From positions 480,001-544,000 of the forward strand of contig CM000208.1 in assembly GCA_000002445.1 (NCBI GenBank): 64,000 nucleotides of DNA. Reading direction: 5' to 3'. The position numbers were made by a program, and so were the translations under genes. Shown here piece after piece: positions 1 through 64,000 of the stretch. Within the stretch, counting starts at the first letter, position 1, and every line of letters begins with the position of its first letter. A model generated the notes under the pieces. It was not told the DNA's origin, did no database searches, and saw only the letters and a program-made list of their open reading frames with translations. The stretch comes from Trypanosoma brucei (lineage: Eukaryota).

Positions 1-121
1 GTGCGTGTTTGTGCATATAAAGGAGAGTTCCTAACCTCCTACGGTTTTCTTCTCGCTCATCACTTACGATTACTGTGCAATTTTCACATTTGATAGTACA
101 CGCATACTTGAACTATACGGA

Positions 122-1672
122 ATGGAGGACACGGCGGCTTTTTCAGCTGTGCTCCAACGCTCTGCTCCAGTAACACGACGGCGGGTTCTAGTTGTGTTAT
201 TTGCTCTCGGTAAATATGCAAAAAGGGAAAATACTGAACTTTCTCCGTCTGCCATAATGACGTTGCTTGAATACGTGATGGTGGGGAAACCTGTGCGTTT
301 CCTTTTCGCGAGTGGCGCCGGGGGTTCTGTGCTGCGTAGCCACGACCGAGGCTTTACCTGGCGTGTTGTGTACAGAATTCGTGACAACGTTACCGATGTT
401 GTGCCTACTCGAAGGCAGCCTGCGGGAACCCTTGGAGCTGTGGGGGAGACAAAAGCCTTATCTGAGACTGGGGGAAATATCGCTTCAAAGGATGAAGTCA
501 TTCCTCCCTCGGCTGTTGAACCTGAGAACCACACATCATGCATCGCCACAATGGATGATAGGGTAGCTGTATGTGGTGACAATGGGTTTCTTGCAGTCTC
601 TGTCGATCGAGGATTGTCGTTTTCCAAGCTAGCGAAAGAAGCGTTTCACCCATTTGGCGAAGGGGGATCAAACAACGAGAGTAACTGCTCCGACTTTAGG
701 GGCGTGGAGTTTTTGTCTGAATGCGCTTTGGTGTTCTTTTCAAAGAGACATCTCTTTAGGTGCCCGCTCAACCAAAAAAGTTACAACAGCGTAGAATTCG
801 GTGATATTAGCCTCCTACAAGCGTTTTCTGACCCAATTGGGTGTGTGAGAACGTTTTCGCGGGCTGGCCGGGGTTGTATGCGGGAGCTGTTTGTGGCAAC
901 GAACGGGTTTGTGCACTACTCGCACGATGGGGGGGCTGTTCTTTTGAAAATTCCTCACAAACTAGGCGTTATTCGCTCGATTGAGCCTATGGATGTTGTT
1001 CTTAGACATAGGGAGATTCCCCAGCTCCCCCCTAGTTTGATAGATGCAATGACGGCGCCCGCAGTTGAGCGACATCTAAGTGCAGAGAAGGAGAAGTACT
1101 CCTACAGCGTTGTTGTCCGGGCAACGGGGGCCCAAGACAAGGGGGTTGGTGATTCAGGGTGCGACTTCTGTGAGGGTTGGGTGGACGGCATTTCCCTTCC
1201 ACACCGCTTGGGCAGTGTCTGTTACCGTGTTCTGTTGGTTGCTGGATGCGGGGCCAATATATTACCGTACGATTGCACCGCTTTACTCTTTGTTGCTGCC
1301 TCCTCAAACGGTCCGGACACCACTCCGGATGTCCTGGGGTCTTTGGCTGAGCACGTGGATTATGTGCCGTACATCAAGTCCGGGATAACTGAACCCCTGT
1401 CAGTGGCCCTCACCCGTCGTCCGGGTTCTGGAGGCTGTGTGTTTGCTCGGAGCAATATTGCTGGTGTTAGCTTTTCGAGTGATATGGGTAGGTCGTGGTC
1501 CATTCCGAAACAAGCGTACGTAGTCTCCGTCCTTGCATCCGACGGCGGCGAATTCGTCTGTTGTAATAGACGAAATGTTGTCAATTTCCCCAACAGTGTT
1601 TGTGAGGAAGTTCATGCTCTGCAGACTGATTTGCGAGTGCCTTTCTTGACAGATATTGCGATGATGACTTAA
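122..1672 (+). CDS. Hypothetical protein with BNR/Asp-box repeats (S-x-D-x-G-x-T-W-like)
   Basis: 516-aa ORF. Four Asp-box-like motifs read directly from the translation: SHDRGFTW, SVDRGLSF, SHDGGAV, SSDMGRSW. The + strand matches the rest of the transcription unit. An in-frame stop upstream at nt 32-34 bounds the ORF. Confidence 0.5.
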   Translation: MEDTAAFSAVLQRSAPVTRRRVLVVLFALGKYAKRENTELSPSAIMTLLEYVMVGKPVRFLFASGAGGSVLRSHDRGFTWRVVYRIRDNVTDVVPTRRQPAGTLGAVGETKALSETGGNIASKDEVIPPSAVEPENHTSCIATMDDRVAVCGDNGFLAVSVDRGLSFSKLAKEAFHPFGEGGSNNESNCSDFRGVEFLSECALVFFSKRHLFRCPLNQKSYNSVEFGDISLLQAFSDPIGCVRTFSRAGRGCMRELFVATNGFVHYSHDGGAVLLKIPHKLGVIRSIEPMDVVLRHREIPQLPPSLIDAMTAPAVERHLSAEKEKYSYSVVVRATGAQDKGVGDSGCDFCEGWVDGISLPHRLGSVCYRVLLVAGCGANILPYDCTALLFVAASSNGPDTTPDVLGSLAEHVDYVPYIKSGITEPLSVALTRRPGSGGCVFARSNIAGVSFSSDMGRSWSIPKQAYVVSVLASDGGEFVCCNRRNVVNFPNSVCEEVHALQTDLRVPFLTDIAMMT

Positions 1673-1682
1673 CCGACAGACA

Positions 1683-3038
1683 TTGCCCTGTTTTCCTTGC
1701 TTTGGGACTTTTAAGATAGCGAAGGTGATACTGCCTATGGGTCAGTGGCTTTGCTTTCGCGGGGGGAGCACAGAAGGAGGGAAGGAATGCGATGGGGATG
1801 AGTTATCAGTTTACTCTGAAGTGGGAGAGAAAATGTCCCGGGAAGAGCGCTACAGTAATGCCGATTGCCCAGATTCGGGCTCGTCGTTACTCCCCGGGGT
1901 AATGTGGAGTGAACAGCCCGTGGAGCAGGCGCGCTTTGAGGATTTTGGCGGTAGCTCTTGTGGTAGTGTTTTCCCTCCTCACCGAAAGCACCGTGATTAC
2001 AAGCTCTTTGGAGGCCTTTTCGATGCTAATGTTTCGCTGCTTTCCTTGTGTTCCTGTGAAGATGCGGGCATGCCACAGCACATACTTCTTGGTGGTGAAG
2101 GTGGGGGCATCGTTCTGCTGAACTACGCGTCAGGTGAGGTTGTGCGTCGGTGGTCTGAAGCACACAGTGGCGATGTGAATAAGTTAACGAGACCGCTAGA
2201 GACGGGCATGTTTGCCTCTTGCAGTCGTGACAGCACTGTTAAAGTCTGGGATACTGAATGCAACGAGGCGCTTTGCACGCTTCGGGGTCACAGAGCAAAC
2301 GTGACGAGTATCACTCAGCTTCTGAATGGCACCTTCCTTGTTTCGGGAAGTCGTGACAATTCAGTGCGGCTATGGGATATAATAGAAGGCCAAGAGGTGG
2401 CTTGCTGCGATGTCAAGCAAAATATTGTACACTTCGTGCGGTGGGTACCTTCGTTGGGTTGTGTGGCGCAGGGTGGTGAGGATTTGACTGTGCGACTATG
2501 GGACGTGCGCACGAGCTCCGACGGTATGAAGGCGATAGATCTCAGTTTGGGTTTTACAATGGCGTGCATTGACTATCATCCGATCTGCTGCGAACTCTCC
2601 CCAGACGAGGGTTCGTACACTCTGCTGACTGGTCATAATGGGTTCAATGGGCATGGGGCGTACGTCGTCGAATGGGACCTGCGCATGCAAGACCGCGTGC
2701 GGACCTTTAAGGCCCACAACGGTACAGTGCGGAGCATACGCAGCTGTCCGTTAGCGAAAGGGATGCCTAACAGACACTACATGAGCGCAGCTGACGATGG
2801 AACTGTTGCCTTCTTTTCGACTGCGGACGTAGATGGTGCAGTTGAAGTGTCGGTGGATCCGGCTAACATTCACAAGGTATCAGGTGCTTCGGTTAAATGC
2901 ATTGATACGAGCAGCGGTGGCGATATTTTTGCGTCAACATCTGATGGTGCCGTTATCGTATGCTGCCAAACACAACGTGGAAGTGAAGCTGTGGCCTCAT
3001 TGTACCACTATCGCTATTTCGGGGCCAGCCCAGGCTAA
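1683..3038 (+). CDS. WD40-repeat protein
   Basis: 451-aa ORF with several WD repeats: VKVWDTECNEALCTLRGHRANVTS, GSRDNSVRLWDI, DLTVRLWDVRT, GAYVVEWDLR. The true initiator is probably an internal Met (nt 1737 or 1833), because nt 1683-1720 looks like a polypyrimidine/AG splice-acceptor tract. Confidence 0.7.
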   Translation: MPCFPCFGTFKIAKVILPMGQWLCFRGGSTEGGKECDGDELSVYSEVGEKMSREERYSNADCPDSGSSLLPGVMWSEQPVEQARFEDFGGSSCGSVFPPHRKHRDYKLFGGLFDANVSLLSLCSCEDAGMPQHILLGGEGGGIVLLNYASGEVVRRWSEAHSGDVNKLTRPLETGMFASCSRDSTVKVWDTECNEALCTLRGHRANVTSITQLLNGTFLVSGSRDNSVRLWDIIEGQEVACCDVKQNIVHFVRWVPSLGCVAQGGEDLTVRLWDVRTSSDGMKAIDLSLGFTMACIDYHPICCELSPDEGSYTLLTGHNGFNGHGAYVVEWDLRMQDRVRTFKAHNGTVRSIRSCPLAKGMPNRHYMSAADDGTVAFFSTADVDGAVEVSVDPANIHKVSGASVKCIDTSSGGDIFASTSDGAVIVCCQTQRGSEAVASLYHYRYFGASPG

Positions 3039-3384
3039 CTCTAATGAATCAGTAGGTGATGTTTTATGGCTCGCCGAGGTGGTGGAGCGTTAGCGTCGTT
3101 GTTCTCTCCCTCCCTCACATACCCTTGTGTTCTTATTCTTGCTTCATCCACCCTTCTTGCACGTATGTACGTCCACATCTTGCGACTGTACTCGCTTTTT
3201 GTCCAGCCATTTGCTATGCAGCAATCGTTTCCTCTTCATCTCCCATGCTTTGTGCTTCAACCCTTCTGATTCATCTCTCATCCCCGTGACCTTCACTCCC
3301 TCGCCACGGTCAATTCCCTCCCAACCATGCGGGCGTTTATTTGCTGCTCATGCCAGAAGGCCGGGAGTTGAAGTCAAAGGTAAT

Positions 3385-4467
3385 ATGACAGATAATCAAG
3401 GTAGCTATATCACTACCACGAAACTTGAAGAGGTTCGCCTTCTTGCCGTCGCAGGGGATCGCAGTGCTGCCGTTTATGCAGCGCATCGGCGTATGGAGGA
3501 CAACCTGGCAAAGTTGCCCGCCGTATTAGCGGACACGGCGAGGTACCACCCTACATCTGTGGACCCTTGGGTTGCCGTGTTTGCCGCCGTCGATTCCCTC
3601 TGCAGGGATGTGGAGTTGTGCCTGCAGCTGTTCACCATCGGTGCGCAGGTGGAGCGGTCTAAGGGGTTGCCAACTGTAGCTGTTCTCTACGAGCAACAAA
3701 AAAAACCCGCGGCCCGCCTGCAATCGTTCGCCGCCACAGTTCAGAGTGCCTTCACATGCAAGGGTGTTACCATTCCCGTACCGGCATCTCTCATGCTGAG
3801 GTTTGCGGAGGCGATTCGTCCCTTTGATAGCAGCCAGGCCACCAAGTGGTTGCAGTGCAGTTTTGAAGAAATGTTCAATAGAGAGACAACTGGCGAGGGT
3901 GCCGGTAACAATTACGTAGCATCTGGGCCGACCGCGGTAGCAGCTACACCAGCGCATGCAACACAGGAGCCTAAAGGCGTGGTGGTTGCAATGCTTACTT
4001 TGTTGATAAAATGGCGCGCGGAAGACGGGGAAGACGTGTTATGGGCTCAGCGAAAGCGCAAGGAACTGTCACAGCTCGTGGAGGAAAATGTTCTTGAATC
4101 TTTAATTCGGTTTGAAGTTGAGAGCGTGGCGGCAGTGGCTAGGAGGAAACAGCGTGTCCAGAAAAAAGGTGAAAGGCAAGCCACGAAAAGGCAGGTCAAA
4201 CCCACCCCTGCAACAGAGGCTCTCCCAGGGTCCGCTGTAGAAGCCACTGTTCCTGCACAGGGGGTATCAACCTTGGGGCGTCTGAGGCGGTATGTAAATG
4301 ACCTGCTCGCCACAAACTGGAGTCAGAACCCATCTCGTGCAGCCTGTGTGATTATTGCGATTATTCTTCTTTGCATTCTTGCTCGTAAAGCCCTGTGTAC
4401 GGTATCTTTGTTTGGGGGTTTTGCCGGAGGCACTCCCCGGGGCGGAAGGAAGCTGATCGATCTCTGA
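3385..4467 (+). CDS. Hypothetical tail-anchored membrane protein
   Basis: The ORF track gives 3127..4467, but the first 86 codons translate a pyrimidine-rich leader (MFLFLLHPPF...) and the likely start is ATG 3385 (MTDNQGSY...). There is one C-terminal hydrophobic helix (ACVIIAIILLCILARKALC) about 25 aa from the stop. Charged, Ala-rich body. Confidence 0.5.
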   Translation: MTDNQGSYITTTKLEEVRLLAVAGDRSAAVYAAHRRMEDNLAKLPAVLADTARYHPTSVDPWVAVFAAVDSLCRDVELCLQLFTIGAQVERSKGLPTVAVLYEQQKKPAARLQSFAATVQSAFTCKGVTIPVPASLMLRFAEAIRPFDSSQATKWLQCSFEEMFNRETTGEGAGNNYVASGPTAVAATPAHATQEPKGVVVAMLTLLIKWRAEDGEDVLWAQRKRKELSQLVEENVLESLIRFEVESVAAVARRKQRVQKKGERQATKRQVKPTPATEALPGSAVEATVPAQGVSTLGRLRRYVNDLLATNWSQNPSRAACVIIAIILLCILARKALCTVSLFGGFAGGTPRGGRKLIDL

Positions 4468-5022
4468 TTGGACTCTGATGATAAACGTGTTTTTTTCCCT
4501 TTTTTCTGTCTTCAGCCCCCCTTTTCGATTCGACCATCGTGGGAGCTGCCCTCGGCGACGTGTATAGGCGTCCATTGACTATGGACATCCCCTTCGATTC
4601 TGTTCCTCAACCCACACGTGGATGGATAACCATGTATATATACGTTTTCTCTGCTTGACTGGTACATTTTCATCTGCCCGTTTTTATTCTTTTTGCTGCA
4701 TACGGCCGTGACATGTAGCTTTAGTTTTCGAGATAGTTGCAGCGGTTGCATTTCCGGATGGAGCACTGTTTTCTGTCACCGTTGTGATGCATTTGTAAGG
4801 TGCCATCACTACCTACCGGGCATTCACACCTGACAGTGTTCATTTGGTTTTCTGCGGGAGGCATGAAATATGCCCACAGCTGCCAGCGTTTCTCTGTCAC
4901 CTTTATCATGGTGATGTTACCCGTTTGGCAACGTGCGTGTTTTCCCTTCATTCTATTAAGTTGCCCCTGAAAATGACACTGAATATCGTAGTCGTTTTCG
5001 TCTCGCACTACGTTGGATTTAT

Positions 5023-5041
5023 GGGGTTAGGGTTAGGGTTG
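5023..5041. repeat. Interstitial telomere-like repeat (GGGTTA)2-3
   Basis: ggggttagggttagggttg, read directly from the sequence, in an ORF-poor spacer. Confidence 0.8.
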
Positions 5042-6204
5042 TGTGGTTCCTATATAGTTGGGTGTTCTGGTGGAACTGCAGTGTGGAACGCGGGGGTTAC
5101 TTTAGTTGTCGAGCACAAGTGACGTTTGTAGCGACGGGCGATTTATTTGCGTTTGTCGTTTTCGTCTCGCGTTTTCACTACTATGATCTCCCCGGTCGCC
5201 GCAGATTGGCTTCTTGGAAACGGACTGTTTCTCTTCGTGCTGATCCGGTGGGTGATTTGGGTTATTTTTTCATTTGGGACATTGCATTACAGCTGTGTGC
5301 TTCTCTGAGAAGCACCGCGATGTCAATGTGTGAGATGGACGGCTCTGCGATGGAGAGTAGAACTCGAGTTATACGGGTGGAAAGCCATGTGCCCGTGTGT
5401 GGAGAGGGAATAATACTTTTATATGTATGGGGACGTTCGTTGCGCGCTATCGTGGTTTCACGTGCCCTTTCTCCTTGATGCGTAGTCCATTTACTGTCAA
5501 GCGATGTGACGACGATCGTCCAAGTTTGCTCTTTTTTTCTTTCTCGTCTGATGTGAGGGGTCTAGAAATATTTGAAGATCAAAAGTTTTTCGATTGCGTT
5601 TAGTGGCTCGTTTTCGTTTGGCTTCGTGTCTGTTCGTCTGCTATTGATTCAAATCTCGCTTTAAGAGCCTCGTAGAGGATCTTTTCTTTCCGCGTGAGAA
5701 ATTCACTGCTCCCTCCGCCCCACAGTACCACTCGAAAGCTTAGGATGCTCGTGTACGTTTGTGAGAGGTAGTGGCGCGTAAGAGAGTTTTTTCTTTTTAG
5801 AGTTGTTGGAGAGGAAGACGGTCGTTACTTCTGAATTTGTTGTCCTTGCTACCCACTCTTTTCTTTCTGCGACCCGGTAGTATTCAGCTTATTAGTCCGA
5901 AGCAGGTTGGTGTACATTTGTTTCGTCGGCCGTCGCTGGGATTCGTCAATTGCCATCCGTATTATCAACTTTGACGTCAGTAATAGTATGTTTTTGCCCC
6001 ACTTCTTTCTGGGACGTCCCCTTTACAAATCGTTAAGTGTTTTCTCCTTCATTCACATTTGACACAAGTGTGCCCCTCCCCAATCAAACTACGCAAACTT
6101 ACGTCCTCTGGTTTATGGGCTCTGAAGAATCAAACAACATATGTGCTTATAAAAGAACAATTTCTCTCGCTAAAATCTATATCGTGTTACTAGTGAAAAC
6201 TGCG

Positions 6205-6660
6205 ATGCTGCGCTACAGCCGACTTTGCTTCCCTAAGATGGGATGTGAGGAGATCAAACGCAAGGCAAGGCGCGTGCAGTTGCAGCCGACAGAATATTTG
6301 GCTCAGCATCGCATGCAGGTTTGGCAACTTCGATTCAAGGAAATGGGACCACCATTTTCGAGGGTGTGGGTGGCACTTGGTGGAAAGATGAGGCGCCGGC
6401 GTGTTGGGCGGCAAGTGGATGTAAAGGACATGCGTTACTATTGGAGGCCTATAGAGCCACAGTATCAGCGGCTCTACATGTCTCGGCTGCGCATTCGTGA
6501 TCATTCAAATAAATTAAGGCAGCCCATGCGTCTTCGCGCTACCAACGCCGATATTGGGTCTGGGAGTAGCTCTATTGAATGGGAGAGAGCTTCTAATAGA
6601 AAGTACGGAGCGATGTTAGCGCCCCCGAAGCGACAAGACTTTGAATTCCGTGTTGTTTAG
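6205..6660 (+). CDS. Hypothetical small basic (Arg-rich) protein
   Basis: + ORF 6037..6660. An internal Met at 6205 (MLRYSRLCFP...) gives about 151 aa, very Arg/Lys-rich (RRRRVGRQVD, RLRIRDHSNKLRQPMRLR). No recognisable domain; it could be a mitochondrial ribosomal-type protein. Weak support. Confidence 0.3.
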   Translation: MLRYSRLCFPKMGCEEIKRKARRVQLQPTEYLAQHRMQVWQLRFKEMGPPFSRVWVALGGKMRRRRVGRQVDVKDMRYYWRPIEPQYQRLYMSRLRIRDHSNKLRQPMRLRATNADIGSGSSSIEWERASNRKYGAMLAPPKRQDFEFRVV

Positions 6661-7037
6661 GAGCACCTGTGGGGATTGTGTATTTAGGATTACACCTTTT
6701 AATGTCCGTGCATTTGTATTATTGACACTTGACGCAAGCGTATATATATTTGCGCTCTCTTCTACTCCCTTTTCGCGTGCGGTCCTCATTAGTGTCCACC
6801 CATTGCCTGCGTTTGTTTTGCCGTGCCACCCCTTGTGAGTTCGGAGCCACTCTCAGGCTTTCCACCCATCTCCTTTCCCCTTTCCCTCCATTTCTTTGCA
6901 CTCTTGTAAAAAAAATTGCACGCTCTGAACCTTCATACAAACATTCAACTATTGTTCCAGCATTAGTCGCGCTGCAGTGACCTTCTTGATATCCGCGAAG
7001 CAATACAAAGAAGAGGGATAGAGGGAACTGGAGAGGG

Positions 7038-7613
7038 ATGACCACGCCTGGTACTTCAGGAACGGCGAAGCATGACGTGAAGGTGTTTCGGTCCAGTATT
7101 GACACGTCATCCGTGTCTAAAACGATCTTTAGTCAGCCCACTCTATATATGGGCATCGTAAACCTTATTCTGATGTATGCCACGCAACGGTTCCCGGAGG
7201 AATTTATGACCCCCAAGTACATGACCATGTCATACAATGGCGTGCGTGCAAGGGCAATGCTTACCATCCCATTCTGTTGTATTGGCAGTGCGTATTTTGC
7301 CGTTGCGAGCATCATCACCAAATCATCATCGCCCCTTGCGGGACACCTACTTGGATACGGCGTTAGTCTTGGTGTCGGCCTAACTATGATGACGTTTCGT
7401 CGTGTCTCTTGGTACTATCCGCTGCTGGGCCTTATGTACCTCTCGTTCGGTGGCTTTCATCACTATAGGCGGATGATGGTATATGGTGATAATGCTCCAA
7501 TTTACAATTGGGGTGATCTAACAGAGATATGGAGCGCGAGGCGGCAACGCAAATTGGAGGGGCGGAAGAAGCATGAAGCAAAAGAGGTTGCAGCCACGGA
7601 GGGGCGCAACTGA
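7038..7613 (+). CDS. Hypothetical multi-pass membrane protein (about 4 TM, Gly-zipper helix)
   Basis: 191-aa ORF with 3-4 hydrophobic segments (LYMGIVNLILMYA, IPFCCIGSAYFAVASII, LLGYGVSLGVGLTMM, YYPLLGLMYLSFGGF) and a basic C-terminal tail. No family assigned. Confidence 0.4.
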   Translation: MTTPGTSGTAKHDVKVFRSSIDTSSVSKTIFSQPTLYMGIVNLILMYATQRFPEEFMTPKYMTMSYNGVRARAMLTIPFCCIGSAYFAVASIITKSSSPLAGHLLGYGVSLGVGLTMMTFRRVSWYYPLLGLMYLSFGGFHHYRRMMVYGDNAPIYNWGDLTEIWSARRQRKLEGRKKHEAKEVAATEGRN

Positions 7614-8131
7614 ATCTTGAAGTAGTTGTGATTGTATCGTGTTGCCGATGGTAGCTGTGTGGAGGACGTGGTGGATTTCACGCATTTTATGGAGTTTTGT
7701 GTCCCCCTTCTCGTACTTGGTATCGTTAACTTGTTTGCGTAACCGCAGAGTGAAGCACTGGTATACTCCCCTGTCAAGATTGGTGGATTATTTCATATGT
7801 TTTCTTTCCTCATTACATTAATGTAATTGTGAAGGTGGTTAACTCTTTGCGTTCCCTCGCTGCGTTCTTTCCGCGTTTTTTTAAAAAAATTAAAATGACA
7901 CTTGCGCCATTAAAAATAATCAAGTGATCAGAAGAGGCTGTTGTAGTAGAAAGTAGAAGCTCAGCAAGGGACAACTAGCAAGGGAAGGAGAGGAGTACAG
8001 GGGAAAAGCAAGAACAAGAGAACAAAATAGAAGGACGAAGACTGCCAGTTTATACCACCAGGGATTGCACTGGGAAAAGGGGGGACTGAAGGGCTTCCAT
8101 CCGACGCGCGTACCATAGTGGGGGAGGGGTA

Positions 8132-11100
8132 TTGGTAATGGCCACGACGCTGGATGACTTATACCAGTACTACTGCCGACGAAAGGGCTGTAAAGCCAAC
8201 AGCTGTTTCTCCCGTTACCTGATTGAAGAATTTGAGCGTCAAGGGCAAAAGCGCGTACTAGAAACAGTGGATCTGTCTCTGAATTACGTGGGAAGGAAGG
8301 GTATAATACCCGTGTTGGACCTCGTCAAGAATGTCAAAACAATAAAGAAACTAAACCTCAGCAACAATATGTTGGAGCACGAGGAGCTGGAGCATCTTGT
8401 CTACTGCCTCGCCCTTCACCCGTCCGTGGAGGAGGTAGTGCTTGCAAATAATTGCTTTCATGATGCCAGCGTTAAAGTAATTCTCGACCTGTTGGAGTTG
8501 AACGGGGGGATCACTACCTTCGATGTTGATGGTAATGAAATCTCGGCGGCTTCCGTCGCGACAATAGGGGAGCAGCTGGAGAAGAATAGAGCGCGTCGTG
8601 CCGAGAGGGAGAGCGATGCATCCCATCCCTCCTTGCGGCGGTGGAGCAAGGCGCAGATTGAAGGATCGATAGATGAGTTAAACTCGGGTGGCCACATACA
8701 CTTCGGTACCTGGTGGAAGAATCCGCAGTACTTCATGCGGACGTCTGCGGGGTCACAAGTTCGCATTGTCATGGATGTTGAGGACGCTAAGGAGGCACGG
8801 CAAGTTGGTTTCTTTGTCTTTCGCTCAAGCGGCCAGTACAGAGTAGTTGAGCTTAGCGAGGGTGTCATTGCTGGGGAGAGTGCTTGTGACCACAGCCATT
8901 GTTACCTGACAATGTCCGTGGAGGAAAACGAGACGTATTCTGTAATGCCGTACACGTTTTATCCCAGTCGTAGCGTAGGGTTCAGACTCACCGCTGAGAT
9001 GTGTTCTGACGACGCATTAAGCTCGAGGGGATGGATCACCCTTGAGCCTGTAGATCCGGCGGTCGATTGGTGTCTGAGTACTCTGGACGGAGAGTGGACA
9101 GAGGAGTCAGCCGGTGGCTCCCACTTAGAGCACACATGGTGTCGTAACCACATGATTCGGGTGCAGTACGCTGGGTCCGTTCTCACGCACCGAATGGCAG
9201 CACCTGCAACGCTAATTGTGAAACTCAGCAAGGGCGTGGACCCAGATGTTAACGATGAAAAGAGTATCGGATTCCACGTACTGACACCAGACACAGAGGA
9301 GGCGTTGTTGCCCCCAATTTTCTGCAAGGACGAGTGCGTAAAGTGTTTCTGTCCGCACGAGCGTACGACAACTATCAGCGCTTCCTTTGCAGTGTCATGT
9401 ACTGCTCTTCAGCTTTTCATCGCTCCGAGCACACTGAATCCTGGACAGGTGGGAAGTTATAACGTCACGGTTTTTTCCTCTGTACCCGTCACACTATCCT
9501 CGTCGGCGTTTCCCCATGGGTGGCACTACCGAAAGGTTGGTGGCTCGTGGGATGAGTATAACTGTGGAGGCTCTCGAAACGCGAGCATGTCGTGGAAGGC
9601 CAATCCCTCCATTGGCCTGAGCGTCGATTCTAGTCAAGAGCCGTCAGATTTCACAGTCTTCTTGGAGGCAGCTTCGCCCGCTTTACCGTTGGTCGTTCAA
9701 GAAGCTGCGGTGGGAGACGGTGCGTGCTCGCGATCCGCCACGCCTGCTCCAGGGGAGTCGCAGGAAGAAGATCCTGATCTTGTGGAGTTTCTGAGAAGGC
9801 ACAAGGCACACCTCATGGAAGCTTGTGTGTCAGTTATTGAGGCCAAGTCTCCACTTTATCGGGAACTACTCACTTCTGGCTACACAAATGGTTCCTTCGC
9901 CCGTCTTATGGTGCCCGGCCTCAACAAACCGTTTCTTCTTCTTGTCTCAACGAGGCACGCGGGACAATTGGGAACATTTGCGCTTCATATATTTTCCCAC
10001 CGCCCTTTTGTTACCGATGGTGTGGAATCATTATTGGCGCGTGAGCGTGAGGTCCACTTGCAGCAGTATGCACTGGAGAACGAAAAACGGCGAACACTTT
10101 TGTCAGCGGCAAAAACTCAACAGATTAGCTTCGACGGCAGCGAGGATGTGGTTGTTGTGCGCAACGAAATCATTAGGCAATGTATGATTACTGGAGAAAA
10201 GTTTGTTGATCGTGATTTCCCCCGTGGTGGTTCCTCACTTTTTCTTGATCCAGATGCAAAACCCCCGCCAATGTTCCCAAAAGAAACGCATTGGAAGCGA
10301 CCGACCGAGTTAATGGAGAAGGTGGTGTTTCTCCCCGACTGGAAGTGTGACGCCCCGTTCCCGTACTCACGGCGGGAGTGGTTTGCATCTGTTGTTCATG
10401 CCATAGCAACGAAGCCGTTGTGGCTGCAGAATGTAGCAGTTGGGTACAATGAAGGCGAGGGAATGGCCCAATTCCGCTTCTTCAAAGACGGGAAGTGGAA
10501 GGTGGTAACCATCGACGACTATCTTCTCTTTGACAGCACAATGGACCTCTGTATGGGGCGGCCGGGTAAGGATAGTGCAGACATTTTTTTTCCATTGATT
10601 GAAAAGGCGTACGCGAAGGCGCATCGTTGCTACGAGACTCTGGAGCCCAAAGTAACACCGGAATTGGGATTCCTAGAGTTGGTGTGCCAGGGCTTGATGG
10701 ACCTTTCGGGCTGTGCAACAATCAACATCCCTCTCATCGGTAGTGTGCGAATGCCCCAAGAGCAACAGGACGTCATCTGGATGGAAATGAAGAACGCCGT
10801 AAAGCCTAATGTTCTTTGTAGTCTGTTGGTTCGTGGTGACAGTAACGGAGCATCAGAACGCCGTGGACGTGGTATACTGGTTGATCATATATATCCTGTG
10901 TTGGACGCCCGATTTCTAGAGGGGTATCGGCTTGTGAAATTACGACATTGGGGACAACCAGAAGAAATTAACCTGTGCAGCAAGTGGCGGTCTTCAAGCG
11001 ACAAATGGACCGACACCATTCGGCAAACTCTTGAATTCAGGGAGGATGACCGTGAGACGTTTTGGCTATCCTTCGACGAAGTACTGTACTACTTTACTAA

Positions 11101-12922
11101 CCTGCTCATCAACGAAGAGACGTCGAGTGTAAGTTGGGCATCAGGTTATTTCTGTGATTGTCCACCGGGTTGCAACGATCGCCTCCTTGGAAGTTCGCAG
11201 TTCTCCCTCCAACTTGGGGAATTTCCACCGGGGTTGAAGAAGGTAAACATTTTGCTGGGTCTTCATCAACTGGATCCACGGACGACCGTACTACGTGACA
11301 AAGAGGCTGTCGCATCCTACCGTACGGGAGTCGGCCTAGAGGTCGTGGGCACTGCCGACAACACTGTTTGGCTGACTGATTTCTCCAAAGCAGAGGTGCT
11401 GAGCCGTCTGGAACCGTGCATGAAACGAGACGCGCTTTGCCCTTTGACTGTGAGCCTTGACAGCGTCGGAGGAAACAAGCTTCTAACCCTCGTTGTGTTT
11501 AAGGAGGAGATGCGCGCTCCCCACGTGCCATTTCTGCTTTCTGCTTGGTCAGAAACTTGTAAAGTTAATGTTGTGGCTGTGGAACGAAATGCTGCGGTTA
11601 CTGTTTGCGACGAATGGCCTCGTGAATTTGCGATAGGTGGTCCCTCGTCTCCGTTTTGGAGAGATTGTCCACAATATTTCATTTATCCAAGTGATACTAC
11701 AGACATCAACTTTTCCCTCAAGCAGGAGTTGGCCTCCGGTGAAATACCCAAGCCAATTGGCTTCACTGTTCACGATGCTAGAGCGTGCCGAAGCTACTTG
11801 GAGTACAACCCCGAGACCGTCATTCTCTCAGTGGCGGCGAATGCATCCCATAAAGTCGAAGGCACCGTTCGTCTTCTCGGTATGAAGGCAAGGAGGGGAA
11901 TGCCTTATATCATTGTCCCCTTCTGCACGGAGGCTGCTCCTGGGGGGTCGTTTACCCTAGAAGCCGTTGCCAATCGGTTTGTAAAGTTGTGCCGCATAAA
12001 CCCGCAGCTGGACTGGTGTCGTGTGACGAAACATGCCTCATTCATGCTCTCCGATGGGAGTGTTGGGGGGTCGTTGCGTTTTTCGTCATGGCGCAGTAGT
12101 CCGCAATTCGCCTTTACCTTCCCGGTTGGTGGGAAAGGTAGATTGCTTGTTTCTCTTTCTAATGACGACGCGGTCGATACGCGGACTGAAGTCGGCATGA
12201 CTCTCCTACTGGGTGATAGGCAATGGGATGAGGGCAAGCGGAGGAAGTTAGTCGTCTCACAGGGGGACATCATAGCGTGCTCGGAGGAGAACATTGGCCG
12301 TTCTACATTGGACTGTGAGATTGATGTGGAACCCGAGCAGACGCTCATTTTGGTTGTGTACGCCAGTCTCCCGTACCGCGGAGCAGACGTCACTTTCACG
12401 GCGTACTCCGCTTTGCCTGTTGAAGTGGAGCCGGTGAAGGAATGGGAGTACGTTGTTATGGCTCAGGGAAGTTGGGAACTTGGTTACACGGCTGGGGGTG
12501 GTGCTGAAGAGTTCGGTAGCTGGGTGAACAATCCTTTTGTGGCGCTGAATACTTTCCGCCGTACGCAAATTGTAGCTCTCCTTCTTCAGTATCCTCGTGG
12601 TCCAGAGAAACCAGTGGTAAAGCGCGCTGGTAATAAAAAGGCATTTTTACCCCCCGTCATTGTAAACCCAAACAACCGCATGGAGATTGCTATCGACCTA
12701 AACTGTCAGGACGAGAACATGACGAGGATCGCTACCACTCCCTATACACGGAACAGCGAAGTGGCCCTGGTGGCTAATGTCCCTGCGGCAGACTCACTTC
12801 CGTTCGTGTTTGTTCCGCACACAAAGTACCCTGAGGGTAATGGAGAGTACAAATTGTTTGTTTACGCTGATTCTCTTGTGGAGCTTTACCCGTTGGAAAA
12901 GAAGCGCGTGCCGTACGTTTGA
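8132..12922 (+). CDS. Calpain-like protein, probably catalytically inactive, with an N-terminal RNI-type leucine-rich-repeat module
   Basis: 1596 aa. The N-terminus (aa 1-150) carries LRRs (LDLSLNYVGRKGIIPVL..KKLNLSNNMLEHEELEHL..VVLANNCFHDASVKVILDLL). A kinetoplastid calpain-type N-terminal region follows (WWKNPQYFMRTSAGSQVRIVMDV). The central calpain protease-like core reads DRDFPRGGSSLFLDPDAKPPPMFP...EWFASVVHAIATKPLW...VDHIYPVLDA...LVKLRHWGQP. The motifs that align to the calpain Cys (DCWFLAA) and Asn (LRNPWG) read REWFASV and LRHWGQ, so the triad looks substituted. Confidence 0.75.
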   Translation: MVMATTLDDLYQYYCRRKGCKANSCFSRYLIEEFERQGQKRVLETVDLSLNYVGRKGIIPVLDLVKNVKTIKKLNLSNNMLEHEELEHLVYCLALHPSVEEVVLANNCFHDASVKVILDLLELNGGITTFDVDGNEISAASVATIGEQLEKNRARRAERESDASHPSLRRWSKAQIEGSIDELNSGGHIHFGTWWKNPQYFMRTSAGSQVRIVMDVEDAKEARQVGFFVFRSSGQYRVVELSEGVIAGESACDHSHCYLTMSVEENETYSVMPYTFYPSRSVGFRLTAEMCSDDALSSRGWITLEPVDPAVDWCLSTLDGEWTEESAGGSHLEHTWCRNHMIRVQYAGSVLTHRMAAPATLIVKLSKGVDPDVNDEKSIGFHVLTPDTEEALLPPIFCKDECVKCFCPHERTTTISASFAVSCTALQLFIAPSTLNPGQVGSYNVTVFSSVPVTLSSSAFPHGWHYRKVGGSWDEYNCGGSRNASMSWKANPSIGLSVDSSQEPSDFTVFLEAASPALPLVVQEAAVGDGACSRSATPAPGESQEEDPDLVEFLRRHKAHLMEACVSVIEAKSPLYRELLTSGYTNGSFARLMVPGLNKPFLLLVSTRHAGQLGTFALHIFSHRPFVTDGVESLLAREREVHLQQYALENEKRRTLLSAAKTQQISFDGSEDVVVVRNEIIRQCMITGEKFVDRDFPRGGSSLFLDPDAKPPPMFPKETHWKRPTELMEKVVFLPDWKCDAPFPYSRREWFASVVHAIATKPLWLQNVAVGYNEGEGMAQFRFFKDGKWKVVTIDDYLLFDSTMDLCMGRPGKDSADIFFPLIEKAYAKAHRCYETLEPKVTPELGFLELVCQGLMDLSGCATINIPLIGSVRMPQEQQDVIWMEMKNAVKPNVLCSLLVRGDSNGASERRGRGILVDHIYPVLDARFLEGYRLVKLRHWGQPEEINLCSKWRSSSDKWTDTIRQTLEFREDDRETFWLSFDEVLYYFTNLLINEETSSVSWASGYFCDCPPGCNDRLLGSSQFSLQLGEFPPGLKKVNILLGLHQLDPRTTVLRDKEAVASYRTGVGLEVVGTADNTVWLTDFSKAEVLSRLEPCMKRDALCPLTVSLDSVGGNKLLTLVVFKEEMRAPHVPFLLSAWSETCKVNVVAVERNAAVTVCDEWPREFAIGGPSSPFWRDCPQYFIYPSDTTDINFSLKQELASGEIPKPIGFTVHDARACRSYLEYNPETVILSVAANASHKVEGTVRLLGMKARRGMPYIIVPFCTEAAPGGSFTLEAVANRFVKLCRINPQLDWCRVTKHASFMLSDGSVGGSLRFSSWRSSPQFAFTFPVGGKGRLLVSLSNDDAVDTRTEVGMTLLLGDRQWDEGKRRKLVVSQGDIIACSEENIGRSTLDCEIDVEPEQTLILVVYASLPYRGADVTFTAYSALPVEVEPVKEWEYVVMAQGSWELGYTAGGGAEEFGSWVNNPFVALNTFRRTQIVALLLQYPRGPEKPVVKRAGNKKAFLPPVIVNPNNRMEIAIDLNCQDENMTRIATTPYTRNSEVALVANVPAADSLPFVFVPHTKYPEGNGEYKLFVYADSLVELYPLEKKRVPYV

Positions 12923-13391
12923 GTTGTCTGTTTGAAAATACTGGTGGCGAGTGTTTGGGGGAAAAGATTGATACTGGCGGTAGGAGGCTAGTGGTCACCG
13001 ATGAGAAGGCGATGAAATGGTGGGGGTCGGTATGTAATTTAGAAGAGGAGTGCAAGCGCTCCCGTTTGTGCCAGCGAAGGAGGAGCGTGAGCAACTGTTG
13101 GTTATGTGTTTAGATGGACGGAGTCTGATCTATACTAGATTGGGCGCCATGCTTTTGTTTACCTTTCAACTTCTGTATCCATTCTTTCTTCCTATCCTTA
13201 ATTCTACGTACCCTCTTAGGGGAGGCGAAGGGAAGTACATTTGGTACACATGTATGATTATTTACTGAGACTCTTTGGCGCTTGAAATAATCTAAGTGTA
13301 TGAAAGGACATAAGAGTGAGAAAATACGTCGTTATTGTATGCTCCATGGTTGTCTACTTCTTCCCTCTCCCTGGTATGCTGTTTCAAACTG

Positions 13392-13409
13392 ATATATATA
13401 TATATATAT
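13392..13409. repeat. (AT)9 microsatellite
   Basis: Direct read, in the spacer upstream of the topoisomerase IA gene. Confidence 0.85.
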
Positions 13410-13475
13410 GCTAGCTAGTCAATTAATTAGTTTACAAGCTGGCATTGTAGGCCACGTATAGAGATAATCGGGAAA

Positions 13476-15896
13476 ATGTTTCGGCAAACAGTTACATCAC
13501 TGGAGAAACTTGTTATTGTGGAGTCCCCCAACAAAGTCATTAAGATTGAGGGGCTTCTGAGCAATCCAAAGGTGATTCCCGACTGGTCGTTCAAGCAGGG
13601 GCACCTCAAGTGCGTAGGAATAGGTGCTGAGAAAGCAGTGGCAATGGCAACGACCGGCCACTTCATGGCTCTGAAGGAAATTACCTGGATAACACATCCC
13701 CTACCCCCATCGAGTGCAGGGGGAAAACCGCAAGAATATGATGGGGAGGCATTCCCCTCTAGCGGTACCCTTGCAGAGTACACTCTCGAGTGGGAACCGT
13801 TACCAGGCCGCCGTATCCAGGAAACACTTGAGCGCTACATCGAGGGGAAGGTAGAGAATGTGTCTGAAATTATTCTTGCAACGGACCCTGATCGTGAAGG
13901 TGAGCTAATCGCTGTCCATGCCCTTCAGACGATAAAGCGACTGTATCCGAAACTGAAGGTTCCCTTTTCACGGGCGTACATGCACAGCATTACGGAGGAT
14001 GGTATTCGTAAAGCTATGAAAGAGCGGAGTTTGAATATATGTGATTACGACCTCGCAAGTGCCGCGGAGACACGTCACGTAATGGATCGTTTTTTTGGCT
14101 TCTTAGGTAGTTCCGTGGTTCGCGCGGCCAATTCGCAGATGCGTTCAATTGGCCGTGTACAAACACCCGCACTGATTCTCATCAATGAGCGTGAGGATAA
14201 GATTAGCGCTTTCTTGGAGAGGAACAAATCAACGTTTGTAGTTGAGGCGACGTGCCAGTTTCCAGTTCCGCACGGCACAACCTTTTCCCAGGTTGTGGAC
14301 ATTCATTCAGACCGCCGAGGGGCACCGTCACAATGGAATACGGCAGCGGAGGCTAATAACTGCTTGGAGCACTGGAAGCTAGACGGTTGCCACAGTTTCA
14401 GCATTCCACACGATCCAATTGTCACCCCGTCAAAGGTTCCGCCCCCGCAGCCGCTTACGATGGCGGCGGCAATCACAAAGTTGAACCGACAGATGAAGTT
14501 AAGCAGTGAGATGGTCAGCGGTTACCTTCAGGATCTGTTTCAGCTGGGTCATATTACGTACCCCAGGACGGACAGTACGCGGATAGATGAGAGTGCATTG
14601 AAGGATATTTACAATGCCGTGAAGAAGAATTTCGGCAAGGAATTTCTGTATCGTCTTGAGGACCGACCAGCCTCAGGTGGGGATGGTAAAAGGGGGAAAA
14701 AACAAACCAAAAAAAAGACTGCAAAAAGGGGGAAAAACTCGGGGACCCCGGTGGGAAATGTCGAGGATGCTCATGAGGCAATCCGACCAACAAACATCAA
14801 CGTTCAGGGGGATTCACTGTCACTTTCCCCAGAAACGAGAGCAGTGTATGAACTTGTCCGTAGACAGACTCTGGCAGCTTTCATGATCCCACAGGTCGTT
14901 GAGAAGATTGTGGCAGACGTTAAATTTGTTAGCGGTAGCGGAGAGAAATTGACTCTCACGTTAGGTGGCAAGCGGGTAGTGGAGCCGGGATGGACGCGCG
15001 CCTTTCATAAGGGAGACTCGGGAAACTTATCTCTTCATGTCGGCGCTGAGGAGGGTGCCGATGCGGGTGATGAGGGCGCTCCCACCATGTGTTCGCTGTC
15101 CCAGGAGGAATTTTATGCTATCTTAAACCTCCGACGCGTGCTGAACTCGCCGAACCAGCAGCACCTGTTTGAGCTACGTTCTCCGACTATACGTGAGAAT
15201 CGCCCGGTTCCCCCAATGCCACACTCGGAAGGGACGCTCATTGAGGAACTGAAGAGGAATGGTGTAGGAAGACCCAGCACGTATCCCTTAATAGTCAAGA
15301 CACTCTTAGCCCGCGGTTACATTCAGGTGAATGCAAAGGGCCGCTGTGAAACGACGCCGGTGGGAAGGATGCTTGTGGAAACGGCCAAATCGACTTTCCC
15401 GTCCATAGTTGATCTTGGTTTCACAGCATCTTTTGAGAAGCAACTTGATACAGTCGCCAAGCCCCACCCCAATAAGCGACCGGCTTTCCTGCGCTCCACA
15501 AAGATTTCTCAGGCAGACTACGTGTTGTCTATGTTCCTTTCAACATTCCTCAACTACGTGTCGGAGGCTGCGTGCACTCAGCGGGCCCGCATTATCGAGC
15601 GCTCGATGCGACTGAAGCGTGATCAGGAGGGAGGCTCTGGAATAGGGGATGCAGAGTTTGAGGAGAGCGTAGTTGCAGCCAGAAGAAAAGTAACGCTGGC
15701 TTCCACGGATTTGGTGACACTTCCCAAAACATACAACAACTTCTCCACGTTGCAGCGAAACTTGAATGAATATCTTCGACACAATTTTCCACCGTCGCAG
15801 GTTAATGGCTCACCTGCTCCGTCGCCGACTGTTGATGCTCCACGTAGTCGTAGAGGTGGCGCCGGCACGTCGAGGGGTGTTGCGGGCGGTGGGTGA
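13476..15896 (+). CDS. DNA topoisomerase, type IA
   Basis: 806 aa. Toprim motifs IVESPNKV and ILATDPDREGELIA. Active-site tyrosine context GHITYPRTDSTRI (the type IA YPRT[DE]S signature). C-terminal Gly/Arg-rich tail (RSRRGGAGTSRGVAGGG). Confidence 0.85.
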   Translation: MFRQTVTSLEKLVIVESPNKVIKIEGLLSNPKVIPDWSFKQGHLKCVGIGAEKAVAMATTGHFMALKEITWITHPLPPSSAGGKPQEYDGEAFPSSGTLAEYTLEWEPLPGRRIQETLERYIEGKVENVSEIILATDPDREGELIAVHALQTIKRLYPKLKVPFSRAYMHSITEDGIRKAMKERSLNICDYDLASAAETRHVMDRFFGFLGSSVVRAANSQMRSIGRVQTPALILINEREDKISAFLERNKSTFVVEATCQFPVPHGTTFSQVVDIHSDRRGAPSQWNTAAEANNCLEHWKLDGCHSFSIPHDPIVTPSKVPPPQPLTMAAAITKLNRQMKLSSEMVSGYLQDLFQLGHITYPRTDSTRIDESALKDIYNAVKKNFGKEFLYRLEDRPASGGDGKRGKKQTKKKTAKRGKNSGTPVGNVEDAHEAIRPTNINVQGDSLSLSPETRAVYELVRRQTLAAFMIPQVVEKIVADVKFVSGSGEKLTLTLGGKRVVEPGWTRAFHKGDSGNLSLHVGAEEGADAGDEGAPTMCSLSQEEFYAILNLRRVLNSPNQQHLFELRSPTIRENRPVPPMPHSEGTLIEELKRNGVGRPSTYPLIVKTLLARGYIQVNAKGRCETTPVGRMLVETAKSTFPSIVDLGFTASFEKQLDTVAKPHPNKRPAFLRSTKISQADYVLSMFLSTFLNYVSEAACTQRARIIERSMRLKRDQEGGSGIGDAEFEESVVAARRKVTLASTDLVTLPKTYNNFSTLQRNLNEYLRHNFPPSQVNGSPAPSPTVDAPRSRRGGAGTSRGVAGGG

Positions 15897-17615
15897 TCAG
15901 TAGAAAGCATCTGACCCAATGCCGCATGATCTCGGAGCGATATATCCATAGAGCAAAAAAGAGATAAAACATTCATCTTTGCTTGTGTTTTCAAAACGAG
16001 CACGTGCTTAAACGGATGGTTTGTTTCCTTCCCTCCCTTTTTTGTTTTCCCATCTCCCCCCTACACCCCCTCCCCCACATTGTACATGCCTCATGTGCGT
16101 GCCGTGTGGACGAGGGGCATTTGCCATCCCTTCACTCTATTTTCCCCCATTACTGTTTGAGTTTCAGGCGGAAGGGGAGGGAGAGGGGGATCGGGGAAAA
16201 GGGGCCGACAACATCAACACCAATCGAAATGATTTCTAAGATGGGGTAAAAATTATATAAATTAACACGAGTGATGGGAAGGAGGAGGTGCGTGCCGTGT
16301 GTAGACGAGGCGCTGCTGCATCCTCCGTTTACCAGCGACATCGGAGACACCGCATATTTTCTTAAGAAACAGGGGGAGACAGCGGCACGGGGTGTGCTGG
16401 CTTTTTGTCGCCAGTATGTTGTCCGGAAGGGGCCATTTGCGTATTCGTGATTATTTTCTTTTGTTCTTCAGTCTTTACATTTTTGTTAGATTTACTGGTA
16501 ACAATGCGTATGTGTTTCTGCGTACTCCCAATGGGGTACAATAGAGGATGTCGGTGCCAGCGGGTACATACACGTGTACATGCATATACATATATATTTA
16601 TTTATATAGGCAGGCTCATATACATGCACGAGGGCGCAAAAAGAGTCTTTATCATAAATTATTTTTGCGGCCGCCACACTTCCTTTTTTCACGTATAGAT
16701 GCACCGGGTTCTTCCCTTCTCATAGCGTGTGAGTGTTCCGAAGCACCGTTTTCGTTTTCTGGCGCCTTTTTTCCCTTTAAATTGCCATCTGAGTGCTACC
16801 TTTGCATCGTTGTTATTCTTACCACCATCAGCATGGCCATGAGACGTGGTATTACACATTTAGATGGAAGAGCGAACGGTGTGCGCCGTTTTTTTTTTTT
16901 GCTCCCTGCCCATATTACCTCTTAATTATTTGGTCGATCTCGTCCTCACTGTTTTTCTTTCTGCAGGTGATAACCGCCAGTTTGTTTCACGAAGAAATAT
17001 CCATCCGTTTACTTCTCTTTGTCTATCTCATAGCTCTGAAGTTGCGTTCTGCAACAACATCCTATATCTGTCTCATTCTCTGGTTGACTCCAGTTCAACC
17101 TTCTGGCCTAGTGGACCTTGGGAAAAGTACGTGAAGAGAGGGTTGTAAAAAGAAGAAAAGGATAAAGAAGAGTTTTATTTTTTTAAAAATTATTATTATC
17201 GGTTCGGGCAGTCGTGGCCGGGAAGGGTGGTATAGTGTACCTATTCACATTCTCGCATATACTTCTATATCGCTTCACGGGACAAACGAGGGGCGGTTGC
17301 GCTTTTGGCACCGTCAGAACCATCGTGATTGCAGCCGCTCGGTGGCAGACTACTTGGCGTGCTTGGAGTGCCTTGTCGTGTCTGAGAGTGCCATACGTCT
17401 GTTCCCTCGAGTGGCATTTTTTTTTTTGATAACGGCTAGTAGAGGCCGTTGCTCATTTACGCAAGTAGGAAAGAGGGGTTAACGTGGAGACGAAGAGGGG
17501 ACGGTGGACGGGAAGGGACGAGTTGTACCTGTGAGGCTGTGCCGTTAGCGTGTTACTTAAACACTTAGCGGGGCTGCTGTCTTGAGATTCACTGTGAGTT
17601 TGTAGTTGTATTGAT

Positions 17616-20600
17616 ATGAAGCAAGAGTTTGTTCGCCATGTTGACGCATACGATCCTCTTAGTGCTGCACAGCCTCCAGTCTTGGAGACGACCGCATCAA
17701 CCCTTGTGTCGGACAAACCTCCTAACGACAGTTTCGATGTGGACGTGAACAATAGGCCGAACGTTGAAAGGTGCTTTTCCCCCAACCTGTTGGGTCAGCC
17801 TTGTCCTGTTGTATCGAACGGAGACTCATCGAGGAGGCAAGCGACATCCGGCTTTGGCGCATGTGGCGTAGAAATCCACCTGGCCGAGCCGAGCGTGTGC
17901 TCCACCAGGGATTCACAAGTGTTCGCGGAGACGCACGGTTCTCGGTTCATGCGCGGTATTGAACTTCTTGATCGCCTTCCGCATGAAGAGTCAAGGGATG
18001 ATTGCCAAGAGGAAATGGCAAGTGTGTCTGGTGCTCCTCGAAATCACACAAAACCGCAGCCTGAGCAGCAGCAACGGTTAAACCATGAAGAGTTAAGAAG
18101 CCCTCTTAGTGTCCACAGTGTTTGCGTGTGGGAAGTCGATGCACCACGGGATAACAGGATCGTGATAACGGAGGAAACTGAACCAGGCTGGGAACAACCC
18201 GATTCACAGCGGGACGCTGCGCTGCAACAGTTGCTGTGTGACGCTTCGAAGGCTCGTGGTATTAAGCTAACGTGGTTGCTGTGTGGCTTGCTGTTACCTT
18301 TCATGCTCGTGCTCATATCGATGGTGGTGGGAACTGAGTTGCTGTTGAATGTCAAAGTGGCTGAGCCAAGGAAGGATGTCATAAAATTGTCGACCAGGTT
18401 GACACTCAGCCGGTTAAAGGATATGTACTATGATATAAGGAGGATGTCACAGGTTTCTGAAGTAGCTAGGGCCTCATCTAAGGTTGCAGAAAAGCGCGCA
18501 GCACTAGATTCAGTGTGTTCTTTTCTCCGAGGTGCACCAGTAGTCCTTGCCACATACAGTGGTGTAAACGCGTCACTTACGTGGACGCACAACTGCTCTG
18601 CAGGGGATCAGACTGATATAGCGCTTCCATCCACTATGCGTCTCAGTGATCCAACATCCCCTACGCCGCGCATATCGAGATATCGATCTGACTTGCTCAT
18701 TGTGACCGAAAAGTACGGCCCCGAAGCCGATGTGTTCGTAGTGATTCTACGAAGAGACATCACAGGCCTGATGTTGTTGGGTCACTCTCTAGTCGACGAC
18801 TTTACGACGGGGATAAGCCCGTTGGTTGCCATTTTGTTGCCTAGCTTTTCCTCTTCAAGGCTCACCGTCAGTTTGTACAACAATGCCCAATGGCTTGAAG
18901 ACGCCAACCCACAGAATAACCCTCATGATGATGAAGTTCTTCTATTATTCGAAGAATGGTGTTCGTCGGGGGACACACACACATGGCACAGCGTGGGGCG
19001 ACTCCTGCCAGGGGGTTTAGCCAACACAACTGTGGGAGAAGATGTGGCACACTTTCCAGCTCCAGTTCCCCGTCTGGCGGGTGGAGGTTTTTTCAGTGTC
19101 ACCCCCCCTCTGGTGATGTGCAGTACATTTTGCGTAGATGGTACCTCCAACACCTGCGGGAAAGATAACCCCAGCAGTGTGTGGCTTGTTACTTACGGCT
19201 CGTCATCATACCGTGGTCTGGATGGTCTATTGACAACTGCGATGGTGGTTGGTTACACCGGTGCAGTTCTGTTTATGGTAATGTTGTGCTTCGCCTACAT
19301 CAGCATAGATGCCCCCGTTAGTTACCTTAAATCCCTTATTTTTTCTGCTGCCGGGGGGACGGAACGACGCAAAGAGTGGGACCACACCGTGCATGGTTGG
19401 CGTAAGATCTGGCTCGGGGATCTTCGTGCACTAGTGAATACATTTCAAATACTTGCTCTATGTTTTCGATTGAACAAGAAGTACGTGCCCCAGCATATCT
19501 TGGAGAAGCAAGTAAAGAACTTGCTAGATGTGAAGGATAAAATATGCTCCGCTGACACGGATGGGGAGGCGGCGGTGGAAGTCGCCGAGGGGAGGCACAA
19601 TGATGACGATGATGCTGTAGATGACAAGGCGAACGTAGGGGCGTTCGTTTGTGCCGCTACTGTTGCGGATGTCAAATCGAGCATCAGCAAACGAATGTGC
19701 CAGGGGTCTCAGTCGGTTACGTCGCTCAACAGAATACAACCTCTGTGTGGGGTGGGGGACTTACAAGCAACGGATATTGCTGTTGAATCAGGACGGGCAG
19801 CCGCGCTTTCGGGCGCTGCGGACGGCAGGGAACCGGTCAACCGTGGCATGATCCTTGTGGAAAATGCAACTATTCTCACTGTGCACCTTCCCGCAGTGGA
19901 GACAGCGTATTTCACCGATTTTGGGCTTGCTGTTGAGCAACACCGCCACATTATGGCACTTCTTCTGCGCAGTGTTCGGCAGTACCGAGGTGAGCTGTTT
20001 CAACGTAGTGGCGAATGTATTTCTGCTGCGTGGAATGCTTTCGATGGTTGCGCTGACCACGCCATACGGGCGGCGGCTTGCGCTCTTAGAATATTGGATC
20101 GACTAGAAGCCTATCGCCGCGCTGGATTCCGTGTGGGCATCGTGCTCCACCAAGGTCCATTTGTGTGTGGCGTTGTGGAGGATCGTGCGGAGGCTTTCAC
20201 AACCGTGTTTGGTTCTGTCCCACGGCAGGCGATCGTGTTCAGCGAGTTGGCCGCGTCGCTAACGGTTTTTGACGTTCTGATCTCTGAACCAGTCAAGGAG
20301 TCGCTTTCTTCCCACTACGAGTGTATCATGGTGGACGTAATAAAATATCATGAGGACGATCCCCCAATTACACTGTATGAGTTAAGCAAGGAGCGACAAC
20401 TACCGATGACAAAAGGAATGCCCCGGGGCCCATCAGCTTTTGCGGAGGAGCATGCACGTGTGTTTTTCAACTTTCGAAACCACGAATTTGGCTTGGCTCT
20501 GGCCGGCATCGAAAAGATGAAAAGAAGCTTTTCCAAGACAGAGTTACGTCTCCTGTGGCGGATTGAGCAACTCTGTAAATACTACATGCACCATGAGAAG

Positions 20601-30288: not shown

Positions 30289-32535
30289 ATGTCGAACGGG
30301 TATAAGCGCGAGCGCTGGGATGAAGAAAGCGGTGACCACTACCACCAACATGCCGTCCGCTACAGTGATCTACCGCCCAATGTAAAACTCCAGAGGCGAC
30401 GGCAGGAGCGGCAGGAGAAGAAGGAGAAGGAGCGCACTCTCGCCTACTTCACATCGGTTCATCGTGCTCTTGAGGAGCAGTCAGCGGAGACTTTAGTTGC
30501 CTTCGTCGATGGGTTTTTCGTTGAGCTAATCAAACTTCTGCGTGCCGACACCTCGCTTCACCTACTTCGAAACGGTACCGTCTGCCGTACCATTGAAGCT
30601 GCTCTGGCCAGCTCACAATTGCTACACTGCAAGTCATTATTATACATACTTCTCGGCCACGTGTACGACCTTGCAGCCTCCCCAACGGCAAGTCGCACGC
30701 TAGAAGCAATAATTGCCAGCATTGTGCGAGGTGTTAGTGTATTTCGCAGAACCGACAGCAGCGCATTCTCAGCGGAGATGGAGGAGGGAGGTGCTTCCAG
30801 TAACGGTGTGCCCAGTGCGTCAACCCTCATAACGTGTGTTGTCGAAGAACTCGCGGAGCGAGCAGGAGAGGTGCTGCTACACGACGCTGCCGCGCGTGCC
30901 GTAAGGTCAATCATATTATTTCTTGGTGGTTTTTGGAACTCTACAGGCACTGCATCGTCCCTGCCACACGGTGTAAAATTCTACGCACAACTTGATACTC
31001 TTGGTACCGCCCTTATGTGTGTCGTTGAACCGACGTTTGGTGTTAGCTGCGGCGATGGAGTGGCGAATATTTGGCTTCAGGTGGCGAAAACTCCAACTGC
31101 AAGTTTCGTCGTTCAGAGTCTTCTTCGTGTGTGTGAACGAGAGACGAAACTGGATGCAAGTGTGCGACAACGCTTGGAGGTCATTCACAACGACGGTTCA
31201 CAGTTGTTGAGACAGCTTCTTATGGATCCGCTGGGTTGCCATCTTTTCCAAGCTTACTTAAGAGTCCCTGTACCAGCATCGGTGCTGAAGGATTACGATT
31301 CGTTCTCAAGCTACCAGTGCTCCGGAACTGCACCGACTTCGTCGGGAAGTGGAAAGCGTTTTATTAAAATGTTACGCGACGTTGCCGCCGAAGAACCCCC
31401 AAACCCCGATGAGTTGGCGCACGAAAAGACATGTTGGGACAAAGCCCTTGCGATTGTCGTCGAGGCCCTCGATGATTTGCTGGACCCAGCTGGCAGCTCC
31501 GTCGGTCATGCAGTTTTCGCCCTACAGGATCTTGTGCTCTTCGCCCCCACTGCCGTGCATTTGGAACGCGTGTGGGAGCAGCTCCTGGAGCGCATCGGTT
31601 TACGGACGCTCTTAGCGTCGCCGAAGTTAGTGCAGGTCCTGATCGTGTTCACTCGTAAGTGTGCCTTTTCGAACCCCTTGCCGACTGTGGTGGAGAGTGA
31701 AGATCGTTCAGCGGAAGCGGCGCCGTTGGAAGGCGGGTTTGTCGGAGATATGGTTCCTAAGGATGTGGAGCAGTCGATATACAATGACCTGTCGCAGGGT
31801 GTGAGGTACTTTCCTACCTCTACGGAATTTCAAAAAAAAGTCTTAACCGCATTGCTTCGGGTGGCACGTGAACTCTGCCCCAAAGGGGCTGCGCAATTCC
31901 TGTTGGTGGATGGTGGATTGCAGGACAAAGGTTTTGAATTGGCACGGTACATAATGCATTTTGTGCCGGCGGCTTCAGCTGTGTTCCTTCACGCAATCGA
32001 GCGTTTGCGTCGCTCAGATGTTGAGACATTGTTATACCACCCGAAGGGTAGTTTGGTATTTCAGCAGTTCCTTCGTGCTGGAGCCGCGCACCATCCACAA
32101 GGAAAGAAAGGAGGTGAGCAACAGCAAGAACAACAACGGGTGGAGACGATGATCCCATTGAGTTTCATGCGACGTATCTCCCCACTTCTGCCACGGTTGG
32201 TGGTTAATACGTACGCCGCGTACGTGATAGAGGTGCTATACGATGTTGGGAGCTTTGAGGTGAAAGAAGAGCTCGTCAAGGCACTTTTGCCAATATACAA
32301 TGAGATGAAACGTAGCCATGAGGAGAAACAACGAGAGGTTAGAGAAGCAGCGAGCCGAAATGATCCATCCGCTAACCCAAACAACTTTCACATGTCAGAA
32401 TTTATCACACGGAAAGTAATGACAAAGTGTCTTGTAGAGATGTACTCCCATAGGCCTGATGATTGGGCGAAGCTCGCGAGACGGCAGTGCCAGGTTCAGC
32501 GGCTTTTGCAACGTATGTCTTCTGTAGCATTTTGA
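30289..32535 (+). CDS. Puf/Nop9-like helical-repeat RNA-binding protein (putative)
   Basis: 748 aa. Recurrent Puf-like repeat cores: ASFVVQSLLRV, LGCHLFQAYLRV, GSLVFQQFLRA, AAYVIEVLYDV, VGHAVFALQDLV. Lys/Glu-rich ends. The assignment is from motif pattern only. Confidence 0.45.
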   Translation: MSNGYKRERWDEESGDHYHQHAVRYSDLPPNVKLQRRRQERQEKKEKERTLAYFTSVHRALEEQSAETLVAFVDGFFVELIKLLRADTSLHLLRNGTVCRTIEAALASSQLLHCKSLLYILLGHVYDLAASPTASRTLEAIIASIVRGVSVFRRTDSSAFSAEMEEGGASSNGVPSASTLITCVVEELAERAGEVLLHDAAARAVRSIILFLGGFWNSTGTASSLPHGVKFYAQLDTLGTALMCVVEPTFGVSCGDGVANIWLQVAKTPTASFVVQSLLRVCERETKLDASVRQRLEVIHNDGSQLLRQLLMDPLGCHLFQAYLRVPVPASVLKDYDSFSSYQCSGTAPTSSGSGKRFIKMLRDVAAEEPPNPDELAHEKTCWDKALAIVVEALDDLLDPAGSSVGHAVFALQDLVLFAPTAVHLERVWEQLLERIGLRTLLASPKLVQVLIVFTRKCAFSNPLPTVVESEDRSAEAAPLEGGFVGDMVPKDVEQSIYNDLSQGVRYFPTSTEFQKKVLTALLRVARELCPKGAAQFLLVDGGLQDKGFELARYIMHFVPAASAVFLHAIERLRRSDVETLLYHPKGSLVFQQFLRAGAAHHPQGKKGGEQQQEQQRVETMIPLSFMRRISPLLPRLVVNTYAAYVIEVLYDVGSFEVKEELVKALLPIYNEMKRSHEEKQREVREAASRNDPSANPNNFHMSEFITRKVMTKCLVEMYSHRPDDWAKLARRQCQVQRLLQRMSSVAF

Positions 32536-32910
32536 GAGAGGAGTGCGAGTGCGCGTGTTCGTCCGTGTGAGACAATCTAATGAGTTACTAACTTACCTCT
32601 TCGTCATTCACTAGTAAGGATTTGGTTTGGTATTCTAACTTTTTGTGATTCGTATAATCGCTAACGTTTTTGTTTACCTTTTTTTTCTAAAAGACTTTCG
32701 ATGGCTTGGTGCCGCGTCGCACAAACTGGGAATATGTTAAGACGAGAAAGTTTTCATCTGTGCCCTTCGCTTTCCTTTCTCTTATTATCTTTCACTTGCC
32801 CAAAATGAACACAGGACGGAGTGTAATTAGATTGAGTCCGGCGAGTAGTGGTCAAATACGGTTGTTGGGCTGTGTGTTGGTTGTTGGTGTCGCAGGTAAG
32901 TAATTTGGAG

Positions 32911-35900
32911 ATGGCCCAACCGGTGGATCTATGTGAACTGTACAGTTCTTACTGCAAGGAGGAAGGTTGTAAACCAAATACTGCGGTTTTGCAATACATT
33001 ATCGACTGTGGGCGCAGGTATCCACTAGAAAAGTTGATACTGGGTAACAATTACTTGGGACCACGAGGCTTACGACCGATTGTTCGCCTGGTGGACTATT
33101 GTCCAACAATGATGCATCTCAACATCGATGAGAACGGGGCTGATAACGACACCGTATCACTCCTCTGTGATGTGCTAATGACACACAAAGGCATGCAGAC
33201 AATCAGCCTACGCGGTAATCCAATCACGGCCACCGGTGGGAAGAAGTTGCTCGCACTTGCGGAGAAGAACCCTAAAATCACTCATATTGATCTTGATAAC
33301 ACGGACGTTTTTCAGGCACTCTTGTTGAAGATCTACGCCGCAACGAAAGCGAACCGTGATCGGATTGGGAGGGGGGCGGTACACCTTATTCCAACCAGTA
33401 TGGACGAGAAGGAATTAATGGCTATTGTGAGCAGCGCAAATACGAAGATGACACACACGTTTACAGAGAAGCCGGTGATTAGACAACTCCCCAGCGTCAA
33501 AAAGGGTGAGCCAACTCCTGTGGAGAGTTCCGTGTCACCCCGTGTAGTGTCACCGGTGGAGCGCTCAACAACTTTCCCAAAACCTGGTAGGGCCTGGGGT
33601 GGTGGTCAACCTTCCTGTGAAACCAAGTCTCCCCTTGCACGCAGGAAGGGGAGGGCTCGGCCACCTATTCCTCCCATTACGTCTCGTTTGCCGGAGTCTC
33701 AACGACTAGAGTTGCAGAAGGAATACCGTCAAAGGGCAATGATCCTACGCGAAGTGAATACGAGCCAAGCGAGCAAAGTAGCCAATCGCGTTCGTGAAGA
33801 GTTGATGCTATTAGAGCGTAACTTTAGGAGTGAGCCCTCCACCCAACTCGGTTGGAACGTGGAAGCTGCGGGAACGGAGGCCGGAGAAGGTAAGGGGGAC
33901 CACAGTTTCGACCAAGATTTGGAGGCTATTGAAGGATATGTGGACACCAACCAGGAGGAGACGGAGCATGGTGCTCAGCCGCAAATGCAGCATGTAGAGG
34001 AAGGCTCCGCGGATAATAGTCGACCTGAGGGGCTTATAAATCGCTCATCAAATGGTGCTTTCGGCCCTCCACCGAACTTCCGTGAGCCACAGCAGCAAGT
34101 GTTGTTGCGAAGGGATGAAACATCTCCCGAAGTACCATTCGGCAATGCCGGAGGGGTGACTTCGCTGAAGTCCATAAATTTGAGCGCAATTTCCCCATCT
34201 TCTAATAGCCCTGATTTCACTGGGAAAATTGTGTTGCAAAGTGGTACTCCGAACACGAATACGGAGAAGGAGAGCGAAGACAACGTACACACATTTATGG
34301 AGAGTCCTGCTTGGATGACGCTCGGAAGCGGCGAAAAATTGCAGTACCTCTTTAACAGTGGCTGTCGTGCGTACGTAAGCCAGAAGTTTGACACTTCGTA
34401 CATGGCATGGAAGGAGGCAATGTCCATTGCCACTTCAGTGAAGGACAGACAGTGGATGGCAGTGCTTTCTAACAATTTGCAGCGACTGAGCTATGAGATG
34501 CTAGTACGTGAAGGTACCGAGTTCCTAGATGAATTTAAGCTAGAAGATGCGGACGTAGCCTTTCAGCGTGCTCTTGAAGTTGCCCGTAGGGCAAATAACG
34601 CAAAATGGGAGTCAGATATGCATAAAGCACGTCGGGATGTACAGGTGGCTATTTTCCACAAAACTGATGAGGCTGCGTTGCGTATGTTCGAAAAAGCACA
34701 AACCACGGAGCCGCGAAAAGTGACGAGTGACGATTATTTTGTCGTTGCGGGCTCCGATGTACTTATACAGCACACCGAGGCGTACGTGAACGAGTGGGCT
34801 TGCATGTTGCTGGTAAAGGAGGCTGTCGAGTTGTGGGCGGCGGCCATCCGCGTCACTGAGCGAATTGGGGGAACTGCTTCTCATACACTTCAAGTTTCTG
34901 TGAAGGAGTCGCTGACTACAGTTTCGTACTTTCTCGCGCAGAGGTGTTTCGATGTGGAGGACACACAGTCGTTGAGTTGGATGTCCACTTCCCGCTACAA
35001 CTACCATGAGTGTATTATGCTCATCAAACTGTGGACGGACATGACGTCCAGCGCCGATTTTCGCGAAAATCATAAACTCTTCGCAGCCATTGCCGCGGCT
35101 CAGATAGGGAATTTGTACCTAGCTACGAACCAACTGAAAGAGGCGGAGGCGCAGTTCTCAGCGCTTACATCTCTCGGTGAAGAACTTCGTGATTCAATCC
35201 TAATCGCTGCCGGGCACACTTTCCGGGCACTTCTCAACTGGCAGTGTGCGCGGTATCCAGCAGCGGAGGAGCACTTTCGTACGGCCGTAGCGCGTTGGGG
35301 TGCACTACGCGATGTGGTGAGACGGGAACGACTGGAGCAGAACAGCTTCGTTGGAAATACCACTGGTGTCAACTCAACATCAAATTCCAGCAGTAACGTA
35401 GTCGATAGTCTGACCAAGGTGACCACCGGCCGTTATCACGTGGATGGAGTTTCAGATGCTGTGTTTTCCCGCTGTAATGAGTTGTCAAGGCTACTGTTGC
35501 TGCTGCCACGTGGATACGTGTCGATGATGGAGTGTGTCAGCTACAACTACCTTGTTTCGAGTCTCGCATGCAAATACCGATACAGCGAAGCACTGGAGGT
35601 GTTGGAGTGTGGCTTGGTTTGTAAGTATCGTGACATGCTCTTTGACAAGCTCGAGATGAACTTTAGCACTCGGCCTACTTTTGCACAAATCACGGCCACA
35701 CCTTCACTGGTTCACTCACCCCTGGTTTATTATTTGACGACAAGGCGTTATGAATGGAGCTCTACAAAGTGCTCCTACGACGTGGAGGAGAGTTTGCTAA
35801 CGTGGATTGTTCCACAGGTGGGTGACATGCGTTTTATTGAGATCCCTTTGATGAAGGAAATGAAAGTGTTGTCCGTTGACAGTCTTGTGCAGAGGGTGCG

Positions 35901-37128
35901 TAAGTCACTTTTGCTTGCCCCCCTTGATAGGCTGGGAGCAAACAATGCTAGGAGTGGCGGAACCAGCGGTGACTCCTGTGGGGGCGAAAAGGCGGTGGAT
36001 GCACCTGAGATAATTACGGAGCTTCCTAATAAAACATGGGTGGAACCACTCAAGACGCTTTACAACATTTTCATCGAGCCCATTGCAGCCTATATCCGCT
36101 CGTCGGACCCGCGGCTCCTGGCAAAGAACGGTGTCGTAACGATAATTCCCACGGATGGCCTGTGGCTCGTCCCATTCAATGCCCTCATGTCACGGAACGG
36201 GAATTTCGTTATTGAGGACTTTGCTTTTCAGTTGGGGTTCAGCGCTACACAGTGTCGTCTCGCTGCGCTGAGTGCGAAGCGAGTGCAGCAGCGGTGTTTG
36301 TTTCAGAACTTGGTGCTCGTACAAAAACAGGCGGACGCTACCGAGCAGTTGATGTCGCACTTGCTTTTTCCTCTTGATGCTCACCGCTCAGAGAGTGAAG
36401 GTGCTGTAGTCATGCAGACGCTTGCTCAGAACAAGCGGCACGTCCGACACCAGTGTAATTCCTACGTGACAAGCGAGATAACGAGCAGCGAGGTGCTCCT
36501 GCACGACATCGAGAAACTGAAGGAACACTTGCCGCGCAGTCGCACAGTTCATATCGCCGCCTCCACCACAAGCGGCTTTCGGAATGAGGATGCAGGTGGA
36601 GGTGCCATTTGTATAGCGGGGACAAAGGGCGACTTACAACTGTTGCGTTCCTCTGATATTGCGCGCATGGAATTATTCGCTGAGCACGTGATTCTTAGCA
36701 ACGCTAATATGTCACCCTCTGGCATCGTTGGCACGCACGACGATGTACTTTGTCTCACCCGCGGCTTCCTCGCTAGCGGGGTGCCATGCGTTATTACATC
36801 GCAGTGGTGCACACCCGACATGGTGCCAGCGATGCTCTTCTCACGCTTTTACCAACACCAGTCCGCGCCCAATAAACGCACTCGAAGCTCGTTGCTGTCC
36901 CGTGATTCCATTGGACTGCTCCCTGCATCGGGTACTCAACAGAATGCATTGTCTAGGAAGGAGGAGGGGAGTGATCGGTGTAACGACAACTTAAACTGGC
37001 ACAAGGCACTTTTCCTTGCGCAAGCCATCCGGGGGTTATTGGAGGACGACACATTCCGTTACTCACCGCGTTCGTGGGCGGGGTATTATTGCATTGGGTA
37101 CGGGTTGATGCCGCCGGGGGAGGCCTGA
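32911..37128 (+). CDS. Large LRR - TPR-like - CHAT (caspase-like) domain protein, with the catalytic Cys apparently substituted
   Basis: The ORF track gives 32848..37128. ATG 32911 (MAQPVDLCELYSSYCKEEGCKPN...) is the likely start because it aligns with the N-terminus of the 8132 gene product. N-terminal RNI-type LRRs. A long Ser/Pro/Glu-rich linker. Helical TPR-like repeats around aa 520-800. The C-terminal CHAT-like block reads TVHIAASTTSGF...AEHVILSNANMS...GFLASGVPCVITSQWCTPD. The expected LSAC Cys reads LSNAN. Confidence 0.6.
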   Translation: MAQPVDLCELYSSYCKEEGCKPNTAVLQYIIDCGRRYPLEKLILGNNYLGPRGLRPIVRLVDYCPTMMHLNIDENGADNDTVSLLCDVLMTHKGMQTISLRGNPITATGGKKLLALAEKNPKITHIDLDNTDVFQALLLKIYAATKANRDRIGRGAVHLIPTSMDEKELMAIVSSANTKMTHTFTEKPVIRQLPSVKKGEPTPVESSVSPRVVSPVERSTTFPKPGRAWGGGQPSCETKSPLARRKGRARPPIPPITSRLPESQRLELQKEYRQRAMILREVNTSQASKVANRVREELMLLERNFRSEPSTQLGWNVEAAGTEAGEGKGDHSFDQDLEAIEGYVDTNQEETEHGAQPQMQHVEEGSADNSRPEGLINRSSNGAFGPPPNFREPQQQVLLRRDETSPEVPFGNAGGVTSLKSINLSAISPSSNSPDFTGKIVLQSGTPNTNTEKESEDNVHTFMESPAWMTLGSGEKLQYLFNSGCRAYVSQKFDTSYMAWKEAMSIATSVKDRQWMAVLSNNLQRLSYEMLVREGTEFLDEFKLEDADVAFQRALEVARRANNAKWESDMHKARRDVQVAIFHKTDEAALRMFEKAQTTEPRKVTSDDYFVVAGSDVLIQHTEAYVNEWACMLLVKEAVELWAAAIRVTERIGGTASHTLQVSVKESLTTVSYFLAQRCFDVEDTQSLSWMSTSRYNYHECIMLIKLWTDMTSSADFRENHKLFAAIAAAQIGNLYLATNQLKEAEAQFSALTSLGEELRDSILIAAGHTFRALLNWQCARYPAAEEHFRTAVARWGALRDVVRRERLEQNSFVGNTTGVNSTSNSSSNVVDSLTKVTTGRYHVDGVSDAVFSRCNELSRLLLLLPRGYVSMMECVSYNYLVSSLACKYRYSEALEVLECGLVCKYRDMLFDKLEMNFSTRPTFAQITATPSLVHSPLVYYLTTRRYEWSSTKCSYDVEESLLTWIVPQVGDMRFIEIPLMKEMKVLSVDSLVQRVRKSLLLAPLDRLGANNARSGGTSGDSCGGEKAVDAPEIITELPNKTWVEPLKTLYNIFIEPIAAYIRSSDPRLLAKNGVVTIIPTDGLWLVPFNALMSRNGNFVIEDFAFQLGFSATQCRLAALSAKRVQQRCLFQNLVLVQKQADATEQLMSHLLFPLDAHRSESEGAVVMQTLAQNKRHVRHQCNSYVTSEITSSEVLLHDIEKLKEHLPRSRTVHIAASTTSGFRNEDAGGGAICIAGTKGDLQLLRSSDIARMELFAEHVILSNANMSPSGIVGTHDDVLCLTRGFLASGVPCVITSQWCTPDMVPAMLFSRFYQHQSAPNKRTRSSLLSRDSIGLLPASGTQQNALSRKEEGSDRCNDNLNWHKALFLAQAIRGLLEDDTFRYSPRSWAGYYCIGYGLMPPGEA

Positions 37129-38356
37129 GTTGTGTCAGGTCTTATTTCTTTTTTTCTTTCTTCAGTTTTTTCTTTTCTTCGGCGTTTATTGATCCGACTT
37201 TCCGCTTTGGTGTGGGTCACTTCCACTCTTCCTTATATGTATATGTATGCGTATGTTTACATCGCGTGCTTTGCTTGTTTGATTGTGCACATGCGCTAAA
37301 CTTTTTGTTGTTGTGGTATTTTCTTGACAGTCAGGTGTTTGCATGGCAATATATGACGGGGGAGGGATTGAACGCACGCTTGTAGTGGATTTGGCATCAA
37401 CTGAAGGTAAGTTGAGATCATGTGGAAATGAGGGAAAAGATAAGAGGCACGGGCGTAGTGTATTTTTATGAAGAGATTGCAAAAGAGTGGGTGATGTAGG
37501 GAGGGGGGAGGGAACAGTGCAAGAAAAGGTTGCTATGATTTTCCCCTCATTTTATGGTCATCCCTCCTTGGATATTTATTGTACAGAAATGTGGTGTCTT
37601 TTGTACTGCAACCAGTTGCTGCGTGTTATAGGAGCCTTTACTGATGTAAAATATGATAGAACAAGCGAGGGAAGGAAAGAGTCACACCCACATACACTTG
37701 CGGAAGTACAAGTACGCAAATACACAACAAAATGGAGGGAGACGGTAAAGAAGAATGTACTTTAAATGCAGAGTAGGCTCACAAGAAAAAAGTTTATAAG
37801 TTGTAGCTTTTTGTCCCCTATCCTCTTTTCCCCTTTCGCTATTTTTTTTTTCGGTGTCAGCTTTCCATCTGCACCGCACCTCTGCACATTATTTTCTTGG
37901 TCACATCTCTTTATTTTCTCATCTTGCACCGGGGAAACTATTTCTTCCTTGCCTCACTTCCTCGACTTGTTTGTTTCCCTTCTTCTATGTATGAGGGCTG
38001 CGAAGGAAGAGAGATACCGCGTCCGAGCCACCGCCACCGGAGCAAACTGGAAAAAAAAATAGAAGTAGAATTTTTTCTTTTTTAATAACCGGTGGCAGCG
38101 TTGCCGTGTTGTTGAAAATAGAGAGAGCGAAGAGAAGGATAGCGGTCAACGCTTGGCTGCGCAACCGAATACAGTGGTGGACGGGAGGGGAAGGAGAGCA
38201 CAGGAATTAAGAATTCTGGCAGAACCCAAAACTGAGGATTGAAGGTAAAGGGATAATCAAGGAAGAAGAAGCTTCAATAAAGATTGTGCATATAGGCGAC
38301 AGCACTCGTACACACAAGCACCAACACATATATAAATATACATTTACACGGGGTAA

Positions 38357-40477
38357 ATGACCGATAATAAGGTTCTCTACGTTGGTTGCGTTGTTGTCAC
38401 CCTGAAAGAGGTTCGCGTCTGCGGGAAGCAGCTGGAGTGTGAAGCGACCCGCAGTGGTGGCGCCCAGTTCTGCGTGCGTACTGCCGTGGCCGTGGCAGAG
38501 ACTGCAAACCACAGCATACATGAGCGTTTCTGTGAGCGCGTCAACTCCAGCATATACTCCTTTAAAAACAGCACGATGATGGAACAAATGGTGGTACCGG
38601 TGATGCTGTTGCGTTCCCCATCAACCATCGCCACGATGAACGGGAGCAAACACAATGACAAGGTCAATACCAACGGTAGTGCCGATCGCGTCAGGAATGG
38701 TAACAGCGATGTGACTGATCTGGGAGCGAACGGGGAGGATATGGATGTAGGGCTAGATCTGTTTTTGGATATCAGTTTCTTGCATGGAGAATCTATGGTA
38801 TGGAGTCTGCGACGCCGAGTTGAGGTGGAGTCATTGGACGCAATCGCCTCGCAGAATTGTGGAGTTGCAGTTGCGCGCGTGAGTACCGATGTCCTGCAAA
38901 GCAACGGTGTGTTGCCGACTTCAGAGGCTGTACGGGGCGGTTCCGCCGCGTGTGATGCCAGCGATGGACGTGAGGATGATGAATGGTCAGGGTTAGAGTT
39001 GCACGTCATTGTGCGGTCCATGGACATGTCCGAGCCGATTCGGCTGATGGTTGCCGCAGAGCGGGAGGCGAGCGCGTTTCTGGACTTACCTCAGAGAGAA
39101 CCCCAAACAGTATTCTTGTTACCGCTGCGGCATGCCATGCCATACAACGCGCTTCCGCTTGAGGTACTGTACCAGTTTTATTGCTGTTTCTATGAGTATT
39201 TCTTTAACAAGCCTGTTAAAGTCTTTGGGCACGTGGTGAATATGCTGCGTACCCGGCAACCTGGTGGAATGGGTGACAACAAAACACGCGGTGGTGCTGT
39301 TACAGAAGGACGCTGGAGCGAGTTACGCTCCGCTGACCTACGTCCCTTACTTCTCGGTGAAGATGCATTAGCGCCGGTACTGGCCACACTGTTTCACTGC
39401 CCAGGGTTACGTGAGTTACTGTTGGACCAAAACAGTTTGAGTGATATAACGTGCTACCGTATTAGATCCCTGTTTTACCGCCACCGCCACTTAGAGACGC
39501 TGTCCATCGCAAGGAATAATATACATGAGGGTGGCGGCGAGCAGCTTGTGCGCCTCATACGTCGGAACAAGCGTCTTATTGATGTGAAAGCCTCTGGCAA
39601 CCATTTCACGCACTCTATGTCGTCGCGGATCCAGCGTGTGGCGAGTCTCAACGAGGAGTACATAAGGGGGGACCCTTACAATGTCTTTTCATCTGCGTAT
39701 TCGTATGTTGTGTCTCCCACATCGTTCCCGGCTAGCATTATAAAACAAGCACTAGCTGTTTGGGCGATGCTCTCAGCGGCGCCGGTAAGCACGGTAATTG
39801 TAGACTGCGTCCCTAACAGCACTTTTGGGATAGACTTAATGGGTTCTCCCAACAATATGAAAAGCAACGGTTCCCTCCACGGCTCTGCACTTGACAACGG
39901 TGTTGTGGAAGCTACTGATAAGGCGTTGGAGTCCAGCCAAGCTACTTCAATTCCCCATTGTGCGCTCTCGCCTCTCCTGAATGAAGTGATGCGGACTGTT
40001 GCACTACGAATGTCGTCCATTTTACACGACCCGTGGGCACTCCTTGTGTTCTCTGATATTGAAAGTCATTGGGAACGGTGCACCATAACACTGAGGGAAC
40101 AGAAGGAAAAATGCAGCAAACAGGACGCCCAGGCCGCCGCAGACGGGCGAGAAGATGGGCCTGCAAGCATAAGACATGGTGAGGCAGCGTTGTGCGAGGT
40201 GGAGGACTTGTACGCCATATCATTTCTTCACCTTGTGGTAGTGACAATGCGAGCCGTTGGAAGGGCAATGGACTGGGAAGACGCGTCTTCGGTGCTTCGC
40301 GATATTGGAAGGAAGCAGATGGCTATAGGCATTTTAGAAGAAAACTACCGTGATGCTATCCAGATCTTTGTCCAGTCACTTGCAGTGGTGTGTGGGAAAG
40401 ACGAAGCTGACGTTGAGCACTCCGCAGCATTCCTTCAGTGCCTCGCCTTAGGCGTCAGGACTGCAGTAGCAGCGTAA
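38357..40477 (+). CDS. Hypothetical protein with an RNI-like LRR segment
   Basis: 706 aa. The LRR stretch reads LRELLLDQNSLSDITCYRIRSLFYRHRHLETLSIARNNIHEGGGEQLVRLIRRNKRLIDVKASGNHF. The rest has no recognisable domain. Confidence 0.5.
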   Translation: MTDNKVLYVGCVVVTLKEVRVCGKQLECEATRSGGAQFCVRTAVAVAETANHSIHERFCERVNSSIYSFKNSTMMEQMVVPVMLLRSPSTIATMNGSKHNDKVNTNGSADRVRNGNSDVTDLGANGEDMDVGLDLFLDISFLHGESMVWSLRRRVEVESLDAIASQNCGVAVARVSTDVLQSNGVLPTSEAVRGGSAACDASDGREDDEWSGLELHVIVRSMDMSEPIRLMVAAEREASAFLDLPQREPQTVFLLPLRHAMPYNALPLEVLYQFYCCFYEYFFNKPVKVFGHVVNMLRTRQPGGMGDNKTRGGAVTEGRWSELRSADLRPLLLGEDALAPVLATLFHCPGLRELLLDQNSLSDITCYRIRSLFYRHRHLETLSIARNNIHEGGGEQLVRLIRRNKRLIDVKASGNHFTHSMSSRIQRVASLNEEYIRGDPYNVFSSAYSYVVSPTSFPASIIKQALAVWAMLSAAPVSTVIVDCVPNSTFGIDLMGSPNNMKSNGSLHGSALDNGVVEATDKALESSQATSIPHCALSPLLNEVMRTVALRMSSILHDPWALLVFSDIESHWERCTITLREQKEKCSKQDAQAAADGREDGPASIRHGEAALCEVEDLYAISFLHLVVVTMRAVGRAMDWEDASSVLRDIGRKQMAIGILEENYRDAIQIFVQSLAVVCGKDEADVEHSAAFLQCLALGVRTAVAA

Positions 40478-40866
40478 CCTAGTGTGTTATTGCTCGGTGC
40501 CCTACAGTTGTTTGTAGCAAAACTCGGTACACGTTCCTACTTCACTTGCCTACTATGTACACACGAAAATATTCACCCAAACACTTTGTTGAGAGACAAT
40601 TCTTACATCATCCATTCGGAAAGTACAAATAATCACCAAACCGTAATGGAAAAAATCCGAACCCTTTCCCTATTTGTTTCAATAAAATACCCTTTCTCTC
40701 TTTAGCTTGCGCGAAGTTTGTATTCGTGCATGTCCCATTGGGCCCATTTGACTCTTATGTCTTTGGAGCAATCAAGCAAATAAAAGTCAAGGATTGAAAC
40801 CTTTTTTGTGTGATAGTATCGCTGTGTGTACGTGCCTAAGTATCTGAGGTCGGTAGGTAGTGAGAG

Positions 40867-43458
40867 ATGGTGGACAAGGAGAATCAGGTGATTAGGTTGC
40901 GACCTTATGAATATATTCATGTAATGGACAGGAACACTTGTGAGGTGATGCTTGTGGAGGGCCCGCGCTCCTTCACGATGTTGGACCACCACATAAGTCT
41001 CCACGACAAGGTGCAGAACCACGTTGTTGTTCCACCGGGCCACTACTGCGAAGTAGAGAACCCCGTGGTGAAGCCGACTGCAAGCTCATCTGTGGGGACC
41101 CTGTGTAATGAGATGGGCCACCGTGAAGTGCGTTTGAGCCAGGACCCGTTCCCGCTGCACCCTGGCGAGAAACTCGTGACGGAACCTCAGCCGATGCGTA
41201 TTCTGGCTGCTAACGAAGCGATTGCGGTGCGTGCGTTGAAGGAATTCACATACTCCGTCCCCGCTCTGGGCGGGAGTAACAACGGTGAGAAGGGTGACAC
41301 CACTGGAGTTGCAGTACGCCGTCGTGCCGTAGGAGAGGTTTGGTTGGTGCGTGGTCCCTGCGAGTACGTTCCGCGTGTGGAGGAGGTGGTGGAGGGCAAT
41401 GTGACGCCCATTTTTCTATCTGCGGGTCAGTCGCTCGTCTTGCGTGCGAACTGCAATTTCACGGATATTAACGGCGTAAAACGGTCACGGGGTGATGTGT
41501 GGGCCGTTACCACTGCGGGCATGCACTTCCCCGATCCGTCGGCGAGCGTCGTGCGTGTGCATGAAGGCGTAATCCTGTCTGCAACGGAAGCGGTGCGTGT
41601 GCGTGCACTCCGCTCGTTCTTCGACCGTCTGGCGGCTGTTGATCGTGTAGCTGGGGAGCGGTGGCTTGTGACACATGATGTCGTGCCGCTGTTTATCCCC
41701 ACAGTGGATGAGGAGGTGGAAGAGAAGATTTCTCTTACAATCGTCGGAGAGCGGCAGTACTGCGAGATACTTAACGTGGTGAAGGGTGGTGTGTGTCACT
41801 ATGGTGTGTGCGAAGTACGCCATGGTCCATGTTCGTTCTTCCTGCAACCTGGAGAAGTCCTGGTAGGTGGAACTGTGCGGGAGGCGCACATTCTCTCCTC
41901 TGACGAGGCGCTTCTCGTCGTCGCCGTCCGTGCCTTTGTGGACGAGGACGGGGTGGAGCGTGAACCTGCATCGCGGTGGTTGGTTCATGGGCCACGGAAG
42001 TACATCCCACCGCAAGGCGTGACCGTGGTGGAGCGCCGGAAGCGGATGGTGTTGAGTGGCAGTGAGGGTGTGTATGTACGTGATATTTGCACTGGCAACG
42101 TGCGGGCGGTGCATGGTGAGGCTGTGTTGCTGGGGCCTGAAGAGGAGTTATGGGAAAAGCCCATCGACCCGCTGGTGCATAAGCTGCTCACTGCCCGCAG
42201 ACACTCCATGTACGCTTCTCGTGTGTGCACAGAAACCTCGGTGGATGTTGGTTCTGAGGGCCATCCGAGGACACACAAGATTGTTATGTTCAAGGTGCCG
42301 CATAATGCACTGGTGCAGCTGTATGACCCGACGACGAACAAGAGCCGCGTGGAGGCCGGGCCACTGACTGTATCACTTGGTCCGAACGAGGAGATTAGTG
42401 TGGTTGTGCTCTCCGGTGGGCAACCGAAGCGGCGTGGTCACATTCACTCACTGTTTCTCTTTTTGGGTCCTGACTTTATGGCTGACAAGATTGTTGTCGA
42501 AACACTTGAGCACGCGCGGTTGCAACTTGAAATTGCGTACAATTGGGAGTTCGACACAACGGATGTGGAGCATATCAAGCGTATCGCCTTCAGCGTGCCG
42601 GACTTCGTTGGCATGGCGTGCAAGACACTGGCGAACCGAATCCGTGCTGCGATTGCCAGTGAACCGTTTGATAACTTCCATCGAAATTCATCCTCCCTCA
42701 TACGGCGGGCCATATTCCACTCACACTCCGGAACGACGGAGCTGCGTGGCGACAGTCTTTACTTTCCTGTGAACGGCCTTGTGATAACAAATGTGGACGT
42801 ACGCAGCGTTGAACCGGTTGAGGTGAAGATGCAAAACGCCCTCACGAAAAGTGTACAGCTCGCTGTGGAGATTATTACCAAGTCCCAGGAAAACGAGGCT
42901 TCCCACCAGGCGATGTTAATGGAGCAGGAGGAGAAGGGTGCGCTAGAGCTGCAACTGATGAAGGACCGCGTGTCGGCAGAGGAGGAGCGAGTGAAACTGT
43001 TGCGTGTTGTTGCCGAAAACACTGCAATCGAACTGTGCGGCGCGAGCAAGGCGCAGGCGTTGGCTGAGAGCGAGGCGCGTTGCGTGGAGTCGCAGGGCGA
43101 ATTGGATGTAACAGGGATAAGATGTGAAGCCCAGTCGCTGATTGCCGCTGCGCAGCTTGCCGGTCTCCGGGAGCGGGTGGAAAGCAAACTCTGCCACCGG
43201 CGGGCTATGGATGAACTTGCTATCGCGAAAGCCAAGGCCCTCTCGGACATCGATGCGACGAAGTATGAGAAGATATTTGAGGCTCTGGGTAAGGGAACAT
43301 TTGAAGCTATTGCGCGGGCTGGACCGGAACTAAAGGCGAAATTGCTGCAGGCGCTTGGTCTCAAGGGATTCCTTGTAACTGATGGTTCAACACCGATTAA
43401 TTTGCTCGGAATTGCAGACTGCGTGCTGCACAAAAATGGGAACGACGCGTTGCCATGA
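40867..43458 (+). CDS. MVP: Major vault protein (MVP)
   Basis: 863 aa. Collinear matches to the MVP family: N-terminal repeat LRPYEYIHVMD...PPGHYCEVENPV, repeated EWLVRGP/RWLVHGP vault-repeat motifs, the shoulder region LQLEIAYNWEFD and FSVPDFVGMACKTLANRIRAAIAS, a coiled-coil cap helix, and the C-terminal LKAKLLQALGLKGFLVTDGSTPINLLG. Confidence 0.85.
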   Translation: MVDKENQVIRLRPYEYIHVMDRNTCEVMLVEGPRSFTMLDHHISLHDKVQNHVVVPPGHYCEVENPVVKPTASSSVGTLCNEMGHREVRLSQDPFPLHPGEKLVTEPQPMRILAANEAIAVRALKEFTYSVPALGGSNNGEKGDTTGVAVRRRAVGEVWLVRGPCEYVPRVEEVVEGNVTPIFLSAGQSLVLRANCNFTDINGVKRSRGDVWAVTTAGMHFPDPSASVVRVHEGVILSATEAVRVRALRSFFDRLAAVDRVAGERWLVTHDVVPLFIPTVDEEVEEKISLTIVGERQYCEILNVVKGGVCHYGVCEVRHGPCSFFLQPGEVLVGGTVREAHILSSDEALLVVAVRAFVDEDGVEREPASRWLVHGPRKYIPPQGVTVVERRKRMVLSGSEGVYVRDICTGNVRAVHGEAVLLGPEEELWEKPIDPLVHKLLTARRHSMYASRVCTETSVDVGSEGHPRTHKIVMFKVPHNALVQLYDPTTNKSRVEAGPLTVSLGPNEEISVVVLSGGQPKRRGHIHSLFLFLGPDFMADKIVVETLEHARLQLEIAYNWEFDTTDVEHIKRIAFSVPDFVGMACKTLANRIRAAIASEPFDNFHRNSSSLIRRAIFHSHSGTTELRGDSLYFPVNGLVITNVDVRSVEPVEVKMQNALTKSVQLAVEIITKSQENEASHQAMLMEQEEKGALELQLMKDRVSAEEERVKLLRVVAENTAIELCGASKAQALAESEARCVESQGELDVTGIRCEAQSLIAAAQLAGLRERVESKLCHRRAMDELAIAKAKALSDIDATKYEKIFEALGKGTFEAIARAGPELKAKLLQALGLKGFLVTDGSTPINLLGIADCVLHKNGNDALP

Positions 43459-43923
43459 GCGTAGGGGCATATATGTGGGTACACCTCCGCATGTGTGAAA
43501 ATTTCTTCAGTTACATGTTTCTTGATAGCTATTTATTTTCCTTCCGTTTTCGACGCATTTGTTTCTTCACTGATATGTGAGCGGTGCTAGTGACAGCCCC
43601 TCCCTTCCTCCCTCCCCTGCAGTCCCTTACAGGGTGATAGTGATCCCTGTAGGAGGAAATGCTGGTGGCGCACGCGCCCCACTTGCCTACATGTATATGA
43701 TTAACGTTACATAAATCTCCCTCTTGTTGCCGTGTATGGTGCAATACATCTTGGGAAGGAAGTGAAACCATTGCTGCTGCTTAACCGCACTGCGGTGTAG
43801 TGATATGTCTGTGCTACATGAAGTTGTGATTGGAACAGACGATGCTTGCCGTGACGGCGCGTCGGGCAACGATGTTAGTGGGTTGTTACAGTCGACATTG
43901 GTGCCTACCATATGTGAGAGTGG

Positions 43924-43988
43924 TGACAACAAATAGTTTTTGTTTTGTTTTATTTTTTTACAAATTCTTTTTTTTTGTTTTTTGTAGG
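43924..43988 (+). promoter_or_regulatory. Polypyrimidine tract + AG, putative trans-splice acceptor region for the actin-like gene
   Basis: ttttgttttgttttattttttacaaattcttttttttttgttttttgtag lies immediately 5' of ATG 43989. This is the architecture kinetoplastids use for SL trans-splicing. Confidence 0.55.
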
Positions 43989-45518
43989 ATGACTGCTGGA
44001 TATCCGGTTCTTGTAGTTGATAATGGTGGCTATATGCTAAAGGCGCTCTACATTACTAGTGACGGTAAGTCCTCTTTTTTGCGTGGTAAAATTGCCGTAA
44101 TACCTAATTGTGTTGGAGCTGCTTCATATGTCGGTCGTGGAATTGTCGGTGAGCAGCTTTTCAAGTTACCGCACTTTCATGGCTTTATGGTTCGTCGTCC
44201 TGTTGATCGTGGTTTTATTGTGGATGCGGGACTTCAAAGCTACATTTGGGAGTACCTTCTTCAACACTTGGCTGTAGCCGATGAAAGTGAAGTGGAGCTT
44301 GTTATGACTGTCCCGTTTGGCGCTCCAAAGCAGGTGGGTGAACTTCTTCACTATTTGGTTGCACAGCGTTTCAGGTTTCGGTCAGTAACATTTGTGAGTT
44401 CGTCATTTCTAACGTTAGTGTCTTCTGTTTCACGCGATTGGCTGTATGGAAAGGCACCGGGTAATGGTAAAAGCAACAAAAAGGTGCGTGAAAAGTCAAA
44501 TTTCGGTTCTGACGGCGTGGGCTCTGAGAGTGTGACCGGGTGTGGGATGGTCGTTGACTTTGGTTTCTCGTCGACAACAGTTGTTCCGTACGTTAATTTC
44601 ATTCCATTGCAGGATTCTATTGTGCGAATTGACGTTGGTGGGAAGCTCTTGTCAAACAGGCTAAAGGAGCTCATTTCATTTACTCAGGTTAACGTGACGG
44701 AAGATGGTTGGTTAGTAAATCACATTATGGAGCAGGCCTGTTATGTGGCTCTGGATCCACTCGTGTCCTTGCGAAAGGCTGAATACGCAAAGCGGTTTGA
44801 TAAGGGGAACGGTGCTTTTGCAGGGTTGCGGTACTACTTGCCTACTGTTCCACCCCTTATGCCCCTTGGTTGTCGTGAGGAGCAGCTGACTCAAATCATT
44901 GGCAAAGACGTTGTGTTGCAGGAGAAAAATTCTTTACAGCATATTGTTTTCCGTCACGAGGCCTTTCTTATCCCGGAGCTTATCTTTAATCCTGTGGATG
45001 TGGGCATTTGCCAGATGGGTGTCGTCGAAGCCATAGTTCATGGGACCTGCTGCAGAGGTTCGCTACAGAACATGCGCACGTTGCACGGTGCAATGATGCG
45101 ACGCATCATTGCGTTTGGTGGTATTACCAAGTTTAAAAATCTTCCTGAGCGACTTTCGACAGAGCTCCGAAAGCATCTGAAGGAGGAGGGAGCATCGAGA
45201 GTGAGTGTCCCACCTGTAAAAGGTTCTGCCCCTCTTCAGGAATTCGTTCAATGGTCGCGCATTGGAAGGGTACGTATCGATCTTCAGTATAATGGCGTTG
45301 GTTATACACCGAGTGACTGTGAACTTCAACCCCTTTTCGGTGCTCTTGCACTTATCACGTGCCCCGTGCTGGAACCTCAGTTGAAATTGGTGCAAAGCCG
45401 GAGTCGTGTGGAGCTCCTGCCGGGAAGCACAGCAAAGGGAAGCCAAAACAGACAACAGGCATCCGCGGGCCCAAGGACTCTTAGTGCGGTTCTCTCGGCG
45501 CTTCAAAATTTACTGTAA
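43989..45518 (+). CDS. Actin-like / actin-related protein
   Basis: The ORF track starts at 43830, but the preceding codons translate a poly-T tract. ATG 43989 directly follows a long polypyrimidine tract plus AG (43924-43987). The N-terminus VLVVDNGGYMLKA matches the actin phosphate-1 loop (DNGSG-type). The C-terminal IIAFGGITKFKNLPERLSTELRKH resembles the actin GGT..PG..R motif. Confidence 0.6.
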   Translation: MTAGYPVLVVDNGGYMLKALYITSDGKSSFLRGKIAVIPNCVGAASYVGRGIVGEQLFKLPHFHGFMVRRPVDRGFIVDAGLQSYIWEYLLQHLAVADESEVELVMTVPFGAPKQVGELLHYLVAQRFRFRSVTFVSSSFLTLVSSVSRDWLYGKAPGNGKSNKKVREKSNFGSDGVGSESVTGCGMVVDFGFSSTTVVPYVNFIPLQDSIVRIDVGGKLLSNRLKELISFTQVNVTEDGWLVNHIMEQACYVALDPLVSLRKAEYAKRFDKGNGAFAGLRYYLPTVPPLMPLGCREEQLTQIIGKDVVLQEKNSLQHIVFRHEAFLIPELIFNPVDVGICQMGVVEAIVHGTCCRGSLQNMRTLHGAMMRRIIAFGGITKFKNLPERLSTELRKHLKEEGASRVSVPPVKGSAPLQEFVQWSRIGRVRIDLQYNGVGYTPSDCELQPLFGALALITCPVLEPQLKLVQSRSRVELLPGSTAKGSQNRQQASAGPRTLSAVLSALQNLL

Positions 45519-45639
45519 CTTTCAGCGGCGAATGGCGTTACATCTGTGATATTGCACCCACACATTGTTTATGCTGCTGCTTTGCGCTGAACACTTTAAG
45601 GCAACGTATGAGGTCTTCATTAGGTGTGACGGGGATCTG

Positions 45640-45720
45640 TTGTCGTTACTGTCCTTATGTGATGTTGTTGCTTCTCTTAATTCCTTTCTTTCCCCCTTTT
45701 CTGCTTGCACCGGTGCAATA
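45640..45720 (+). promoter_or_regulatory. Polypyrimidine tract upstream of hexokinase copy 1 (duplicated at 48686-48766 upstream of copy 2)
   Basis: ttgttgcttctcttaattcctttctttccccctttt ctgcttgcacc is present in both duplication units, about 170-250 nt upstream of each ATG. Confidence 0.45.
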
Positions 45721-45888
45721 CTGCCGTGTGGATCGATACGCCATAAGAAAGCAATACAAACACAAATAAGTTATATAAAAAACTCTATTTATTACTAAAG
45801 CCAAAACCCCGAGACACATATCATTTCCAGTATAAAGGAAAAAGATATCAGCGTAAGTTTATCACCTCGATATTGGAACGTCCGAGTA

Positions 45889-47304
45889 ATGTCTAGACGC
45901 CTAAACAATATCCTCGAACACATCTCGATCCAGGGAAATGATGGTGAGACTGTGCGTGCCGTTAAGCGTGATGTTGCAATGGCAGCGCTGACCAACCAAT
46001 TCACAATGAGTGTCGAGTCTATGCGACAGATCATGACATACCTCCTGTACGAGATGGTGGAGGGTCTTGAGGGTCGTGAAAGCACCGTCCGCATGTTACC
46101 ATCTTATGTATACAAGGCGGACCCTAAGCGTGCTACTGGCGTCTTCTACGCACTTGACCTCGGTGGTACCAACTTCCGTGTGCTGCGCGTTGCATGCAAG
46201 GAGGGTGCCGTGGTGGATTCCTCTACTTCTGCATTCAAGATTCCCAAATATGCCCTTGAGGGTAACGCCACCGATCTGTTTGGCTTCATTGCATCCAATG
46301 TGAAGAAAACCATGGAAACTCGTGCACCTGAGGACCTCAATCGCACAGTTCCTCTTGGGTTTACCTTCAGTTTCCCCGTGGAGCAGACGAAGGTTAACCG
46401 TGGTGTGCTTATCCGGTGGACGAAGGGCTTCAGCACGAAAGGCGTTCAAGGAAATGATGTGATTGCCCTTCTTCAGGCTGCTTTTGGGCGAGTGAGCTTG
46501 AAGGTGAATGTTGTGGCGTTGTGCAACGACACTGTTGGAACATTAATTTCGCATTACTTTAAGGACCCTGAGGTACAGGTTGGTGTGATTATCGGCACTG
46601 GTTCCAATGCGTGCTACTTTGAGACGGCGTCTGCTGTGACGAAGGACCCTGCCGTTGCTGCTCGTGGGTCAGCACTTACTCCCATCAATATGGAAAGCGG
46701 CAACTTTGACTCCAAGTACCGGTTTGTCCTCCCTACGACGAAGTTCGACTTGGATATTGACGATGCGTCGTTGAACAAAGGTCAACAGGCGCTGGAGAAG
46801 ATGATATCCGGCATGTACCTCGGCGAAATCGCCCGCCGCGTTATTGTGCACCTGTCGTCTATTAACTGCCTTCCTGCGGCACTGCAGACTGCTTTGGGCA
46901 ACCGGGGGTCGTTTGAGTCCCGATTTGCCGGGATGATCAGTGCTGACCGTATGCCCGGACTTCAGTTCACTCGCAGCACGATCCAGAAGGTGTGTGGTGT
47001 TGACGTGCAGTCAATTGAAGACCTTCGCATCATTCGCGATGTGTGCCGCCTTGTCCGTGGGAGGGCTGCGCAACTCTCTGCTTCCTTCTGCTGCGCTCCA
47101 CTGGTTAAGACTCAAACACAGGGCCGTGCAACTATTGCAATTGACGGCTCCGTGTTTGAGAAGATTCCGTCATTCCGCCGCGTCTTGCAGGACAACATCA
47201 ACCGTATCCTTGGCCCTGAGTGCGATGTCAGGGCCGTTCTCGCAAAGGATGGCAGTGGAATTGGTGCTGCATTTATTTCCGCAATGGTGGTGAACGACAA
47301 GTAA
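45889..47304 (+). CDS. HK: Hexokinase, tandem copy 1
   Basis: 471 aa. Hexokinase motifs ALDLGGTNFRVLRV, LGFTFSFPVEQT and IGTGSNACYFE. The N-terminal MSRRLNNILEHI fits a PTS2 (R-L-x5-H-I) glycosomal signal. The C-terminal tail is ...AKDGSGIGAAFISAMVVNDK. Confidence 0.95.
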   Translation: MSRRLNNILEHISIQGNDGETVRAVKRDVAMAALTNQFTMSVESMRQIMTYLLYEMVEGLEGRESTVRMLPSYVYKADPKRATGVFYALDLGGTNFRVLRVACKEGAVVDSSTSAFKIPKYALEGNATDLFGFIASNVKKTMETRAPEDLNRTVPLGFTFSFPVEQTKVNRGVLIRWTKGFSTKGVQGNDVIALLQAAFGRVSLKVNVVALCNDTVGTLISHYFKDPEVQVGVIIGTGSNACYFETASAVTKDPAVAARGSALTPINMESGNFDSKYRFVLPTTKFDLDIDDASLNKGQQALEKMISGMYLGEIARRVIVHLSSINCLPAALQTALGNRGSFESRFAGMISADRMPGLQFTRSTIQKVCGVDVQSIEDLRIIRDVCRLVRGRAAQLSASFCCAPLVKTQTQGRATIAIDGSVFEKIPSFRRVLQDNINRILGPECDVRAVLAKDGSGIGAAFISAMVVNDK

Positions 47305-48173
47305 GTGAGAAAACCATGCTTTTCAAAATTACTTTCACTGTCTGTTCATATTTTGTGTTCTTTTTGTTTTTGAAATGGGCGTTTTTTGTCGCTCTCGGTG
47401 GCAGTGCTCACATGCTATTCGAGTTACCACTCCGTCTTATCCCCAAATCCTTCCGTCAACGGTACCACAACAATTGATGATCCAAAAAGATCAAAAAGAA
47501 AATATTTTCTTTATCGCAGACTAGCGAAAACATAGGCGATAAGAGAGGAAAAACGTTTTTCTCTTGTGGCCTCCCCCCTTACGAAGGTGAGAACCTCTGC
47601 ACTTTGTGTGCTTAACCTCCTTTTTGTGTAATGGTCTGTTTTCTATACTAATAGGTAGTTGTAATATAAGTTACTGCAATTACTTTATCCTCATTTTCCT
47701 CTGGTTACCCTCTCTTTTTTGTTGTTGCTGTTTCTGTGATAAAGCAACTCGGACAAAGAAGGAATAAATGCAGCTAATATATTTTGAATGGGGACGAAAA
47801 GAGAAATTGTTTTACCTATCCTTTCGTGTTTTCTTTTTGTTTATGCTTCATTATTGTTGTCGTCGCTTTCGGTGATAATATTTTTACTGTAAGGTAGTAA
47901 CTAAACATTTATTGTAGTATTACCTTTTTTACTGCGATGAGGCTTGCGCTGTTCTTGTTGTTGTGTTTGCTTCCATGATTTATTATGGACGGAAATGGGA
48001 TCGGAAGGAGAGGGGGAGACAAAAGGTGTGGCGACTATTGCTAAAAAACAAAAGCAAAAAGAACTAAAAAAAAGTGTGAACATTAAGCAGCTGTAAAGTA
48101 AATATTTTTCTGGGTTTTTTTTTCAGTTCTTCTTTGTTTATTTTTATTTTTCGGTGCCACAGTTATGTGGGAC

Positions 48174-48184
48174 TAGGGTTAGGG
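48174..48184. repeat. Interstitial telomere-like repeat (TAGGGTTAGGG)
   Basis: The context is tatgtgggactagggttagggaa, in the spacer between the hexokinase copies. The flanking ttatg-GGG context resembles the 5023 site. Confidence 0.7.
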
Positions 48185-48600
48185 AATTAATAATAATGTA
48201 AAATGGGGGAATTTACAAATATGGGAGGAGAGGAATCATATAAAGTAAGGTTACCTCATTCATTTAAGGTCACTACTCCATATTTTCCCTTTTCACCAAC
48301 TCTTGTGATATTTTTAGGGAGGACGAAAGGAAAAAAGGAAAAAAATGAAAAGCAATGTGAAATAGGAATGGAGATGAATGAAGGAAAAGTAACAACTGGA
48401 AGAATTGAGAGAGAAATAATGAAAAGGTGTGGAGGATGTGTCACCGGAGGCGGTGAAAAGAGGTATAACGAAAAAAAAACGAACAAGGGAAAGAAATAAT
48501 TATGGGGAAGTGAACTGATACAAAACGTAAGGGGCAAAACGTGAAAAGGATAATACAAGGTTTGGCAGGAGACTCTAAAAGCAAACAAAGGGTATATATA

Positions 48601-50350
48601 CACCCACACATTGTTTATGCTGCTGCTTTGCGCTGAACACTTTAAGGCAACGTATGAGGTCTTCATTAGGTGTGACGGGGATCTGTTGTCGTTACTGTCC
48701 TTGTGTGATGTTGTTGCTTCTCTTAATTCCTTTCTTTCCCCCCTTTCTGCTTGCACCGGTGCAATACTGCCGTGTGGATCGATACGCCATAAGAAAGCAA
48801 TACAAACACAAATAAGTTATATAAAAAACTCTATTTATTACTAAAGCCAAAACCCCGAGACACATATCATTTCCAGTATAAAGGAAAAAGATATCAGCGT
48901 AAGTTTATCACCTCGATATTGGAACGTCCGAGTAATGTCTAGACGCCTAAACAATATCCTCGAACACATCTCGATCCAGGGAAATGATGGTGAGACTGTG
49001 CGTGCCGTTAAGCGTGATGTTGCAATGGCAGCGCTGACCAACCAATTCACAATGAGTGTGGAGTCTATGCGACAGATCATGACATACCTCCTGTACGAGA
49101 TGGTGGAGGGTCTTGAGGGTCGTGAAAGCACCGTCCGCATGTTACCATCTTATGTATACAAGGCGGACCCTAAGCGTGCTACTGGCGTCTTCTACGCACT
49201 TGACCTCGGTGGTACCAACTTCCGTGTGCTGCGCGTTGCATGCAAGGAGGGTGCCGTGGTGGATTCCTCTACTTCTGCATTCAAGATTCCCAAATATGCC
49301 CTTGAGGGTAACGCCACCGATCTGTTTGACTTCATTGCATCCAATGTGAAGAAAACCATGGAAACTCGTGCACCTGAGGACCTCAATCGCACAGTTCCTC
49401 TTGGGTTTACCTTCAGTTTCCCCGTGGAGCAGACGAAGGTTAACCGTGGTGTGCTTATCCGGTGGACGAAGGGCTTCAGCACGAAAGGCGTTCAAGGAAA
49501 TGATGTGATTGCCCTTCTTCAGGCTGCTTTTGGGCGAGTGAGCTTGAAGGTGAATGTTGTGGCGTTGTGCAACGACACTGTTGCCACGATGATTTCGCAT
49601 TACTTTAAGGACCCTGAGGTACAGGTTGGTGTGATTATCGGCACTGGTTCCAATGCGTGCTACTTTGAGACGGCGTCTGCTGTGACGAAGGACCCTGCCG
49701 TTGCTGCTCGTGGGTCAGCACTTACTCCCATCAGTATGGAAAGCGGCAACTTTGACTCCAAGTACCGGTTTGTCCTCCCTACGACGAAGTTCGACTTGGA
49801 TATTGACGATGCGTCGTTGAACAAAGGTCAACAGGCGCTGGAGAAGATGATATCCGGCATGTACCTCGGCGAAATCGCCCGCCGCGTTATTGTGCACCTG
49901 TCGTCTATTAACTGCCTTCCTGCGGCACTGCAGACTGCTTTGGGCAACCGGGGGTCGTTTGAGTCCCGATTTGCCGGGATGATCAGTGCTGACCGTATGC
50001 CCGGACTTCAGTTCACTCGCAGCACGATCCAGAAGGTGTGTGGTGTTGACGTGCAGTCAATTGAAGACCTTCGCATCATTCGCGATGTGTGCCGCCTTGT
50101 CCGTGGGAGGGCTGCGCAACTCTCTGCTTCCTTCTGCTGCGCTCCACTGGTTAAGACTCAAACACAGGGCCGTGCAACTATTGCAATTGACGGCTCCGTG
50201 TTTGAGAAGATTCCGTCATTCCGCCGCGTCTTGCAGGACAACATCAACCGTATCCTTGGCCCTGAGTGCGATGTCAGGGCCGTTCTCGCAAAGGGTGGCA
50301 GTGGTGTCGGTGCGGCACTTATCTCCGCTATCGTTGCTGACGGGAAGTGA
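48601..50350 (+). repeat. Tandem duplication unit, copy 2 (hexokinase 5' flank + CDS)
   Basis: See copy 1. The spacer between the copies (47305-48600) is unique sequence. Confidence 0.9.
48935..50350 (+). CDS. HK: Hexokinase, tandem copy 2
   Basis: 471 aa, nearly identical to copy 1. Internal differences: G131D, TVGTL to TVATM, INM to ISM. The C-terminal tail differs: ...AKGGSGVGAALISAIVADGK. Same PTS2-like N-terminus. Confidence 0.95.
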   Translation: MSRRLNNILEHISIQGNDGETVRAVKRDVAMAALTNQFTMSVESMRQIMTYLLYEMVEGLEGRESTVRMLPSYVYKADPKRATGVFYALDLGGTNFRVLRVACKEGAVVDSSTSAFKIPKYALEGNATDLFDFIASNVKKTMETRAPEDLNRTVPLGFTFSFPVEQTKVNRGVLIRWTKGFSTKGVQGNDVIALLQAAFGRVSLKVNVVALCNDTVATMISHYFKDPEVQVGVIIGTGSNACYFETASAVTKDPAVAARGSALTPISMESGNFDSKYRFVLPTTKFDLDIDDASLNKGQQALEKMISGMYLGEIARRVIVHLSSINCLPAALQTALGNRGSFESRFAGMISADRMPGLQFTRSTIQKVCGVDVQSIEDLRIIRDVCRLVRGRAAQLSASFCCAPLVKTQTQGRATIAIDGSVFEKIPSFRRVLQDNINRILGPECDVRAVLAKGGSGVGAALISAIVADGK

Positions 50351-50629
50351 AGGTGAGTGTCCGCGAACGTAGTGTAATTTTCTGTTATTTTTTAAAAATT
50401 TGTTAGTTAGCGTGAAATTCTTCTGAAAAGCAGCAGTTGACAAAAAACTTTCTGTCTGTCTGTATTGATTTTTTTATTTTTCGTTATTATGCGTTTTTTT
50501 GTGATGACACTGCTATGCTATTTCGGCAATATAGCGTCGGTTTTGCAACTTAAACGGACTTACCGTGGCCTCAGCGACTTTTGCATTTCGTTTTTTCTAG
50601 TATTTTTTTCTGATGTACTTTTGTTTCTT

Positions 50630-50634
<5 letters not shown>

Positions 50635-50667
<33 letters not shown>
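50635..50667. repeat. (TA)n microsatellite, about 16 units
   Basis: Direct read: tatatatata... in the spacer downstream of hexokinase copy 2. Confidence 0.9.
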
Positions 50668-50671
<4 letters not shown>

Positions 50672-50883
50672 TGCTTTATTGTTATAACTGAGCGGGGGAG
50701 CCGAATACACATATGTATGTATGCGTCTGTTTTCGTCGATGCAAAAAGTTTGCGGTATTCTGCTTCCCTCTGTTTTCCGTATGAGAAGGTATTTACCCCG
50801 TTTTTTGCATTTTCTTCCGGTGAACAAGGTAGCGGCTTTTCGGTGTTTCTAGGATACGTGAAAAATAGGAATCCAAGCGGTTA

Positions 50884-52725
50884 ATGCGGAGAGCCTTGTG
50901 GCTCACTGCAGGGGCTATTAATCGGTGGACGAGAGAAGATAATATTCTCCTTTTGGGGCATCGGGGATCTCACACGGAAGCAACTGTGCAGCTGCCGACG
51001 TTGTCACCGCTTGCCCGTGTAATAGGATGCATGGAGAGGAAAGACTTCGATGGGGTAGTGCGGTTCTACGAATCAGCTTTCCGGGAGGGTAATGTTACAC
51101 TGTGGGAGTTTGCAGGGGGCATTGTTCACGCGAGGGACATGGCACTCTGTCTCATGCGAACCTTTACTGAGTTGGGTCGCATGGATCGCGTTCGTGAAGT
51201 GTTCATGCTGGGACTCAGAGATCTACGGCCCGTCCATACTGTGGTGTCGTCCTCAATAACAGGGGCGAGGGAAGCATCGACAAGCCTTTCCTGTGGGAAA
51301 ACTGTGCCTTTTTCACTTGTCAATGCAAATTTCTTCAATGCGTATTTGGAGGTGCTCACAAAACGCAAAAATTTCTCCAGTGATGAGGTTGCATTTGTGT
51401 TGAAGGAGATGAAAGCAGCGGATGTGTCCCCCGATGCCCTAACGTACCACTACCTCGTTGAATTGCACATTCGAATGGGTGTTGATCCCACAGGATTGTG
51501 GAATGACATGCGGCAGGACTTTACGGTTCGGCCCCTTCCTTGCACTGTTCATACACTCCTCCTGCATGTAGTTCCTTCGGTAGCAGATCCCTCCTTTGTT
51601 GTGGATGTAACTCGTGAAGCCCTTCGGCATGGGAGTAGTGTGATGGATAAGCGGCTGATTTCAGAGATGATGGAACAATGGCTGCACAACGCGCAAGATT
51701 ATCCACCAGAGTATGTACTGTGGCTCATGTTTGAGCTGGAGCTTCGCTGTGTTGTTGACAAAGCGTCGTTTGTGCAGTTTGTGCAGAAGCGGCACGTAGC
51801 AGAGCTGCTTCAACGGTGTGCCAAGTGTGCGGATGCAGACACGGCCGGGAAAGTGCTTGCAATGATGGACCGCCATGTCATGACGAAGACGGCGGATATT
51901 CTCAGCCTTGTGGTGTGGTGTTGGGCTCAAGCACAGGAATTGGAGAAGGCATTCGACTTGTTGGAACTGATGGCACGTAAGGGACACCTTGAACTAACAG
52001 ATCCTTTTAGGAAATACACAGTCGATTGCCTCCGACAGGCGATGGACCGCCACTTTATGATTGCACTGGCGGATGCCGTAAGCTCTGTTTCCCTTCTCGA
52101 CAGAGTCATTTCACATTTGCGTTGTCGGCGGCAACGGGGGCAGACTGTTTCTGTTCATTCACTCGACCTTCTAGTACTTGCTGCGTCCAAACTGGGCGAG
52201 GAGCGGCGTGCTATGGCGCTTGTGGGAAGCTACGTGGCCGAATGGGGGGTGCAGCAGCGTACGAATACGTACAACTGTCTACTTGTTGGACTTGCCTCCC
52301 GACGCGGTGCGACGTTGCAGCGCACTATTTATGATGCAATGCAAGGGAACGGTGTTACCCCCAACGCATTTACATTCCGTATTCTTATCCGGCAGGCAGT
52401 ACTTGCTGACAGCATCGATGAGGCTATTGAGTTCCTGCAAAAAGTCACTTCTCACACCGGTTTAAGGGTTGAGGTGGAAATGATACTACCGATACTAGAG
52501 CGAGCTGCCCGTGCCGGAGATGCAGAAACTGTTAACCGTATTAGTAAGTTTGCACTTGACTGCGATATTGGCATCGATAGTGTCGTGCTCAACAATGTTG
52601 TGAAGTTGCTGACAGATGCTGGTCAGGATGTGGAGGTAATAAAGGGACACCAGCCACTGCATGAGGCTCTGCGGTCTCGTTCGAAGGCTGGGAGGCAGCG
52701 AGCCCGAAATGACATCGTCATTTGA
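50884..52725 (+). CDS. Pentatricopeptide-repeat (PPR)-like protein, probably mitochondrial
   Basis: 613 aa. PPR-like helical pairs: FNAYLEVLTKRKNFSSDEVAFVLKEMKAADVSPDALTYHYLVELHIRMG and NTYNCLLVGLASRRGATLQRTIYDAMQGNGVTPNAFTFRILIRQA. Basic N-terminus. Confidence 0.5.
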   Translation: MRRALWLTAGAINRWTREDNILLLGHRGSHTEATVQLPTLSPLARVIGCMERKDFDGVVRFYESAFREGNVTLWEFAGGIVHARDMALCLMRTFTELGRMDRVREVFMLGLRDLRPVHTVVSSSITGAREASTSLSCGKTVPFSLVNANFFNAYLEVLTKRKNFSSDEVAFVLKEMKAADVSPDALTYHYLVELHIRMGVDPTGLWNDMRQDFTVRPLPCTVHTLLLHVVPSVADPSFVVDVTREALRHGSSVMDKRLISEMMEQWLHNAQDYPPEYVLWLMFELELRCVVDKASFVQFVQKRHVAELLQRCAKCADADTAGKVLAMMDRHVMTKTADILSLVVWCWAQAQELEKAFDLLELMARKGHLELTDPFRKYTVDCLRQAMDRHFMIALADAVSSVSLLDRVISHLRCRRQRGQTVSVHSLDLLVLAASKLGEERRAMALVGSYVAEWGVQQRTNTYNCLLVGLASRRGATLQRTIYDAMQGNGVTPNAFTFRILIRQAVLADSIDEAIEFLQKVTSHTGLRVEVEMILPILERAARAGDAETVNRISKFALDCDIGIDSVVLNNVVKLLTDAGQDVEVIKGHQPLHEALRSRSKAGRQRARNDIVI

Positions 52726-53368
52726 TGTTGTAAGCGACAATGTCTTCAAGGTTTAGTGCATGTCCGACACTTGTGCTTCATCCACACGGGTGCTCTTTTT
52801 TTACTCCACTGACGTCGTATTCCAAGATTTCCGTTGTTCACCCAAATGATTTCACAGTCGTGTGCTCTTACGTGATACAGCTCAAACGCATATATATGTG
52901 TGTATATGTCCGCGTGAAGAGTGTTGTGCTGTATTCGCTGTGTGTTGGAAGACTTGGGGCGCAACTTCAGGGGTATCCACCCCAGTTTCCACCCCGCAGT
53001 TTTGACCTCCCACGACTTTCAGCTTCCCATAGTCACTGGCGTACGCATTTGTGCGCTCCCATGTTCTAACGTTTGCTATCATTCGGTGTTTGAGTGGAGG
53101 TCGCCGTCTTTTGATTTTGGGCACTTTTTGATGGCTGTAGCGTCAACAATCTCCCATCTGCCGACATATTTCTCACTTCCCTTCTCTTTTGTTTGCCAGC
53201 GGGTTATAAACAAGGTGTCGATAAGGAGAATTCGAGAAGGAAGGGAGTTGCAAGCACCGAATTGTATATTGGAGCTTGGTTAATCCTACTTGGCCGCCGG
53301 ACCCCGCAGCACTGTAAGGCTGGCATCCACAGTATACATATAGGGGTGCTTTTCCACTCACCACCGCG

Positions 53369-55990
53369 ATGCGGGCTAACGACATTGTGAAGGGTAGATA
53401 TTCCACATATCAGTTACAGGACCTTATTGGTAAGGGTGGTAATGCTGTTGTGTACAGCGCCGTCGACCGCAACACCGGGCTCATGGTTGCTGTCAAGAAA
53501 ATGGAGGTTCATGATGATGCAGCTATGGCTACGTGCCGGAATGAAGTGGCCATACTTAGCCACTTGAAGCATCCTTATGTCATCCGCTACATTGATCATG
53601 CACACTCTGGCAAGTCTTTTCTCATTGTTACCGAATTTGCGCTTGAACGTTCCCTATTGCAGAGACTGAAGCGTCACGGCCGGTGTGGTGAGCTGGAGGT
53701 GGCCCGTTTCATGTTTCAGATAACTTCTGCGTTGGCTTACTTGCACAAAGAGAAGATCGTGCACCGTGATATAAAATGCGCCAACGTACTCTTGGGTGCA
53801 GCTGAAGTTGTTAAGTTATCGGATTTTGGTTTGGCTGTGAACCTTGGTGCCGTACACGGAGACACAAATGATGAAGAGGATGGCTTGCTGTCAAGCAGCG
53901 CAGTGTGTGATGGGGATGGTAAATCTGTCGCAGAAGAAGGTATAGTGGGTTCTGTGTATTGGATGGCTCCCGAAGCTGTGCGGGGTGAGCCACCTGCAGA
54001 GAGTTGCGACATTTGGTCGCTTGGGTGCCTTTGCATTGAACTATTGACAGGTAACCCACCCTTCTTTGATCGTAAACCTGCCAACGCATTGTATTGTATA
54101 AGCGAAACGGATGAAACACCAATACCTACCATGGATGTGTCGGAGGAGTGCCGCAATTTCTTGACACAGTGTCTTGACAGGGACGCGTCTAAGCGGCCGA
54201 CCGCAGCGGCGTTGTTGAAGCACGGATGGTTTGGTGGCTTCCTTGCGGAGAACATTGTAAAAACACTCGCAGACACTCAGGTTGATGGCACTACCTCTGA
54301 CCAGGTGGCTAGTAATTCCGAAGCGATTAAGAGTTGGGTGGAGAATAACCTCTTTAACGAGCGTGCGGAGCAACGTGAGGAATGGCTCAGGAGTGGGTGC
54401 CTGAAGAGAGTCGTTGCAGTACTACCGAAGGTGACACCAAAGGTTTCTTTTCACATAATTCGCACCTTTGTTTTTGCCGCACAGCGTTGTCGTACGGAGT
54501 CAAGCTGTTTTCTAACCCGGCTCGGCGAAGCCGATCTGTGGGACAGTGCGCAGCTTGGAGTTCTTGGGAAGGCCGAATCACTTGGCGCGCTTTTTGTTTG
54601 TTGCTGTGAGCGACAAGACCCACGCGTGCTGCAGTATGCTCCTACTCACCCGGGGGCACTCTGGTTCCTTTTGCAGTGTGCGGAGGTTGATGTTGCGATC
54701 ATGTGCATTGACGCTCTGCGCGCCCTGCTCGTAGGAACGGCCGGTGAGGAGGAAGAAAACCGAGCTTCCTTTTCGTCACGCCCCGAGGTTGCTTCCACAA
54801 ACGTGGAGAATATAACGTTTCGTCGCTACGTCTCTCAGAACCGTTTCGTTTCTGACCACGCCGTTTACGCTGTTCAGCGCATTATAGAGGACATATGCTA
54901 CGACGCATTCCGTGGTGACAAGGATCCCGCTGTCGGGTGGCAGAATATCGACAAACTTTTTGAAATACTTTTACAGGTGTACAGGAAGGCAGGAGACGAG
55001 AGTATTATACTAGGCCCGAGTGTGAGTGGTGCACGGCAGGACGACCCTCAAGATTCACCCAAGGGGGGCACAGGTGGTTCTGTGGCTGCCACCGCGACAG
55101 CTGCTGTTGCTGTATCGACTTCCATAGTAGGGGGAGGGGGTGGAGCAGCATCAGCTATGGGAGATCCCGCTGGAAGCGCGGCCACGGCCACAACTAGTGC
55201 GCCCTCATCAGGTGAAGCAGGCAGGAAACCCATCAATCCTCATATCCACTCCCCCTGCAGCCCCAACGCCGGTGGAGTTAACACCAGCAGCGTCGTTGTT
55301 GGCATTGCCAGTGCCTGCGGTAAAGGTGGAAAACCAGCGGAGGAGCTGTGGTTGTTAGCGTTGCAGGAGGCGAGCCGAAAACTCTGTCCGAATGCCATTG
55401 AACTTCTTATGCAGTACGTTCATCTTGCTGCTCGCAATGATCTCAAATCCCTTAACATCGGCGGTAAAGCCATTGCAGGCACGTTTCTTGTCGTTGCTTC
55501 CAACGCTTCTGTTGACACGGCCACGCGCATTACAGTGCTCAAGTGCCTCCCCGCCTTACAATGTGCATCCCCAAAGGCAGCCAACTTTATGAGAGACGTG
55601 CGATGTAGTGTTCCACTCTTAGTGCACACGGCAAAGAATATCCCGGTGCCAGCGGAGGCGCGAGACGATGAGGTGTTGAAGGTCCTTTTCGCTCTCTGCG
55701 AGGACAACAGGGTTGCTGCAGCCTTCGCCTCTTACGGTGCTTTTATTGCGATCGCAATTGACCGCGCTACGCTTGCATGTGAGCGACAGCGCTGGGCGGA
55801 AGTCACTTTAGCTGTGCGGTTTGTAGAGCTTTTGCTCGCGCACGCCACAGACACCTCGTGCATACTAGAGTCCCATGCTTTGCTGCGTTTGCTGCTGAAG
55901 CTTTCCGATGGAGACAAGTTTCCATCGATAGTAACATCTGTGGCGCAGCGATTATTAAACAGTTTGCAGGCACAGACAAATGTGGGATGA
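53369..55990 (+). CDS. Ser/Thr protein kinase with a C-terminal ARM/HEAT-repeat region
   Basis: 873 aa. The N-terminal kinase is intact (IGKGGNAVVY, VAVKKM, HRDIKCANVLL, DFGLA, WMAPE). A helical-repeat C-terminal half follows, with a Gly/Ala/Thr-rich low-complexity insert (aa 560-640). This architecture resembles MAP3K-epsilon/Cdc7-type STE kinases. Confidence 0.75.
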   Translation: MRANDIVKGRYSTYQLQDLIGKGGNAVVYSAVDRNTGLMVAVKKMEVHDDAAMATCRNEVAILSHLKHPYVIRYIDHAHSGKSFLIVTEFALERSLLQRLKRHGRCGELEVARFMFQITSALAYLHKEKIVHRDIKCANVLLGAAEVVKLSDFGLAVNLGAVHGDTNDEEDGLLSSSAVCDGDGKSVAEEGIVGSVYWMAPEAVRGEPPAESCDIWSLGCLCIELLTGNPPFFDRKPANALYCISETDETPIPTMDVSEECRNFLTQCLDRDASKRPTAAALLKHGWFGGFLAENIVKTLADTQVDGTTSDQVASNSEAIKSWVENNLFNERAEQREEWLRSGCLKRVVAVLPKVTPKVSFHIIRTFVFAAQRCRTESSCFLTRLGEADLWDSAQLGVLGKAESLGALFVCCCERQDPRVLQYAPTHPGALWFLLQCAEVDVAIMCIDALRALLVGTAGEEEENRASFSSRPEVASTNVENITFRRYVSQNRFVSDHAVYAVQRIIEDICYDAFRGDKDPAVGWQNIDKLFEILLQVYRKAGDESIILGPSVSGARQDDPQDSPKGGTGGSVAATATAAVAVSTSIVGGGGGAASAMGDPAGSAATATTSAPSSGEAGRKPINPHIHSPCSPNAGGVNTSSVVVGIASACGKGGKPAEELWLLALQEASRKLCPNAIELLMQYVHLAARNDLKSLNIGGKAIAGTFLVVASNASVDTATRITVLKCLPALQCASPKAANFMRDVRCSVPLLVHTAKNIPVPAEARDDEVLKVLFALCEDNRVAAAFASYGAFIAIAIDRATLACERQRWAEVTLAVRFVELLLAHATDTSCILESHALLRLLLKLSDGDKFPSIVTSVAQRLLNSLQAQTNVG

Positions 55991-57282
55991 GGCGGGTCAT
56001 GATCCTCATAAACTGGAGCGTTGCATCGTGGCGATGGGTAAAAACAGTACCTGTACAGCGGCACCAATTCAAAACCATCCACATCAGATGAAGCTACAGA
56101 CAGGTAGTGACCAATATGAGGTCAGGTAGATGGGCTAAAAAACAATTTGAAAGGAGTGACACACGTGTCGGTGTGCGTTTGTGTGAAAGAGGACGATCGC
56201 GCCCCCTTTCGATGTCGTCTTTTTTTTTTTTTTGACTTTCTGTGCTTCGCCAGTTTTGTTGTTTTCATAATCACTCTTTTTTGATGTCTCCTCGCGTTTG
56301 CACCAGCAACTACGGCCTCTGGGAACGTGGTTTGGAGGAAAGTAGTCATGCTGGCTCCGGTTACAATAAAAATAGAAGAAAGCAGTAAGTGAACGAGGGT
56401 GAAATCCCTGGTTGCGCACACCACTGAATGTGAAGGGGAAGCTGGGTAATCCCTCAGAGGGATGTTGCTCTGTATGAGTTTGTTCACGCCTGTTCATTAC
56501 TAATTATTTTTATTTATGATGTTAGACGGATCGGTTTTAATATATGACGAGCGGTTTCGGCAGCCCTGTAGGCGGCGACCGCACATGTGTAAGATTTGTG
56601 GTTTGGCCAACCCTCCAGTTACATGCATTAACGTACACGTATGCAACATTTATACAAGCTTTCATACGTCTTGACCGATTGTCCACACATCCAGGCTACA
56701 CTTGCCCACTTTGTAGTTGTGAATGGCCACTGATGAGTGCAAAACTCATCGCTTGTAGGTGGTCACGTGCACTTTTTCCCCTTGTCGATATCCGTGAGGT
56801 CCCTCCACCCACCCATCCACACCTCTGCAGAGCTCCATCTAAACCCTTACTCGACTCCTATGTTTTGTACATCTTTCTATGCGTGTTTTTTTTTCTTAAC
56901 CTTCCTTCTTATTGCTGCCTATCACGCTTCCCCGCATCCTCGACAAAATGAGGGGAAGGGGCAACGCGGCGATAGGCTTTCCTTAGTGCCATAGACACAA
57001 ACAACCCCGCATATATACATTAGTTGGTCGGCAGGGTCCCGGTGAACCGCCAGGGGAAAGTTAAAAAGAAGTGGTCTTCGCTGCCCGTATTACCGTGCGC
57101 TCTTCATGTTCCGAGGTAGTGGGGCGCGTAAGTGTTGCTCCTCTTCCTTTCTTTATCGCACCGCCCCCACTTCGGCGGCCACTGGCACTTCCCCACCTTC
57201 GCTGGTGACGGTCCCCCTGCTACGTGCCGCTCTGCTTCTTCGGTGGCGTTTGCTTTCGCTGCAGTTCGATGGAGACTCAAAT

Positions 57283-58344
57283 ATGTGTGTTCTCGCAGAA
57301 GACGCCGCCGATGGTCTTCCACGTGGAACACGGCTTGAAATGTACGGTTCAAATGTTCAACTTGTCCGACAGCTCAGCGGTGCTGGCGAAGCATTGCTTC
57401 AACCTTCCGTCATCGGTGAAGTCACCGCAACCCTGGAGGGTGCGCTTACTGACGATACAACGGAAAGGCGAGGGAGGCAGATTGTTGCTGTGTTATCCCC
57501 ACCACACCTCTCGTCATCGCTAGGGGGGCCCGAATTTAAAGGAAATGAAGATGTTGAGGTAATTGCACAGTGGACTCTATCGCGGAAGCGTGTTGAGAAT
57601 GTGCAAAGAGTAACAGACACGACCAAAAGAGACGGGGTCAAAAATGAGGAGCCACCGCCGCTGATGGAGAACGGCATTGTGTTTCCCTCTCCACGTTTTG
57701 CAGGCCTTAGGGTCCTGCGTGCCGCACGGCACTCGTTCGCGCTTTTGCTTGAGAATGAACTGCGGGAGAGGACGGGGGAAAGTGAAGTAGGGAAGGTAGG
57801 ACCACTCGCTGTTCTTGATGTTAGCGAGTTGGATTGCACTTTTAGTCGGGTTGCGGTGCAGATGGCTGTGGAGCGCGGCCTTGTTCTGGAGCAACACATG
57901 CATGTTAATTTTGTTCCTCTCACACCTGCTGCCACTGCTACTGCTGATGAAACTGTCCGAAGTCTTCTCCGCCTTGTGGCGCACCCCACACGCGGCGCTC
58001 ATTTAGATCCACTTCGCCCGCTACAAGCGCGCTGTTTCAAACTCGGATGTTGCACTTTTTGTAGTAAAGGTCGTGGTAGTGCTGCCAACGAAGGCTCGAA
58101 GAAGGATGAAGCCTCTCTGGTTTCGCGGTTGGCGGGTGTGATTTCAAAGATTCACAGCAATGGGACCCTGCTCGTGAACCTTGTTGGCGATGGCATCAAC
58201 CATGAGGAGTTGCGACAAGGTGCAGAAATGCATCTTGTGGAGGCGCTTCTGCGCGCTGACAGGTGTGGTGTGGTAATAGACGAGGTGTTACCAGCGGCCG
58301 ATACACGCGGTACGGCCATATCTTTCGTTGTCTCACTTTGTTGA
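57283..58344 (+). CDS. Hypothetical protein
   Basis: The ORF track gives 57106..58344. The first 59 codons translate a polypyrimidine tract (57130-57260), so ATG 57283 is the more likely start. No recognisable domain. Confidence 0.35.
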   Translation: MCVLAEDAADGLPRGTRLEMYGSNVQLVRQLSGAGEALLQPSVIGEVTATLEGALTDDTTERRGRQIVAVLSPPHLSSSLGGPEFKGNEDVEVIAQWTLSRKRVENVQRVTDTTKRDGVKNEEPPPLMENGIVFPSPRFAGLRVLRAARHSFALLLENELRERTGESEVGKVGPLAVLDVSELDCTFSRVAVQMAVERGLVLEQHMHVNFVPLTPAATATADETVRSLLRLVAHPTRGAHLDPLRPLQARCFKLGCCTFCSKGRGSAANEGSKKDEASLVSRLAGVISKIHSNGTLLVNLVGDGINHEELRQGAEMHLVEALLRADRCGVVIDEVLPAADTRGTAISFVVSLC

Positions 58345-58483
58345 AGCAATTCCTCGGCAAGAGATGCGTCCTTCCTGTCTTATTTCATTTCGTGCCCGGG
58401 GGAAACCGGTGTCTCTGTCACATATTCGGTTGGTTTCAGTGTTCTCTGCAGACGCCAATCCCTCTCTCGTATTTATTGCATGA

Positions 58484-58500
58484 TATATATATATATATAT
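58484..58500. repeat. (AT)8 microsatellite
   Basis: Direct read, in the spacer upstream of the NXF-like gene. Confidence 0.85.
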
Positions 58501-58768
58501 CCTATGCGTTTATACTATCGTCGACAGTTCAAGACTCATTACCCTAGCCCTTCATCTATTGTGTGCACAAGCGCGCATTTACATGTATCTAACATTTTGC
58601 CGTCGATCAACCTCGTTCCCCCTTCCCCTCGTGGATTATTTCAAAACAAGCGTAGTAAGTATACCCGCACCCCCAAATACAGTTACCTCTGTTTGATCCC
58701 GTGTCAACCAACGGAAGGAAGGGAAGAAAGGCGGAGAAACAGGGTACGAGGGTAAGAAGTAGTACATC

Positions 58769-61675
58769 GTGGCCATGTTGTCGAACACGGGAGGTTACTC
58801 ACGGCATTCCCATGTTCTTGGGTTTCGTAAGGATGCCGCGACATTGCAGTGTGCTCTGTGCCCCGCTCTGCGTGCAAAGGGTCGGTGTAAAGCTTACCAG
58901 TTGGAAACGAGGCTTCGAGCGGAATTAGCGGCTCAGAAAGAACGGGAATTGCGTACGACGGCCATGCAGTTGTACTCATTGCAAGAGGAGATACTTCAAA
59001 GGGGGAGGGAGCAAGGCGTGGACACTTCTGAGGGTGATAAACAAGCGGTTGTGGAAAAAATTGTGGGGGAGTTAAAGAAGGAACAATCATACGTGAGGTG
59101 GAATCTCGATGTTGAGGTCGTTGAGCGCATGACGTTGTTGCGCACCAGGCCCTGTAGGTACTCCCATCAGCGGGATCTCCTCACTGTCCTGAAGCCACGG
59201 AAAGGTACGGCAAAGCTTGGAAGCAAACATATGGAGAAGGCCCAAGGGGAACTTGGCGCAGCGGCCTCCGGTGGGGCGGAGAATCGGCTTTCGGAGGAAC
59301 ATAGACGAATCTTTGAAGGACTTTCACCATTACAGAAGTGTGTCGTTTGCTTACTATGGCAGCGTACCTTTGAGATACCTCAGAAGGTAGTTTGTGATGT
59401 GCGGCGCCAGGTGGAGGTCGAAAGGGGGTACGACTCTGATGACCAAGAAGATGCTGCTGTTGTGGATGCTGCGATTGAGGAAGAGGAGCGGCGTGTTGTG
59501 ACCGTCACAACGTGTCGTTTATCAATCGGTTCCGTTGACCTGTCATCACTCCCATCGGTTGCCGCATACATAGCTCGGCATCCCAACGAGCCTATCATCC
59601 GTACTGAGACTTGGGAGCATTTTACGGTGTGGGATGCGAAGAGCAAATCCAGGCGGTCTGCCTTACTACCATCCAGTTTGACAGAAAAACAGGTGGATCT
59701 CAGCACAGCCGCTTGTGCGCACGAGGTGATGGGGGCTGTTGTGTGGGCGCTACGCACTATGGATGAAGAGAGGAGGCTTCAAAGCGATCCCAATGAACGA
59801 AGGCAGGAACGTTCGAGACAACAGCGCCACACTCAGGGGAAATCGGCAGCTGTAGTTCTTCGAACTTTAACGTTACGTCGATGCTCCATTACAGCAGCAG
59901 ATGCTCTCGTTGCTGCTCTTCGCAAGTACAAGTTGGATACCACGCTTCTCGCACTCGACGTGAGCGACAATAGGCTGATGTGTCTCCGTTTCCTCTTTGC
60001 GCTGCGTGCACACTTTGCAGAACGGTTGCTTCGACTTTCGCTAGCGAATAACCCAATCACCCGCAAACCAGATTACCGAGAACAAGTTCGCAAGTCACTG
60101 CCTAAACTTACGAGCCTTGACGGTGTCGCAATACGGCGCCCGCCGCTGCGGTTTCCACATCCGTCGCTACTCTCGTATACTTTAGCAGGCGGAGCTGCCA
60201 CTGCTTCCGCAACCTCCACCACTGTGCGACCAAAAGAGCACAGTACGATGAGTGACACTGAATTAGAGCAAGTGATGGATGCAGTCTCACGGTTCTTCTA
60301 CATATGGGAAACACGCCGTGTTCCGTGGACAGCCGCGGAACTGCGACACATCAGAGATCAGGGAGGGACCCGATGCCGTGGGAGAAACAAGGTGTCAAAG
60401 AGGCGCCGTGGAGAAGGCACTGGGCTAGCTATTACTTCTTTGGAAGACGGTGAGGAGGAGCCGTGTGTTCCGCCCGAAGAAGACCTCGACGATGACAATT
60501 TTCACCACCGTTATTTGCACCCTTATGCTACGTTCTCGTTGAGCGTTCACGAAGGTCTTTCATTTTTCGCATCAGATATCATGCGAGTAGATGCAGAGGT
60601 GGAGATGGATAAAAACTACACTGGGATGCGCCTCTCATCACTCGACGCTTCTGAGCTTCGGGTATTCGACGTGTCAATGAAGAACAGTAGTCGCAATTTA
60701 CTTTTAGGGCGTTCCGTGTTGCATCGTCACGCTCGGGGATCGCTTAGCTGTTACACGGCGTATAAGTGTACTTTGTATCCGCCCTCGTTGTCTGTGTGCC
60801 ATCACTTCCCCGCTGCTGTTGTCTCAGCGTCGAAAATTATCTGTGCGGCTGTGAATGCAGAGCCACGTAAGCAACAGCGTCAAGAAAAGCAGAATTCTCA
60901 TCGGAAGCAATCAAAGGGAGACACTGGTAATGCACACGAAAGCAAAACAGGCGCTACCGTGTTTTTTCCCAACCGCACCCGTAAGCCGACGTTTTATACC
61001 GTAACGATACACGGTTTGATGACCTGGCGAGCTCCCAGCATGAAGCGGTGTGAATGTGTTCGTGCTGCGTATGACCGTGTTATGACACTCGTGGAGAACA
61101 CAGTGTATGGGGAGGACACCGTTGAGGGTCGGCGGAGCGCGCCACTGTTGATTTTCAACGACCAACTGCATCTTCGCCCAGCAGGGAGATGTGATGACGC
61201 GACTACGGTTTGTCATGTGACGCCAACGCTTGAGTATGTGACACGGCTTGTGGTGGAGTTCGGGTTAGAAGCGTGTGTGGATGGGGCGAGGCTTGTGCGG
61301 GCGGTGGCGGAGCGGTCGACAAGCGACGCCTCGACACACGCCGCGTTGACAGTGTTAGTATTTGGATCTGTGGAGTCATGTGAGAGCAAAGGGGAAGAGG
61401 TGGGATCACCAAATGTGAGTGCTTCTGGTACTGTTCATAGTACTGCTGTTGATCACGATGATCCCACTAATGGCGTCGAGCAAACTCTTCCCCACTTTGA
61501 TATCTATTCAGTGCTTACCTCAGAGAATTGGACAGTAGCGGACAATGGTTGTGCAGTTGTTGAATGCCCACCACATAGGGTGACGCTTGCGGATGTGGAT
61601 GCGGCGGTGGCAGCAAGTAACAGCCGCTACACGTTTTCGTTCAGCGTGGAAAAGGGAGAGTTGGGCGGAACGTGA
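58769..61675 (+). CDS. NXF/Mex67-family nuclear RNA export factor-like protein (LRR + NTF2-like)
   Basis: 968 aa. The central segment ALDVSDNRLMCLRFLFALRAHFAERLLRLSLANNPITRKPDYREQVRKSLPKLTSLDGVAIRRPPLRF matches the TAP/NXF1 LRR domain (NLSNNRL...[25 protein letters not shown]). An NTF2-like region follows (ELEQVMDAVSRFFYIWETRR). Long, divergent N- and C-terminal extensions. Confidence 0.55.
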   Translation: MAMLSNTGGYSRHSHVLGFRKDAATLQCALCPALRAKGRCKAYQLETRLRAELAAQKERELRTTAMQLYSLQEEILQRGREQGVDTSEGDKQAVVEKIVGELKKEQSYVRWNLDVEVVERMTLLRTRPCRYSHQRDLLTVLKPRKGTAKLGSKHMEKAQGELGAAASGGAENRLSEEHRRIFEGLSPLQKCVVCLLWQRTFEIPQKVVCDVRRQVEVERGYDSDDQEDAAVVDAAIEEEERRVVTVTTCRLSIGSVDLSSLPSVAAYIARHPNEPIIRTETWEHFTVWDAKSKSRRSALLPSSLTEKQVDLSTAACAHEVMGAVVWALRTMDEERRLQSDPNERRQERSRQQRHTQGKSAAVVLRTLTLRRCSITAADALVAALRKYKLDTTLLALDVSDNRLMCLRFLFALRAHFAERLLRLSLANNPITRKPDYREQVRKSLPKLTSLDGVAIRRPPLRFPHPSLLSYTLAGGAATASATSTTVRPKEHSTMSDTELEQVMDAVSRFFYIWETRRVPWTAAELRHIRDQGGTRCRGRNKVSKRRRGEGTGLAITSLEDGEEEPCVPPEEDLDDDNFHHRYLHPYATFSLSVHEGLSFFASDIMRVDAEVEMDKNYTGMRLSSLDASELRVFDVSMKNSSRNLLLGRSVLHRHARGSLSCYTAYKCTLYPPSLSVCHHFPAAVVSASKIICAAVNAEPRKQQRQEKQNSHRKQSKGDTGNAHESKTGATVFFPNRTRKPTFYTVTIHGLMTWRAPSMKRCECVRAAYDRVMTLVENTVYGEDTVEGRRSAPLLIFNDQLHLRPAGRCDDATTVCHVTPTLEYVTRLVVEFGLEACVDGARLVRAVAERSTSDASTHAALTVLVFGSVESCESKGEEVGSPNVSASGTVHSTAVDHDDPTNGVEQTLPHFDIYSVLTSENWTVADNGCAVVECPPHRVTLADVDAAVAASNSRYTFSFSVEKGELGGT

Positions 61676-62010
61676 ATTGATGCGTCGACTGGTAGCTAGA
61701 ATCTTCCATAAGCGAAACAAACTGTGTTAAGTGACCTCTTTTGGCTTGATTCAGTGAACGTAGGAGCGCTGAACGTGGAAGGGAGGCGCTGGTGCAGCTA
61801 CCTTTATTCTCCAATATAAATTGTTACCGAGTAATAAACTTTTTTTTGTATGTCGCAAAGGACATGTCTAATTAGGTGTGCACTTCACTTCTTACATTGT
61901 ACAATCGCTTACGATAACAGTGGTTTGAAAAATATTTTCTTCCTTTATTTTTTTCACTGTTGACACCTTTTTTTATGTTGTTACAATGCTATTAGAGCCA
62001 GCGGGGGCAC

Positions 62011-62610
62011 ATGTCCAGAAAATCTTATCTAACCGCAGTTGTAACTCGCTATGCACGTTCAATATCGAGTTCTAGCGCTTTAGATCGTTCTCTCAATCGC
62101 AACGGCTTCAAAAAGTCAGCGAAACATGAGACGACGGTTCCTCCGAGATCTTTCTTATCGTCATGCTTGAAGTTCACTCCTGTTGCATGGCTCATCCGAA
62201 ATGCCATGGGTATAGCGTTTTACCAATTAGTGTTGGAAGGCATCCTCACGGCCGTATGTTCTTTGATGCTTCTTGGGCATTACACTACAACTGCAGGCAT
62301 AAGGTCACGACTGGAGAGTTGCCATTATCCTTTCACCAGCTTCGTTGACTGGGATGGGGGCCAACACGACCAGAGTTTCACAGTTGGTCAATACCACTTG
62401 ACAGCAGAGGTGCTTACAGCGGCACACACAGCTCACAATATCGCCAGTGGATTGCTTCCTCTTCAATTAGTGGTGCTTGCGCTGACGTTCCCCGCAGCCA
62501 GGCGTGTGTGGGTTGGGGTGTCGACCCGCTCGAAGGCTCTGTGGCCCCACAAAGTTGAGGAGCAAATCTCCAACAATCCCTACGGAAAACGAAGAAACTA
62601 CCGAAGGTAA
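62011..62610 (+). CDS. Hypothetical small protein with one or two hydrophobic helices
   Basis: 199-aa + ORF downstream of a polypyrimidine tract (61930-61990). No similarity recognised. Weak support. Confidence 0.3.
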   Translation: MSRKSYLTAVVTRYARSISSSSALDRSLNRNGFKKSAKHETTVPPRSFLSSCLKFTPVAWLIRNAMGIAFYQLVLEGILTAVCSLMLLGHYTTTAGIRSRLESCHYPFTSFVDWDGGQHDQSFTVGQYHLTAEVLTAAHTAHNIASGLLPLQLVVLALTFPAARRVWVGVSTRSKALWPHKVEEQISNNPYGKRRNYRR

Positions 62611-63260
62611 TGCACCACACCTCGCACAAAGGAATGATGTTGCGTATTTATATGTGTGCGTGTGCCAAAATAGCTATCGTGTATTAGACCACCGCTCCTG
62701 TAGACCTAACTATACGCATTGAAGTGCGATATGCGGTTGCCTCGGCGTCTATCGTTTTCCCCTTATTTGTAACCATGGGTGTATTGAGGAGCATGACCTA
62801 ATTGTTGTTGGCTCTCCACCAGCAGCTAATTAACAGGTGAGTATGAAGCACAACTGTTGGCGTCGGCGGAAGTTTTATAAATGTTAATAAAGCTTACTTT
62901 TCCATGTAAGATCTTTTCCACTCCTGTTTGGTTCTTTAGTTCCTCTTTTTTTTTTGATACGTCCCTATTTTTTTCCCCATGGGCACGTGAAAACAAAAAG
63001 GGAAACAAACATTATCAACACAACGCTTGGGAGTGGTGTGCGTTCCAATTAAGCATAGCAGGAGTCATCATTCGTTATTGGTCGTATAAAAGGGTGAAGA
63101 ATAGGTGTAGTTGCTTCGGTCCAGTGGGCAAGTGTTAGGTAGCATCAACGGTTTCCCCTTCCCTTTTGAGCGAAACAACAACAACAACAAAAAAAAAAGG
63201 CATTCGGAGAAACTGGAGGGAGTAGGTGAAGCAGGAGGCGTATCGATAGGCTGTTCGCAC

Positions 63261-64000
63261 ATGCTGTGGATTCAAATATGTACATTTGTAGTGCTTTCCA
63301 CATGTCTTCTCGTTCCTGAGGTGGTGAACGCTTGGAGCTATGGAGAGCTTCTTCCCGTTAGCTTCCACTTACGCCTGAAGCGCACAGCTGCAGCCACAGA
63401 TATTCCCAGAGGAGCAGATGATATGATTGAAGTCAAGGAAACAAAAAATAACCAGTGGCTTATTACTCGTCCGCTTCCACCGGACAACAGTCCTCGTTTT
63501 GCAATTAACACACGAGCTCACCAACCATCCACGAGGCTTTTTGAGTACGCCACCAATGCAACAAAACAAGAAGGTGGCTCTATATCAGATGTTGCTGTCC
63601 GCTTTCAAATTGAGCGTGGCCTGGCCAAATCCACTGCTTGGTACCCCCTGATGAAAACTATCATAAAAAAAATAACGACGGAAAAAAGAAAATCGAAAGT
63701 GGAACACTCAAAGGAAGAACATTATCTAGCTGGCCTCAATTTCCACTTTGGCTATCAAAGCGGAACTTTTCACAAGATTACGTCTTTCAGGGTAGAGCCA
63801 ACGTACTCCAAAGTGAAGAACAACGACCTTGAACTTCATTACCAATGGACAGAGCACCGAACATATAACCCACACATTGCTCTCTGTATATGCTCCCTAG
63901 TCGCAGTTATAGCTGCATCATCTACTTTATCACTAATATTTACAAAAAAGACACACCTTACAAAAGCATTTAGTAAGAAAGAAGTAAGAGTAAAAAATCA
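63261..64000 (+). CDS. Hypothetical secreted/type-I membrane protein, 3'-partial (runs off the window end)
   Basis: This frame is open from ATG 63261 to the window edge and is absent from the ORF track, which only lists complete ORFs. The N-terminus MLWIQICTFVVLSTCLLVPEVVNA looks like a signal peptide. There is a hydrophobic helix near the edge (IALCICSLVAVIAASSTLSLIF). Upstream at 63150-63200 is a pyrimidine tract followed by (CAA)n and poly-A. Confidence 0.4.
   Translation, partial: MLWIQICTFVVLSTCLLVPEVVNAWSYGELLPVSFHLRLKRTAAATDIPRGADDMIEVKETKNNQWLITRPLPPDNSPRFAINTRAHQPSTRLFEYATNATKQEGGSISDVAVRFQIERGLAKSTAWYPLMKTIIKKITTEKRKSKVEHSKEEHYLAGLNFHFGYQSGTFHKITSFRVEPTYSKVKNNDLELHYQWTEHRTYNPHIALCICSLVAVIAASSTLSLIFTKKTHLTKAFSKKEVRVKN

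What the first reader, a model, noticed from the sequence alone, without database searches (positions are those of the whole stretch)
8132..12922. Calpain-like protein with substituted catalytic triad and an N-terminal LRR module paralogous to the LRR-TPR-CHAT gene
The calpain core is recognisable, but the positions aligning to the Cys and Asn of the triad read E (REWFASV) and H (LRHWGQ). The His motif (DHIYPV for GHAYSV) is retained. The first about 110 aa align closely with the N-terminus of the 32911 gene product: L-x-[DE]-LY-x-x-YC-x-x-x-GCK-x-N ... NY[VL]G-x-[KR]G-x-x-P-[IV]-x-x-LV. So two different effector scaffolds, calpain-like and CHAT-like, share the same N-terminal LRR cap within 25 kb. 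That suggests a shared targeting or interaction module.
Basis: seen in the sequence. Interest (0 to 1): 0.5.

Follow-up and report, generated by a model that had tools for sequence, protein, structure and literature searches.

The report
Dead trypanosome calpain with LRR head
This is the annotated Trypanosoma brucei "calpain, putative" gene, a large calpain-like protein that has lost its catalytic cysteine (a known trait of trypanosome calpains); its N-terminal leucine-rich-repeat head is truly homologous to the head of a nearby CHAT protein, which also turns out to be catalytically dead.

Summary
Both observations are confirmed. The window is T. brucei TREU927 chromosome 10. The gene (ATG 8138..12922) encodes XP_822445.1 "calpain, putative" exactly. 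HMM alignment to rat m-calpain puts E747 at the catalytic Cys and H937 at Asn, and keeps H917 at His. No ortholog (29 trypanosomatids) has Cys there. The first ~155 aa are a four-repeat RNI-type LRR with a two-helix cap (AF2 pLDDT 95.7). They align collinearly with the N-terminus of the CHAT gene at 32911 (30% identity, E=1e-20). The similarity exceeds generic LRR similarity, and cap-only profiles cross-detect the families.

Most of this is known. Triad loss in kinetoplastid calpains is textbook. The "RNI-like, CBSW, CysPc" architecture is tabulated for the T. cruzi ortholog (PMC7552305).

New here:
- A second LRR-calpain family carries the same module.
- The CHAT protein lacks its His/Cys dyad (S1218, A1265), so all three module-bearing families are pseudoproteases.
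- The residues shared across families are LRR core positions, not the concave binding face. Common descent is supported; a shared ligand is not.

Function (non-catalytic scaffold) is inferred. Low-to-moderate interest.

The parts
8138..12922 (+). Gene A: CDS of the calpain-like pseudopeptidase (1594 aa, 178 kDa; XP_822445.1 'calpain, putative', T. brucei TREU927 chr10; probably Tb927.10.1890 by gene order)
   Evidence: gene order
8138..8608 (+). N-terminal module, aa 1-157: two-helix cap (H5-15, H22-34), four 28-residue RNI-type LRRs (strands at aa 43, 71, 99, 127) and a closing helix (137-157)
   Evidence: AF2 model pLDDT 95.7; PDB sequence and fold hits to RNI-type LRRs; most conserved segment of the protein across 29 orthologs
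8642..9037 (+). CBSW (calpain domain III-like beta-sandwich) repeat 1, aa 169-300
   Evidence: Pfam Calpain_III E=5.6e-4 on the segment; internal-repeat HMMs and GG..W..NP signature
9071..9487 (+). CBSW repeat 2, aa 312-450
   Evidence: Pfam Calpain_III, best stretch 317-446
9530..10057 (+). CBSW repeat 3, aa 465-640, with a poorly conserved insert around aa 501-550
   Evidence: weak Calpain_III hit; cross-matches between repeat HMMs; conservation profile
10202..11110 (+). CysPc (Peptidase_C2) core, aa 689-991, catalytically degenerate
   Evidence: Pfam E=1.6e-33; PDB calpain alignments
10376..10378 (+). E747 (GAG) at the position of the catalytic Cys
10886..10888 (+). H917 (CAT), the retained catalytic-His position
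10946..10948 (+). H937 (CAT) at the position of the catalytic Asn
11657..11965 (+). CBSW-like repeat 4, aa about 1174-1276 (boundaries approximate)
   Evidence: match of the repeat-1 HMM, iE 1.3e-6, and W..CP signature at aa 1174
12047..12403 (+). CBSW-like repeat 5, aa about 1304-1422 (boundaries approximate)
   Evidence: match of the repeat-1 HMM, iE 5.8e-8, and W..SP signature at aa 1318
12458..12919 (+). CBSW repeat 6, aa 1441-1594
   Evidence: Pfam Calpain_III E=1.1e-4; repeat HMM matches
32911..37128 (+). Gene B: LRR-(helical)-CHAT protein, 1405 aa (XP_822452.1 'hypothetical protein, conserved'; probably Tb927.10.1970 by gene order)
32911..33369 (+). Gene B N-terminal module, aa 1-153, homologous to aa 1-157 of gene A
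36043..37098 (+). Gene B CHAT domain, aa 1045-1396, lacking the caspase-like dyad (S1218 at nt 36562-36564 for His; A1265 at nt 36703-36705 for Cys)
   Evidence: Pfam CHAT E=9.4e-58; alignment to six cyanobacterial TPR-CHAT proteins

Best explanation
Gene A is the T. brucei member of a trypanosomatid-wide orthogroup of large, non-classical, non-catalytic calpain-like proteins. Its architecture is: capped 4-repeat RNI-type LRR, three CBSW beta-sandwiches, a degenerate CysPc core, then three more CBSW-like sandwiches.

The nucleophile was lost before trypanosomatids radiated. The protein therefore most likely acts as a protein-binding scaffold, like the characterised cytoskeletal trypanosome calpain-like proteins. 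The LRR head, the CBSW domains and the dead substrate cleft would all serve as interaction surfaces.

The about 155-aa head is one specific homologous module. By ancient domain shuffling it came to sit at the extreme N-terminus of three protease-fold families, all of them dead: this calpain, a second shorter LRR-CysPc-CBSW calpain family, and the LRR-CHAT protein 25 kb downstream.

Shown: gene identity, architecture, residue substitutions, orthogroup-wide loss of Cys, and homology of the modules. Inferred: the non-catalytic scaffold function, the shuffling scenario, and family-specific partners.
For: - Identity: the window protein is identical to XP_822445.1.
- Domains.
- Triad mapping against solved calpains.
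- Orthologs: in all 29 orthologs (Trypanosoma, Leishmaniinae, Phytomonas and deeper lineages) the Cys column reads E/D/H/A/N/Q/T and never C. The His column is R in Leishmaniinae. The Asn column is H, N or L. The fold and the LRR stay conserved; aa 51-100 is the best-conserved block at 0.76.
- LRR fold: AF2 model pLDDT 95.7 with a 28-aa period; fold and sequence neighbours are RNI-type LRRs.
- Module homology: 30% identity over 155 aa, E=1e-20; 15 invariant columns across 18 sequences of the two families. The A-only HMM scores B at 75-87 bits and family C at 87-96 bits over the full length at the N-terminus, against 65 bits or less for generic LRRs without the cap. Cap-only HMMs cross-detect A, B and C, and none of the 146 generic LRR proteins appeared in the output.
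- Family C (P0030, P0031): LRR then CysPc then CBSW, with Cys to Ser and His to Ser.
- Gene B: bacterial HxATHG / LSACxTG aligns with HIAAST / LSNANM.
- Literature: triad loss and non-proteolytic, cytoskeletal roles of trypanosomatid calpains (PMC7912814, PMC3563603, PMC4121973). The 'RNI-like, CBSW, CysPc, RPT1' architecture at 179.71 kDa with no conserved triad appears in T. cruzi (PMC7552305 Table I). The T. cruzi ortholog P0006 computes to 179.58 kDa.
Against: - No experimental data on this gene (localisation, RNAi, partners) were found in the searchable literature.
- Loss of activity is inferred from residues only. The reviews note that triad substitutions do not always abolish activity.
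- The Trypanosoma-specific E/D-H-H combination is conserved in all 7 Trypanosoma species, so a different chemistry cannot be excluded.
- The direction and number of shuffling events are unresolved. The three modules are roughly equidistant at 27-32% identity.
- A proteome-wide census of the module could not be completed, because the profile search was swamped by generic LRR proteins.
Confidence: 0.78

Rival explanations
1. The shared LRR head is a common targeting or interaction module that brings the calpain-like and CHAT-like proteins (and the second LRR-calpain) to the same partner or cellular site.
For: The same module sits at the same position (extreme N-terminus) in three families. It is the most conserved part of gene A. 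Its closest solved relatives are LRR proteins docked on axonemal or actin structures, namely DRC5, LRRC34, trypanosomatid doublet-microtubule LRRPs, tropomodulin and CARMIL.
Against: Cross-family conserved residues are LRR core or structural positions. At the 20 concave-face positions the family consensus residues rarely agree: 0.45 of 3 pairwise matches, against 1.56 of 3 at core positions. Within each family these positions are conserved (0.55-0.82), which is the pattern expected for different ligands. No localisation or interaction data were found. Gene proximity is uninformative in polycistronic units.
Confidence: 0.15
2. The N-terminal resemblance is only generic RNI-type LRR similarity (repeat consensus) and not specific homology of a module.
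For: The profile of the module hits 47,345 proteins at E<=1e-3, mostly giant RNI-type LRR proteins. Part of the 'cap' (GCKPN plus helix 2) aligns to an ordinary RNI repeat, 'nC.lt..c..L'.
Against: Generic LRRs match only profile positions of about 32-150 and score 65 bits or less. The B and C families score 75-96 bits over positions 3-153, always at the N-terminus and with the same repeat number. Cap-only HMMs built from one family find the others at 11-23 bits, and none of the 146 generic LRR proteins appeared in the output. Only one indel separates the families over 155 aa.
Confidence: 0.04
3. The core is not dead but repurposed. In Trypanosoma the E/D-H-H residues at the three triad positions form a 2-His-1-carboxylate-type metal site with a new catalytic or metal-sensing role.
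For: All 7 Trypanosoma orthologs have E/D, H, H at the three positions. These positions are spatially adjacent in active calpain (established calpain structural knowledge; PDB entries).
Against: The pattern is not conserved outside Trypanosoma: H-R-N in Leishmania and H/N/A-H-N elsewhere. Within-genus conservation is expected anyway at about 60% overall identity. No structural model of this core was made and no biochemical data exist.
Confidence: 0.03

Closest known systems
Kinetoplastid calpain-like proteins (Ersfeld et al. 2005 classification; T. cruzi 'RNI-like, CBSW, CysPc, RPT1' class in Ennes-Vidal et al. 2020, PMC7552305)
   Same: The gene is an ortholog of the T. cruzi 1592-aa protein (60% identity; 179.58 vs 179.71 kDa). 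It has the same RNI-like + CBSW + CysPc architecture and no conserved triad. It is trypanosomatid-wide.
   Different: Nothing essential differs. The literature lists the architecture only in a table. It does not describe the cap, the six CBSW repeats, or the relation to the CHAT protein.
Classical calpains (m-calpain / CAPN2, PDB 1df0, 1mdw)
   Same: The CysPc fold is recognisable end to end (E about 1e-14, aa 26-339 of the core segment). CBSW/domain III-like sandwiches are present. His and the flanking Trp are retained.
   Different: Cys becomes Glu and Asn becomes His. There is no penta-EF-hand domain (no Pfam hit). An N-terminal LRR is present, and six CBSW repeats flank the core instead of one C-terminal to it.
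CAP5.5 / ClpGM6 / H49: cytoskeletal trypanosome calpain-like proteins (PMC4121973, PMC3214072)
   Same: They are calpain-like proteins with degenerate triads that act structurally at the cytoskeleton or flagellum attachment zone. This is the functional analogy used for the proposed mechanism.
   Different: Those proteins carry DUF1935 or long repeat arrays rather than an LRR head. No localisation is known to me for this gene.
Short RNI-type LRR domains: tropomodulin/leiomodin ABS2, NLRP1 LRR, CARMIL, axonemal DRC5/LRRC34 and trypanosomatid doublet-microtubule LRRPs
   Same: They share the 28-residue alpha/beta repeats and a small capped 4-5-repeat solenoid (Foldseek E 8e-6 to 1e-3, TM-score normalised to the query 0.55-0.69; phmmer E to 5e-9).
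   Different: Sequence matches cover only aa of about 39-151. The first cap helix (LxxLYxxYC) has no detectable match in the PDB.
Bacterial TPR-CHAT proteins (cyanobacterial plasmid-encoded; caspase-like clan CD)
   Same: Gene B's C-terminal domain aligns over about 350 aa at 23-29% identity, E to 1e-18. A helical region precedes CHAT.
   Different: The HG His and the SAC Cys of the dyad are replaced (S/A and A/T). An RNI-type LRR head is added. The protein is eukaryotic.

Membership tests
Calpain family (MEROPS C2 / Pfam Peptidase_C2) | CysPc core recognisable by the family HMM above the gathering threshold | tested here: met
   116.5 bits against a cutoff of 23.8, profile positions 1-295 of 297
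Calpain family (MEROPS C2 / Pfam Peptidase_C2) | Catalytic Cys nucleophile | tested here: not met
   E747 aligns to C105 of m-calpain. None of the 29 orthologs has Cys.
Calpain family (MEROPS C2 / Pfam Peptidase_C2) | Catalytic His and Asn | tested here: not met
   His is retained (H917) but Asn becomes H937. His is Arg in Leishmaniinae.
Classical calpains | C-terminal penta-EF-hand Ca2+-binding domain | tested here: not met
   No EF-hand family appears in the Pfam scan at E<=0.1
Kinetoplastid calpain-like proteins, 'RNI-like, CBSW, CysPc' class | N-terminal RNI-like LRR followed by CBSW and CysPc, without a conserved triad; orthology to the T. cruzi chr5 179.7-kDa protein | tested here: met
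   Architecture. 60% identity over 100% coverage to T. cruzi 'putative calpain' of 1592 aa. Mass match to PMC7552305 Table I.
Kinetoplastid calpain-like proteins, groups 1-3 (DUF1935-bearing) | N-terminal DUF1935 domain | tested here: not met
   No DUF1935 hit in the Pfam scan
RNI-type (ribonuclease-inhibitor-like) LRR | 28-29-residue repeats with a beta-strand plus alpha-helix, LxxLxLxxN/C core | tested here: met
   The AF2 model has strands every 28 residues. Best PDB hits are RNI, NLRP, DRC5 and LRRC34.
CHAT domain, caspase-like clan CD (gene B) | Pfam CHAT HMM match | tested here: met
   196.4 bits against a cutoff of 24
CHAT domain, caspase-like clan CD (gene B) | His (HG motif) and Cys (SAC motif) catalytic dyad | tested here: not met
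   Six cyanobacterial TPR-CHAT proteins read HxATHG / LSACxTG. Gene B reads HIAAST / LSNANM, and its orthologs have A or S and T or A at these positions. That these two motifs carry the dyad rests on established knowledge of the caspase fold and was not tested here.

The most novel reading that the evidence does not exclude
A single, specifically related, capped 4-repeat LRR head marks a small trypanosomatid set of pseudoproteases from two unrelated protease clans: two calpain-like families (clan CA) and one CHAT family (clan CD). This non-random association of 'LRR head plus dead protease body' would reflect a common functional logic, for example LRR-docked decoy or substrate-trap scaffolds acting on a shared cytoskeletal or flagellar structure or pathway.
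Probability: 0.2. Interest if true: 0.5.

Novelty: already known. Interest (0 to 1): 0.25.

Why it matters
The gene is an annotated T. brucei calpain-like protein. Its degenerate triad and RNI-like + calpain architecture match what is already published for trypanosomatid calpains, so the core of the finding adds little.

The incremental value is comparative. The same capped LRR module heads three catalytically dead protease-fold families, including a CHAT protein for which I found no prior description in the literature available to me. This gives cell biologists a concrete, testable grouping: tag, swap or delete the LRR head in the three proteins. It also adds examples to the growing list of pseudoenzymes in kinetoplastids. 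It does not open a long-standing question.

Tried and rejected
1. A word-indexed homology search with the 175-aa N-terminus of gene B returned nothing, not even the protein itself. It cost one of three searches.
2. The exhaustive profile search of the module against 1.84 billion representatives was swamped by giant multi-repeat RNI-type LRR proteins: 47,345 hits, with the top 150 nearly all matching profile positions of about 32-150 only. It could not serve as a census of the capped module. I used its top hits only as a negative control set.
3. A cap-only profile against the PDB found no hit at E<=10. The cap + LRR1 profile gave only marginal N-terminal matches (LRRC34 at E=0.06, others at 0.02-0.06). 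My recollection that LRRC34/45/74-type proteins have a similar 'Y..C...G..P' cap therefore remains an untested lead.
4. Foldseek against afdb50, which would have surveyed the T. brucei AlphaFold proteome, was unavailable.
5. The AF2 model of the gene B CHAT domain from 6 sequences failed (pLDDT 33.7) and was not used. PDB sequence searches with the CHAT domain found nothing. The dyad was instead mapped against cyanobacterial TPR-CHAT proteins fetched by tblastn.
6. The metagenome scan with a 3-family alignment recovered only one generic, uncapped RNI-LRR protein.
7. Literature searches for gene IDs around Tb927.10.1890 and Tb927.10.1970 found no paper on either gene. Ersfeld et al. 2005 is not held.
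8. Recent gene conversion or local duplication is rejected as an explanation of the similarity. The modules share only 30% identity, while each is 40-73% identical to its own orthologs.
9. The precomputed Pfam family PF27087 on some A and C orthologs is absent from my Pfam copy and could not be identified.
Full report
**What the window is.** All large ORFs lie on the + strand and GC is about 50%. The protein encoded at 8138..12922 is identical to XP_822445.1 / EAN77617.1 / Q38C53, "calpain, putative", of Trypanosoma brucei brucei TREU927, on a 4.05-Mb contig. The protein at 32911..37128 is identical to XP_822452.1 / Q38C46, "hypothetical protein, conserved / CHAT domain-containing". The neighbours are:
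- a WD40 protein
- mitochondrial topoisomerase IA (Tb927.10.1900 according to PMC10719067)
- two protein kinases
- an LRR protein
- a PUF protein
- the major vault protein (Tb927.10.1990 per PMC12547018)
- an actin-like protein
- the tandem hexokinases
- a PPR protein and another kinase

By gene order the calpain is probably Tb927.10.1890 and the CHAT gene Tb927.10.1970. This is inferred, not verified. The window is an ordinary stretch of a trypanosome polycistronic unit, so gene neighbourhood says little about function.

**Check of the observation.** The tool's ORF begins at a TTG (8132) because it uses the bacterial code. The real start is ATG 8138. Pfam finds Peptidase_C2 at aa 689-991 (E=1.6e-33) and Calpain_III. 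phmmer against the PDB aligns the core with rat and human calpains (E about 1e-14). At residue level E747 falls on the catalytic Cys (the C105S position of 1mdw), H917 on the catalytic His, and H937 on the catalytic Asn, with the following Pro deleted. The quoted strings REWFASV, DHIYPV and LRHWGQ are all present. The N-terminal 155 aa align with the N-terminus of the 32911 product at 30% identity, E=1e-20, with two small gaps. The motif LY..YC...GCK.N occurs only in these two ORFs of the window.

**Anatomy of gene A.** An AlphaFold2 model of aa 1-158, built on 18 module sequences, is very confident (pLDDT 95.7). It shows two cap helices (5-15, 22-34), four beta-strands exactly 28 residues apart (43, 71, 99, 127), each followed by a helix, and a long closing helix (137-157). 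This is a short RNI-type LRR solenoid.

Sequence and fold neighbours in the PDB are RNase inhibitor, NLRP LRRs, CARMIL, tropomodulin/leiomodin, and axonemal LRR proteins: DRC5/TCTE1, LRRC34 and the LRRPs of the T. brucei and L. tarentolae doublet microtubule. These match only from about aa 39 onward. The second half of the "cap" (GCKxN plus helix 2) aligns to an ordinary RNI repeat and is a degenerate half-repeat. The first helix has no detectable PDB relative.

After the head come three calpain-domain-III-like beta-sandwiches (aa 169-300, 312-450, 465-640), then the CysPc core. Three more sandwiches follow (about 1174-1276, about 1304-1422, 1441-1594). Each sandwich opens with a GG....W..NP-like signature. 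There is no penta-EF-hand and no DUF1935 domain.

**Evolution of gene A.** Twenty-nine full-length orthologs were recovered from Trypanosoma (59-63% identity), Phytomonas, Leishmania, Leptomonas, Porcisia and deeper unnamed lineages (33-42%). All carry the LRR head, and aa 51-100 of the head is the best-conserved block of the protein. The nucleophile column is never Cys: it reads E or D in Trypanosoma, H in Leishmaniinae, and H/A/N/Q/T elsewhere. The His column is Arg in Leishmaniinae. The Asn column is His in Trypanosoma, Asn in most others and Leu in some. The nucleophile was therefore lost before the radiation of trypanosomatids. The triad positions have since drifted while the fold stayed under selection, which is the signature of a pseudoenzyme.

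**Is the shared head specific?** A profile of the module hits 47,345 proteins at E<=1e-3 among 1.84 billion representatives. The top hits are giant RNI-type LRR proteins that nearly all match positions of about 32-150 only, so the repeat part is generic.
- An HMM built from the calpain family alone scores the CHAT family at 75-87 bits and a third family at 87-96 bits. Coverage is HMM positions 3-153, always at the protein N-terminus. The best generic LRR stretch in the control set scores 65 bits, most score 52 or less, and none includes the cap.
- Cap-only HMMs built from one family detect the other families at 11-23 bits at the correct N-terminal positions. None of the 146 control proteins appeared in the output.
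- Fifteen columns are invariant across 18 sequences of the two families.

I conclude that the heads are homologous as a unit: cap, four repeats and closing helix.

**A third family.** Two weak hits of the first search, P0030 (1190 aa) and P0031 (L. martiniquensis LSCM1_03820, 1355 aa), matched gene A mainly through their N-termini. They carry the same head (31-32% identity to both A and B, E=1e-18 to 1e-21), followed directly by CysPc and CBSW. In P0030 the catalytic Cys and His are both Ser. This corresponds to the "RNI-like, CysPc, CBSW" class listed for T. cruzi, again without a conserved triad (PMC7552305).

**The CHAT partner is also dead.** Gene B has a strong CHAT domain (E=9.4e-58). 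No solved structure matched by sequence and the AF2 model failed. I therefore fetched six cyanobacterial plasmid TPR-CHAT proteins that match it by tblastn (E to 1e-18) and aligned them. The bacterial proteins read HxATHG and LSACxTG at the two caspase-like motifs. Gene B reads HIAAST and LSNANM (S1218 and A1265), and its Trypanosoma orthologs have A/S and T/A. That these motifs hold the His-Cys dyad is established knowledge of the caspase/CHAT fold and was not tested here. All three families bearing this head are thus pseudoproteases, from two unrelated protease clans.

**Does the head imply a shared partner?** I classified the 36 positions of the four LxxLxLxxN strands as core or concave-face. 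The family consensus residues agree far more at core positions (1.56 of 3 pairwise matches) than at exposed positions (0.45 of 3). Exposed positions are nonetheless conserved within each family (0.55-0.82). This is what common descent with diverged, family-specific binding faces would give. It does not support one common ligand, although binding through another surface cannot be excluded.

**Comparison with what is known.** Loss of catalytic residues in most trypanosomatid calpains, and their structural or cytoskeletal roles, are well documented (Ersfeld et al. 2005 as cited in PMC7912814; PMC3563603; PMC4121973; PMC3214072). [quoted passage not shown] The T. cruzi ortholog found here computes to 179.58 kDa. 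The gene, its dead triad and its LRR head are therefore already known, if only at the level of a table entry. I found no paper on the trypanosome LRR-CHAT protein or on the relation between the heads.

**Mechanism.** The most likely reading is a non-catalytic, multi-domain interaction scaffold (confidence about 0.78 for identity plus pseudoenzyme status; the functional part is inference). Rivals are:
- a truly shared targeting head (0.15)
- merely generic LRR similarity (0.04)
- a repurposed E-H-H metal site in Trypanosoma (0.03)

**Verdict.** The core of the finding is already known biology of an annotated gene. The small new points are the three-family distribution of one capped LRR module and the fact that all its carriers, including the CHAT protein, are dead proteases. 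Interest 0.25.

Noticed in passing
window 36043-37098 (gene B CHAT domain; S1218 at 36562-36564, A1265 at 36703-36705): The CHAT domain of the LRR-CHAT protein lacks both residues of the caspase-like His/Cys dyad. It reads HIAAST / LSNANM where cyanobacterial TPR-CHAT proteins read HxATHG / LSACxTG. The substitutions are shared by its Trypanosoma orthologs, so it is a second pseudoprotease.
   Followed up: yes
P0030 (locus L002:96-3668) and P0031 (L. martiniquensis LSCM1_03820); not in the window: A second, shorter calpain-like family (LRR head, then CysPc, then CBSW; 1190-1355 aa) carries the same capped N-terminal module. It has Ser at the Cys and His positions. It probably equals the T. cruzi 'RNI-like, CysPc, CBSW' class.
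   Followed up: partly
window 27780-29951 and 38357-40477: Two further LRR proteins lie in the same 64-kb window. One is 723 aa with LRR_4/LRR_6 hits. The other is 706 aa and matches the gene B module at E=7.7e-9, but only over internal repeats and without the cap. They look like generic RNI/other LRR proteins, not carriers of the module.
   Followed up: partly
window 45889-47304 and 48935-50350: Tandem pair of 471-aa hexokinase genes (Pfam Hexokinase_1/_2), consistent with T. brucei HK1/HK2. This helped anchor the locus on chromosome 10.
   Followed up: partly
window 8132-8140 and 32848-32913: The bacterial-code ORF caller starts both genes upstream of the true ATG (TTG 8132 vs ATG 8138; GTG 32848 vs ATG 32911).
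   Followed up: yes
gene A orthologs, columns of aa 747 / 917 / 937: The three triad positions show clade-specific fixed combinations: E/D-H-H in all 7 Trypanosoma, H-R-N in Leishmania, H-R-L in Leptomonas-like sequences. This may be simple phylogenetic inertia or clade-specific reuse of the cleft.
   Followed up: partly
precomputed annotation of P0001, P0008, P0009, P0018-P0028, P0031: A Pfam accession, PF27087.1, is attached to many orthologs of gene A and to the family C protein, but not to the CHAT family. It is absent from the Pfam copy available here, so what it covers is unknown.
   Followed up: no
window 1-64000: Every ORF of 200 aa or more with a domain hit is on the + strand, and GC skew is positive in all but the last 2-kb bin (cumulative skew rises steadily to 2.7). 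This is the strand asymmetry expected inside a single trypanosome polycistronic transcription unit.
   Followed up: no

Follow-up and report, generated by a model that had tools for sequence, protein, structure and literature searches.

The open reading frame at 17616..22220 on the + strand of the window, by which is meant the whole stretch of 64,000 nucleotides of Trypanosoma brucei DNA that was analysed, is the already published gene Tb927.10.1910. The explanation that accounts best for the data, and which we hold to be reasonably probable, is that its product is a euglenozoan two-pass protein of the type dCache-like sensor, TM, cyclase-homology domain and STE kinase, in which a pseudo-cyclase transduces to the MAP3K. 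In the literature, Tb927.10.1910 already figures as an STE11 kinase of the transmembrane type that carries a guanylate-cyclase-like domain, and it is one of three T. brucei kinases with nucleotide-cyclase-like domains (PMC8519429). Its architecture is already known, the class being described for RDK1 and Leishmania STE kinases, and the original prediction of a receptor-like fusion of a two-TM ectodomain, a cyclase-homology domain and an STE-like kinase is supported overall, though it is not new. The present analysis adds incrementally the conserved second TM helix predicted at aa 540-563, the dCache-like fold modelled for the loop of Tb927.10.1910 specifically together with its six invariant cysteines, an insertion that separates the pre-catalytic KYVP helix from the catalytic core, a residue map in which the catalytic set is missing throughout the trypanosomatid orthologues, and the occurrence of the cyclase-like and STE kinase fusion beyond kinetoplastids, in diplonemids and a euglenid.

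Gene identity and domain organisation

The ORF listing gives 17616..22220 (+) as one ATG-to-stop reading frame of 1534 aa plus the stop codon, and the translation shows 0 differences from XP_822447.1 / EAN77619.1 / Q38C51 of T. brucei brucei TREU927. The published tagging primer 1910MF matches exactly at 21469-21487, which leads to Tb927.10.1910, and the 749 bp from this primer to the last codon correspond to the published 769-bp amplicon minus two 10-nt adapters (PMC6283605). The published 168 kDa product and TMHMM helix at 218-240 (PMC8519429) both agree with the reading frame. Tandem hexokinases lie downstream. All the ORFs of at least 250 aa in the window are on the + strand, which fits a single polycistronic unit; the antisense ORFs within or overlapping Tb927.10.1910, of 110-191 aa, were taken as chance, and an Rfam scan of the whole window gave 0 matches.

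The orthologues used below were obtained by an exhaustive phmmer search. Word-indexed protein searches returned the self cluster only for the non-kinase part of Tb927.10.1910, 0 matches for the cyclase region (the query itself being missed too) and unrelated giant kinases only with the orthologue profile. The following features were delimited:

17616..22220, + strand: complete ORF, 1534 aa + stop (ORF listing, XP_822447.1 identity, primer 1910MF)
17616..18260, + strand: aa 1-215, N-terminal region of low conservation, probably cytosolic and disordered (T. congolense orthologue the only one alignable; three Lys/Arg just before TM1)
18270..18338, + strand: predicted TM helix 1, aa 219-241 (Kyte-Doolittle peak 2.61; hydrophobic in orthologues; TMHMM 218-240, PMC8519429 S2 Table)
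18339..19232, + strand: predicted extracytoplasmic loop aa 242-539, dCache-like (double-PDC) sensor fold, six invariant cysteines
19233..19304, + strand: predicted TM helix 2, aa 540-563 (Kyte-Doolittle peak 2.15; conserved hydrophobic block; model helix spans TM2)
19305..19535, + strand: conserved juxtamembrane segment aa 564-640 (alignment: invariant P567, P625, motif LNKKYVPxHIL)
19536..19835, + strand: variable acidic low-complexity insertion aa 641-740 (alignable in close relatives only; orthologue lengths differ)
19836..20360, + strand: predicted degenerate class III cyclase-homology domain aa 741-915 (orthologue profile, AF2 model, Foldseek, catalytic residue map)
20361..20660, + strand: post-cyclase extension aa 916-1015, three predicted helices and LPxPYxRxxPxW motif (model helices; conserved in 15 relatives)
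20661..21410, + strand: Ser/Gly/Arg-rich linker aa 1016-1265, poorly conserved, predicted disordered (alignable only among salivarian trypanosomes)
21411..22217, + strand: predicted STE-group (STE11/MAP3K-like) kinase aa 1266-1534, catalytic motifs all intact (Pfam Pkinase, MAP3K2 match, motifs)

Membrane topology and the putative sensor loop

Kyte-Doolittle analysis with a 19-aa window revealed two strong hydrophobic segments, aa 219-241 and 540-563, around a loop of 298 aa, in agreement with the pair of TM helices and the intervening loop of about 300 aa that had been read from the sequence at the outset. Both segments are hydrophobic in 16/16 aligned orthologues, and there is an enrichment in Lys/Arg ahead of TM1 and behind TM2. 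TMHMM calls only TM1 in the T. brucei protein, and two helices, spaced as in Tb927.10.1910, in its T. cruzi and L. major orthologues (PMC8519429).

The loop contains exactly six cysteines (C301, C327, C449, C502, C506 and C514). Their conservation among orthologues, a check proposed with the original prediction, was confirmed, 6/6 being invariant in 16 orthologues. Sequons are located at N318, N326 and N470 of the loop. In the structure model of the loop, which is of medium confidence (pLDDT 78), a helix at 14-81 is followed by two beta-rich modules and by a helix at 329-375; the model thus has the long N-terminal helix and the two PAS-like alpha/beta modules, placed between TM helices, of a dCache domain. 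Foldseek comparison with TlpC and TlpA gave a probability of 1.0 with TM-scores of ~0.5. No Pfam Cache family was found in the loop at E<=0.1 in the 16 orthologues, nothing relevant was matched by the loop profile in the PDB, and NCBIfam gave nothing useful on the loop and the cyclase region. With neither a Pfam Cache nor a PDB sequence match, the dCache assignment is therefore drawn from the structure model only, in which the region aa 242-539 is a dCache-like fold and a putative sensor. Domains of the dCache type are extracytoplasmic in their bacterial hosts, and the modelled loop folds similarly.

With a C-terminal myc tag, Tb927.10.1910 was assigned to the cytosol of bloodstream forms (PMC6283605), and the N-terminal TrypTag fusion gave a faint 'endocytic and cytoplasm' signal (PMC8519429). 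If the hydrophobic stretches were buried helices or a mere anchor, the protein would be no receptor and should be regarded as a MAP3K, cytosolic or peripheral, with an N-terminal half that serves as structural scaffold. The cytosolic myc-tagged protein, the faint and partly cytoplasmic TrypTag signal and the single TMHMM helix of the T. brucei protein are compatible with such an organisation, but we judge it improbable, for two segments of ~23 aa with Kyte-Doolittle values of 2.15-2.61 are conserved in the 16 orthologues, the six loop cysteines are all invariant and the loop folds like domains that bacteria expose outside the cytoplasm. Moreover, co-localisation with BiP is on record for five related TM kinases in tagged form, and the authors of the Leishmania study argue that tags may disturb the insertion of such kinases (bioRxiv 10.64898/2026.09.15.751656).

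The same localisation data bear on the compartment in which the loop would reside. The protein could be an endomembrane stress sensor, resident in the ER or endosomes, whose dCache-like domain reads luminal pH, ions, lipids or cargo, and which would be nearer to IRE1/PERK than to a surface receptor. This is consistent with the 'endocytic' TrypTag signal of Tb927.10.1910, with the ER localisation of these five tagged relatives, among which are RDK1, Tb927.3.5650 and Tb927.9.12400, and with the link of the Leishmania relatives to low-pH responses. However, over-expression and tags may cause ER retention, and the bloodstream-form localisation of Tb927.10.1910 consists of the 'cytosol' description only (PMC6283605). 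We regard an endomembrane sensor as possible, with perhaps a minor share of the probability; it differs from the main explanation in compartment only, the mechanism being alike.

Juxtamembrane segment and insertion

The KYVP motif of the juxtamembrane segment resembles the [RK][YF][VL]SPxV helix, which in bona fide cyclases precedes the metal-Asp strand by about 30 aa, and in Tb927.10.1910 this helix is parted from the catalytic core by the insertion of about 100 aa. After TM2, the pattern P567 ... G ... GDLRALVNTFQIL is HAMP-like by resemblance only. A HAMP domain at aa 564-620 was rejected, since no Pfam or PDB match was obtained and hhalign against a HAMP-bearing relative gave a probability of 0.2%.

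Class III cyclase fold of the cyclase-homology domain

On the single sequence, evidence for a cyclase domain is weak. The PF00211 Guanylate_cyc model gave 15.0 bits with the full protein and 18.6 bits with the excised domain, both below the gathering score of 21.9, and a phmmer search of the PDB with the cyclase region reached E-values of 0.4-1 only, although cyclases made up 5/6 of the matches. A Guanylate_cyc score below threshold had been named beforehand as an outcome that would speak against a cyclase domain; taken literally, the 15.0 bits of the single sequence are such an outcome, but it is overturned by the orthologues and the structure model. PF00211 was detected at E<=0.01 in 12/19 orthologues (best 3.8e-6), and the profile of the 19 orthologues matched class III cyclases in the PDB with a best E-value of 1.8e-8, cyclases accounting for 44/45 matches. 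The matched cyclases are bacterial enzymes, sAC and PAC, and no trypanosome cyclase chain was present among the PDB matches of the profile at E<=1. The exhaustive phmmer search reaches bona fide PF00211 proteins. Furthermore, the AF2 model of the domain (pLDDT 87) retrieved only cyclases in the Foldseek top 50, the best being Rv1625c (E=3.7e-13, TMt 0.79). These results bear out the class III cyclase-like domain proposed from the sequence: aa 741-915 is, as modelled, a class III cyclase fold with a beta-alpha-beta-beta-alpha-beta core.

The closest non-euglenozoan sequences to the cyclase region are CHASE2-cyclases and GAF-cyclases, and our survey found the cyclase-like and STE kinase fusion in kinetoplastids, diplonemids and a euglenid, all Euglenozoa.

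The post-cyclase extension was modelled with three helices (204-217, 221-234 and 237-255 in model numbering) as a whole unit with the cyclase-like domain (pTM 0.85). The extension is conserved in 15 relatives. Its residues F950 and H956 are invariant.

Loss of the cyclase catalytic residues

Alignment with bona fide cyclases places His757 at the position of the first metal Asp, Glu800 at that of the second, Gln796 at that of the substrate-defining Lys, and Arg870 and Val874 at those of the transition-state Asn and Arg, respectively. Non-conservative substitutions are thus found at 4/5 of the mapped catalytic positions, the fifth being the conservative Glu for Asp. The first metal position is never acidic in the 19 orthologues, where it is occupied by His, Arg, Asn, Lys, Tyr and others, whereas Asp or Glu is found at the second. 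No trypanosomatid orthologue retains the Lys, the Asn or the Arg, the last being kept in two more distant members. Glu762, near the lost first Asp, is a conserved acidic residue (Glu or Asp in most orthologues). The motif FTDFG, initially read as the metal-binding motif of the cyclase, was misassigned: the F-x-D-I-x-G-F-T strand aligns with 'LTVHLPAVE', containing His757, about 10 residues upstream. The reading of 'GE for GD' at the second metal site was correct and refers to Glu800, and the suggestion that the domain may be non-catalytic probably holds, as the substitutions extend well beyond the one seen at first. Given the substitutions at the five positions, the cyclase-like domain of Tb927.10.1910 is most likely a pseudo-cyclase; since an acidic residue is kept at the second metal site, it may still bind some nucleotide or metal.

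Alternatively, Tb927.10.1910 could be a bifunctional enzyme whose cyclase-homology domain works, by non-canonical chemistry, as an adenylyl or guanylyl cyclase, so that production of a cyclic nucleotide is combined with phosphorylation of substrates. The complete and confidently modelled fold would allow it, as would the acidic residue retained at the second metal site in the orthologues and Glu762, acidic in most of them, near the lost Asp; the authors of the RDK1 study leave guanylyl cyclase activity possible (bioRxiv 10.64898/2026.05.05.722970). Against this, none of the 19 orthologues has an acidic residue in place of the first metal Asp, the trypanosomatid members have lost the substrate Lys as well as the transition-state Asn and Arg, Pfam scoring stays under the gathering threshold, and RDK1 has no adenylyl cyclase activity and its depletion leaves cAMP unchanged (same preprint). 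We attribute a very low probability to such a bifunctional enzyme, and a pseudo-cyclase is retained in what follows.

The STE-group kinase and its probable pathway

The C-terminal region matched Pfam Pkinase at aa 1274-1532 (E=1e-52) and displays the motifs GKGSFGCV, AIK, HRDVKPQN, DFG, APE and DIWSCG. Its best solved relatives in the PDB are MAP3K2 (E=1.3e-33), MST3/4, STK25, ASK1 and PAK1, which places the kinase in the STE group, and PMC6283605 names it STE11 / putative MAPKKK. By these sequence criteria, the kinase of Tb927.10.1910 is an intact STE-group (STE11/MAP3K-like) domain, as anticipated in the original prediction.

MAPK11, MKK4 and Tb927.10.1910 are three of the top seven hits of a melarsoprol RIT-seq screen, and knockdown of MAPK11 or MKK4 raised the melarsoprol EC50 1.5- to 1.7-fold; for Tb927.10.1910 the link is at screen level, individual validation having covered the MAPK11 and MKK4 knockdowns (PMC6283605). 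The order MAP3K to MKK4 to MAPK11 is inferred from kinase class only.

Comparison with known systems

Tb927.10.1910 displays the domain order of the dCACHE, cyclase-like, STE transmembrane kinase class (RDK1-like). Its T. brucei paralogue RDK1 (repressor of differentiation kinase 1, Tb927.11.14070) likewise has a bacterial-type sensor enclosed by TM helices and followed by a cyclase-like fold, with an STE kinase at the C-terminus (PMC8519429); its kinase is active and its adenylyl cyclase inactive in vitro (bioRxiv 10.64898/2026.05.05.722970). The T. cruzi RDK1 orthologue is reported to have a TPR motif after the cyclase-like region and to pass Pfam HAMP (PMC1266030). The TPR motif parallels the three-helix extension of Tb927.10.1910, whereas Tb927.10.1910 itself does not pass Pfam HAMP. 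RDK1 differs by its size (131 kDa against 168 kDa), its location on another chromosome and its phenotype, which is differentiation repression, whereas Tb927.10.1910 is a melarsoprol RIT-seq hit. In Leishmania, RDK1 and the L. mexicana kinases LmxM.30.1830 / LmxM.30.1840 (STE30/40) combine a dCACHE domain flanked by two TMs, a fold like that of nucleotidyl cyclases (NucCase) and a kinase, according to AlphaFold3 and Foldseek, and have been proposed to be homodimeric environmental (pH) sensors (bioRxiv 10.64898/2026.09.15.751656). Their likeness to Tb927.10.1910 is one of architecture; the Leishmania orthologue of Tb927.10.1910 in the table of PMC8519429 is a chromosome-21 gene.

The arrangement TM1, extracytoplasmic sensor, TM2 and cytosolic cyclase-homology domain is shared with bacteria, in their membrane-bound class III cyclases and their chemoreceptors that bear Cache or CHASE sensors, and the closest folds to the cyclase-like domain of Tb927.10.1910 are those of Rv1625c, CyaB, Cya2 and PAC. 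Compared with them, Tb927.10.1910 has lost the catalytic residues, carries the ~100-aa insertion and has a fused eukaryotic kinase as output.

The trypanosome receptor-type adenylate cyclases (ESAG4 / GRESAG4), to which the protein had first been likened, occur in the same organism and have a signal peptide, a large periplasmic-binding-protein-like ectodomain, one TM and an active cytosolic catalytic domain of class III fold. The likeness stands for the large ectodomain and the cyclase fold. It fails for the rest, Tb927.10.1910 having two internal TMs after an N-terminal region of 215 aa, a dCache-like loop and degenerate catalytic residues, and no trypanosome cyclase being present among the profile matches at E<=1.

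Like metazoan receptor guanylyl cyclases (GC-A, GC-C), with which RDK1 has been compared (bioRxiv 10.64898/2026.05.05.722970), Tb927.10.1910 would unite a kinase fold and a class III cyclase fold in one dimeric chain, one of them a regulatory pseudo-enzyme. The order is inverted, a pseudokinase preceding an active cyclase in GC-A and GC-C and a pseudo-cyclase preceding a predicted active kinase in Tb927.10.1910; the former have one TM and a PBP-type ectodomain, the latter two TMs and a dCache-like loop.

Proposed mechanism and significance

In the explanation that we favour, the N-terminus and all that follows TM2 would be cytosolic, the loop facing the exterior, the flagellar pocket, or the endocytic or ER lumen. 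Tb927.10.1910 would function as a homodimer, as do the Cache receptors of bacteria and class III cyclases. A ligand or a physico-chemical cue at the dCache module would move TM2 and the juxtamembrane helix, and the cyclase-like domain, which would synthesize neither cAMP nor cGMP, would act as a dimeric transducer and scaffold setting the activity of the C-terminal MAP3K. MKK4 (Tb927.8.5950) and MAPK11 (Tb927.10.12040), co-selected in the melarsoprol RNAi screen, are the likely downstream partners. In a more speculative extension, which we consider rather doubtful, the degenerate cyclase pocket would have kept the ability to bind a small ligand, be it a nucleotide, a cyclic nucleotide or some other, so that two inputs, an external one via dCache and an internal metabolite, would be integrated before the MAP3K to MKK4 to MAPK11 cascade.

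To our knowledge, trypanosomatids have neither G-protein-coupled receptors nor receptor tyrosine kinases, and how they sense host and vector is therefore a standing question. Their few transmembrane kinases are the obvious sensor candidates. Tb927.10.1910 is among them and is tied to melarsoprol action by an RNAi screen; its significance and that of its class are already recognised in print, the present additions being incremental. If the two-input reading were true, the cascade from MAP3K to MKK4 and MAPK11 would control mitosis and arsenical sensitivity, and Tb927.10.1910 would represent a eukaryotic receptor kinase with two inputs, set on a bacterial Cache-cyclase chassis that is found across Euglenozoa.

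The Tb927.10.1910 locus

The receptor-like fusion proposed at 17616-22220 was confirmed by the ORF listing, hydropathy, Pfam, profile searches and structural models. An unbroken ORF of 1534 aa occupies 17616..22220 (+), and its translation did not show any difference from XP_822447.1 / EAN77619.1 / Q38C51 (T. brucei brucei TREU927), against 4-6 residue differences with other Trypanozoon isolates. The gene was identified as Tb927.10.1910 because the forward tagging primer published under that name (PMC6283605) matches the ORF exactly at 21469-21487; the 749 bp from the primer site to the last codon equal the 769-bp amplicon of that study minus two 10-nt adapters. PMC8519429 lists for Tb927.10.1910 a mass of 168 kDa and a TMHMM helix at 218-240, and both agree with this ORF. 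The TREU927 allele is distinguished from other Trypanozoon isolates by S138F, S328F, A542V, G712E and L1154P; A542V lies within the second transmembrane helix and S328F adjoins the invariant Cys327.

The + strand carries all 20 window ORFs of at least 250 aa, as is typical of polycistronic units in trypanosomatids; short antisense ORFs within Tb927.10.1910 were without support. Both intergenic flanks lie in intervals of lower GC (0.46-0.48) and contain (TA)n-type simple repeats (~16548-16650 and ~22500-22680), deduced from 'IYIYIYIY' ORF translations on either side of the gene. The ORFs 23562-25505 (647 aa) and 38357-40477 (706 aa) did not give any Pfam match. The other neighbours are listed below.

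Genes surrounding Tb927.10.1910
8132-12922, +, calpain-like cysteine protease, 1596 aa, upstream neighbour (Peptidase_C2, Calpain_III)
13476-15896, +, type IA topoisomerase, 806 aa, upstream neighbour (Toprim, Topoisom_bac)
26419-27456, +, small protein kinase, 345 aa, two genes downstream
27780-29951, +, leucine-rich-repeat protein, 723 aa, three genes downstream
40867-43458, +, major vault protein homologue, 863 aa (Vault repeats, MVP shoulder domain)
45889-47304, +, hexokinase, 471 aa (Pfam Hexokinase_1 and Hexokinase_2, E ~1e-61 to 1e-65)
48935-50350, +, hexokinase, 471 aa, tandem copy (same families and E range)

The tandem hexokinases, some ten genes downstream, are presumably TbHK1/TbHK2 (Tb927.10.2010/2020) and serve as a synteny check for the chromosome-10 assignment.

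Membrane topology and putative sensor loop

Tb927.10.1910 carries the signals of a two-TM topology. Hydropathy revealed, as the original prediction supposed, two strong helices, aa 219-241 (TM1) and aa 540-563 (TM2); both are kept in an alignment of 16 orthologues. Conservation of the ectodomain cysteines, which it had put forward as a check, was complete: C301, C327, C449, C502, C506 and C514, the only cysteines of the T. brucei loop, are invariant in the same alignment, which argues for an oxidising, extracytoplasmic location of the loop. The enrichment in Lys/Arg before TM1 and after TM2 likewise favours this orientation.

In the AlphaFold2 model of the loop, built from the 16-orthologue alignment (pLDDT 78, pTM 0.72), TM1 is prolonged by a long helix, after which come two beta-rich modules and then a helix leading into TM2. 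As modelled, aa 242-539 are dCache-like; since sequence-level searches did not support a dCache domain, the assignment is by fold only. The arrangement 'dCACHE flanked by two TMs, NucCase, kinase' has been described for Leishmania RDK1 and the L. mexicana STE kinases LmxM.30.1830/40 (bioRxiv 10.64898/2026.09.15.751656, 2026). No such assignment was found in the literature for Tb927.10.1910 itself, and the dCache reading brings an already known gene into an already known class.

A cyclase fold devoid of the catalytic set

The single Tb927.10.1910 sequence scored below the PF00211 gathering threshold. Despite the sub-threshold score, the homology of aa 741-915 to class III cyclases is secure, because bona fide PF00211 members, including CHASE2- and GAF-cyclases, were reached by phmmer (67-98 bits); a 19-orthologue profile searched against the PDB at E<=1 retrieved class III cyclases as 44 of 45 sequences (best 1.8e-8); 12 of the 19 orthologues matched PF00211 at E<=0.01 and none matched another family; and the confident domain model (pLDDT 87, pTM 0.85) gave only cyclases among the top 50 Foldseek hits, the first being Rv1625c (E=3.7e-13, TMt 0.79).

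The catalytic residues were mapped on an alignment of the family that included five bona fide cyclases. The substitutions suspected at first were found, and the 'GE for GD' change at the second metal site was correctly placed (Glu800); 'FTDFG' is not the metal motif.

Catalytic positions in Tb927.10.1910 and among 19 orthologues
First metal Asp: His757; never acidic
Substrate Lys: Gln796; not Lys
Second metal Asp: Glu800; Asp or Glu
Transition-state Asn: Arg870; Arg in most
Transition-state Arg: Val874; replaced, two distant members excepted

The domain folds as a cyclase and lacks the catalytic set. Its C-terminal side is extended by three helices and by the conserved motif LPxPYxRxxPxW, which are modelled with it as one unit. 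Upstream, the invariant KKYVPxHIL (aa 621-630; LNKKYVPxHIL, aa 619-630, window 19470-19505) resembles, at the level of the motif, the [RK][YF][VL]SPxV pre-catalytic helix of bona fide class III cyclases, where it precedes the metal strand by ~30 residues. Here the distance to the metal-strand position His757 (window 19884) is 132 residues, so that an acidic stretch of ~100 aa, inserted into the ancestral cyclase module, appears to have split the helix from the core. A HAMP reading of aa 564-620 was searched for and found no support.

The proposed likeness to trypanosome receptor adenylate cyclases is weak, because ectodomain fold and TM number differ and no trypanosome cyclase was present among the profile matches (PDB, E<=1). 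Bacterial Cache and CHASE2 cyclases are a better analogy, as are metazoan receptor guanylyl cyclases, in which the pseudo-enzyme and enzyme roles are swapped.

An intact STE kinase and the age of the fusion

As predicted, Tb927.10.1910 carries an intact STE kinase (Pkinase, E=1e-52; all catalytic motifs intact), the closest solved structures being MAP3K2, MST3/4, ASK1 and PAK.

When aa 201-1270 were compared exhaustively by phmmer with 1.84 billion representatives, 55 proteins were retrieved. Full-length orthologues or close relatives make up ~19 of these, among them those of T. congolense, T. vivax, T. melophagium and Leptomonas seymouri; in two of the named ones the depositors' annotation already reads 'adenylate and guanylate cyclase catalytic domain'. 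Domain-by-domain searches placed the conserved parts in the loop, the post-TM2 segment, aa 741-1015 and the kinase; variable parts are the N-terminus, aa 641-740 and aa 1016-1265. The cyclase-like region was also matched in distant proteins of Papus, Sulcionema, Rhynchopus, Diplonema, Artemidia and Entosiphon (P0033, P0035, P0036, P0038, P0043, P0053, P0061), most of which pair it with a C-terminal STE-type kinase; in P0038 (Diplonema) the kinase fragment is sub-threshold only. The fusion therefore spans Euglenozoa and is older than kinetoplastids; the published accounts consulted trace it only as far back as Bodo saltans.

Proposed mode of action

The receptor-like interpretation is supported, once the metal motif and the receptor-cyclase analogy are corrected. 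Tb927.10.1910 would be a homodimeric receptor whose sensor loop may face the outside, or the endocytic or ER lumen; the signal would pass from TM2 through the juxtamembrane helix and reach a pseudo-cyclase dimer, the transducer that would control the MAP3K. By analogy, the pseudo-enzyme reading gains support from the T. brucei paralogue RDK1 (repressor of differentiation kinase 1), which in vitro has kinase activity and no adenylyl cyclase activity (bioRxiv 10.64898/2026.05.05.722970).

A melarsoprol RNAi screen had Tb927.10.1910, MKK4 and MAPK11 among its top seven hits, and knockdown of MKK4 or MAPK11 raised the EC50 and relieved the mitotic block (PMC6283605). This co-selection and these effects suggest, and do not prove, a three-tier cascade. 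Evidence on localisation is weak and speaks in part against this reading: the C-terminally myc-tagged protein was described as 'cytosol' (PMC6283605) and the TrypTag signal as faint, 'endocytic and cytoplasm' (PMC8519429).

The finding is already known: PMC6283605 presents Tb927.10.1910 as a putative MAPKKK and ascribes to it both 'a putative transmembrane domain' and 'a putative guanylate cyclase domain', and PMC8519429 reported nucleotide-cyclase-like domains in three T. brucei kinases, this one among them, and the sensor-TM-cyclase-like-kinase blueprint for RDK1. The protein is still a worthwhile experimental target.

What the first reader, a model, noticed from the sequence alone, without database searches (positions are those of the whole stretch)
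32911..37128. LRR-TPR-CHAT architecture with a degenerate caspase-like catalytic site
The C-terminal 130 aa align to the CHAT (caspase HetF-associated with TPRs) domain. The His-region reads TVHIAAST, the Cys-region AEHVILSNANMS, and the terminal block GFLASGVPCVITSQWCTPD, each following the CHAT consensus. TPR-like helical repeats precede it, which is the classic CHAT partner. The nucleophile position expected as LSAC reads LSNAN, which points to a non-catalytic, scaffold-type caspase-fold protein. Fusing this to an N-terminal RNI-type LRR module is unusual for the CHAT family. I have not seen a characterised TPR-CHAT protein in trypanosomatids, though that rests on my memory only.
Basis: partly seen in the sequence, partly recalled or inferred. 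Interest (0 to 1): 0.65.

Follow-up and report, generated by a model that had tools for sequence, protein, structure and literature searches.

The report
Dead CHAT protease scaffold of the trypanosome flagellum
This Trypanosoma brucei gene (Tb927.10.1970) encodes a large flagellar protein built from a leucine-rich-repeat cap, TPR-like helices and a separase/CHAT-type protease domain that has lost both catalytic residues, so it most likely acts as a binding scaffold and not as an enzyme.

Summary
The ORF at 32911-37128 (+) is real. It is 100% identical to T. brucei TREU927 XP_822452.1/Q38C46, which is gene Tb927.10.1970, already annotated "CHAT domain containing protein, putative".

- **Catalytic site:** Against 56 canonical CHAT domains (HLATHG / LSACDTG), the catalytic His-Gly is Ser1218-Thr1219. 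The catalytic Cys is Ala1265, not Asn. None of 29 orthologues has the His, and only 3 keep a Cys. Almost every other CHAT scaffold residue is conserved.
- **Other domains:** the N-terminal RNI-type LRR (profile E=1e-22 to ribonuclease inhibitor) and the TPR-like helices are confirmed.
- **Distribution:** the LRR-TPR-pseudoCHAT architecture is conserved across Euglenozoa (trypanosomatids, prokinetoplastids, diplonemids, a euglenid).
- **Localisation:** published high-throughput data place the protein in the flagellum/paraflagellar rod, as they do the LRR-bearing gene next door.

Best reading: a non-catalytic, peptide-binding scaffold or adaptor of the paraflagellar rod. It is a new variant of a known kind and of moderate interest.

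The parts
32911..37128 (+). Coding sequence of Tb927.10.1970 (1405 aa plus TGA stop), 'CHAT domain containing protein, putative'
   Evidence: ORF. It is 100% identical to XP_822452.1/Q38C46. The computed MW/pI of 156615/6.36 matches the 156617/6.371 listed for Tb927.10.1970 in the supplement of PMC10361982.
32911..33390 (+). N-terminal RNI-type leucine-rich-repeat module (aa 1-160; 3-4 repeats of about 28 aa plus a capping helix)
   Evidence: A profile of 25 orthologue N-termini matches ribonuclease inhibitor 1dfj at E=1.3e-22 and RNI-like axonemal LRR proteins at up to E=7.8e-27. The module is conserved in all full-length orthologues, including the diplonemid. Pfam LRR_6 scores only E=0.064 on the single sequence.
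33658..33825 (+). Conserved helical motif (aa about 250-305, RLPESQRLELQKEYRQRAMILREVNTSQASKVANRVREELMLLE) inside an otherwise low-complexity, poorly conserved linker (aa about 161-470)
   Evidence: It is the only conserved block of the linker in alignment A1. phmmer of the linker matches orthologues only over this stretch. The helical or coiled-coil nature is inferred from the sequence and was not modelled.
34321..35712 (+). TPR-like alpha-helical repeat region (aa 471-934), interrupted by a low-complexity insertion (aa about 815-858)
   Evidence: AlphaFold model 1 gives paired helices at pLDDT 80-90 for aa 473-813. Foldseek matches this region to the LGN/Pins, consensus-TPR and OGT TPR domains at E=1e-6 to 1e-3. 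Model 2 shows helices at aa 867-934 with pLDDT >95. aa 866-1000 also match the TPR-to-CHAT junction of cyanobacterial TPR-CHAT proteins. Pfam TPR models are sub-threshold.
35722..37110 (+). Separase/Csx29-like CHAT module by fold (aa 938-1400)
36043..37098 (+). Pfam CHAT (PF12770) match, aa 1045-1396
   Evidence: E=9.4e-58, 196.4 bits, profile positions 2-288 of 289.
36562..36567 (+). Ser1218-Thr1219 (TCC ACC) at the position of the catalytic His-Gly
   Evidence: His and Gly are present in 56/56 canonical CHAT domains. The 29 orthologues have P9 A6 S6 E4 and others, with no His. The canonical second His aligns with DdvA H862, a stated dyad residue (PMC11506125). In the model the position lies at the C-terminal end of strand aa 1210-1219.
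36703..36705 (+). Ala1265 (GCT) at the position of the catalytic Cys nucleophile
   Evidence: Cys is present in 56/56 canonical domains. The orthologues have T14 A5 S3 C3 V2. The canonical Cys aligns with Csx29 C658 and DdvA C907, which are catalytic residues according to PMC10028731 and PMC11506125.
36805..36819 (+). Conserved W1299-C-T-P-D1303 loop (canonical SLWxVPD), a retained non-catalytic element next to the former active site
   Evidence: In the family the counts are W 30/30, T 28/30, P 28/30, D 25/30 and C1300 24/30. Canonical domains have W 55/56, P 46/56 and D 56/56. Its role in ligand binding is inferred from the equivalent substrate-groove loop of caspases (my own knowledge, not tested here).

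Best explanation
Tb927.10.1970 is a catalytically dead member of the TPR-CHAT (separase/Csx29-like, clan CD caspase-fold) family. It serves as a protein-protein interaction scaffold or adaptor in the flagellum, most likely in or on the paraflagellar rod (PFR).

Shown here:
1. The protein is modular: an RNI-type LRR cap, a long low-complexity linker with one conserved helix, a TPR-like superhelix and a two-lobed CHAT module.
2. Both dyad residues are replaced (His-Gly to Ser1218-Thr1219, Cys to Ala1265). The replacement is old, because it is shared by orthologues across Euglenozoa.
3. Nearly all other CHAT core and groove residues remain under conservation.
4. Published spatial proteomics and curated localisation terms put the protein in the flagellum/PFR.

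Inferred, not shown: the vestigial substrate groove together with the TPR solenoid clamps an extended peptide of a partner without cutting it, as separase holds securin or Csx29 holds Csx30. The LRR cap would dock the assembly onto another flagellar component. One candidate is the LRR-bearing neighbour Tb927.10.1980, which has the same localisation.
For: - **CHAT profile:** E=9.4e-58.
- **Column-by-column comparison:** 56/56 canonical domains have H, G and C at positions where the T. brucei protein has S1218, T1219 and A1265. The orthologues have 0/29 His and 3/29 Cys.
- **Identity of the dyad columns:** checked against the experimentally defined residues Csx29 C658 and DdvA H862/C907.
- **Conservation elsewhere:** 61 positions of aa 866-1405 are at least 80% conserved in the family. 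Most coincide with canonical CHAT-conserved residues, including H1214, R1284, G1290, W1299, P1302, D1303, F1313, Y1314 and W1389. Loss is therefore confined to the chemistry.
- **Architecture:** LRR + helical region + CHAT is conserved in about 30 representatives. The named ones include Strigomonas, Leptomonas, Diplonema papillatum, Apiculatamorpha, Papus and Ploeotia. That is the group of organisms that possesses a PFR (established knowledge).
- **Localisation (supplements of PMC10361982):** GO component 'cytoplasm; paraflagellar rod'; TAGM-MAP class 'flagellum 1' (p about 1) in bloodstream forms and 'microtubule structures 2' in procyclic forms. Neighbour Tb927.10.1980 has identical classes.
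Against: - No biochemical test of activity exists.
- Three diplonemid-type homologues keep a Cys at the nucleophile position (with Glu at the His position). The order and completeness of the loss therefore vary across the family.
- A family-specific Cys (C1300, 24/30) sits in the loop beside the old active site. It could in principle act as a nucleophile.
- The PFR assignment rests on high-throughput tagging and fractionation, not on a dedicated study. The procyclic hyperLOPIT class is a general cytoskeletal one, and the GO term also lists cytoplasm.
- No binding partner is known.
Confidence: 0.7

Rival explanations
1. The protein is still a protease that uses a non-canonical nucleophile. A family-specific cysteine near the old site (C1300 in the WCTPD loop, or C1293) would act with another general base.
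For: C1300 is conserved in 24/30 and C1293 in about 18/30 family members, whereas canonical CHAT domains have Ala/Ser there. The substrate-groove residues are retained.
Against: No conserved His is available as a partner. H1214 is also invariant in active CHAT domains, where it is not the catalytic His, and it lies mid-strand. H1259 is Leu in most orthologues. The oxyanion/His-Gly motif is gone entirely. C1300 is not universal in the family. I know of no clan CD enzyme with a relocated nucleophile (own knowledge).
Confidence: 0.06
2. The dead CHAT domain is a regulatory decoy, comparable to c-FLIP for caspase-8. It would pair with, or compete for the substrates of, an active CHAT or metacaspase-type protease in the cell, for example the second T. 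brucei CHAT protein Tb927.9.15290.
For: T. brucei encodes at least one other CHAT-domain protein (PMC6299225). CHAT modules can oligomerise (DdvA dimer, SAVED-CHAT filament). The catalytically inactive c-FLIP protease-like domain appears among the fold matches.
Against: Separase and Csx29, the closest structural matches, work as monomers (PMC11506125). I did not examine the catalytic status or the localisation of the paralogue. Nothing links the two proteins.
Confidence: 0.12
3. The protein is not a fixed PFR lattice component. It is a soluble cytoplasmic/flagellar adaptor or assembly chaperone, with TPR and LRR cargo-binding modules, that escorts PFR or axonemal subunits during flagellum construction.
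For: The GO terms include cytoplasm as well as PFR. The procyclic fractionation class is 'microtubule structures 2', a set of cytoskeleton-interacting proteins that changes between life stages. TPR and LRR domains are typical adaptor modules. The protein is absent from the solved T. brucei axoneme structures (no PDB sequence match).
Against: The bloodstream-form classification 'flagellum 1' (core cytoskeletal flagellar components) has probability about 1. The family's distribution matches that of the PFR itself.
Confidence: 0.12

Closest known systems
Bacterial TPR-CHAT proteases (Csx29 of type III-E CRISPR 'Craspase'; cyanobacterial CHAT-TPR proteins such as WP_323341863 of Calothrix)
   Different: The bacterial proteins keep the His-Cys dyad (56/56), and Csx29 is a proven protease (H615/C658, PMC10028731). 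The trypanosome protein has Ser/Ala at those positions, carries an added N-terminal LRR and a 300-aa linker, and is a eukaryotic flagellar protein.
Separase (eukaryotic clan CD protease)
   Different: Separase is catalytically active (for example C2029 in human separase; PDB entry 9hm7 carries the C2029S mutation). It has no LRR, functions in the nucleus and cell cycle, and shares only about 11% identity.
FAP46/CFAP46 of the ciliary central apparatus
   Different: It belongs to a different structure (the C1 microtubule projection, not the PFR), is far larger, has no N-terminal LRR, and shares about 10-12% identity. No orthology is implied, and I did not examine its catalytic residues.
Caspase-fold pseudoenzymes (c-FLIP protease-like domain, Raptor caspase-like domain)
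   Different: They belong to other families within the fold, have different domain contexts, and show much weaker structural similarity than the CHAT/separase branch.

Membership tests
CHAT domain family (Pfam PF12770) | Significant full-length match to the family profile | tested here: met
   E=9.4e-58, 196.4 bits against a gathering cut-off of 24, profile positions 2-288 of 289, aa 1045-1396. All orthologues carry PF12770.
CHAT domain family (Pfam PF12770) | Caspase/hemoglobinase (separase-like) fold | tested here: met
   [not shown]
CHAT domain family (Pfam PF12770) | Association with preceding TPR repeats | tested here: met
   The helical repeat region aa 471-934 is modelled at pLDDT 80-98. 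It matches TPR domains by Foldseek and matches the TPR-CHAT junction of bacterial proteins by phmmer. Pfam TPR models are individually sub-threshold, so the repeats are divergent.
Active clan CD cysteine peptidases (CHAT/separase/caspase type) | Catalytic His (His-Gly at the end of the central strand) | tested here: not met
   Ser1218-Thr1219 occupies the position where 56/56 canonical domains have His-Gly. 0/29 orthologues have His. The column is anchored to DdvA H862.
Active clan CD cysteine peptidases (CHAT/separase/caspase type) | Catalytic Cys nucleophile | tested here: not met
   Ala1265 occupies the position where 56/56 canonical domains have Cys. The orthologues have T14 A5 S3 C3 V2. 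The column is anchored to Csx29 C658 and DdvA C907.
Active clan CD cysteine peptidases (CHAT/separase/caspase type) | Peptidase activity | not testable with these tools
   This needs a biochemical assay. None was found in the literature searches.
RNI-type (ribonuclease-inhibitor-like) leucine-rich repeats | Repeats of about 28 aa matching RNI-class LRR proteins | tested here: met
   The profile of orthologue N-termini matches porcine and human ribonuclease inhibitor (E=1.3e-22 and 6e-17), NLR LRRs, RanGAP and axonemal RNI-like proteins (E down to 7.8e-27). The single-sequence Pfam LRR_6 score is only E=0.064. No structure model was made for this part.
Paraflagellar rod / flagellar cytoskeleton proteins of Euglenozoa | Localisation to the PFR/flagellum | not testable with these tools
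   Literature only, from the supplements of PMC10361982: GO component 'cytoplasm; paraflagellar rod', and hyperLOPIT classes 'flagellum 1' (bloodstream forms) and 'microtubule structures 2' (procyclic forms).
Paraflagellar rod / flagellar cytoskeleton proteins of Euglenozoa | Phyletic distribution restricted to PFR-bearing lineages | tested here: inconclusive
   Every orthologue that carries an organism name is euglenozoan: trypanosomatids, prokinetoplastids, a diplonemid and a euglenid. Many representatives are unnamed metagenome or SRA proteins, only the best 150 hits were inspected, and absence elsewhere is not proven.

The most novel reading that the evidence does not exclude
A separase-like protease was disabled before the radiation of Euglenozoa and recruited, after fusion to an RNI-type LRR cap, as a building block or docking adaptor of the lineage-specific paraflagellar rod. 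It would hold a partner's peptide permanently in its former substrate groove. It may form a sub-complex with the adjacent gene product Tb927.10.1980, which carries a related LRR module and fractionates identically.
Probability: 0.3. Interest if true: 0.55.

Novelty: new variant of a known kind. Interest (0 to 1): 0.4.

Why it matters
The paraflagellar rod is required for trypanosome motility and viability, yet how most of its many components fit together is unknown. A conserved, Euglenozoa-wide dead protease with three interaction modules is a concrete candidate organiser or adaptor.

It also adds a eukaryotic, structural example to the CHAT family, whose characterised members are active proteases in bacterial defence and signalling and in separase. 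Together with the FAP46/CFAP46 fold match, it suggests that separase-like folds have been reused more than once as flagellar architecture.

In practical terms, annotation of this gene as a possible peptidase should carry a 'non-peptidase homologue' flag.

Tried and rejected
- **The search for homologous proteins with only the C-terminal 405 aa** returned nothing, not even the protein itself. This reflects the candidate cap of the word index and has no biological meaning. The exhaustive representative search replaced it.
- **phmmer of the C-terminus against PDB sequences** found nothing. The similarity to solved structures is visible only at fold level.
- **First AlphaFold run with a 6-sequence alignment** gave an unusable CHAT region (pLDDT <50). 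A second run with 86 sequences fixed this.
- **Mixed profile A3 against the PDB** was swamped by the TPR repeats of the bacterial sequences. It says nothing independent about the trypanosome protein.
- **The afdb50 fold library** was unavailable.
- **The TrypTag paper supplement** was truncated and lacks the gene. The localisation term was recovered from the hyperLOPIT supplement instead.
- **NCBIfam and the phage collection** gave nothing, as expected for a eukaryotic gene.
It is a one-column shift.
- **Rejected: C1281 (CLTRG) as a substitute nucleophile.** It is Gly in 16/29 orthologues.
- **Rejected: H1214 as the catalytic His.** It is equally invariant in active domains that also have the true His-Gly, and DdvA has Asp at that position while keeping the catalytic H862.
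- **Rejected: contamination or recent bacterial transfer.** The window is a single plus-strand polycistronic stretch of T. brucei chromosome 10 containing MVP2 and the hexokinase tandem.
Full report
**What is at the coordinates**

An ATG at 32911 opens a 1405-codon ORF on the + strand that ends with TGA at 37126-37128. The mechanical ORF list extends it to an upstream GTG (32848, 1426 aa).

The product is 100% identical to T. brucei brucei TREU927 XP_822452.1 / EAN77624.1 / UniProt Q38C46, which lies on a 4.05-Mb contig (chromosome 10).

The gene context fixes the locus. Downstream lie a major vault protein, an actin-like protein and two tandem 471-aa hexokinases. MVP2 is Tb927.10.1990 (PMC12547018).

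The spatial-proteomics supplement of PMC10361982 lists Tb927.10.1970 as "CHAT domain containing protein, putative", 156,617 Da, pI 6.371. My computed values for the ORF are 156,615 Da and pI 6.36. The two neighbours match Tb927.10.1980 and Tb927.10.1990 equally well.

All ORFs of at least 200 aa that look like genes lie on the + strand, as expected for a trypanosomatid polycistronic unit.

**The CHAT domain is real and larger than reported**

Pfam CHAT (PF12770) matches aa 1045-1396 over essentially the whole profile (positions 2-288 of 289) with E=9.4e-58 and 196 bits, against a cut-off of 24.

An exhaustive HMMER search with aa 470-1405 found 1823 relatives at E<=1e-3 and 31 at E<=1e-30.

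A first AlphaFold model with six sequences left the CHAT part unresolved. A second model of aa 866-1405, built on an 86-sequence alignment, is confident (mean pLDDT 88.2, pTM 0.89).

Foldseek agrees. By fold, the protease-like module spans roughly aa 938-1400.

**The catalytic site**

I aligned the T. brucei sequence with 29 orthologues and 56 canonical CHAT domains. The canonical domains read (I/L)HLATHG and LVVLSACDTG(R)G, with the second His, the following Gly and the Cys present in 56/56.

These columns are the true dyad. The canonical consensus aligns its second His and its Cys with DdvA H862 and C907, and its Cys with Csx29 C658. Those residues are named as the catalytic dyad, and H615A/C658A abolishes Csx29 activity (PMC11506125; PMC10028731). 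DdvA has Asp in place of the first His (IDLATHG), which shows that the first His is not the catalytic one.

In Tb927.10.1970 the motifs read H1214-I-A-A-S1218-T1219 and L1262-S-N-A1265-N1266-M.
- The catalytic His-Gly is Ser-Thr.
- The nucleophile is Ala.
- Asn1266 occupies the canonical Asp/Asn position after the Cys.

Across the 29 orthologues the His position is P/A/S/E/D and others, never His. The Cys position is T14, A5, S3, V2 and C3. The three sequences that keep Cys are diplonemid-type sequences, and they have Glu at the His position.

In the model, residue 1218 lies at the C-terminal end of strand 1210-1219, and residue 1265 lies just after strand 1259-1264. That is the topology expected of a caspase-fold dyad.

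**What is retained**

Sixty-one positions between aa 866 and 1405 are at least 80% conserved in the family. Most coincide with residues that are also near-invariant in active CHAT domains: P1088, L1092, E1163, H1214, R1284, G1290, W1299, P1302, D1303, F1313, Y1314, W1389 and G1396.

The loss is therefore confined to the chemistry, while the fold and the loop next to the former active site (canonical SLWxVPD, here SQWCTPD) are kept. This is the usual signature of a pseudoenzyme that still binds something.

- C1281 is Gly in 16/29 orthologues.
- C1293 and C1300 are family-typical (about 18/30 and 24/30), but no conserved histidine could partner them.

**The other domains**

The N-terminal 160 residues form three to four 28-residue repeats. 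On the single sequence Pfam LRR_6 is sub-threshold (E=0.064). A profile of 25 orthologue N-termini matches ribonuclease inhibitor (E=1.3e-22), NLR and RanGAP LRRs, and RNI-like axonemal proteins (E down to 7.8e-27). The "RNI-type LRR" call is therefore correct.

Residues about 161-470 are low-complexity and poorly conserved, apart from one helical motif (aa about 250-305).

Residues 471-934 are helical repeats. They were modelled at pLDDT 80-98 and match the LGN/Pins, consensus-TPR and OGT TPR domains by Foldseek (E=1e-6 to 1e-3). The stretch aa 866-1000 also aligns with the TPR-CHAT junction of cyanobacterial TPR-CHAT proteins. Pfam TPR models are individually sub-threshold, so "TPR-like, divergent" is the accurate description.

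**Distribution**

The LRR, helical and CHAT parts are all present in the roughly 30 full-length representatives of the orthologue group. Every one that carries an organism name is euglenozoan:
- T. congolense, T. vivax, T. melophagium and T. rangeli;
- Strigomonas culicis and Leptomonas seymouri;
- the prokinetoplastids Apiculatamorpha spiralis and Papus ankaliazontas;
- Diplonema papillatum;
- the euglenid Ploeotia vitrea.

Among the 150 best hits, the LRR occurs only in this group. The next-closest relatives are cyanobacterial TPR-CHAT proteins with an intact dyad, for example from Calothrix and Trichocoleus. The fusion and the inactivation therefore predate the divergence of the main euglenozoan lineages.

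**Function**

No paper in the searchable library discusses the gene. High-throughput data do exist. In PMC10361982 the gene carries the component terms "cytoplasm; paraflagellar rod". The paper states that these terms include curated experimental localisations.

The hyperLOPIT classes are:
- "microtubule structures 2" in procyclic forms.

The paraflagellar rod is a euglenozoan structure (established knowledge). This fits the family's distribution.

The gene immediately downstream, Tb927.10.1980 (window 38357-40477), has the terms "cilium; cytoplasm; paraflagellar rod" and the same two hyperLOPIT classes. It contains an RNI-type LRR module similar to the one here (BLASTP E=1e-9, 22% identity over 104 aa).

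**Mechanism proposed**

Shown:
- a modular LRR / TPR-like / CHAT protein;
- both dyad residues lost, anciently;
- fold and groove-adjacent residues conserved;
- flagellar/PFR fractionation and localisation terms.

Inferred: the dead CHAT module and its TPR solenoid bind an extended segment of a partner protein without cleaving it, by analogy with separase-securin and Csx29-Csx30. The LRR cap would provide a second docking surface, making the protein a scaffold or adaptor of the paraflagellar rod. I put this at about 0.7.

Rivals:
- a non-canonical protease using C1300 or C1293 (about 0.06);
- a decoy or regulator of an active clan CD protease such as the second T. brucei CHAT protein Tb927.9.15290 (about 0.12);
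- a soluble assembly or transport adaptor, not a lattice component (about 0.12).

**Novelty and score**

The CHAT annotation and the PFR localisation term are already in public databases. Three things appear not to be described, as far as the library shows:
- the complete loss of the dyad;
- its conservation across Euglenozoa;
- the fixed LRR-TPR-pseudoCHAT architecture, and its fit with a lineage-specific flagellar structure.

Pseudoproteases of the caspase fold are a known kind (c-FLIP, Raptor). This is a new variant of that kind. Interest is moderate (0.4). It is useful for PFR biology and for correct annotation, but it would not surprise a specialist.

Noticed in passing
window 38357-40477 (+): The next gene downstream (706 aa, Tb927.10.1980, 'hypothetical protein, conserved') has no Pfam hit. 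Its aa 333-436 form an RNI-type LRR module similar to aa 49-152 of the CHAT protein (BLASTP E=1e-9). Published data give it the same localisation terms (cilium; cytoplasm; paraflagellar rod) and the same hyperLOPIT classes as Tb927.10.1970. It may be a partner or share a targeting module.
   Followed up: partly
[not shown]
   Followed up: partly
proteins P0031, P0032, P0034 (Diplonema papillatum KAJ9468644 and relatives): The diplonemid-type orthologues keep a Cys at the nucleophile position (LPACNHS / MQCCNHS) but have Glu where the catalytic His should be (HVSAEVL). The His may therefore have been lost before the Cys in this family.
   Followed up: no
window 45889-47304 and 48935-50350 (+): Two tandem 471-aa hexokinase genes (Pfam Hexokinase_1/2, E about 1e-62), corresponding to the known T. 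brucei HK1/HK2 pair. Upstream of them are an actin-like gene (43830-45518) and MVP2 (40867-43458).
   Followed up: yes
window 30289-32535 (+): The upstream gene encodes a 748-aa protein with a NOP9-like PUF repeat domain (E=5e-16). hyperLOPIT lists it (Tb927.10.1960) as nuclear.
   Followed up: partly
window 33658-33825 (+), aa about 250-305 of the CHAT protein: This is a single well-conserved, probably helical motif (RLPExQRLELQRRYRERAMLLREVNSSxASKVADRAREELMLLE in the consensus). It sits in the middle of an otherwise divergent low-complexity linker and may be a separate binding site.
   Followed up: no
whole window: All plausible genes lie on the + strand, and GC skew is positive almost throughout (cumulative skew rises steadily to about 2.7). 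This is consistent with one long polycistronic transcription unit.
   Followed up: no
tool behaviour, query window 35911-37125: The word-indexed homologue search returned no hit at all for the C-terminal 405 aa, not even the identical database protein. The full-length query had found that protein. Negative results from that tool should not be read as absence.
   Followed up: yes

What the first reader, a model, noticed from the sequence alone, without database searches (positions are those of the whole stretch)
45555..50350. Tandem hexokinase duplication homogenised over 5' flank and CDS, with divergence confined to the C-terminal tail and 3' UTR
The two units are near-identical from about 334 nt upstream of the ATG through about codon 450. 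There are only a few internal substitutions (G131D, G/A-T/L to A-M, N/S). Identity then drops sharply, so the final 20 aa differ at about 8 positions (DGSGIGAAFISAMVVNDK versus GGSGVGAALISAIVADGK) and the 3' UTRs are unrelated. That pattern argues for ongoing gene conversion with a fixed 3' boundary. The divergent tails and UTRs could carry copy-specific regulation or function. Both copies keep a PTS2-like N-terminus (RLNNILEHI).
Basis: seen in the sequence. Interest (0 to 1): 0.5.

Follow-up and report, generated by a model that had tools for sequence, protein, structure and literature searches.

The report
Trypanosoma brucei hexokinase 1/2 tandem pair

Summary
Two 471-codon hexokinase genes (45889-47304 and 48935-50350, + strand) lie 3046 nt apart. 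They match from a sharp edge 334 nt before the ATG (45555/48601) through codon 453, with 2 mismatches in the flank and 8 in 1359 coding nt. The last 54 coding nt then carry 15 mismatches and 7 amino-acid changes, and the sequence after the stop codons is unrelated.

The proteins are exactly T. brucei brucei TREU927 XP_822456.1 and XP_822457.1, i.e. TbHK1 and TbHK2 on chromosome 10.

The gene-conversion reading holds. Silent divergence is 0.011 in the body and about 0.96 in the tail. The two copies within a strain are closer (dS 0.008-0.011) than the same copy between TREU927 and T. b. gambiense (0.030-0.036). Internal copy-specific sites are shuffled among strains. The same tandem pair, with unrelated 3' UTRs, sits at the syntenic locus in T. 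congolense, T. theileri, Leptomonas and Leishmania.

The HK1 tail is the ancestral type; the HK2 tail is specific to T. brucei.

Published work already covers the 98% identity, the functional 18-residue tail, the unique 3' UTRs, reciprocal expression of the two mRNAs, and PTS2 targeting. The finding is correct but already known, so interest is low.

The parts
45555..45888 (+). Shared 5' flank, copy 1 (334 nt). It begins 36 nt after the stop of the upstream actin-like ORF and contains a polypyrimidine tract (about 45662-45705) followed by AG dinucleotides, the usual trans-splicing signal.
   Evidence: 2 mismatches in 334 nt against 48601-48934; sequence read. Its role as splice-acceptor region and 5' UTR is inferred from general trypanosome biology.
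45889..47304 (+). TbHK1 coding sequence (Tb927.10.2010; XP_822456.1), 471 aa.
   Evidence: ORF; Pfam PF00349 1.5e-61, PF03727 2.3e-65; 100% identical to T. b. brucei TREU927 hexokinase on a 4,054,025-nt contig.
45898..45924 (+). PTS2-type glycosomal targeting motif RLNNILEHI (codons 4-12) of HK1. The identical motif in HK2 is at 48944-48970.
   Evidence: translation. The pattern R-[LV]-x5-H-[IV] is kept in all trypanosomatid orthologues. PMC3195984 Table 1 lists PTS2 for TbHK1 and TbHK2.
47248..47301 (+). HK1 C-terminal tail DGSGIGAAFISAMVVNDK (codons 454-471), the ancestral type.
   Evidence: Its protein sequence is identical to the T. vivax tail and one or two residues from T. congolense, T. 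cruzi marinkellei, T. grayi and T. theileri.
47305..48600 (+). HK1-specific 3' UTR and intergenic sequence (1296 nt), unrelated to the HK2 3' region.
48601..48934 (+). Shared 5' flank, copy 2.
48935..50350 (+). TbHK2 coding sequence (Tb927.10.2020; XP_822457.1), 471 aa.
50294..50347 (+). HK2 C-terminal tail GGSGVGAALISAIVADGK (codons 454-471), the derived type seen only in T. brucei. It starts inside the universally conserved (E/K)DGSGxGAA hexokinase motif.
   Evidence: Position 454 is polymorphic: G in TREU927 and T. equiperdum SCU67614.1, D in T. b. gambiense and T. b. equiperdum GCA_003543875.1.
50351..50883 (+). HK2-specific 3' UTR and intergenic sequence (533 nt) up to the PPR gene, including an (AT)17 microsatellite at 50634-50667.

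Best explanation
The region is the TbHK1-TbHK2 tandem pair of Trypanosoma brucei brucei TREU927, chromosome 10. It lies inside a + strand polycistronic unit, between an actin-like gene and a PPR gene.

The tandem arrangement is old. The same pair, at the same syntenic place and with unrelated 3' UTRs, is found in T. congolense, T. theileri, Leptomonas and Leishmania.

In every lineage, recurrent non-reciprocal recombination (gene conversion) between the two copies keeps the coding sequence and a stretch of 5' flank nearly identical. In T. brucei the tract runs from -334 to about codon 453-456. Conversion has continued since the T. brucei subspecies split.

The tract stops where homology ends, at the unrelated 3' UTRs. 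Conversion becomes rare near such an edge, so differences pile up there and push the edge inwards. Only in T. brucei has this reached 51 nt into the coding sequence. That freed the last 17 codons of the downstream copy to diverge into the HK2 tail, while HK1 kept the ancestral tail.

According to the literature, the tail controls HK2's activity and the two 3' UTRs give the mRNAs different developmental expression. Selection therefore probably now helps to hold the boundary.

What is shown and what is inferred:
- Shown here: gene identity, the distribution of differences, concerted evolution, the syntenic pairs, and which tail is ancestral.
- Inferred: the edge-erosion mechanism and the role of selection.
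For: Identity: 100% match to XP_822456.1 and XP_822457.1; Pfam hexokinase domains.

Sharp block edges and clustered differences: (p = 2.7e-17).

Old tail, young body: tail pS 0.54 (dS 0.96) against body dS 0.011. Tail third-position differences between HK1 and HK2 are 9 of 18, against 10-12 of 18 between TbHK1 and the T. congolense, T. vivax, T. theileri and T. cruzi marinkellei copies.

Concerted evolution:
- At 7 sites both TREU927 copies differ from both copies of T. b. gambiense and T. b. equiperdum.
- Paralogue body dS of 0.011 and 0.008 is below orthologue dS of 0.030 and 0.036.
- Markers 132, 217-219, 267 and 454 are mosaic across strains.

Syntenic tandem pairs with homogenised coding sequence and unrelated 3' UTRs: Leptomonas and L. 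martiniquensis, T. theileri, T. congolense.

Edge gradient in other species:
- T. congolense: all 4 paralogue differences in the last 107 of 384 coding nt.
- T. theileri: differences only in the last 5 codons.
- Leptomonas: only the last few residues of the tail differ.

Literature: 98% identity and the tail, 11 aa differences, reciprocal expression through 3' UTR-specific qRT-PCR, concerted evolution as a general property of T. brucei tandem arrays.
Against: - The tail is only 18 codons (about 14 silent sites), so its age estimate has wide error.
- No 3' UTR homology could be detected between species. Orthology of 'upstream' and 'downstream' copies across genera therefore rests on synteny alone, and independent duplications in some lineages are not excluded.
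- T. cruzi marinkellei shows a single copy in its assembly. This could be a real loss or a collapsed repeat.
- Both T. congolense copies have the ancestral tail. The HK2 tail could therefore be younger than the brucei/congolense split and fast-evolving, rather than older.
- Conversion was not separated from unequal crossing-over, or from allelic recombination among already mosaic alleles.
- The primary paper on the tail (Morris et al. 2006) could not be read here.
Confidence: 0.88

Rival explanations
1. A very recent duplication copied only the 5' flank and the coding sequence. Rapid adaptive (or relaxed) protein evolution of the HK2 tail followed, with no ongoing conversion.
For: - The body is 99.4% identical.
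- The HK2 tail is found only in T. brucei.
- The tail varies between strains at 4 of 54 nt.
Against: - Half of the tail's third-codon positions differ (pS 0.54), while body dS is 0.011. Selection on the protein does not produce silent changes.
- Strain-specific variants are shared by both copies, and paralogues are closer than orthologues. That requires exchange after the strains split.
- The tandem pair already exists in T. congolense and in more distant genera.
Confidence: 0.04
2. Assembly artefact: a collapsed or chimeric repeat in the reference creates false identity or false tails.
For: - Tandem near-identical repeats are often misassembled.
- The T. theileri assembly has an N-gap at this locus, and the T. 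b. equiperdum and T. congolense assemblies each have an apparent frameshift in an HK copy.
Against: - The same two-gene structure, the same 5' edge and the same two tail types occur in TREU927, T. b. gambiense DAL972 and T. b. equiperdum GCA_003543875.1. The HK2-type tail also occurs in a T. equiperdum protein record.
- Both genes have been handled separately in experiments: 3' UTR-specific RNAi, qRT-PCR and recombinant proteins.
Confidence: 0.01
3. The boundary is purely mechanical (loss of homology at the unrelated 3' UTRs). The HK2 tail is drifting neutrally, without a function of its own.
For: - An edge gradient is seen in several species.
- The HK2 tail is polymorphic at 4 of 54 nt between subspecies, including the conserved Asp454.
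- Tail dN/dS of about 0.22 gives no sign of positive selection.
Against: - The literature reports that the 18-residue tail controls HK2 activity, that both genes are essential in bloodstream forms, and that HK2 has extra-glycosomal/flagellar localisation.
- Six of the seven tail replacements are fixed in all HK2 sequences seen.
Confidence: 0.2
4. The tandem pairs in different genera arose by independent duplications at the same locus, not from one ancient duplication kept similar by conversion.
For: - No cross-species similarity of the copy-specific 3' UTRs.
- The length of the shared 5' flank differs: 334 nt in T. brucei against 42-51 nt in Leishmania and Leptomonas.
- T. cruzi marinkellei has a single copy in its assembly.
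Against: - It needs at least four or five independent duplications of the same gene at the same place, each ending close to the stop codon and each acquiring unrelated 3' UTRs.
- The saturated silent divergence of the T. brucei tails points to an old split.
- This rival does not affect the demonstration of conversion within T. brucei.
Confidence: 0.15

Closest known systems
TbHK1 / TbHK2 of Trypanosoma brucei (Tb927.10.2010 / Tb927.10.2020). Sources: Morris et al. 2006 Eukaryot Cell 5:2014; Chambers et al. 2008 J Biol Chem 283:14963; Joice et al. 2012 Int J Parasitol 42:401. All three are cited in PMC3195984, PMC3862409 and PMC4106842.
   Same: It is this locus. The proteins match exactly. The pair is tandem, 98% identical with 11 aa differences, most of them in the 18-residue C-terminal tail. 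The 3' UTRs are unique, and both copies carry PTS2.
   Different: Nothing differs. What this analysis adds is explicit evidence for concerted evolution from strain and species comparison, and the polarity of the tails (HK1 ancestral, HK2 derived). I did not find either stated in the papers I could read.
Concerted evolution in T. brucei tandem gene arrays (Jackson 2007, PMC1855330; T. b. gambiense genome paper, PMC2854126). Examples include arrays whose terminal copy has a distinct C-terminus and unrelated UTRs, and the PGK and hexose-transporter arrays.
   Same: Homogenised coding sequences, mosaic copies that differ between subspecies, and divergent copies marked by remodelled UTRs that limit conversion.
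   Different: Those surveys covered arrays of 4 or more copies (Jackson 2007) or more than 3 copies (gambiense genome paper). Hexokinase is not mentioned in either. Here the array is a pair, and the escape from conversion covers only 17 codons.
Tandem hexokinase pairs of Leishmania, Leptomonas, T. congolense and T. theileri (syntenic loci).
   Same: Same neighbours (actin-like gene upstream, PPR gene downstream), homogenised coding sequence and unrelated 3' UTRs.
   Different: In those species the identical tract reaches the last few codons or passes the stop. The two proteins are therefore identical (L. martiniquensis, T. congolense) or differ only in the last 1 to about 8 residues.

Membership tests
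Hexokinase (EC 2.7.1.1; Pfam Hexokinase_1 PF00349 + Hexokinase_2 PF03727) | Both Pfam domains present above the gathering score, and full-length similarity to solved hexokinases. | tested here: met
   both ORFs score 208-221 bits against cut-offs of about 24. E = 6e-155 to human hexokinase-2 structures.
Hexokinase (EC 2.7.1.1; Pfam Hexokinase_1 PF00349 + Hexokinase_2 PF03727) | Conserved C-terminal (E/K)DGSGxGAA motif intact. | tested here: inconclusive
   HK1 has the motif: DGSGIGAA aligns to DGSGKGAA of human HK2. TREU927 HK2 has GGSGVGAA, with the Asp lost. HK2 of T. b. gambiense keeps the Asp. Catalytic competence cannot be tested here. The literature reports recombinant HK2 alone as inactive.
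TbHK1/TbHK2 locus of T. brucei | Exact protein identity to the annotated TREU927 genes and the same genomic neighbours. | tested here: met
   (XP_822456.1, XP_822457.1; 4.05 Mb contig). Searches show the same gene order in T. b. gambiense and T. b. equiperdum.
PTS2 peroxisomal/glycosomal targeting signal | N-terminal nonapeptide fitting (R/K)(L/V/I)x5(H/Q)(L/A), consensus from established knowledge. | tested here: inconclusive
   R4-L5-x5-H11-I12 is present in both copies and conserved in orthologues. The last position is I (or V) rather than L/A. Import itself cannot be tested here. PMC3195984 Table 1 lists PTS2 for both enzymes.
Concerted evolution by gene conversion | Paralogues within a genome are more alike than orthologues between genomes, and lineage-specific variants are shared by both copies. 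| tested here: met
   (7 such sites). (dS 0.011 and 0.008 against 0.030 and 0.036).
Concerted evolution by gene conversion | Abrupt discontinuity in divergence along the alignment, including at silent sites. | tested here: met
   (dS 0.011 against 0.96; p = 2.7e-17).
Concerted evolution by gene conversion | Mosaic distribution of copy-specific markers among strains (patchy tracts). | tested here: met
   Markers at 132, 217-219, 267 and 454 occur in four different combinations among HK2 sequences of TREU927, T. b. gambiense DAL972, T. b. equiperdum GCA_003543875.1 and T. equiperdum SCU67614.1.
Concerted evolution by gene conversion | The duplication is older than the divergence seen in the homogenised part. 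| tested here: met
   Syntenic tandem pairs in T. congolense, T. theileri, Leptomonas and Leishmania. Independent duplications are not formally excluded.
Concerted evolution by gene conversion | Non-reciprocal transfer shown directly, as opposed to unequal crossing-over. | not testable with these tools
   This needs pedigrees or experimental crosses, or population long-read haplotypes.

The most novel reading that the evidence does not exclude
The most novel reading not excluded has two parts.

1. Erosion of the 3' edge of a conversion tract, where it meets unrelated 3' UTRs, is a general route by which the ancient trypanosomatid hexokinase pair repeatedly acquires isoform-specific C-termini. 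T. brucei HK2 is the most advanced case.

2. The loss of the conserved Asp454 (DGSG to GGSG) is polymorphic among T. brucei strains. The catalytic silence or regulability reported for HK2 could therefore differ between strains and subspecies.
Probability: 0.3. Interest if true: 0.35.

Novelty: already known. Interest (0 to 1): 0.12.

Why it matters
Hexokinase catalyses the first step of glycolysis, the only ATP source of bloodstream T. brucei, and TbHK1 is a validated drug target.

The pair shows clearly how a tandem duplicate can stay almost identical through conversion yet gain a distinct function and regulation from the small part that escapes (17 codons plus the 3' UTR). All of this is established in the trypanosome literature.

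The strain and species comparison made here adds only modest points:
- The HK1 tail is the ancestral type.
- Conversion has continued since the subspecies split.
- Asp454 of HK2 is polymorphic.

Tried and rejected
- I tried to read the primary papers: Morris et al. 2006 (PMC1694814), Joice et al. 2012 (PMC3710734) and Chambers et al. 2008 (PMC3258875). None is held. What they show is therefore taken from their titles and from citing papers.
- I looked for hexokinase in Jackson 2007 and in the T. b. gambiense genome paper. It is not mentioned; the surveys covered arrays of 4 or more copies and more than 3 copies respectively.
- blastn (word size 7) of the T. brucei HK1 3' region, HK2 3' region and shared 5' flank against the T. 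congolense and T. vivax loci gave no hit. Orthology of copy-specific UTRs across species could not be shown.
- The first protein search listed no T. congolense entry and only a partial T. vivax one. A second search with the C-terminal 130 aa recovered C-terminal fragments from both. The T. vivax contig starts inside the gene, so its copy number is unknown.
- Rejected readings: recent duplication plus fast tail evolution (silent-site evidence) and assembly artefact (independent assemblies).
- Antisense ORFs inside the repeat (for example 45795-46094 and 48841-49140, - strand) are simply duplicated with the block and have nothing to support them.
- No structure prediction or fold search was run, because the family assignment is unambiguous.


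Full report
**What is in the sequence**

Two 471-codon ORFs lie on the + strand at 45889-47304 and 48935-50350. Both carry the two Pfam hexokinase domains at 208-221 bits and match solved hexokinases over their full length. They form the only direct repeat of 100 nt or more in the 64 kb window.

At a fixed offset of 3046 nt, identity rises from background (about 25%) to 100% exactly at 45555/48601, which is 334 nt before the ATG. It stays at 98-100% through 47248/50294 and drops to background immediately after the stop codons.

The full list of differences:
- 5' flank: 2 nt.
- Codons 1-453: 8 nt (V42 silent, G132D, G217A, T218 silent, L219M, N267S).
- Codons 454-470: 15 nt (D454G, I458V, F462L, M466I, V468A, N469D, D470G, plus silent changes).
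- Stop codons: TAA versus TGA.

Fifteen of the 23 coding differences fall in the last 54 of 1413 nt (Fisher p = 2.7e-17).

**What it is**

The two proteins are identical to XP_822456.1 and XP_822457.1, annotated as hexokinase of Trypanosoma brucei brucei TREU927 on a 4.05 Mb contig. These are TbHK1 (Tb927.10.2010) and TbHK2 (Tb927.10.2020).

All 20 ORFs of 250 aa or more in the window are on the + strand, as expected for a trypanosome polycistronic unit. The neighbours are an actin-like gene upstream and a PPR gene downstream. The shared 5' flank holds a polypyrimidine tract followed by AG dinucleotides. By general knowledge of trypanosome mRNA processing, this is the trans-splicing signal and 5' UTR (inference).

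**Test of the gene-conversion reading**

1. Silent sites. By Nei-Gojobori, body dS is 0.011 (3.5 silent differences over 327 silent sites). The tail has pS 0.54 and dS 0.96, with dN 0.21. Tail third-codon positions differ at 9 of 18 between HK1 and HK2. Between TbHK1 and the T. congolense, T. vivax, T. theileri or T. cruzi marinkellei copies the figure is 10-12 of 18. The tails have therefore been separate for a time comparable to the divergence of trypanosome species, whereas the bodies look very young.

2. Strain comparison. I fetched the same locus from T. b. gambiense DAL972 and T. b. equiperdum GCA_003543875.1 and aligned all six units.
   - At 7 coding sites (nt 222, 300, 567, 610, 645, 696, 936) both TREU927 copies carry one base and both copies of the other two strains carry another.
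   - Orthologue dS between TREU927 and gambiense is 0.030 (HK1) and 0.036 (HK2). This is higher than paralogue body dS within either genome (0.011 and 0.008). That is concerted evolution after the subspecies separated.

3. Mosaics. The copy-specific markers are shuffled among strains.
   - G132 is unique to TREU927 HK1.
   - A217/M219 is present in HK2 of TREU927, gambiense and T. equiperdum SCU67614.1, but not in HK2 of T. b. equiperdum GCA_003543875.1.
   - S267 is absent from HK2 of SCU67614.1.
   - G454 is present only in HK2 of TREU927 and SCU67614.1.

4. Boundaries. The 5' edge is identical in the three assemblies. The 3' edge lies at codon 454 in TREU927 and at codon 457 in the other two. 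From codon 457 on, every HK2 has the HK2 tail.

**Age and polarity**

Orthologues from T. theileri, T. grayi, T. rangeli, T. cruzi marinkellei, T. conorhini, T. congolense and T. vivax all end in DGSG[ILV]GAAFISA[LM][VA]VNDK. The T. vivax tail is identical to TbHK1's. The HK1 tail is therefore ancestral and the HK2 tail derived.

The tandem pair is not special to T. brucei. At the syntenic locus:
- Leptomonas pyrrhocoris and Leishmania martiniquensis have two copies.
- T. theileri has a second copy behind an assembly gap.
- T. congolense has an upstream partial copy and a downstream complete copy.

In each case the coding sequences are homogenised and the 3' UTRs are unrelated:
- Leishmania: identical from -42 to about 50 nt past the stop.
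- Leptomonas: nearly identical from -51 to about nt 1399, with several scattered internal differences, so only the last few residues of the tail differ.
- T. theileri: the 62 codons visible in the second copy differ only in the last 5.
- T. congolense: protein tails identical, identity continues about 40 nt past the stop, and all 4 differences fall in the last 107 of 384 coding nt.

T. cruzi marinkellei shows one copy in its assembly.

The simplest account is one old tandem duplication followed by lineage-by-lineage homogenisation. The conversion tract ends where the 3' UTRs lose homology, and there is a gradient of escape near that edge. T. brucei is the lineage where the edge has moved furthest into the coding sequence. 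Independent duplications are not excluded, because the UTRs are not alignable between species.

**How it most likely works**

- Shown: the two genes share the same 5' processing region, the same PTS2-type N-terminus and the same catalytic body. They differ in 4 internal residues, 7 tail residues and the whole 3' UTR.
- From the literature:
  - TbHK1 and TbHK2 are 98% identical, and both are essential in bloodstream forms by RNAi directed at their unique 3' UTRs (PMC3195984).
  - Recombinant TbHK2 alone lacks activity, and an 18-residue C-terminal tail controls it (Morris et al. 2006, known here from its title and from citing papers).
  - Mixed hexamers have native-like kinetics (PMC3862409; PMC4106842).
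  - HK2 is also found outside glycosomes, in the flagellum.
  - HK1 mRNA is 4-fold higher in early procyclic forms and HK2 mRNA 2-fold higher in late ones, measured with 3' UTR-specific primers (PMC4214818).
- Also seen here: the tail begins inside the universally conserved (E/K)DGSGxGAA motif, and TREU927 HK2 has lost its Asp.
- Inferred: conversion keeps HK2 able to co-assemble with HK1. The escaped tail and UTR supply the isoform-specific behaviour. Selection against overwriting the tail probably reinforces a boundary first set by loss of homology.

**Comparison with what is known, and novelty**

This is the known TbHK1/TbHK2 locus. Its tandem arrangement, 98.3% identity with 11 aa differences (PMC12121924), functional tail, unique 3' UTRs and PTS2 are all published.

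Concerted evolution with divergent terminal copies marked by remodelled UTRs is a described property of T. brucei tandem arrays (PMC1855330 and PMC2854126). Those surveys covered only arrays of 4 or more (or more than 3) copies and do not mention hexokinase.

The explicit strain and species evidence for conversion at this pair, the ancestral status of the HK1 tail and the polymorphism at residue 454 are modest additions, not a new kind of thing.

**Verdict**

The finding is already known, so interest is low.

Noticed in passing
L001 about 9330 (T. b. equiperdum GCA_003543875.1, HK2 copy, codon 94): A 1-nt deletion relative to all other copies breaks the HK2 reading frame, and the record annotates only a 330-aa product (P0123). 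This could be a homopolymer error of a long-read assembly or a real pseudogene.
   Followed up: no
L008 1949-3363 (T. congolense IL3000): The downstream hexokinase is annotated as two ORFs (232 aa and 204 aa), with a frame change near 2629-2749. The contig ends inside the upstream copy, so the locus is incompletely assembled.
   Followed up: partly
window 45519-45555: The duplicated block starts only 36 nt after the stop codon of the upstream actin-like ORF (43830-45518). Most of that gene's 3' UTR and poly(A) region must therefore lie inside sequence repeated in front of HK2. The actin-like mRNA and the HK1 mRNA would then end next to the same downstream splice signal.
   Followed up: no
window 50634-50667: A perfect (AT)17 microsatellite in the HK2-specific 3' region, a likely length-polymorphic marker.
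   Followed up: no
window 50294-50347 versus L002 10407-10460: The HK2 tail differs between TREU927 and T. b. gambiense at 4 of 54 nt (7%), against about 0.8% for coding regions genome-wide (PMC2854126). Two of the four make the gambiense tail more HK1-like (codons 454 and 458), which suggests short conversion patches or a shifting edge.
   Followed up: partly
P0002 (AYK27210.1, 'hexokinase 1 [Trypanosoma brucei brucei]', 462 aa): A deposited TbHK1 sequence, 93% identical, with several scrambled stretches between about residues 238 and 345 and one residue missing at the C-terminus. It looks like frameshifts or sequencing errors in a cloned gene.
   Followed up: no
L006 3170-4588 and 7001-8425 (Leptomonas pyrrhocoris): The two copies are identical for the first roughly 400 nt and again from about nt 1200 to 1399, but carry clustered differences between about nt 650 and 1200. 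This mosaic pattern suggests patchy conversion in that lineage too.
   Followed up: partly
window 1-64000: All 20 ORFs of 250 aa or more are on the + strand, so the window lies within a single polycistronic transcription unit.
   Followed up: no
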